DNA from: Macrostomum lignano | Lineage: Eukaryota | Direction: 5' to 3' | Length of the DNA stretch: 42,085 nt | NCBI GenBank assembly: GCA_002269645.1 | Contig: NIVC01000789.1 | Coordinates: 1 to 42,085, forward strand | In this document: positions 1 through 42,085 of the stretch, in pieces | How positions within the stretch are numbered: the stretch's first letter is position 1 | Layout of the letters: each line of letters begins with the position of its first letter | Notes under the pieces: generated by a model | Told to the model about the DNA's origin: nothing | What the model saw: the letters and a program-made list of their open reading frames with translations, nothing else | Databases searched by the model: none | Program-made: the position numbers and the translations under genes

Positions 1-232
1 CATGCTTCGGTGCGCACATGGGGGGGTTGAACAGCTATACAGACTCGCATAAATTATGAGCTAATATTCATTGATATGCGATACAGTGATGATGCAATTG
101 ACTTTGATTTACTATTTTTATATTCTCTCCACCATGTTATAGGGGGGGACAGCTGGGTCATTTTGTGAATAGGAAAATTAAAAAAACAGGTGCTTATCTG
201 CGTAATTAACCGAAGCCAAGAGTTGGAGTGTT

Positions 233-408
233 CCATTTACGATTGGTGCCATTTACGATTGGTGCATTTAGATTGTGCCATTCACGATTGTGCCATTTAC
301 GATTGGTGCATTCACGATTGGTGCCATTTACGATTGGTGCCATTTACGATTGGTGCCATTTAGGATTGGTGCCATTTACGATTGGTGCATTTACGATTGG
401 TGCCATTT
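233..408. repeat. Minisatellite, 15-16-bp unit ATTTACGATTGGTGCC
   Basis: About 11 tandem copies read directly; grades into the 21-bp array that follows. Confidence 0.95.
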
Positions 409-1230
409 AGGATGAGATTGGTGCCATTTAGGATGAGATTGGTGCCATTTAGAATGAGATTTGTGCCATTTAGAATGAGATTGGTGCCATTTAGGATGAG
501 ATTGGTGCCATTTAGAATCAGATTTGTGCCATTTAGATGAGATTTGTGCCATTTAGGATGCGATTGGTGCATTTAGAATCAGATTTGTGCCATTTAGAAT
601 GAGATTGGTGCCATTTAGGATGAGATTGATGCCATTTAGGATGAGATTGGTGCCATTTAGGATGAGATTGGTGCCATTTAGGATGAGATTAGTGCCATTT
701 AGACTGAGATTTGTGCCATTTAGGATGAGATTGGTGCCATTTAGACTGAGATAGGATGAGATGAGATAAGATGAGATTGATTTAGGATGAGATTGATGCC
801 ATTTAGGATTAGATTGATGCCATTTAGGATGAGATTGATGCCATTTAGGATGAGATTGATGCCATTTTGAATGAGATTGGTGCCATTTAGAATGAGATTG
901 GTGCCATTTAGGATGAGATTGGTGTCATTTAGGATGAGATTGATGCCATTTAGAATGAGATAGGATGAGATGAGATAAGATGAGATTGATTAGGATGAGA
1001 TTGATGCCATTTAGGATTAGATTGATGCCATTTAGGATGAGATTGATGCCATTTAGGATGAGATTGATGCCATTTAGGATGAGATTGGTGCCATTTAGAA
1101 TGAGATTGGTGCCATTTAGGATGAGATTGGTGCCATTTAGGATGAGATTAGTGCCATTTAGGGTGAGATTGGTGCCATTTAGAATGAGATTTGTGCCATT
1201 TAGAATGAGATTGATGCCATCTAGGATGCT
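403..1230. repeat. Minisatellite, 21-bp unit ATTTAGGATGAGATTGGTGCC
   Basis: Tandem copies read directly; explains the periodic ORFs (LVPFRMR)n and (LILNGTN)n. A ~205-bp block recurs at ~750 and ~955. Confidence 0.95.
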
Positions 1231-1944
1231 TAGATGGTCATTAATGATTTTAAGACTTCAGTCAGGGTTCTCTAATGACCAAGGCAAGCCATGTATTCAT
1301 GTAAAATGTGACTCTGTTAGGATCTGCAGAGCTGGCCCGTCAAAATGCTTAAGATCACGCATAAATGGACGATCAAGATTGTAAGGTATTTCTGCATGCA
1401 AGTCTTTGTTTCTTATATAGAACCCCTTCCCGTTGGCTAAGCTTTCACTGGCGATAAGAATCTGCAGAAGAGTGGCATAACAAGGAGGCTGGAGCGGAGA
1501 ACACAGTTGCATTGCCTGTAGCTTTTAAAAGCGCTGGCTGGCAGAAACTGCTTCAGCAATTCTGCTTGAGGCGCACGCGCCAGCCCACCTGAAGCCGCTT
1601 GCATCCCTGTACCTGCTTGATCGCAATCAGCGGCGGCAGCAGCAGCAAGGGGGTTGCTTCTTTCGGTGTAAGGGAAAATTTGACATTGATCTGACGCCGG
1701 TGTAATTCCTCTCCATTCTTCTCCCCTTTCCTCTCCTGGAAGGAGGAGCACAAGAAAAAATGTTTACTTGCTTCTGGCAGCGATTTTGTACAGAATAAAG
1801 GATACGTGGAGTTGTCTGGAATTCGTCAGTTTTGATGAAGACCGCCAAGATTTCATTGGCTTTCGGGGCAGGACTTTCTAATGCTCTGAACGATATTCTA
1901 ATAGGTTTTAAAAATTACAATAATGCCTTCACTTAAGAACTGTA

Positions 1945-2235
1945 GGGTAGATAGTGGAGTAGACAGTAAGGAGAGTGTGAGGAGACTGGTGAGTAGAGTG
2001 AGGAAGAGGGCGGAAAGAATGTGAGATAGACGATGAGGGAGAGATGAGGGAGAGTAGGAGAGTGTAGAGTAGATAGTGAAAAGTGCGGCGAGAGTTTTAG
2101 GGTAGATAGTTAGGGAGAGTGTGGGGAAAGTTGTAGGGTAGACAGTGGTATAGTGTGGGGAGAGGGTAGGGTAAACAGTGGTATAGTGTGGAGAGAGGGT
2201 AGGGTAGACAGTGGGGTAGAGTGTGGGGAGAGAAT
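1945..2235. repeat. Purine-rich (GA/GT) low-complexity tract
   Basis: Strong G/A strand bias with imperfect GTAGAGAGTGTGGGG-type repeats. Confidence 0.7.
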
Positions 2236-3059
2236 TACAATTTGGGGTTCAATAATTCTAGGCTAGGCTGAGTTTCATTATTTAAAATTTACTTATCGAA
2301 AAGTCAGTTATTTTCCTAGTGATTGTTTGGCAGTTCAGAAGACGCTGAGCATTTGGCGATGAATGAAAACTGTAACTCATTCTATCTCAACATTTCTGTC
2401 CAGTCCTAGCCGATGGCCTTTGTTGCGCCCATCGATCGGGTGCGCTGTTCCGCTTGCACCGGATGGCTTCGAATCTTCTTCTGCTACTTCTTCTGCTGTT
2501 TTTTTCCGACAAGAAATTTTGCTCTCTGGCGTCATTGGGACGCCTCCGATGTAGGACGGGACGCCGCCGTCGCTACGCCCTTAGTCTGCCTGTCTGCCTG
2601 TCTGTCTGCTGCTTTTTTGCTTGCATTTCGCTCCGGCTCTTGGGGCTTTTCTCGCACGGATAGACAGATAAACCCGCCCGCATGGCTGCAGATGATTTTC
2701 AACCCCCCCCCCCAGTTCCGCGCTTATTTTAATAGTTTCAAAAACATGCCAATAGTTTGGCAACACAACAATGCAATTATGAGAAGCATTTTTAGGTCAA
2801 GCTGTTTGCTTTGAATTTGACAAACTTTTGGCAATTGCCGGTGTATTGGCTTTTAAATTTGTGTTATGTTAGCCTGACTGTTGCTGAGCATGAATAGTTA
2901 ACTACCAGAAACTGTAGGAAAGTGGTTCTAGATAGGGCCTGCGTCAGTAGATTAGGTGGAGCTAGAAAGAGGGCCCCGGTAGATTAGATGGGAATAGAAA
3001 GGGAGCGCCATGGCCGATCGGGCTGGCGGTTGGCGGAGCTTGAATTCGTGGCTTGGAGC

Positions 3060-3105
3060 GCGCGGACCAATGAGAGCCGTGGCGCTGTCATTTTAAAATA
3101 TTATA
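3060..3105 (+). promoter_or_regulatory. Possible proximal promoter of the homeobox gene (CCAAT box plus AT-rich TATA-like tract)
   Basis: CCAAT at 3067-3071 and TTTTAAAATATTATA at ~3091, 40-80 bp upstream of the ATG. Position only; no functional evidence. Confidence 0.25.
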
Positions 3106-3146
3106 CAAAGGAATTATTCGAAAGACAAAAACAATTTTAGAGACTA

Positions 3147-6100
3147 ATGTCGAGCCATCTAAACAGCAGCATGTTCAGCATGAGCAGCCACTTGGCCAAT
3201 CTTGACAGCCGAATTCAAACTTGGCTGGCAGTGGCCGAGTCCAGTCCCTGCTTCCCGGCCGCTGCCAACGCTGTCGCCGCCGCAGCGGCAGCCTCAGGCC
3301 GGTGCCCGTCGTCAACTGACAGCTCCGAGATGCAGTCCGACGGGCGAGGCAGCGTCAACAGGACTTCGCCTGACGCTGATGGCAACCACGCTGCGGCTGG
3401 CCTGGGTACGTGCCTTCGGGTGGATGTCTCTTGCAATCTGGTCAGAGGAGCGGATGACTCTTGGAATCTGGTCAGAGGAGCGGATGTCTCTTGCAATCTG
3501 GTCAGAGAGGGCGGATGACTCTTGGAATCTGGTCAGAGAGGGCGGATGTCTCTTGCAATCTGGTCAGAGGAGCGGATGACTCTTGGAATCTGGTCAGAGG
3601 GGGTGGATGTCTCTTGCAATCTGGTCAGAGAGGGCGGATGTCTTGCAATCTGGTCAGAGGAGCGGATGACTCTTGGAATCTGGTCAGAGAGGGCGGATGT
3701 CTCTTGCAATTGGTCAGAGGGGGCGGATGACTCTTGCAATCTGGTCAAAGGGGGCGGATGTCTCTTGGAATCTGGTCAGAGAGGGCGGATGTCTCTTGCA
3801 ATTGGTCAGAGGGGGCGGATGACTCTTGCAATCTGGTCAAAGGGGGCGGATGTCTCTTGGAATCTGGTCAGAGAGGGCGGATGTCTCTTGCAATCTGGTC
3901 AGAGAGGGCGGATGTCTCTTGGAATCTGGTCAGAGAGGGCGGATGTCTCTTGCAATCTGGTCAGAGAGGGCGGATGTCTCTTGCAATCTGGTCAGAGGGG
4001 GCGGATGAATCTTGGAATCTGGTCAGAGAGGGCGGATGACTCTTGCAATCTGGTCAGAGAGGGCGGATGTCTCTTGCAATCTGGTCAGAGGGGGCGGATG
4101 TCTCTTGGAATCTGGTCAGAGAGGGCGGATGACTCTTGGAATCTGGTCAGAGAGGGCGGATGTCTCTTGGAATCTGGTCAGAGAGGGCGGATGTCTCTTG
4201 CAATCTGGTCAGAGGGGGCGGATGACTATTGGAATCTGGTCAGAGAGGGCGGATGTCTCTTGCAATCTGGTCAGAGGGGGCGGATGTCTCTTGGAATCTG
4301 GTCAGAGAGGGCGGATGACTCTTGGAATCTGGTCAGAGAGGGCGGATGTCTCTTGGAATCTGGTCAGAGAGGGCGGATGTCTCTTGCAATCTGGTCAGAG
4401 GGGGCGGATGACTATTGGAATCTGGTCAGAGAGGGCGGATGTCTCTTGCAATTGGTCAGAGAGGGCGAGTGTCTCTTGGAATCTGGTCAGAGGGGCGAGT
4501 GACTCTTGGAATCAGTTCAGAGAGGGCGAGTGACTCTTGGAATCTGGTCAGAGAGGGCGAGTGTCTCTTGCAATCTGGTCAGAGGGGGCGAGTGACTCTT
4601 GGAATCAGTTCAGAGAGGGCGAGTGACTCTTGCAATCAGTTCAGAGAGGGCGAGTGTCTCTTGGAATCTGGTCAGAGGAGCGGATTTCTTTTGCAATCTA
4701 GTCAGAGAGGGCGGATGTCTCTTGGAATCTGGTCAGAGGGGGCGAGTGACTCTTGGAATCTGGTCAGAGGGGGCGAGTGACTCTTGGAATCTGGTCAGAG
4801 GGGGCGAGTGTCTCTTGGAATCTGGTCAGAGGGGGCGAGTGTCTCTTGGAATCTGGTCAGAGAGGGACGCTTTCATAAGACCTAAATTTCACAACGCCTA
4901 AAACCACTACACTTCACAACGCCTAAATTTCATATCGCCTAAATTTCACAACGCCTAAAACCGAAAATGCAGCCTCCTTCACATCGCCTAAATTTCATAT
5001 CGCCTAAATTTCAAAACGCCTAAAATATATGCAGCCTCCTTCACAACGCCTAAATTTCATATTGCCTAAATTTCACAACGCCTAAAACCTTTGCTTCTCT
5101 CCTTCACATTCAGTTTTAGGTGTTATGAAATTTAGGCGATATGAAATTTAGGCGATATGAAGGAGCGTGCAGAAATTTTAGGCGTTGTGAAATTTAGGCG
5201 ATGTGAAATTTAGGTGATGTGAAGTCATGTGCTTTAGGCGTTGTGAAATTTAGGTCTTATGAAGCGCCCCCGTCAGAGAGGGCGGATGACTATTGGAATC
5301 TGGTCAGAGGGGGCGAGTGTCTCTTGGAATCTGGTCAGAGGGGGCGAGTGTCTCTTGGAATCTGGTCAGAGGGGGCGGATGACTATTGCAATCTGGTCAG
5401 AGGGGGCGAGTGTCTCTTGGAATCTGGTCAGAGGGGGCGAGTGTCTCTTGGAATCTGGTCAGAGGGGGCGGATGACTATTGCAATCTGGTCAGAGGGGGC
5501 GAGTGTCTCTTGGAATCTGGTCAGAGAGGGCGGATGACTATTGCAATCTGGTCAGAGGGGGCGAGTGTCTCTTGGAATCTGGTCAGAGAGGGCGGATGAC
5601 TATTGCAATCTGGTCAGAGCGGGCGAGTGTCTCTTGGAATCTGGTCAGAGAGGGCGGATGACTATTGGAATCTGGTCAGAGGTTAAAGCACATCAAGGTG
5701 GACCTATTCCCGTTCAATATTTGTGCTAAGGACTACTATTTTTTCCAAGTTGCTTTAGTTTTCCTTGATTTTTGCATGAAATTGAACGTTCGTGATTTTA
5801 TATATTTTAAATCCACAGCGTGCCGCAGACCTTCAGCAACACCAGCAACAGCGGCCAACAATCAAGCTGATGACGGAGACAACGAGGACGCAGAAGATGA
5901 CGAACTGGAAGATGATGATGGCGCTGGGATGCTGGACGAAAAGCGAAACGCCACGGCGATGTCGGGCCAGCTTGTTGGCGACGGTCAAACAGCGGCGGCG
6001 ATGTCGCCGACGGAGAAGCGAGCCGACTCGGCGAAGGCCAGGCGACACCGGACTTCCTTTACCAGGTGAGGGGGCTGGAGAGTGTCTCACAGCATCCGGT

Positions 6101-7931
6101 GCAAAGCGGCATATAACATATAGATGGGCAACTGAGGATCTGGGAGGCTGGCCCAGCAGCTGAGGATCTAGGAGGCTGGCCCAGCAACTGAGGATCTGGG
6201 AGACTGGCCCAGCAACTGAAGATCTGGGAGGCTGACCCAGTAACTGAGGATCTGGGAGGCTGGCGCAGCAACTGAGGATCTGGGAGGCTGGCCCAGCAAC
6301 TGAGGATCTGGGAGGCTGGCCCAGTAACTGAGGATCTGGGAGGCTGGCGCAGCAACTGAGGATCTGGGAGGCTGGCCCAGCAACTGAGGATCTGGGAGGC
6401 TGGCCCAGCAACTGAGGATCTGGGAGGCTGGCCCAGCAACTGAGGATCTGGGAGGCTGGCGCAGCAACTGAGGATCTGGGAGGCTGGCCCAGCAACTGAG
6501 GATCTGGGAGACTGGCCCAGCAGCTGAGGATCTGGGAGGCTGGACCAGCAACTGAGGATCTGGGAGGCTGGCCCAGCAACTGAAGATCTGAGAGGGTGGC
6601 TCAGCAACTGAGGATCTGTGAGGGTGGCCCAGCAACTGAGGATCTGGGAGGTGAGCGCGCGAGTATCGAGATTCTGAGATGGAATCTGGAGCCGGAATCA
6701 GGTTGAGCAAAGCTGATTAAACGCAAAGCCAGTAGTGCACTTGCGCCAGATTGCATCAGCAGATAATTGGTCGGTAACTATAGCGAGCTGATAGAGCGAA
6801 TTGGCTCCAAAATTACGAGCGTATTTTTATGGCACTGTTGAGACCACAGGCCGTATCAAAGAGCCAGCCGCTTCCTTTTAGTATCGCCGTTTGAAATTTG
6901 ATACCACACATCTAAGCGATTTGCATTTGGATCCGCTCCGCTGTTCTGGTGCGTGCGAACTCTACGTAAAATCATTCCTGTACGGTGCTTTCAGTGAATA
7001 GGGCTGAATGGGCCAAAACGATTACGAAGGTAGACAAAATAGTCTCATATTTAATGTAGATTAGATGAGATCTCCAGGTAAAAAATAATAAATATTTTCA
7101 GGAGGGTTGTAGAGACCGTGGCGCAATGCCTTCGGCGACATCGTCCCACAACCCCCCACCACAACCCCCTATCAATGTGTTGTGTTTGAGAACGGAATCG
7201 AACCAGGGCCTGTGGCGCGAAATTCGGGCGCTGCTTTATCGCTGAGATTCTCAAATTCTCATAGTGGATTAGATAAAATTCTGGATGAGATTTGACACTG
7301 TTGATCAATAATCAAAAATGCAACCAACATCTAATCGATAATTCCCCGTTCAACAACCCCTAGCGCGCAGCTGTCCGCCCTGGAGAACGTGTTCGAGCAC
7401 ACGCACTATCCGGACGCATTCCTTCGCGAGGATCTCGCCCGCAGCATCCGGCTCACGGAGGCCCGCGTCCAGGTCTGGTTCCAGAACCGGCGGGCCAAGT
7501 TCCGCCGGGTTGAACGGCGGAAGCACGAGGACCAGGGCGGCCAGGAAGTTGCTGTTAGGAAGGCGGCACTGCAGTCGCCCGATCTCTCGAGGCTGAACGC
7601 GCAGCAGCAGCAGTCGCAGCAGCAGCCTAACTGGGCTACTGGGCCCTCGCCAATACCAGCTCAGCACCAGCATCAGCACCAGCAGCAGTCGCTGAACGCG
7701 TTCGCAGCTGCAGCGGCTTACGGCGGCCACGTCCTTCCAGGCCTGCCGTTTCCAACGTCGCTGTACGCAGCGACGGCAGCTGGCAGGCAGCAGCAGCAGC
7801 AGCCCAATCTGCAGCCTCCGCAGCTTCATCACCAGCATCATCATCAGCAGTCTCAATATCCCAACTCCCTGGAGCACTATCATCACCAAGAAGCAAGGGG
7901 CCATGAGCCAGCAGCCTATCTCAGCATGTGA
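3147..7931 (+). CDS. PRRX: Paired-class Q50 homeobox protein, Prrx-like; join(3147..3405,5819..6065,7364..7931), 357 aa
   Basis: Spliced homeodomain [61 protein letters not shown] closely matches PRRX1 ([39 protein letters not shown]). N-terminal FSMSSHL resembles the PRRX FSVSHLL motif. Donors G|gtacgt and AG|gtgagg and acceptors cacag| and cctag| are phase-consistent (1,2). Stop TGA; AATAAA at 7968. The homeobox is certain; the Prrx subfamily call is less so. Confidence 0.85.
3417..5682. repeat. Minisatellite, ~31-bp unit GGCGGATGTCTCTTGCAATCTGGTCAGAGAG, filling homeobox intron 1
   Basis: Dozens of tandem copies; source of the spurious ([15 protein letters not shown])n ORFs; interrupted at 4864-5271. 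Confidence 0.95.
4864..5271. mobile_element. Foldback/MITE-like element with modular inverted arms, inserted in the 31-bp array
   Basis: TIR CGCT(T)TCATAAGACCTAAATTTCACAACGCCTAAA at both ends in inverted orientation. Left half has CGCCTAAATTTCA subrepeats and the right half their complement. GTCAGAGA is duplicated on both sides (4856-4863, 5272-5279). Confidence 0.85.
6128..6651. repeat. Minisatellite, 28-bp unit GCAACTGAGGATCTGGGAGGCTGGCCCA, homeobox intron 2
   Basis: About 18 tandem copies; same unit as 11733-12990. Confidence 0.95.
7118..7258 (-). mobile_element. tRNA-headed SINE (family A), internally deleted copy
   Basis: Minus strand CTCAGCGATAAA...TCGCGCCACAGGCCCTGGTTCGATTCCGT (B box) matches 36609-36664. 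Its 3' end TGGGACGATGTCGCCGAAGG matches 24025-24045 and 36815-36824. Confidence 0.75.
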
Positions 7932-8320
7932 CGCGCCAGTTACCTCCCGCAGTTTTAACGAGCAAACAATAAAAAAAAACAAATGTAGAGACCACAGTGT
8001 GCAGTCAGAATGCAGTTTAACAATTGCCTGTCGCATCTACTAAATCGCATTTTTTATTCTGCAAAAAAACCCCACTACTAAATGTATAGTGCAAGAGGAC
8101 CGACCTCTAAAGGTCTTCAATATAATTATTCAATCTGCAACTTAGGGATATCCTGTCTATTATGTATAAATGTGAGATAAGCTTGGTCAAGTTATCATGC
8201 AGTAAATTATTTTTAGTCTAATAACAACCATTAAATGTGCCAGAGACTGTTCTGTCACTTGTCTGTCTGTTACCTAACCTGCTTGCATACTTTCATTTCG
8301 GCAAAGATCACTAATACGCG

Positions 8321-9120
8321 TAGATATAGAACACTCTAGATTTCATATAGAACTCTCTAGATTTCATACAGAACACTCTAGATTTCATATAGAACTCTCT
8401 AGATTTCATACAGAACTCTCTAGATTTCATACAGAACTCTAGATTTCATATAGAACTCTCTAGATTTCATATAGAACTCTCTAGATTTCATATAGAACTC
8501 TCTAGATTTCATACAGAACTCTAGATTTCATATAGAACTCTCTAGATTTCATACAGAACTCTAGATTTCATATAGAACTCTCTAGATTTCATACAGAACT
8601 CTAGATTTCATATAGAACTCTCTAGATTTCATACAGAACTCTCTAGATTTCATATAGAACACTCTAGATTTCATATAGAACTCTCTAGATTTCATATAGA
8701 ACTCTCTAGATTTCATACAGAACTCTCTAGATTTCATATAGAACACTCTAGATTTCATATAGAACTCTCTAGATTTCATATAGAACACTCTAGATTTCAT
8801 ATAGAACTCTCTAGATTTCATACAGAACTCTCTAGATTTCATATAGAACTCTCTAGATTTCATACAGAACTCTCTAGATTTCATACAGAACTCTCTAGAT
8901 TTCATACAGAACTCTCTAGATTTCATACAGAACTCTCTAGATTTCATACAGAACTCTCTAGATTTCATACAGAACTCTCTAGATTTCATACAGAACACTC
9001 TAGATTTCATACAGAACTCTCTAGATTTCATACAGAACTCTCTAGATTTCATATAGAACTCTCTAGATTTCATATAGAACTCTCTAGATTTCATATAGAA
9101 CTCTCTAGATTTCATATAGA
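8321..9120. repeat. Minisatellite, 21-bp unit TAGATTTCATATAGAACTCTC
   Basis: About 38 tandem copies; gives the (MKSREFY)n ORF. Confidence 0.95.
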
Positions 9121-9430
9121 GGGGGCTGCAGTAGCCTTGTGGTTAGAGCGTCGGACTCACGACTGAAAGGTCGGGGGTTCGATTCTCGACCCATTCGGAA
9201 CAATTTGTGTCCTTGAGCAAGACACTTAACTCTGCATTGCTTCAGATCACCCAGCTGTAAAATGGGTGCCAGCATTGGCTGGGGTAATTGAGGGTGTGTG
9301 GCGATCCCCCAGTCCTTGGACTGAACAGCCGTACGCAGCCTTCAGATGCGCCGCCGCGCAATAGCTGCGGCTGAGCTGTGAGTTGCACATCTCTGGCCAT
9401 TTGGGCAGGTGTAATCAATTATTGTTATTA
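9121..9430 (+). mobile_element. tRNA-derived SINE with a CORE/V/Meta-type central domain (family B)
   Basis: A box TAGCCTTGTGG and B box GGTTCGATTCT, then TGTGTCCTTGAGCAAGACACTTAACTC...CCCAGCTGTAAAATGGGT, resembling the conserved CORE/V/Meta SINE core. No acceptor stem. Confidence 0.8.
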
Positions 9431-9469
9431 GATTTCTAAAAAAAGATAGTAAAAATTAATAAGGACTTT

Positions 9470-9620
9470 CTAGAGTTCGGATGAATTCCAGATTTCGGAG
9501 AGAACATTCCAGATTTCGGAGTGAACATTCCAGATTTCGGAGAGAACATTCCAGATTTCGGAGTGAACATTCCAGATTTCGGAGAGAACATTCCAGATTT
9601 CGCGGAAAGTTTTCTAGATT
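9470..9620. repeat. Minisatellite, 21-bp unit CCAGATTTCGGAG(A/T)GAACATT
   Basis: 5-6 tandem copies; related to the 8321-9120 unit. Confidence 0.9.
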
Positions 9621-10529
9621 CTCAGGACAGGCTTACAACATCAAAGAATTAAAAAAGAACACATCAGACTATCGACTGAAATATGAGTAATTATTTGAGC
9701 TCTGCTCAGTTTCAGCGGCAAAAGGAAGAATACTACGAATCGGGAAAAATGGTCTGTTATACATTAATTAATTATTTATTTACGCTAGTTTGACCAATTT
9801 AAGCTTCTTTAACTCAGAAAAAAACCTGAAAACACTGAAAAGAAGTTGATTAGCTCTACTACTAACAAGTAGCAAGCATAGAATTAGAGACAATTATTGC
9901 AATCAATATAAATTCAATTAAAAGCACCATATTGATAATAATCGATAAAGTAAGGCAAGCAAATCAACAGCAATATGACACTGGTTTATTAACAATTAAC
10001 AATCTTACCAAGGCACAATTTTATATTACTAACAGTAGGAATGCCAAGTATTTTTGTTCAAATGAAATACTACTGTTTTAAATACGCAATTATAACTTTA
10101 CCTGATGACCTTGAATGTAACTTGGCACTGTTTCCGTGAATAAGTGACACAAATGAAATTGAATTTGAGTTCAATCATCCAACAGAGTAGCCATGATAAG
10201 TGCGTGAAATTAATTTAGATATCACAATTCATCACATAGTACTATGGTAGCAAGAAAACCGATTTGAACGCAACAACAAGGTACATGAAAAATTTACGAA
10301 ACCGAATTTTTATTTCGGCAAACGAGAGCAGAATATGATGCAATTCTTGATTGACCGAATTCGGCTAAAGTCAGTCATCGAGCATTGGCTTGAGCTCGGG
10401 AATAATAATATGAAACAGTTAATATCTAGTCCACAAATACTCTGACTTTAACTGATTCTTCACGGGTCATTTATGACATTCATTTTATGCAGTTATCCGC
10501 GGAATATTGACACTTCCAGATTCGAATGT

Positions 10530-11125
10530 AGAGATTTACTATAGATTTACACACCGAGTCTATAGATTTACACACCGAGTCTATAGATTTACTCACCGAG
10601 TCTATAGATTTACACACCGAGTCTATAGATTTGCACACCGAGTCTATAGATTTACATACCGAATCTGACTTTGTTCGCTCCCAGGCTCTGCGGCGCGCCA
10701 TCTGACGCGCCCTGCTCTAACTGTGACTGTGCATGCGGGGTCGCGTATTTTGTTGTTGTTGTTGTATACCGAATCTGTAGATTTACACACCGAATCTGTA
10801 GATTTACACACCGAATCTGTAGATTTACACACCGAATCTGTAGATTTACACACCGAATCTGTAGATTTACACACCGAATCTGTAGATTTACACACCGAAT
10901 CTGTAGATTTACACACCGAATCTGTAGATTTACACACAGAATCTGTAGATTTACACACCGAATCTGTAGATTTACACACCGAGTCTATAGATTTAATCAC
11001 CGAGTCTATAGATTTACACACCGAGTCTATAGATTTACACACCGAGTCTATCGATTCACACACCGAGTCTATAGATTTACACACCCTATCTGCAGATTTA
11101 CACACTTAATCTACAGATTTACAAT
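10530..11125. repeat. Minisatellite, 21-bp unit TAGATTTACACACCGA(G/A)TCT(A/G), interrupted at 10668-10765
   Basis: Tandem copies read directly; gives the (SVCKSTD)n ORFs. Confidence 0.95.
10668..10765 (+). mobile_element. 98-bp retroposed insertion with (TTG)n tail and 12-bp TSD
   Basis: ATACCGAATCTG flanks both sides (10656-10667, 10766-10777). The ATACC variant occurs only in these two array units. GC-rich body ends TTTTGTTGTTGTTGTTGT. Confidence 0.75.
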
Positions 11126-11485
11126 AGATTAACACAGCGAATGTATACTTTCACCTAATTTAAAGAATTACCAATCCATCTCTAAGGGAAGAGCACACCG
11201 AGTCCTAAGGATTCACACGCCGAATCTAGGGACTTCCAAGTCGAATATATATGCTTAATAATTTACTTAAACATCCAATCAATGGACTTCTACACTGAAT
11301 ATAGAGATTCTAAACTCAAATTTAAAGCTTAAAAATTTAAGATTCAGACTATAAAATCTTTGAAATCAAAAGCTAAGCCCCTATACTTGCGAAAATGTTG
11401 CAATCATTCAGAGATAGAAGCGGTGCGGATTAGAGTGAGCAAATAAAAAACGCACTACTAACAGTACTTTAGAAGCGGGTTATCT

Positions 11486-14400
11486 TCAAATTCCCGCCTC
11501 GCTGGCAGTCGAGTCTTCGGCATCGACAGCGCCATCCTGAGAGTCGAAGGAGCCCAGCGCGCCTGCCGGACGGCCTGGCGCGCTCGACGGGGCGCCGCTA
11601 GCGGAGGCAGCGTTGTGGGGCCGGCGAGTGTAGAACTCGTGCGCCTTGGCCAGGATTTGGCGCACGTCCGCGTACGGGTAATTCTGGGGGCGGTGGGTTG
11701 ATGATTGTTATAGCTGAACTTTTTGATGGTGAGGGAGGCTGGCCCAGCAACTGGGGATCTGGGAGGCTGGCCCAGCAACTGGGGATCTGGGAGGCTGGCC
11801 CAGCAACCGAGGATCTGGGAGGCTGGCCCAGCAACTGAGGATCTGGGAGGCTGGCCCAGCAACCGAGGACCTGGGAGGCTGGCCCAGCAACCGAGGATCT
11901 GGGAGGCTGGCCCAGCAACCGAGGATCTGGGAGGCTGGCCCAGCAACCGAGGATGTGGGAGGCTGACCCAGCAACTGAGGATCTGGGAGGCTGGCCCAGC
12001 AACTGAGGATCTGGGAGGCTGGCCCAGCAACTGAGGATCTGGGAGGCTGGCCCAGCAACCGAGGATCTGGGAGGCTGGCCCAGCAACCGAGGATGTGGGA
12101 GGCTGACCCAGCAACTGAGGATCTGGGAGGCTGGCCCAGCAACTGAGGATCTGGGAGGCTGGCCCAGCAACTGAGGATCTGGGAGGCTGGCCCAGCAACC
12201 GAGGATGTGGGAGGCTGACCCAGCAACTGAGGATCTGGGAGGCTGGCCCAGCAACTGAGGATCTGGGAGGCTGGCACTGCAACCGAGGATCTGGGAGGCT
12301 GGCACAGCAACCGAGGATTTGGGAGGCTGGCCCAGCAACCAAGGATCTGGGAGGCTGGCCCAGCAGCTAAGGATCTGGGAGGCTGGCCAAGCAACTGAGG
12401 ATCTGGGAGGCTGGCCCAGCAATTGAGGATCTGGGAGGCTGGCTCAGCAACTGAGGATCTGGGAGGCTGGCCCAGCAACTGAGAATCTGGGAGGCTGGCC
12501 CAGCAACTGAGGACCTGGGAGGCTGGCCCAGCAACCGAGGATCTGGGAGGCTGGCCCAGCAACCGAGGATCTGGGAGGCTGGCCCAGCAACTGAGGATCT
12601 GGGAGGCTGGCCCAGCAACTGAGGATCTGGGAGGCTGGCCCAGCAACTGAGGATCTGAGAGGCTGGCCCAGCAACTGAGGATCTGGGAGGCTGGCCCAGC
12701 AACCGAGGATCTGGGAACCTCGCCCAGCAACTGAGGATCTGAGAGGCTGGTGGCCCAGTAACTGAGGATCTGGGAGGCTGTTCAAGCAACTGAGGATCTG
12801 GGAGGCTGGCTCCGAAGCTGAGGATCTGGGAGGCTGTCCAAGCAACTGAGGATCTAGGGAGGCTGGCCCCGAAGCTGAGGATCTGGGATTGAGGCCAAGC
12901 AACTGAGGATCTGGGATTCTGGCCCAGTAACTGAGGATCTGGGATTGTGGCCCAGCAACTGAGGATCTGGGAGGCTGGCCCAGCAACTGAGCAACCAGCA
13001 CTCCATAGCCCAGTTGGCAGCTCACCTGCACCAGCCGCATGCAGTCGGAGAAGTCGGCAGCCAGCAGCTGGTCTCGGATAAGCACCAGCATGGCGCAGCA
13101 GACGTCCAGCAGGAAGTTGAACCGCTGTGGATCTGCCAGCAGGGAGTCCCACACGCGCAGCAGGTCGGGCAGGCGGAACTCCTGAGACAGCAGCAGGGTG
13201 AGGTAGCGGAAGGCGTAGAACTCCGACTTCAAGCCCAGCTGAGTGAGGCGACTGTGCAGCGGCAGGTCCAGCAGTCTCAGACGGGCCTGAAACTGGCGCA
13301 TGCGGCCCTGGATTCCGGACTGGCTGGAGTCCAGCTCCTTGATGAAGTGGTCGCGAATCTCCGACATTAGCGATGTGAAACAGAAGAACGCGTCCGGCTC
13401 TGCGTGGGCGGCCCAGTCCGGATTGGGATCGCTGGCCAGTACGTAGTAGATGGGACCGAGGACCTGCAAATGGGGAATTTTCATGACTGTTTCCCTGTTC
13501 CATTAAATTTTCAATGAGTTCTCACTGTTTGAGCAGCAGTCTCTGAGTCTCACTGTTTGAGCAGCAGTCTCTGAGTCTCACTGTTTGAGCAGCAGTCCCT
13601 GAGTTCTCACTGTTTGAGTAGCAGTCCCTGAGTCTCACTGTTTGAGCAGCAGTCCCTGAGTTCTCACTGTTTGAGTAGCAGTCCCTGAGTCTCACTGTTT
13701 GAGCAGCAGTCTCTGAGTCTCACTGTTTGAGCAGCAGTCTCTGAGTCTCACTGTTTGAGCAGCAGTCTCTGAGTCTCACTGTTTGAGCAGCAGTCCCTGA
13801 GTTCTCACTGTTTGAGTAGCAGTCCCTGAGTCTCACTGTTTGAGCAGCAGTCCCTGAGTTCTCACTGTTTGAGTAGCAGTCCCTGAGTCTCACTGTTTGA
13901 GCAGCAGTCCCTGAGTTCTCACTGTTTGAGTAGCAGTCCCTGAGTCTCACTGTTTGAGTAGCAGTCCCTGAGTTCTCACTGTTTGAGTAGCAGTCCCTGA
14001 GTTCTCACTGTTTGAGCAGCAGTCCCTGAGTTCTCACTGTTTGAGTAGCAGTCCCTGAGTTCTCACTGTTTGAGCAGCAGTCCCTGAGTTCTCACTGTTT
14101 GAGCAGCAGTCCCTGAGTTCTCACTGTTTGAGCAGCAGTCCCTGAGTTCTCACTGTTTGAGCAGCAGTCCCTGAGTTCTCACTGTTTGAGCAGCAGTCCC
14201 TGAGTTCTCACTGTTTGAGTAGCAGTCCCTGAGTTCTCACTGTTTGAGCAGCAGTCCCTGAGTTCTCACTGTTTGAGCAGCAGTCCCTGAGTTCTTACTG
14301 TTTGAGCAGCAGTCCCTGAGTTCTCACTGTTTGAGCAGCAGTCTCTGAGTCTCACTGTTTGAGCAGCAGTCTCTGAGTCTCACTGTTTGAGCAGCAGTCC

Positions 14401-17400
14401 CTGAGTTCTCACTGTTTGAGCAGCAGTCCCTGAGTTCTCACTGTTTGAGCAGCAGTCCCTGAGTTCTCACTGTTTGAGCAGCAGTCCCTGAGTTCTTACT
14501 GTTTGAGCAGCAGTCCCTGAGTTCTCACTGTTTGAGCAGCAGTCTCTGAGTCTCACTGTTTGAGCAGCAGTCTCTGAGTCTCACTGTTTGAGCAGCAGTC
14601 TCTGAGTCTCACTGTTTGAGCAGCAGTCTCTGAGCTCTCACTGTTTGAGCAGCAGTCTCTGAGTTCTCACTGTTTGAGCAGCAGTCCCTGAGTTCTCACT
14701 GCTTGAGCAGCAGTCTCTGAGTTCTTACTGTTTGAGCAGCAGTCTCTGAGTTCTTACTGTTTGAGCAGCAGTCTCTGAGTTCTCACTGTTTGAGCAGCAG
14801 TCCCTGAGTTCTCACTGCTTGAGCAGCAGTCTCTGAGTTCTTACTGTTTGAGCAGCAGTCCCTGAGTTCTCACTGCTTGAGCAGCAGTCTCTGAGTTCTC
14901 ACTGTTTGAACAGATTCAGATAGAATGCTCACCTCGTTCATTCCTTGTACGTAGCCCTGTCCAGGGTTGAGTTTAGTATAGAGAAACAGCAGCCGCTCGC
15001 AGACCTCCCAGTGGGCCTCCTGGCCCTCCGGCAGCCGAAACATGTCCGAGTTGCGCCGCCTGGCGGGCCGGGCCAGCAGGGTGTTGACGCCGAACTGGCT
15101 GCGGCCGAACGTCTGCGCCTCAAGCAGCCCGGTCTCTACGCGGTGCCGCAGCGAGGCTTGCCGTCGTCTCGGCCAGCTGGTGAAAAAAAGATTTTCATAT
15201 CCTAATGCACCTATCAGATTTGAACTTGTCAGATTCTAAATAAACAGCTGGATTGTCAGCACCCGCCAATGCCTGACAAGATTTGAACTTGTCAAATTCT
15301 AAATAAACAGCTGTATTGTCAGCACCCGCCGTCAATGCCTGACAAGATTTGAACTTGTCAGAATCTAAATAAACAGCTGGATTGTCAGCACCCGCCAATG
15401 CCTGACAAGATTTAATTTTATCAGATTCTAAATAAACAGCTGGATTGTCAGCACCCGCCGTCAATACCTGACAAGACTTGAATCTTAACTAATTTGCCAC
15501 AGATTCGTTTTTTGCAGAATACAATTTTCTATTTTTGCATATTGGCCCATTTTTTTATTTGCGGTCGAAATTGTGTCTTGAGTCCTATTTTTAGGTGCAA
15601 TTTTTAAGTTGGGAATAGGTCCCTGGCATTAATTAGTTCAGAATACCTAGGCCAACAACCTACCGACTAGCCTGCTGAAAGAAGTTCAGATCGGGGCACA
15701 GCCGGCGGCAATCCTTGTCAATCTGCTGCAGAGTCTCGTTATCCTCGAAGTGCTTGGCCCACTGGCTGTTGGGATTCAAATTCAGCGGATGATCGCCGCC
15801 GGAGCCTTCAACACTGGCGCCCTGGCGTTCCTCATCCGGCTGCAGGATGACTTCTTCGACGTACTGATCGTAGAGGCTGCGCATTTTGGCCAGGTGAGCA
15901 GGCCACTCGGCCGGTCTGGGGTCCAGGTAGCCGAGCAGCAGGCGCCAGGTGACTGCCCGATGGCTGCCGCACTCGGGACAGCCGTTGAAGGCTTCGTCGC
16001 GAAGGCGATGCAAATCCAGCGGATTCTTGGAGAAGATGTTCTCAAATATGGCAGCTCTGTGGTTGGTGTAGAATGGAATTTAAAACAACTGATATTGATA
16101 TATTAAACTGATGAAGCACCTGACTGATACAAAGATTGTAGCAATTGCAAAATGAGATGTTTTACAAGCTCAAAATTTTACAAGTTTGAAACTTCATAAC
16201 AACTTTAAATAAGTTACAAAGCTAGTATAATTTTTGATGTTATATCTATACATGTATAGTCCAGATTGCTAGCTAGTTTAGGCCTAGGTAAATAGATGAT
16301 AGAAACAATGCTGCGGGCTGGCTTCTGCCCGAGCAGATTGAACTTTAATTTGTAATTGCCATAGACAAGTTTATTTGCCTGTACTGCGATTAGTTGGCGC
16401 AAGTGTCAAAGAGCCTTCGTGACAAAAAATAGAAATACATAAGTATTCAAGAAGACTCTGATAAGAGCAACGGCTGCAAGAGCCGAGAGTGCACGGCACA
16501 CAACTTGCGTAAATATAACGCAATACAAAAGACAGACTTGTAACAGTGGCGTCGCAAGCAGGATGAAGAGCGGTGTGAAACAACCGTCGGCTACTGACAA
16601 GTCTCCTGCTTCGCCGCTCAAACACGCCAAAATGGTGGTGATGGCGGATGCTGAAGCACAAAGTCAGCCAATAAAAGGCTCGGATGGACCAGCGCGTGCG
16701 GTAGCTGGAGCTATGGAAATCGAGCGCCTGGAGTTAGGAAACAACTACTCCCGGTGGCTGGACAGATTTACAATCGTCGCGAAGTTCTACAGATGGGACT
16801 CGACGGCGAAGGCTCAGATACTTCTGATGCGTCTCTCGACAGCATTGTACGACACGCTCGCAGATCAAGCTTCTCCGAAGAAACCAAGTGAGTTGTCTTA
16901 CTCGGAGATAGAAACAGCTCTGACAAGCATCCTGGTCCCAGCTACGTTTGTTCTGGCGGAAAGATACTCTTTCCAGCTGTGCTCTCGAAAGTCAGGGGAA
17001 AGCGTTCGCACATATGCGGAGCGAGTCCTCAAGGCTGCGGAGAAGTGCGAATTTATAAACAAGGACGAGCGTCTGAGAGACCAATTTATTTGCGGACTGG
17101 CTGACCAAAACGTCATCGGCAAGCTGCTGGTCAAGGACCATCTGAGGCTCAGCTTCAAGGAGGCAGTTGCTGAGGCTGAAGCACATTCAGCATTAGTCTC
17201 AACGGACATCATGAAGAGTGCCCCGAAATCTGAAAATTCTGGGATAATGAGCATTGGAATGTTAAAATCGTCATCAAAACCGCGGATCAAGGGAGTGAAT
17301 CGACAACAGTCACAGACTCAAAGCTCATCAAAATGCTCGCGCTGTGGAACAAGCCACGGAAAAGACGCGTGTCCAGCTTATGGAAAGACATGTCGTAAGT

Positions 17401-20400
17401 GTGGGAAGCAGAACCATTTTCAGAAAATGTGCCGCTCAAAGTTTGTTGTCCCGAACCAGAAAAACACAGCTGCAGTTCAGCACTTAGACGAGCACTCGCA
17501 GTCAGATCATGTCTTCATGGTTGGTGCAACTTCAAGGCAACCTTTGTCTACGGCTGCAGTCACAGTGACCCTTGACTTCATATCATCAAGTGATAAGGTA
17601 TCAATTCCGTGCCAGGTGGATACTGGGGCAGCAGTTTCAGTTATGTCTGACCGGGTCTGGAAGCAAATCGGCACCCCTGAACTGCAGCCTAGCAGCATCA
17701 CTTTGACAGGATATACCGACGCGCATCAATTCAAAATGTTGGGCCATTTCATCAGCAAAGTGAGTTACCAAGGAAAAGTGCACCGAATACCATTCAAAGT
17801 GGTTCGTTCTGATCGATCGTTTGCTCTACTCGGCAGGGACATTTTGACCATAGAAATAGATTTCAGCAAGGCTGATGGAAGCGAAGCGACTAGAGTATTC
17901 AGAGCGAGACTAGAATTGATTCCGGATGCTCAGCCAAAGTACATCAAGGCACGGTCGATCCCTTTTGCCTATAAAGATCGACTGAAAGATGAGATTGACA
18001 AGTTGCTAGCTGAGGGAATCATTGAGCCAGTGACTTTTTCTCAATGGGCCTCACCAATTGTCATCGTTCCTAAGGCTGATGGTAGGCTGAGACTCTGTGT
18101 GGACTACAAGCAAACATTGAATCCACAGCTCATGAAGGACAGTCATCCAACACCGACCCCGGAAGAAGCTTTCAGTACAGTAGCAGGATGCCGAATGTAC
18201 ACCATCTTGGACTTAAAAGCAGCGTACAACCAGGTGGAATTGGAGGAGGACTCAAAGCCTCTCACGGTCATGTCTACACCTTTCGGCAACTACCAGTACA
18301 ACCGTCTGGTGTTTGGGATACGGACTGCTCCAAGTATTTTCCAGCGCTACATCAGTCAGGTCATACAGGATGTTGATGGTGCAATTGCCTACATCGATGA
18401 CATTTTAATTGGTGGTGAGTCAGAGAAGCAGCTTAAGGATCGTGAGAGTCAAGTGCGAGAGCGTCTGGAACAACATGGCCTCAAGGTCAACGAAGAGAAA
18501 TGCCAGATTTGTCAGTCTCGGGTTCGCTTTCTCGGGTTTATCCTGGACAATGGCATGATCCTGCCCGACCCGGAGAAAGTGAGAGCCCTGCAAGAAATGG
18601 AGACTCCCAAGACGATGGCAGAACTAGAATCGCTCATCGGACTCGTCAGGTTCAGTGGCCGGTTTGTGCCCAATCTGTCGCACTACCTGGAGCCGTTGAC
18701 TCGATTAATGCGCGGCAGAAGAGAATTCCAATGGGATTCTGAGCAAGATGAAGCTTTTCAGCGTATCAAGTCCATGCTGACAGAAGATTCAGCTCTGGCT
18801 AATTACGACCCCAAGAAACCTGTGGCTCTGGAGTGTGATGCTTCCCAAAAAGGACTGGGCGGAGTTCTGATTCAAGGCAACACACCAGTTTTGTACATCA
18901 GCAAGAGGTTATCAGAAGCCGAGAAGAAGTATTCTCAGATCGAAAGGGAGGCCCTTGCAATTGTCTGGTCAACTCAGAGGTGTCAGCGGTTCTTAGCGGG
19001 ACGTCATTTCAAGCTGATCACGGATCACAGACCATTAACCTACATCTTTGGGCCGAACGAGGGCTTGCCTACGCGCGTATCAGCACGCCTTCAAAGATGG
19101 GCCATATCGCTAATGGCTTTTGACTACACCATCGAGTATCAACGGTCGCAGCTTATGAAATCAGACGCTCTGTCCCGGTTGCTTAACAACGAGACGGCTC
19201 GGACGTATACAATCGGGAGCATCCAACTACCCTCAACAATCATATCCATTCAAGAGGTTAGAGACCAATCACAGGATTGCCCAGAGATCGTTCTGTTAAA
19301 AAAAGCTATCCGGACGAGCAACTTTAGCGACCTGAGAATCCGCCCCTACAAGGCAGTCGCGGACGAACTGACGATCGAGTCGGACGTGGTACTCCGGGAG
19401 ATGCGAGTCATTCTTCCAAAGACGTTGCGGTTATCGGCAGTCCAAACGGCACACAGCACACATCTAGGCATTGACCAAACCAAGTCACTGTTAAGAGCAC
19501 AATTTTGGTGGCCCGGCTTGGATCGAGATGTAAAACAACTCATCGGAAATTGCAAGACGTGCAAAATGGTCAAGGCTAGCAATCGAAACTACCTAAAATC
19601 TTGGCCGACAGCAATGGACGCTGGAGAGCGCGTACATGCGGATTTTGCGGGTCCAATAGATGGCCAATATTTGTTGGTGCTGGTGGACGCCATGTCGAAC
19701 TACCCTGAGGTGCATCTGACCGCCAACATGGAGTCATCTACAGTCATCTCTAGGCTACGGAGAACTTTTTCGCAGTGGGGTGTGCCAAGGACACTTGTCA
19801 CCGACAACGGCCCAAGCTTCGTCTCAGCTGAAACAACACAGTGGCTGAAAGCAATCGGGTGCAGCCATGTGACCACACCTCCATATCACCCTCAGAGCAA
19901 CGGACTCGCAGAGAGATTTGTCCGCACAATGAAAGAATCTGTATCAGCGTTGGGTCTGAGTCAACACAACATTGACAAGTTCCTACTGTTCTACCGATCA
20001 TCCAAAGGAAACAATGGTCGCACACCGTCGGAGAAGTTTCTAGGTCGAAACATCCGGACTCCTTTGATGACAGAGTTTACTGGAGATGACAATGTGGTGT
20101 ACAGGACACAAGGAGCTACGTCACTAGCCAGAATCGTCCTGCCTACAGGCCGCAACACGGCAATCATCAAGCTTGAGAACGGCTTGTACAAGAAGGCTCA
20201 CAGAGACCAGATACAGAGCTTCAAGGGCAGCGATGACAAGGACGTTGGCCCGGAACAAGCTACCACTGGTGCTGCTGGTGAGGTCGATCACCCTCTAGCT
20301 ATGCGCCCTGGAGAAGAGGAGTGGGAGCAGCAGCAGCAGCAACCCAGAAGAAGTGAAAGACTGAGGAACAGACCGACTGTGAATTATAAGGAGTGAACTG

Positions 20401-22124
20401 TAATTTTGAAGCAGGGAGGTGCTGCGGGCTGGCTTCTGCCCGAGCAGATTGAACTTTAATTTGTAATTGCCATAGACAAGTTTATTTGCCTGTACTGCGA
20501 TTAGTTGGCGCAAGTGTCAAAGAGCCTTCGTGACAAAAAATAGAAATACATAAGTATTCAAGAAGACTCTGATAAGAGCAACGGCTGCAAGAGCCGAGAG
20601 TGCACGGCACACAACTTGCGTAAATATAACGCAATACAAAAGACAGACTTGTAACAAACAAAACTATTTAAATAATAGATTTATAGTTAATATTTGCTAT
20701 TAAAAATTTTATACTACACATTTAATATTGCTTCTTTAAAACTAATATTCTAGAAAACATTGTCTTGTTCAACTTTTAAAAGCTACCTAATATTAGCAAA
20801 AGTGTTTTGCTATAAATAGGGTCTTCAGTAGTGAGATTTTGAAAGTTTTTTTTGTATTTTTGATACATACAAAGAGTGTTTTAAAAGTAATGAGAATTTT
20901 GTTATAACTTTTGATTGGATGAACATATGAACCTGAAATTTTCACCCAACAATTTTACATATATGAACAATTAATAGCTTTATTTTAAGCCTTACATAGC
21001 TGCATGCAACTGTATAATTGTAAATGAAAAATCATGCCTCAAAATTTTAAATTATGATTTTTGTCTCATAATTTTTTTCTTGTAAAAGAAAAATACACTA
21101 TCGGTTGATTGGTGCCTTTTAAGTGCTATATTTGAATTTTTTTTTGGTCATATCTCTCTTAATATTTATCCTACAGTGTTTATATTCATGTTCATTTCAT
21201 AAAGGCGCATTAAAAAAATGCATTTAGAATTGCGCAAAATGCAATACAAAAAGTTATTCAACTTTTAAATTTTTACATGGGCCAAGTAAGAACAATAAAT
21301 TTTTTTCTTACAAAGCAGTTTTTTGGACTTTTAACTATCTAACTTTGCATTTCTATCATTAAAGTTTGTTTAAATGGCCCTTTTAGCATGAAAAATGAAT
21401 CCGTTTAAAGTAGTATTTCATAGCACCAATTTACATGTATACAAAAAATGTACAATGTTTAAATGATCACTTCTCTTAAAATATTTAGTTTTTTTGTTTA
21501 GGAGTTATTTCACTTGAAAGATATATTTCTCTAGTTTTGATACATATTATAGATTTTTATAAAACCAGTTCAACACATAGCAATTGAATTTTAAAGTTTT
21601 AAGATTTTTTGTTTTTTCTGCAACATTTTCAACTTTCAAAATCTCACTAAAGTCCCTACTAAAAATTCGAAATCAATAAAATAAGTCAATTTTAAGCTCT
21701 ATCTAGATGTCTAGATGACTTTTTAAACATTGTCTAGACATTTAGAAGTGACCTATTTAGCTTAGGTTCATAGCAAAACAGTATGTTTAGAAGTAATAGG
21801 CCTAGTTTAGAATATCATTAAAAATATAGAATTAAAGATTAGACAAGATCTAAATTTCAATTGTAAGATTTTAAATATTTAGGTTTTTAAATGCTAAAAA
21901 TCTAAAACTAAAGCTATATTGATTTGCACACATTTGTACAAGTCCTAAATGTTGACTGAATCTCAATCATCTTAACTCAGATATACCTATAACCTCGACC
22001 ACAAATTTTGAAAATCTGATAGTGATGTTGTCTGCTTAATAAATGCAATAATTATTTTCAAATCTGAAGAATTCAATAATAAATAAATAATTTCAATTCA
22101 AAGTTAAACTTACCTCATCTCCAT
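11486..22124 (-). CDS. TBC1D13: TBC1 domain family member 13 (Rab-GAP); complement join(22124..22114,16056..15664,15176..14933,13463..13026,11683..11486), ~427 aa
   Basis: Diagnostic motifs DHPLNLNPNSQW, QIDKDCRRLCPDLNFFQ, EAHWEVCERLLFLYTKLNPGQGYVQGMNE|VLGPIYYV, EFYAFRYLTLLLSQEF, VWDSLLADPQRF, NYPYADVRQIL. All junctions are GT-AG and phase-consistent. The 11-nt first exon (ATGGAGATGAG|gtaagt) is a lower-confidence inference. Confidence 0.93.
11733..12990. repeat. Minisatellite, 28-bp unit GCAACTGAGGATCTGGGAGGCTGGCCCA, filling TBC1D13 intron 4
   Basis: About 45 copies occupying about 94% of the 1342-bp intron. Confidence 0.95.
13517..14908. repeat. Minisatellite, 28-29-bp unit CTCACTGTTTGAGCAGCAGTCCCTGAGT(T), filling TBC1D13 intron 3
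   Basis: About 48 tandem copies read directly. Confidence 0.95.
15212..15483. repeat. 63-66-bp tandem repeat (about 4 copies) in TBC1D13 intron 2
   Basis: Unit GACAAGATTTGAACTTGTCAGATTCTAAATAAACAGCTGGATTGTCAGCACCCGCCAATGCCT with an internal TGACAAG/CTTGTCA inverted repeat. Confidence 0.9.
16309..16545 (+). repeat. 5' LTR (237 bp)
   Basis: TGCTGCGGGC...GACTTGTAACA; no difference from the 3' LTR seen by eye. Confidence 0.95.
16547..16563 (+). other. Primer-binding site TGGCGTCGCAAGCAGGA (probably tRNA-Ser type)
   Basis: 1 nt after the 5' LTR and starts with TGG. The TGGCG..G..AGCAGGA pattern resembles tRNA-Ser 3'-end complements; tRNA identity is inferred. Overlaps the gag ATG. Confidence 0.75.
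16563..20396 (+). CDS. Gag-Pol polyprotein, 1277 aa
   Basis: Two Cys/His knuckles (CSRCGTSHGKDAC; CRKCGKQNHFQKMC), protease VDTGAA, RT (LCVDYK, YIDD), RNase H (LECDAS, YSQIEREALA), integrase (H..STH..CKTC; HADFAGP, VTDNG, NGLAERFV). The PR-RT-RH-IN order indicates Ty3/Gypsy. Confidence 0.97.
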   Translation: MKSGVKQPSATDKSPASPLKHAKMVVMADAEAQSQPIKGSDGPARAVAGAMEIERLELGNNYSRWLDRFTIVAKFYRWDSTAKAQILLMRLSTALYDTLADQASPKKPSELSYSEIETALTSILVPATFVLAERYSFQLCSRKSGESVRTYAERVLKAAEKCEFINKDERLRDQFICGLADQNVIGKLLVKDHLRLSFKEAVAEAEAHSALVSTDIMKSAPKSENSGIMSIGMLKSSSKPRIKGVNRQQSQTQSSSKCSRCGTSHGKDACPAYGKTCRKCGKQNHFQKMCRSKFVVPNQKNTAAVQHLDEHSQSDHVFMVGATSRQPLSTAAVTVTLDFISSSDKVSIPCQVDTGAAVSVMSDRVWKQIGTPELQPSSITLTGYTDAHQFKMLGHFISKVSYQGKVHRIPFKVVRSDRSFALLGRDILTIEIDFSKADGSEATRVFRARLELIPDAQPKYIKARSIPFAYKDRLKDEIDKLLAEGIIEPVTFSQWASPIVIVPKADGRLRLCVDYKQTLNPQLMKDSHPTPTPEEAFSTVAGCRMYTILDLKAAYNQVELEEDSKPLTVMSTPFGNYQYNRLVFGIRTAPSIFQRYISQVIQDVDGAIAYIDDILIGGESEKQLKDRESQVRERLEQHGLKVNEEKCQICQSRVRFLGFILDNGMILPDPEKVRALQEMETPKTMAELESLIGLVRFSGRFVPNLSHYLEPLTRLMRGRREFQWDSEQDEAFQRIKSMLTEDSALANYDPKKPVALECDASQKGLGGVLIQGNTPVLYISKRLSEAEKKYSQIEREALAIVWSTQRCQRFLAGRHFKLITDHRPLTYIFGPNEGLPTRVSARLQRWAISLMAFDYTIEYQRSQLMKSDALSRLLNNETARTYTIGSIQLPSTIISIQEVRDQSQDCPEIVLLKKAIRTSNFSDLRIRPYKAVADELTIESDVVLREMRVILPKTLRLSAVQTAHSTHLGIDQTKSLLRAQFWWPGLDRDVKQLIGNCKTCKMVKASNRNYLKSWPTAMDAGERVHADFAGPIDGQYLLVLVDAMSNYPEVHLTANMESSTVISRLRRTFSQWGVPRTLVTDNGPSFVSAETTQWLKAIGCSHVTTPPYHPQSNGLAERFVRTMKESVSALGLSQHNIDKFLLFYRSSKGNNGRTPSEKFLGRNIRTPLMTEFTGDDNVVYRTQGATSLARIVLPTGRNTAIIKLENGLYKKAHRDQIQSFKGSDDKDVGPEQATTGAAGEVDHPLAMRPGEEEWEQQQQQPRRSERLRNRPTVNYKE
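20408..20419 (+). other. Polypurine tract GAAGCAGGGAGG
   Basis: Immediately precedes the 3' LTR. Confidence 0.8.
20420..20656 (+). repeat. 3' LTR (237 bp)
   Basis: Direct repeat of 16309-16545, followed by the TSD AACAA. Confidence 0.95.
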
Positions 22125-22451
22125 CGTATAAATTATTTTTATATTCTATTATTCAATTGCTTGACTAAATGGATAACTGTTTTTCAGTTTCAAAAGTGTT
22201 AAGAAAACAGTAATTATCGATAAAGGTGATAATTTATTTTTATTTTATTTGGTATGCTGTTGACTATACTCTTTGTATGAAGGTACTTTTCAATGTCGTT
22301 GTCGACTAACAGATAGTGCGATTACCAAATCACATGATTGACTACGTACCTACGTGTCTTCCTTTTCATTCTAGGAAAATAGTTAAGTTAAAATTCTATC
22401 CCGAACTCTGTCAGAATAACAATAAGGAATATTAGCAAGGATTTTTAAACA

Positions 22452-22937
22452 GAGCCGTAGCCTAATGGTCGAACGCAGCGTTCTTCGAAGCGACCTAGGC
22501 TCGATTTCAAGTGAAGCGTAGTGATTTAGGGTTAAATTGTAAACTCGACTAGGTCTGCTCGTGCAATTAGCTCCAAGGGCCAACGGCTGGGAGTGGGCGA
22601 TCGTATTGGTTCAGTCACTTCCGAGTATGGAGTACCAAGAAGTCCAATGGGGTGACCTAGTACCGAGTACTATATTACGAGTCCACCGTGTCCATGCACC
22701 GGCACAGTACGAAGCTTACATTGGGTAACGATTAATGAAGTTAGGGCCGCTGTAAACTCCTGTGTGAGTCTGGTTATGCGTTTGACTGCGTATAACGAGA
22801 GTGGTCCTTGTTGTGTGTCGACCTGCTTAGGAGAGTCGGCGGATTGGCACGATCATCGGCCCCTACCGGTTTTGACAATGTTGCGTAAGTGAGCCAGGAT
22901 CGGCACACAGCCCCTTGCTCTGATTAAAAATAAAATA
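22452..22937 (+). mobile_element. ~490-bp tRNA-headed SINE (family C) between TBC1D13 and TRAX
   Basis: A box TAGCCTAATGG, B-box-like GGCTCGATTTC, CpG-rich body standing out from AT-rich flanks, A-rich tail TTAAAAATAAAATA. Confidence 0.65.
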
Positions 22938-23594
22938 GATTTTCGAATACTACATATATTGCAGCACTACTACTACACTGTATATGATTTTAGATTTAAT
23001 TACGCTAGCTGCTACAAGCAGGAGTTTGCGGTGTTTTGGATTACAGGTATACTACATGTATGCAGTATTAAAGTAAATTAAATTAAAAGGATTATGACGA
23101 CATGAACAGCAAACGTACTGAAACTACATGCATCTCATAAATTTACTAGGCTGTAACTGAAAATGGCTGAAGTACATGTAATACTCTACGCAAAACAAAG
23201 CGAGCAATCAAGTTCTGGAATCATAATAAAGTGTGTTTTTTATTTTTACAATCTTAAAAATATGCATTCTCCCTAAAACTCTAAAACTACCCTTTGTTAA
23301 ACTTGCATGCGGACATGATACCTGTATCTCAGCAATACAAGAATTACTTGGTTATCGATCTGCATGACCAACACGTACATGGAAAATTTATGCATAATAA
23401 AAAACAGCAAATACCAAACTATCAATAAACATGTATGTTCAGCACAAGTTGAGATGTTTGAAAAGCTAGTTATCAAACAGTTTATCAAATTATTTGTATT
23501 TCTTAAGACCGAAATAGACAGCACCAATAATTATAGCAACTTATACAACAGGAAATGTAGACGAAACGCATAAAAATTAGTAAGCAATGTCAAA

Positions 23595-25727
23595 TCAATG
23601 GGTTACAACTGGCAGTTGTAAGTTTGACTCCTCAATGCAACGCAGGCACTGCTGATAGCACACTGTCTCAACTTTTTCCACGCTTTGCCGCATTGTCTCC
23701 AGCTTGCCAGAGAAGTCTTTCGGAAACTAATCCGGACCGCGGTCTGGCACTGTTTCGCAGCAGCCAAGCAGCTTCTGCAACGTTAACAGCAGGATGAATT
23801 TGTCTTTGGTGGGAGAAACAATTGGGACATGTAAAACTAGAGAAATTAGCAATTAGAGCAATTAGAGAAAACAATTGTCACGTGACTATGTCCAGCCAAT
23901 GGTGACTTAAATGTGCACGCATCCATACAGGGTTTTTGTAGTATAGCAATGCACGAATCACACACATACTTGATATCCGTAGCGTCAAGGCACCGGCTTA
24001 GCTTTGAGCTATTCGCCGTTTACCTTCGGCGACATCGTCCCAACAACCAGTGCTGAGGCAAATCTGCCTATTTCGCTGAGCACATACAAGAGCACCAATG
24101 CTGTACGCAGGCACGTACTCATACACACGCTCACAGGGTTTTCAGTGGCCCTGACTTTCTAATCGGTCAGGCATGTACACTCTCGGTGCCTTGTGGGTTG
24201 GCCCTCATGGCATGGGTGTGAATCGCATGACAACCCCTGGGTCAATGTTGTGCAAAAAACCGTTGAGCAACCCGCTCTGCCCCAATGAATCAATGAGAAC
24301 GGCCACCAACCTATAGAAACGCCAGCACGCGCTCCGGCGTATCGAAATCAGCCTTGGCAGCGGCATTGAGCGCCAGGCGCATCAACTCGCCGCTGAGGTC
24401 GCACACGCCAAGCAGGTAGTCGAACTGGGACACCAGCAGTCCGGACGGCAGGCGGTCGCGTACCCCGCCGGACAGGCTTAGCAGGCGGCCGGTGGACAGG
24501 AATTCTAAGAAAGTCATAGCCTCGATCAGCTCCTGCAGTCCTGGACTATAAGCCCGCCTGTATTCCCAGGGATCCTGGCCGGTCAGCTCAGAGCTGATTG
24601 GCAGCAGCTTAGACGCAATCAGCTTGTCCAATCGCTGGCTAACTTCAGTCAGTACAGCCAATCTTTCTTCATCGGAGGCGCCAGCCACTCGATGCAGAGT
24701 GAAAATAAGCCGCTTACTCTCCATGGTTATGTCGCGAGACAGTTTCACAATGCGCTCCCGCCTGTCCTGCTTGACGTCGAGGCGCTCTTTGAATGTCTAA
24801 TTGGTGTATTAGAACAGTTAATTTTACGAGGTAAGTATTCAATACGTTTATTAACTTTTTATCAGCGTATTTTTCGTAGATCGCTACTATTAGTAGAGTA
24901 ACAGCACAAAAAGCAAATTATAGTTAGTTTTATACAGGTAATAATTGGTTATTTTTACTGCAAGTAAAATGTCAAAGAAATGCAACATATTGTAGTTGTT
25001 TTTATAAATTTTATATTATCAATCTGACAGTTTTCTTCTATACAATACTCATATTTCATGATGCTCCAGACTTGCATATTGAACAGGCTTGCATCATCAA
25101 GACTGAGTAAATGGTCAATAATTAGCAGCCCTGAGCTGCGGTACAAGTGCAGGATGGGAGTTGCGACCCTTACAATGTCAGGACTGTACAAGCTATATGC
25201 ATATCTCGGATGCACCATGCCACTGACTGCAACACCTGGGCCATGTTGAAATGGGTCAGGGTGTAATTTCTTTGCTAGTTCTATAGTACAGCCTTTGATT
25301 TTATTGGAATTAGTACATTTAAAATTATCAAAATCGACAGACTTTGCAGAAATTTTGCTGTACTTTGCCAAAAAAATTTGCCATGTTATAAGGTAGCATC
25401 ATAATTCTTATCCCTAATCTTTTGAGCCCTTCCCAGTTATCAGGCTCCTAGATAGCCAGATGATTGGGTAGATGAAAACTGGATTAACTAATTAGCCACC
25501 AAAAAGTTTGTCACTAGGGCTTAACAAAGAATGATAACTAAGACAGGAAAACAGTAGCCCAGGTTGCTCTAATTTAAATTTAATTCAGCACAGTTGTATA
25601 CCTGAAATAGTGCTGCCACTTTGTTATTCTCATCCTGACTTAACCTGGCACATTTATTGTCACTGGCTGGTCCAGGTGGTGTGGCATTTGGACGCTTTGA
25701 AGCTGCAGTTTCTGGTTGTTGAGGGTC
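23595..25727 (-). pseudogene. TSNAX: Translin-associated factor X (TRAX); complement join(25727..25602,24796..24311,23774..23595) with two in-frame TAG codons; start exon not fixed
   Basis: Motifs ERIVKLSRDITMESKRLIFTLHR, GLQELIEAM and VCDLSGELMR retain the four catalytic acidic residues typical of TRAX rather than translin. C-terminus KLETMRQSVEKVETVCY. Junctions are phase 0 GT-AG. TAG at 24313-24311 and 23729-23727. Identity is strong; pseudogene status is inferred. Confidence 0.75.
24005..24195 (-). mobile_element. SINE family A body fragment in the last TRAX intron
   Basis: Minus strand GATTAGAAAGTC...CCCTGTGAGCGTGTG...TTGGTGCTCTTGTATGTGCTCAG...TGGGACGATGTCGCCGAAGG aligns with 36695-36824. 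Confidence 0.75.
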
Positions 25728-27269
25728 CTGAAACAAATGAAACAATACTTGATATAATTCTCTATCTAGGCTTAACAAGTATTTATATAAATTTATACTC
25801 TTACAATACTTTGTATAATAATTGTAATAGTTAGCCATCACTCAGTTTCTTCTATGATCCATTGGGATTTGTTCTTTGTCCTAGCTTTAGTGCCTTAGTA
25901 TCTTAGATTAAAGCTTGGAATTAACTATTAATTTAAAGCTATAGTCTCAACTGATTTTAACAAAGACCTCAACCTAGTATTAAGCTTTTAGCTTCTTATA
26001 ATTTAAAGATATTAGGCCCTATTAACTTATTAATTTTAGCATTACCCAACTAAAGTTAGGTAAAAAGGTTTCTTAAAATGACTTAAGTTTCTTAGGTAAA
26101 TAGGACTAAAACCCTATTGCAGCCAATGGCTATTATTGTAGTGTCTACTGCAGATTGGCCTTTAGCAATATAGGCATAGTCTGGCATGCCAATGCAATTG
26201 GTATAAGAAATGATTTAGACCTTGGCTGCAATAGAAGACTAAAAGTTAAGAAGTAAAAATGCTATAGTAGCATGTAGAGAATAAGAGAATATGCAAAATA
26301 TCACCAATAGCTACTAATAGAAGAATGTTGCAAGACATTATTATTGGACTTATCAAAATACTGATAATTTGCAACAGCATTTGAGAGCTTTAGATAGTTT
26401 AAACTCATTATGAAAAAAAATGATATTGGGATAAATATTGAATAGTCCATAATAGGATAACTATTTATAAAGTATTTATTTGTTACCTTGTAAATTGGTT
26501 TTTTTGGCCCCTTAAAAATGTCATTGGCAACTGGATTTTCGGCATCAGAGGCCAATCTGGCTACTTTATTTTTCCCATGCTAGTTGCCAATTTCAAAAAA
26601 TTATTTGATATGAATCAATATAATGGAATTGTTAGCAGCATAGATCTTAGAGTTGAGAGAACAAATTTCTGCTTTTTAAACATAGAATTGGAAATATCTA
26701 GGGCCTATCCTCGAGAATTTGGCTAGTTACCAATGAGCAACTGAAAATAGCCATTGGCAACTGGATTTTGAGCCCCAAGGGCCAGTTGGCAACTGGATTT
26801 CCAACCTTAAAAACCTAGCTTGTAAATAACACTAGCAATATTTACATACTACCATGCAAATAATAGCTATCAAAGTGCAATGATTTGATACAAAGGACCA
26901 TGGCTTTTGATAGAAAAAATGTTGTACTAAAATAAATTTGAAATTCCACATTTTCAAGAATGAATAAACATGATTTAAAGAGCATAATTGGATCAAGCAC
27001 AGGATAAATAATGGATAAAACAAGCGTAATTAAGGGGAAAGTTAATATGTAGGCCCTGTATTTAGCAAGTTTGCTTCCTTCTTGACAATGCTCGGCCGCA
27101 TGTTAGGCCTATATTGACTAGGCTAATACCATTTTGTATTATAGGAATTAATAAAATTACACACCTGTTCTTTTTCATTTCTTAATTGTCTAGATCTGGA
27201 TTCATTAGGATTCCAAGTAAATATGTTTAATTGCCACAATAATTCACTTGGAAGTTGGAATTGATATGA

Positions 27270-27920
27270 TTGGTGGATGACGAAATGACTCTCTTCAGGT
27301 AGTGCACGCTAATTAAAATGACGAACCGACCCTAGTCGAGGTGAGCACCCCAGACACCCGAGATGACGAAATGATTAGTAACCAATTTAATATCTGACAC
27401 GAAAAAATATCCTTAATACATTACTCATATTGCTTAAATATACTCCAAAAAGAGACAGTGAAGACCATCCGTAAGCGGACAACCACCAACTACCTGGTTG
27501 CTGTTGTATTAAGTGACGAAGGAATAATGATCAATCAAATATAAATCAGTTATAAATATGTCGTGTAGATTTCAAAGCCGTAGACAAATTTTAATTTACG
27601 GGTGACTTAAAATAAAATAATTTTTATAAAATTAAATTTTTATTGCTTTACTGTCTTTAGGCCAGAAAATCAATCTTGTACATTTAAAAATTTTGAAAAA
27701 AAGTTGTTAGCAATATTAAGAAAGCGTGCGTGTTGAGCTTTGCTAATAATTTTTTATTTAAATTCATTTTATTGAAAATTGTGCGCGCAAGGCCCTTGCT
27801 CAGTGTGTGTTGACCATAACGTATTAACATAACAAGTTACATTAATGCGATAAATATAGGATTAGACCCATACTATAGTGTGTTAGCTTATCGAGAAAGA
27901 GTCAGTAATTCGTCACGGAA
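27270..27920. promoter_or_regulatory. CpG-retaining island, candidate bidirectional TRAX/DHX15 promoter
   Basis: Many CpGs inside an otherwise CpG-poor domain, five TGACGAA motifs, and a position between divergent genes. Confidence 0.35.
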
Positions 27921-28404
27921 GAGAAAATTTTTTTTCGTATTTGTTTGTTTGTTGGAACATTAAAGTTTTAAGCTAATTGCACTGATTAATCTGTGTTAAG
28001 AAGGCCTAGCCAATTAGCTTGACCAAGACCTGCAACAATATTTTGAACTTAGCAACGTTTTGAGTATATATACTAAACTGCATCAACAAAATTACAACAT
28101 GTCTATGCGACACAGACTTGATATTGGTAAAAGCTCAATGTCATCCAGGTATGTTATATTGCTTTCACATTTGGGGGCCAGGAAGTAAATTTATTTTGTC
28201 TAGCATAAACCTGAATTTAAAGTAAAGAAGATCACTTTTTCTAGTATATTTATATAAAAAAATTGAGAGTATGAAGCAGCCATAGTTTTGGATCTTGTAT
28301 TAGTGTATGTTGGGTTTAATGCTAAAAAAATGATAAGACCTTGTTTGTATGCCCAGTTTGTATGCCAATACAAAAAATTATCATAATTTGACACAATGTA
28401 TCTG

Positions 28405-29010
28405 CCATAGTCCGGATCATGCTGGGTGCACGCCCAAACAAAAATTAAATAATTACAGATGCACGCCAGAAAAAAATGTAGTGCACACCCATTTTCAAAA
28501 ATATGCCAGTGTTGCAACAATAAATGACGTTTTTTATGTTGTGACAATAAAATAATTTTTTCAAATTGCATAATAGACACTTAATACCAGATAATTTGGT
28601 TGCTTTTTATGCTTTTTTGGCAGTACTTTTAATAGCAGAAAAATTTTACATGCAAAGAATCAAAGATTTATTTAATTTTAAATGCCCTTTTACAAGCTTA
28701 AAATTTGTGCTTAAAAATTGTTTTCATCTTTTTTCTACTTCACAATAACTCTTACGCGTGATTCTATAAAGTGCATGCCAGGTGTGCATATATACTATCT
28801 TCTCAAGAGTGATGCACGCGATCTGTGCATGCCTAGTTTTGGCATGCAAGGCCAATGCACGCCCAAATTTTTGGGCATATACTCAAATGATGCACGCGAG
28901 TGAAGTGATGCACTCAAGTGATGCACGCGATCTGTGCATGCCTAGTTTTGGCATGCAAGGCCAATGCATGCCCAAATTTTTGGGCATATACTACATGATC
29001 CGGAGTGTGG
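28405..29010. mobile_element. Non-autonomous DNA transposon with 17-bp TIR and 8-bp TSD
   Basis: TIR CCATAGTCCGGATCATG versus reverse-complement CCACACTCCGGATCATG; flanks TGTATCTG / TATATCTG. Internal ~80-bp tandem duplication (about 28803-28882 and 28913-28992) with palindromes. Confidence 0.7.
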
Positions 29011-29159
29011 TATATCTGCTATGTCATCTATGCTAATTGCTAGGATATACTCTGTAAGGCTGAAAAATGGTAAGACCCTTATTGTACACTAGGATCCTGG
29101 CATATATGTTGCCTTCAAACTATGGTAGAACAGTTAAGACTTACGTAAAAATATATCTT

Positions 29160-29320
29160 CTCTACCTATAAAAATCAAAACTCTGTCTGTCTGTCTGTCT
29201 GTGGACAAATTACTTTGCTATGGACTCCCAAACCGCTCAACCAAATTATACCAAATTTTGCACCCACCCTAAACTCACTACGGAGAATGTCTTAGGCTAC
29301 CTTTAAATTTCCTAAATTTG
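29160..29320 (+). mobile_element. 5' end of a possible Helitron/DINE-like non-autonomous element
   Basis: CTATAAAAATCAAAACT(CTGT)n...AAACCGCTCAACCAAATT...AAATTTTG resembles that class of repeat. The 3' end is uncertain (perhaps near 31126). Confidence 0.35.
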
Positions 29321-29575
29321 AGTCTTCCTACCTAAAAGTGCAAAAAACAGCTTAAAATTTGTGATTTTTACTAAATCCTCCATAGTGCTACTCCACTTCT
29401 ATTGATCCTCTTCAAATTTAACATAATTAATCTTAATCTTCATTTTGACACAATCATGTAAAATTTTGAGTCTCAAAGTTAATCCTGTTCATCATGTTGT
29501 GCGAGGCAGCCACCCCAACCTCCACCCGCCTGCCTCTCTTTCCTGATCTAGGCAAAGGGTGTAAATAGGTTTTAA

Positions 29576-30359
29576 AATAGGGGTCAGACGTGATCACGAT
29601 CGTGATCACGATTTTGTGAATTCACAACCATTTTTTTCACGATCGTGATTTTCTTGAAACCCATTCACGACAGTCGTGAATTTCTGCTTTATTATATTTT
29701 TATTAGAAGTATAACTTTTCTACTTGGTTTACCAAAATATGTGAATACAAATGTGTAAAAGAGTAATAAATTTTAAATTTGTTGACTTGACAGCATTACT
29801 GAGTAGCTATTATCAATTTATAAATATTTCTTTTCTTATTTTGTTATTTTCAACACTTGTAACTTACGAGCTCAAATTACAGGGTCTCCCTAAAACATGC
29901 CCTGCGCCGCCCCGAACTGCTACACATTATAACAAATTTGGCTATAACTGAAGACATTTCAAAGTTAGTTAGTTCTCTGTTAAGCTTCAAGTTTGTATCG
30001 AATTTAGTTTTTTTTACTATGAAATATACAATTTGGTGAATAATAAGCGATATAAATAGTAATATTAGTAAAATAATAATACTATAATTTTATAATAGAA
30101 ATGAGAAAATGAAAAATAATGCTATTATTTAGAATGATAATTAAAGTTATTTATTCCATTACTCTTACAACAAATACTTTTCTCTGCAATCAAATACTGC
30201 ATTGACAAAAAATGTTATAATGTGTAGTGGTGCAGGGCAGTGTGGGGCATGTTTTAGGGAGACCCCAAAATACGTGTATGCAAATATAAATTCACAATCA
30301 TGCCCGACTTTAAAAAATTTCACGCCCAACCAAAATTTTCTGCTTATCTGACCTCTATT
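29576..30359. mobile_element. MITE with TTAA TSD and AATAG(G/A)GGTCAGA TIR (Kolobok-like ends)
   Basis: TTAA|AATAGGGGTCAGA ... TCTGACCTCTATT|TTAA; RR/YY termini with TTAA flanks. Confidence 0.6.
29882..30265. mobile_element. Nested MITE with ~53-bp TIRs GGGTCTCCCTAAAACATGCC...ACACATTATAACA
   Basis: Inverted arms at 29882-29934 and 30213-30265; no clear TSD. Confidence 0.75.
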
Positions 30360-31159
30360 TTAAAATGACTATTTTTTGGCTGCCATAAGTTTGCTCCACA
30401 TGAAGCAATTGACTTCAAATTTGACACAATTCTTTATTGACTCATTCTCTGTCTTAATGTAAAGTCTCAATTCTGTATCTCAATCAGGACAGAAACTGTA
30501 AGCATGTGAAGTTTGTCTGCTTTTTCTGTTTTTTTGTGCTGCTCACTCACTCATTCTCCCAGCCCAGAAAAAGGGTAAGGCAATAGGGCCAGGCTCAATG
30601 TACATAGCAAATGTACAGTGTTTTGGAATAACTTTTTAATAGCCTTCTTTCCCTGCACCCTGCGCATGTAGATGAGAGGCTACATTTAGCCATAACAGTT
30701 TAGCCGCTTAGCAAGAGATTCAAACCACTGTCCTCTGTATACACAAGTCTGCAGCAGTTTAACAGTGGATGGCAAATCAAGGCAATGCGGGGGTGTGGGA
30801 TAAAAATAGCGAAAAATTAATGAATAACTGATTATTGATTACAATGCAACTAAATTAGTTACACCATCAAAATTTTAACTAAGTTTCGCATAAGGTTTAA
30901 AACTTTAAAATTTAATGGCTCCTAAGAAATGCGTATTTCCTTGGTTGTGTTGGACTGCTGCAAAGTGCAGACTGTGATGGTGGTGGTGGTGGTGGTCTGG
31001 TAGAGATACACAAATTCCCCTTAGGACTGCTAATTGGCCAGAAAGGTGACGTGATTAAAGCATGAGAAATGATAACCATGAGAGTACTACATCCCACAAA
31101 CTGGCTTTCGAAGCAGGGATCAGTAGATTTTTACCTCAAAGGCCAGATAAAGAATCCAG

Positions 31160-32630
<1,471 letters not shown>

Positions 32631-33112
32631 AGGGCAGAGGCCAGAGTTTGCTTGACATTCTGCGCAGCACCCCAGCCAACAATATCAATGCTTGCTTCAA
32701 ATCCTAATTTTACACAAGTGTACTCTATTTTATGTTTAACTCTATCCTAACTATTAACAAGTTTTTGTTTGAGTTTGACCTCAGATTTTAAAATACATGC
32801 AAAAATGGTTCCAGGGATTGGAGTTTCCCAGGTTCAAAATCCGCGGGTTTCAACAGCTTGTAACTATACTAAAAATAATTATCAATTTGCATTTAAAAAC
32901 AATAATAAATGCTTTGTATATTTTAAATTAAATGGTTAGAATCTAAAGTTTTATAATTAATCCTAAATGGAGTTTATTTTATATAAAACCTTAACTTTGA
33001 TAAAAATATTATTACCTAAATCTTTATTATAGCCAAGATATATTGTTACTGGGTATTTTTCTGCAAAAATCAAAATAGTGAATAATATCTATGTTAATTT
33101 TCTGCCATAAGG

Positions 33113-33625
33113 AGGGTCCATATACCGTAGCCGTAGCCATAGTTTTAACTAAAAGTCTAGAAAACAAAATATTTTGAATCAAGAAGATAACCTAGTGCTT
33201 AAACAACTGCAAATTAAGTTAGAAAATAAAAGTAACAATTGCCTTTGTAGATTATATTTCATCTTTTTTCAGAGCAATAATACATAATCGTTACTGAAAG
33301 TACTAATTCTGAACTTTTTCACATTAATAAAAATTAGAGTTTGCTAGTGTTTTATTGTACTTTTTTAGGTATATTTTAAAAGTTGATAATACAGTTTACT
33401 AAAAGTATATTTGTTTTACTCTACTTGTTTCTAATATTTTTTCAATTTTTTAACATTAATAACTACGGCTATGGGAATTTATGGAATGTGACAACAACTA
33501 CCATATTTCCATAGTCGTAGCCATAAAAGCAGCTAGCTACTGTAGGCATATCCATAGCTGCCATAGGCACCTATTTTACCGTATTTGCTATAGGATCCCG
33601 TAGCTGTAGCTATGGCTACAGTGGA
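33113..33625. mobile_element. Decayed DNA-transposon relic with CCGTAG/CCATAG subterminal motifs in both orientations
   Basis: TACCGTAGCCGTAGCCATAG at ~33122 and GTAGCTGTAGCTATGGCTACAGTGG at ~33600; family not identified. Confidence 0.4.
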
Positions 33626-35089
33626 ATACTAATCTATGTAAAACTAAATTATAATAAAATATGGTTTGCCTAATTATACTTTATGCCCTAGCATTTGTAA
33701 GTTTAGCTTTGTACCAAAAATGGCTTTACATGTTTATAATAAAAAAGTAGACTTAGCCTACTAAGGGCATTTTAGCATATAATCATGGCCATAAAGACTG
33801 CTTTTTTGCTTAAAGGTTCATTTAAAATGACAATAATAAAAATCAAAAGAGAAAACCCAAAACTGTTCCAATACTAATAATGAACTACAAAATGGTTAAA
33901 CATAGTACAACTAATAATAATAGTTAGACAAAGCCAAAAAATATCTGAAAGTATCAAAAATCAATTTATATATGGTCAATTTCTGAGACAAGAGTATTAC
34001 TTTGACTATAGCCAAGTCTTACAACAAAACTAAAATGATATCTAGTTAATAATTGTTACTTTTAGTAGATTCAATATACTTAAATTGCTAGATAGTTATT
34101 TTGATTTTATATGCAATGAAAAGTAATTTATTATCAATTAGTATCAAGATAATTATATTATTATAACTACTATATCTTACTTTTTCTATAATAAATTTTT
34201 GTTAAAGCAAATCAAGGCAAGATAATATATTAGCTTTTATAACAAATTAACATTAAATATATATTTGGTATTTTTACTAAACTTTTTAGCAATTAGATTA
34301 GATTATAGATTATAAAACAAATTTATAGTGCAGTGGTTATAAGTAACATATTGATACTAAATAGTCTCAAGACATTTTAGACCATTTAGGGTTATCTATT
34401 AGGCACATTAGGGATAAAACCAATTTGAATCACACATTAGAACCAATAGACAAAGCAAGTAGACTATTAAATTGATATGGAACTCACTAATAGCTCGTAT
34501 TATAAACTGTCATTGTTAGAATTGTTAGAATATTCTTTGCTTGTTTTCAATTTAAATTTCTTATTTTAACTGTTTAACTTACTCTTTGCATTACAGAAGC
34601 TGTCTAAATTGATATCAATATACTTTGTAATAAAAATCTGTCGATTAAATGTAAATTTAGTCAATGTACTGGTAGCAGTAAGTACTTGACCTACTAGGAT
34701 TATACTTAGGACTACTAAGACTACTTAAATAGGTGAGATAATAGGCCAAAATCATGGCAAAACTAGATTGCTGGTTCATTTGTCTGCTATCATGCAGTGT
34801 CGTGAATGTAATGCTAAGTATTTGATTAAAGGAAATACTCTGCCGATTGTCAAAGTTATTGAAAAGTTAGACAGATAACAACAGGTATCTTTCACACTCG
34901 TCTTCCACCTTTATTTTACTCTTCTTCCACTCAAATGCACAATCAATTCATTGAAAACCAGCTTATTATCTTCAGCTCAGATGGCCATAGACACTTTTGA
35001 ATAGAAAGCCTCATATAAGCTTTGTTATTAGGAATACGAGTGTGCATTACACTGCCTCGATACTTCAACTAGACAACGTCACTGATTGA

Positions 35090-40584
<5,495 letters not shown>

Positions 40585-40664
40585 TGAGCTTAATTTGATA
40601 TTGATGTATTGAGTTGGAGAGTTAATGTGACACTATCTTTGTGTGCCATTGATCACCCATTGCT

Positions 40665-42085
40665 TTTGACCCTCCGTGTCACTGCCACCCCTCACCTGAC
40701 CCTCTGTGTGTCACTGCTACCCCTCACCTGACCCTCTGTGTGTCACTGCTACCCCTCACCTGACCCTCTGTGTGTCACTGCTACCGCCTCACCTGACCCT
40801 CTGTGTGTCACTGCTACCCCTCACCTGACCCTCTGTGTGTCACTGCTACCACACCTGATTCTCTGTGTCACTGCCATCCCTCACCTGACCCTCTGTATGT
40901 CACTGCCACCCCTCACCTGACCTCTGTGTGTCACTGCCACCCTCACCTGACCTCTGTGTGTCACTGCCACCCCTCACCTGACCCTCTGTGTCACTGCCAC
41001 CCTCACCTGACCCTCTGTGTGTCAGCTACTCCACACCTGACCCTCTGTGTTGTCACTGCCACCCCACAAACTGACCCTCTGTGTGTCACTGCTGCCCCTC
41101 ACCTGACCCTCTGTGTGTCACTGCTACCCCTCACCTGACCCTCTGTGTGTCACTGCTACCCCTCACCTGACCTCTGTGTGTCACTGCTACCCTCACCTGA
41201 CCCTCTGTGTGTCACTGCTACCCTCACCTGACCCTCTGTGTGTCACTGCTACCCAACACCTGATTCTCTGTGTCACTGCCATCCCTCACCGACCCTCTGT
41301 ATGTCACTGCCACCCTCACCTGACCCTCTGTGTGTCACTGCCACCCCTCACCTGACCCTCTGTGTGTCACTGCTACCCAACACCTGATTCTCTGTGTCAC
41401 TGCCATCCCTCATCTGAACCCTCTGTATGTCACTGCCACCCCTCACTGACCCTCTGTGTCACTGCCACCCCACAACTGACCCTCTGTGTGTCACTGCTGC
41501 CCCTCACCTTATTCTCTGTGTGTCACTGCTACCCTCACCGGACCCTCTGTGTGTCACTGCCACCCCTCACCTGACCCTCTGTGTCACTGCTACCCTCACC
41601 TGACCCTCTGTGTGTCACTGCTACCCTCACCGGACCCTCTGTGTGTCACTGCCACCCCTCACCTGATTCTCTGTGTGTCACTGCTACCCTCACCTAACCC
41701 TCTGTGTGTCACTGCTACCCCTCACGCTGACCTCTGTGTGTCACTGCTACCCCTCACCTAACCCTCTGTGTGTCACTGCTACCCCTCACCTGACCCTCTG
41801 TGTGTCACTGCTACCCCTCACCTGACCCTCTGTGTCACTGCTACCCCTCACCTGACCCTCTGTGTGTCACTGCTACCTCTCACCGGACCCTCTGTGTGTC
41901 ACTGCCCACCTCACCTGATTCTCTGTGTGTCACTGCTACCCCTCACCACTAACCCTCTGTGTGTCACTGCTACCCTCACCTGACCCTCTGTGTGTCACTG
42001 CTACCCCTCACCTAACCCTCTGTGTGTCACTGCTACCCCTCACCTGACCCTCTGTGTGTCACTGCTACCCCTCACCTGACCCTCT
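40665..42085. repeat. 30-33-bp minisatellite CTGACCCTCTGTGTGTCACTGCTACCCCTCAC, DHX15 intron, runs off the window
   Basis: Tandem copies read directly. Confidence 0.95.

What the first reader, a model, noticed from the sequence alone, without database searches (positions are those of the whole stretch)
23595..24313. TRAX carries two in-frame amber codons, both where CAG is the simplest ancestor
Seen: exon 3 ends TTT CTA TAG|gttggt, and exon 4 reads AAG CTG CTT GGC...CCG GAT TAG TTT CCG AAA GAC...KLETMRQSVEKVETVCY...TGA. The frame is otherwise open and homologous to the TRAX C-terminus, and all four catalytic acidic residues are intact. CAG|GT is the consensus exon end, so both stops are CpA->TpA candidates; TTT CTA TAG could derive from TTC CTG CAG. 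Inference: a recently inactivated copy hit by the regional mutational process. Alternatives are readthrough, an allele, or an assembly error. Truncation would remove ~60 C-terminal residues of the C3PO nuclease subunit.
Basis: partly seen in the sequence, partly recalled or inferred. Interest (0 to 1): 0.7.

Follow-up and report, generated by a model that had tools for sequence, protein, structure and literature searches.

The report
Broken spare copy of flatworm TRAX
One of at least four nearly identical copies of the TRAX nuclease gene in the recently genome-duplicated flatworm Macrostomum lignano carries two recent stop-codon mutations; two other copies are intact, so this is an ordinary decaying duplicate or null allele.

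Summary

The window is the whole contig NIVC01000789.1 of the Macrostomum lignano DV1 assembly Mlig_3_7. GenBank already annotates this TRAX copy (Mlig001638g3) as a 200-aa protein that ends at the first TAG.

Three other contigs of the same assembly carry copies that are 96-99% identical, introns included. All three read CAG at the first site and TGG, or a 2-bp-deleted TGG, at the second. So the changes are Gln CAG>TAG and Trp TGG>TAG.

- Copies g5 and g2 encode identical intact 263-aa proteins and differ only at four synonymous sites.
- The window's own substitutions have a mixed spectrum, with no C>T hypermutation.
- The neighbouring TBC and DHX15 genes have no in-frame stops.
- A private LTR-retrotransposon insertion and the clustering of private variants suggest that this is a real haplotype and not assembly noise.

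Either stop removes helix 7 of the seven-helix fold. Verdict: a recent null copy in a neopolyploid genome, of low interest. Whether it is an allele or a paralogue, and whether reads confirm both sites, remains open.

The parts
25602..25727 (-). TRAX coding exon 1 (DPQQPETAASK...VAALFQ). It is preceded by the acceptor tgtttcag|, which fits the M. lignano trans-splice motif [T/C]TNCAG. The start ATG is probably supplied by the spliced leader.
   Evidence: Sequence. The leader ends in ATG and the acceptor motif is given in PMC8629364. The annotated paralogue protein P0122 starts exactly at DPQQ. That the leader supplies the start codon is an inference.
24311..24796 (-). TRAX coding exon 2 (TFKERL...ERVLAFL plus the first TAG). 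It encodes helices 1-5 and most of helix 6, and all four catalytic acidic residues.
   Evidence: Catalytic codons at 24532-24530, 24523-24521, 24400-24398 and 24388-24386.
24311..24313 (-). First premature stop, TAG. The ancestral codon is CAG (Gln, codon 204 of the genomic CDS). It is the last codon of exon 2, followed by the donor gttggt.
   Evidence: Window T against C in copies g1, g5 and g2. Homologues have R, Q or K at this column.
23775..24310 (-). Intron 2 (gttggt...ttgcag), 536 nt, retained and 96-99% identical in all four copies.
23595..23774 (-). TRAX coding exon 3 (KLLGCC...VVTH plus TGA). It encodes the end of helix 6, the loop between helices 6 and 7, and helix 7.
   Evidence: Pfam profile positions 179-204. 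AlphaFold2 model of the intact paralogue.
23727..23729 (-). Second premature stop, TAG. The ancestral codon is TGG (Trp, codon 220). It lies in the loop between helices 6 and 7.
   Evidence: Window A against G in g5 and g2. Copy g1 has TG plus a 2-bp deletion at the same place.
23595..23597 (-). Normal TGA stop codon, shared by all copies.
16309..20656 (+). Haplotype-specific LTR retrotransposon in the first intron of the neighbouring TBC gene. It is not part of TRAX but marks this contig as a distinct haplotype.
   Evidence: 237-bp LTRs that are 100% identical. TG..CA ends and a 5-bp target duplication AACAA, with empty sites in the g5 and g2 contigs. RT, RNase H and integrase domains on its product.

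Best explanation
The window is one of at least four assembled, near-identical copies of the TSNAX (TRAX) locus in Macrostomum lignano line DV1. These copies may be haplotypes or subgenome paralogues. M. lignano is a neopolyploid whose assembly is known to keep redundant copies apart.

After this copy split from its closest relatives (0.5% divergence or less), it acquired two transition mutations in the coding sequence. One is C>T, turning Gln CAG into TAG in the last codon of coding exon 2. The other is G>A, turning Trp TGG into TAG in the last exon.

Translation should stop at the first TAG. The product would have 203 genome-encoded residues. It keeps the four catalytic carboxylates but lacks the end of helix 6 and all of helix 7, so it most likely cannot fold or assemble with translin into C3PO.

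The first stop sits at the last exon junction and the second in the last exon. By the rule known from mammals, the mRNA would therefore escape junction-dependent decay.

Function is covered by intact copies (g5, g2), so the lesions are tolerated. This is ordinary early decay of a redundant duplicate, or a null allele.

Shown: the sequence states, their polarity, and the intact copies. Inferred: that both variants are real in the animals, that the product is non-functional, and the prediction about mRNA decay.
For: - Identity of the window: the protein search returns M. lignano BOX15_Mlig001638g2 at 98% identity. Cluster members g1, g2, g3 and g5 come from GCA_002269645.1. Copy g3 is 200 aa on a contig of exactly 42,085 bp, confirmed as NIVC01000789.1, with its CDS ending at 24311.
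- Similarity of the copies: they are 95.9-98.9% identical across exons and introns.
- Polarity of the changes: site 24313 is T in the window and C in the other three copies; site 23728 is A in the window and G in the others.
- Constraint on the intact copies: the g5 and g2 proteins are identical and intact. Their CDSs differ at only four sites, all synonymous, against about 1.8% overall divergence, so those copies are under constraint.
- Rate in this copy: window-private substitutions run at about 0.25% in both coding (2 of about 785 sites) and non-coding DNA (4 of about 1620 sites). This fits a lack of constraint on this copy.
- Real haplotype: private substitutions cluster at 20.8-28.4 kb and are absent from 28.4-35.7 kb. 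A private LTR insertion has a target-site duplication, and the site is empty in the paralogues.
- Independent hint: UniRef A0A1I8JMP5, from the older ML2 annotation, has Gln at the first site and ends exactly at ...DRGPD. That implies a stop at the same Trp codon.
- Structure: the AlphaFold2 model of the intact paralogue (pLDDT 88) has seven helices, H190-207 and H219-250 being helices 6 and 7. In that protein's numbering the stops fall at residues 200 and 216. The lost segment holds six invariant columns.
- Literature: DV1 carries three subgenomes about 2% apart, the assembly is redundant, and the consensus was polished with Pilon.
Against: - No reads could be mapped, so neither TAG is confirmed at read level.
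- The literature says most 4-copy blocks of this assembly have only 3-fold read coverage, so one of the four contigs may be a redundant or chimeric representation.
- Site patterns among g1, g3 and g5 are mutually incongruent over short distances (patterns 0110 and 1100). That means either recombination or gene conversion, or chimeric consensus.
- Both window-private coding changes are nonsense, although only 3.6% of possible substitutions are (2.5% of transitions). For one gene chosen in advance that is improbable, about 1e-3. It is expected somewhere in a genome-wide scan that selects for stops.
- The ML2-derived protein has Gln at site 1, so the first TAG has no independent support.
Confidence: 0.8

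Rival explanations
1. Assembly or polishing artefact: one or both TAGs are consensus errors in a short, possibly redundant haplotig, and the animals carry CAG and TGG.
For: - The assembly is Canu on early PacBio reads, polished with Pilon using multi-mapping Illumina and RNA-seq reads.
- 93% of read pairs map to several loci, 36% of assembly length lies in chimeric scaffolds, and 4-copy blocks mostly have 3-fold coverage.
- Sister contigs show probable indel errors: -2 and +2 in the g1 TRAX copy and a frame break in the g5 TBC gene.
- The ML2-derived protein has Gln at site 1.
Against: - PacBio consensus errors are mainly indels, whereas these are substitutions (general knowledge).
- Polishing with reads from paralogues would pull a site towards the majority state (CAG or TGG), not away from it (inference).
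- The window's private substitutions are clustered, not scattered, and sit next to a private LTR insertion, as expected of a real haplotype.
- A stop at the same Trp codon is implied by an independent annotation of the older ML2 assembly.
Confidence: 0.13
2. Rescue by alternative splicing: transcripts use the upstream donor CGC|GTGCTG and the new acceptor ggattag|TTT, which the mutation itself creates. This skips both TAGs in frame.
For: Both sites are in phase 0, so joining ...DFDTPER to FPKDF... would keep the frame (my reading). The G>A change creates an AG that the paralogues lack.
Against: - The donor GTGCTG departs from the GT[G/A]AG consensus of the species.
- The new AG has no polypyrimidine tract and lies 47 nt downstream of a strong acceptor, ctgttaacgttgcag|.
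- The product would lack 22 residues, including half of helix 6, so it would not be a full-length protein.
- There are no transcript data.
Confidence: 0.03
3. Functional recoding: TAG is read through or decoded as an amino acid in this organism or in this mRNA.
For: The frame downstream of both TAGs is open and homologous to TRAX.
Against: - The open frame is explained by recency. This copy is at most 0.5% diverged from intact copies, so less than one further change is expected in 180 nt.
- The paralogues use CAG and TGG, two different amino acids, at the two sites.
- No in-frame TAG is seen in the DHX15 or TBC exons of the window.
- After splicing the contexts are UAG-A and UAG-U, neither a known readthrough context (general knowledge).
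- No nuclear code change is known in animals (general knowledge).
Confidence: 0.02

Closest known systems
Human and Drosophila TRAX (TSNAX), the catalytic subunit of the C3PO translin-TRAX RNase (PDB 3PJA, 3QB5, 3AXJ)
   Same: The Translin-family domain covers the whole profile. The best PDB hits are TRAX chains (E=2.7e-41 and 5e-35), well ahead of translin (about 1e-7). The E, E, D, E catalytic residues are conserved. The intact paralogue is predicted to have seven helices, as described for TRAX in PMC6144819.
   Different: - The window copy is interrupted by two stops and would lack helix 7.
- M. lignano TRAX is short. It has no long insert between helices 4 and 5, has a 4-residue insertion in the loop between helices 6 and 7, and reads LRCIEE where nearly all homologues read VRGSE.
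Non-processed (duplicated) pseudogenes or null alleles arising after whole-genome duplication (fractionation)
   Same: The introns and flanking synteny (DHX15 - TRAX - TBC) are retained. Intact sister copies exist. There are few, recent disabling substitutions, and the coding rate equals the non-coding rate.
   Different: It is very young. There are no frameshifts and no loss of splice signals, and expression is unknown. It may still be a segregating allele and not a fixed paralogue. The M. lignano subgenome study that I term-searched has no hits for 'gene loss', 'pseudogene' or 'stop codon'.
Sister copy Mlig001638g1 (NIVC01001477.1)
   Same: It shares two amino-acid changes with the window copy (A226S, I256L) and is also disabled in the last exon, at the very same Trp codon.
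   Different: It is disabled by a 2-bp deletion plus a 2-bp insertion 100 nt downstream, not by substitutions. Indels of this kind may be PacBio consensus errors.

Membership tests
TRAX (translin-associated protein X), Translin family PF01997 | Significant full-length match to the Translin-family profile | tested here: met
   E=1e-49, 169.7 bits against a cut-off of 25.9, profile positions 1-204 of 205, with X placed at the two stops.
TRAX (translin-associated protein X), Translin family PF01997 | Closer to TRAX than to translin | tested here: met
   PDB TRAX chains score E=2.7e-41, 5e-35 and 8.6e-34; translin chains score E of about 5e-8 or weaker. The database relatives that carry a functional name are called translin-associated protein X.
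TRAX (translin-associated protein X), Translin family PF01997 | Catalytic acidic residues equivalent to human E126, E129, D193 and E197 | tested here: met
   They align and their codons are located. Drosophila E123, E126 and D204 are named as active residues in PMC6144819. The human residue numbers come from my own knowledge of the C3PO structure papers.
TRAX (translin-associated protein X), Translin family PF01997 | Complete seven-helix bundle encoded by an uninterrupted reading frame | tested here: not met
   The window copy stops within helix 6 (first TAG) and again in the loop between helices 6 and 7 (second TAG). Helix 7 is not translated. The intact paralogues g5 and g2 meet this feature.
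TRAX (translin-associated protein X), Translin family PF01997 | Forms an RNase-active heteromer with translin | not testable with these tools
   This needs co-expression and an activity assay.
Non-processed duplicated pseudogene or null allele | Disabling mutation relative to intact, closely related copies in the same genome | tested here: met
   Q204* and W220* are private to the window. Copies g5 and g2 are intact.
Non-processed duplicated pseudogene or null allele | Introns and flanking gene order retained (not a retrocopy) | tested here: met
   Both introns align at 96-99% identity. DHX15 and TBC flank TRAX in the window and, between them, in the sister contigs.
Non-processed duplicated pseudogene or null allele | Relaxed constraint in the disabled copy | tested here: inconclusive
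   The coding and non-coding private rates are both about 0.25%, and there are two shared non-synonymous changes and no synonymous ones on the g1/g3 lineage. The counts are tiny: 2 and 4 sites.
Non-processed duplicated pseudogene or null allele | The variants are real in the organism and occupy a separate locus (paralogue rather than allele) | not testable with these tools
   This needs read mapping, k-mer assignment to subgenomes, or a chromosome-level assembly.
Stop-codon reassignment or programmed readthrough | The same stop codon at conserved sense positions across copies and across other genes | tested here: not met
   The paralogues have CAG and TGG. No in-frame stops occur in the DHX15 or TBC exons of the window.

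The most novel reading that the evidence does not exclude
The TRAX copies may be silenced non-randomly. The window copy has two nonsense hits and no other private coding change. Copy g1 has a frameshift at the very same Trp codon. Older ML2 gene models end at that same codon. Together these could reflect selection for reduced dosage of the C3PO catalytic subunit after polyploidisation, or a local mutational hotspot at GAT-TGG-TTT. A further possibility is a stable, decay-escaping truncated TRAX with a regulatory or dominant-negative role.
Probability: 0.05. Interest if true: 0.4.

Novelty: new member of a known kind. Interest (0 to 1): 0.1.

Why it matters
It matters little beyond bookkeeping.

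- It shows that this in-frame TAG pair in a raw M. lignano contig is a lesion in one copy and not recoding.
- It corrects the inferred ancestry of the second stop: Trp, not Gln.
- It gives a concrete, phaseable example of early loss of a redundant gene copy in a neopolyploid animal. That may interest people who study fractionation in M. lignano or plan knock-outs there, since the number of functional TSNAX copies to be hit is lower than the number of assembled copies.
- It also explains why these proteins are flagged 'partial' in GenBank: the start codon probably comes from the spliced leader.

Tried and rejected
- **Genetic-code variant (TAG = Gln), my first thought.** Rejected once the organism proved to be an animal, the paralogues showed CAG and TGG (two different amino acids), and the neighbouring genes showed no in-frame TAG.
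- **Regional C>T hypermutation.** Rejected by the mixed spectrum of the 21 window-private substitutions.
- **General degeneration of the whole haplotype.** Rejected. The TBC exons are intact and the 427-aa product equals that of the g2 contig. The DHX15 product carries all its helicase domains.
- **Looking up the DNA behind UniRef A0A1I8JMP5 (ML2 assembly), to see whether its stop is TAG or TGA and what it has at site 1.** The protein is not on record in the contig collection.
- **Literature search for TRAX or translin in Macrostomum.** No paper found. Hits for 'premature stop' with M. lignano were unrelated, for example a mitochondrial COI frameshift in M. hystrix.
- **A first whole-window BLAST** was swamped by 28-bp-period minisatellites and had to be repeated with culling.
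- **Not done:** I did not search for a fifth copy (g4), which did not appear in the protein cluster. I did not run fold search, because the sequence-level match to TRAX structures was already decisive.

Full report
**What is in the sequence**

The gene lies on the minus strand. Reading it directly gives ...GAG CGC GTG CTG GCG TTT CTA TAG followed by gttggt. The TAG is at 24313-24311.

After a good acceptor (ctgttaacgttgcag|) at 23775, the sequence continues AAG CTG CTT GGC TGC TGC GAA ACA GTG CCA GAC CGC GGT CCG GAT TAG TTT CCG AAA GAC ... CCA GTT GTA ACC CAT TGA. This TAG is at 23729-23727 and the TGA at 23597-23595.

The joined translation, with X at the stops, matches Pfam Translin PF01997 over essentially the whole profile (E=1e-49). 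It is far closer to solved TRAX chains (human 3PJA_J, E=2.7e-41; Drosophila 3AXJ_B, E=5e-35) than to translin (about 1e-7).

In that alignment the residues opposite human E126, E129, D193 and E197 are E, E, D and E. All four lie in the exon upstream of the first TAG (codon coordinates).

**Where the window comes from**

The protein search returned Macrostomum lignano proteins as the only near-identical hits. The cluster look-up listed four GenBank proteins of one gene family name: BOX15_Mlig001638 g1, g2, g3 and g5. Copy g3 is 200 aa and sits on a contig of exactly 42,085 bp.

One search confirms that the window is NIVC01000789.1 of assembly GCA_002269645.1 (Mlig_3_7). It also confirms that the deposited CDS of g3 ends at 24311, the first TAG. 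The truncation is therefore already implicit in the public annotation.

**Gene model**

The annotated paralogue proteins begin at DPQQPETAASK with no Met and are flagged partial. In the window this exon is preceded by tgtttcag|. That fits the [T/C]TNCAG trans-splice acceptor motif of the species, and the 35-nt spliced leader ends in ATG (PMC8629364).

I infer that the leader supplies the start codon. The coding exons are then 25727-25602, 24796-24311 and 23774-23595.

**Ancestry of the two stops**

The other three copies were fetched with their flanks:
- L001 = g2 on NIVC01000152.1
- L002 = g1 on NIVC01001477.1
- L003 = g5 on NIVC01000910.1

They align to the window through exons and introns at 95.9-98.9% identity.

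At 24313 the window has T and all three others have C, so the paralogues read TTT CTA CAG|gt. At 23728 the window has A, while g5 and g2 have G (GAT TGG TTT). Copy g1 reads GAT TG-- TT, a 2-bp deletion.

Hence:
- The second stop is Trp TGG>TAG, not CAG>TAG.
- The proposed extra changes (TTC CTG > TTT CTA) did not happen.

Both changes are C>T at a CpA if each is read on the strand where the C lies. That is a description, not evidence of a process.

**State of the other copies**

Copies g5 and g2 encode identical 263-aa proteins. Their CDSs differ at four sites, all synonymous, while the loci as a whole differ by about 1.8%. This is the signature of purifying selection on those two copies.

The window and g1 share two conservative replacements, A226S and I256L. 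Apart from these, the window's only private coding changes are the two nonsense mutations.

Copy g1 carries a -2 and a +2 indel 100 nt apart in the last exon, which puts about 35 codons out of frame. Indels of this kind may be long-read consensus errors.

UniRef A0A1I8JMP5, from the annotation of the older ML2 assembly, reads ...FLQKLLGCCETVPDRGPD and ends there. That implies Gln at site 1 and a stop at the same Trp codon. Its DNA could not be retrieved, so this is only suggestive.

**Is there a regional mutational process?**

I aligned 15 kb (window 20749-35716) with the g1 and g5 contigs. The window has 21 private substitutions, against 2 and 5 for the others.

Their spectrum is mixed: G>A 4, T>A 4, T>C 4, A>G 3, G>C 2, C>A 2, G>T 1, A>T 1. 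They are confined to 20.8-28.4 kb, and the three copies are almost identical from 28.4 to 35.7 kb.

Neighbouring genes are not hit:
- The TBC-domain exons are free of stops, and the annotated product (427 aa) equals that of the g2 contig.
- The DHX15-like helicase exons are long open frames, and its product carries all its domains.

So there is no hypermutation signature and no regional decay.

**Is the haplotype real or an assembly artefact?**

Arguments for caution come from the literature. Mlig_3_7 is a Canu assembly of early PacBio reads, polished with Pilon using Illumina and RNA-seq reads (PMC5730564). The DV1 genome has three subgenomes about 2% apart. 93% of read pairs map to several loci, 36% of assembly length is in chimeric scaffolds, and most 4-copy blocks have only 3-fold coverage (PMC10733133). 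The site patterns among g1, g3 and g5 are also mutually incongruent.

Arguments for reality:
- The lesions are substitutions, not indels.
- Mis-polishing with paralogous reads would homogenise towards CAG and TGG (inference).
- The private variants are clustered and not scattered.
- The contig carries a private, very young LTR retrotransposon at 16309-20656. Its 237-bp LTRs are 100% identical, it has TG..CA ends and a 5-bp target duplication AACAA, and the g5 and g2 contigs have clean empty sites.

I put about 0.8 on the stops being real and about 0.13 on an artefact at one or both sites, more likely the first.

**Consequence for the protein**

An AlphaFold2 model of the intact paralogue (P0001, 33-sequence alignment, mean pLDDT 88, pTM 0.81) has seven helices. 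Helices 6 and 7 are H190-207 and H219-250, which matches the seven-helix description of TRAX in PMC6144819.

In that numbering the first stop replaces residue 200, inside helix 6. The second replaces residue 216, in the lower-confidence loop between helices 6 and 7.

Either stop removes helix 7, which holds six of the 29 invariant columns of the family alignment (K224, K234, E236, C239, R245, E248).

TRAX needs translin to fold (PMC6144819). A bundle missing its last helix is unlikely to assemble, but this is an inference.

The first stop is the last codon before the final exon junction and the second is in the final exon. Under the mammalian 50-55-nt rule (established knowledge, untested in flatworms), the mRNA would not be a target of junction-dependent decay.

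**Rival readings**

*Readthrough or recoding.* The open downstream frame is explained by youth: 0.5% divergence or less gives less than one expected change in 180 nt. The two sites encode different amino acids in the sister copies.

It would use two poor sites next to a strong acceptor and delete 22 residues of helix 6 and the following loop.

*Chance.* Only 3.6% of possible single substitutions in this CDS (2.5% of transitions) create stops. Two out of two private changes being nonsense would be surprising (about 1e-3) for a gene chosen in advance. This finding was selected because of its stops, in a genome with tens of thousands of redundant gene copies, so I give it little weight.

The coincidence of lesions at the same Trp codon in g3, g1 and the ML2 models is recorded as the basis of the 'novel case', with low probability.

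**Verdict**

This is a real TRAX gene copy, correctly read by the first stage. It is most likely a recent null copy, either an allele or a subgenome paralogue, in a neopolyploid flatworm. The first stop came from CAG and the second from TGG.

It is ordinary biology and already implicit in the GenBank annotation. Whether it is an allele or a paralogue, and read-level confirmation of both sites, remain open.

Noticed in passing
window 16309-20656 (+): A young LTR retrotransposon, about 4.35 kb. Its 237-bp LTRs are 100% identical, it has TG..CA termini and a 5-bp target duplication AACAA, and it carries one long gag-pol-like ORF with RT, RNase H and integrase domains. It sits in the first intron of the TBC gene on the opposite strand. 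The insertion site is empty in the g5 and g2 contigs. The g1 contig ends only about 90 bp from the insertion point.
   Followed up: partly
L002 about 11,986 and about 100 nt downstream (g1 copy, NIVC01001477.1): The g1 TRAX copy has a 2-bp deletion in the same GAT-TGG-TTT codon pair that holds the window's second TAG. A 2-bp insertion about 100 nt downstream restores the frame for the last codons. This is either an independent lesion at the same spot or a long-read homopolymer error.
   Followed up: partly
L003 15415-18 (g5 contig, NIVC01000910.1): The contig with an intact TRAX has a frame break in the first large coding exon of the neighbouring TBC gene: the tblastn match splits into two frames, and the annotated product is 366 aa against 427 aa elsewhere. 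Lesions or errors are therefore spread over different genes in different copies.
   Followed up: no
window 25727-25735 (-): The TRAX coding sequence starts directly at a trans-splice-type acceptor (tgtttcag|GACCCT) with no genomic ATG. The M. lignano spliced leader ends in ATG, which probably supplies the start codon and explains the 'partial' flag on all four GenBank proteins.
   Followed up: partly
window about 3200-6700, 11700-14900, 8576-9163, 10650-11130, 37500-38900: There are very large minisatellite arrays. One family with a 28-bp period gives hundreds of offset BLAST matches and recurs inside TBC introns and near the homeobox gene. The arrays translate as long pseudo-ORFs (such as [23 protein letters not shown]) that could mislead ORF-based scans.
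   Followed up: no
window 30000-34000 and 36700-37100: A strongly strand-skewed low-complexity tract at 30000-34000 (GC skew +0.3 to +0.4, AT skew +0.23 to +0.27; its minus strand is CT-rich). A long trinucleotide-type repeat lies inside a DHX15 intron at 36700-37100.
   Followed up: no
window 7335-7928 (+): An exon encoding a paired-like homeodomain (…[12 protein letters not shown]…) followed by a Gln/His-rich tail. It was not examined further.
   Followed up: no
window 23640-23655 (-); alignment A1 columns about 355-360: M. lignano TRAX reads LRCIEE where nearly all homologues have VRGSE (G and S are at least 90% conserved). It also has a 4-residue insertion, including the mutated Trp, in the loop between helices 6 and 7. 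These features are lineage-specific and present in the intact copies too.
   Followed up: no
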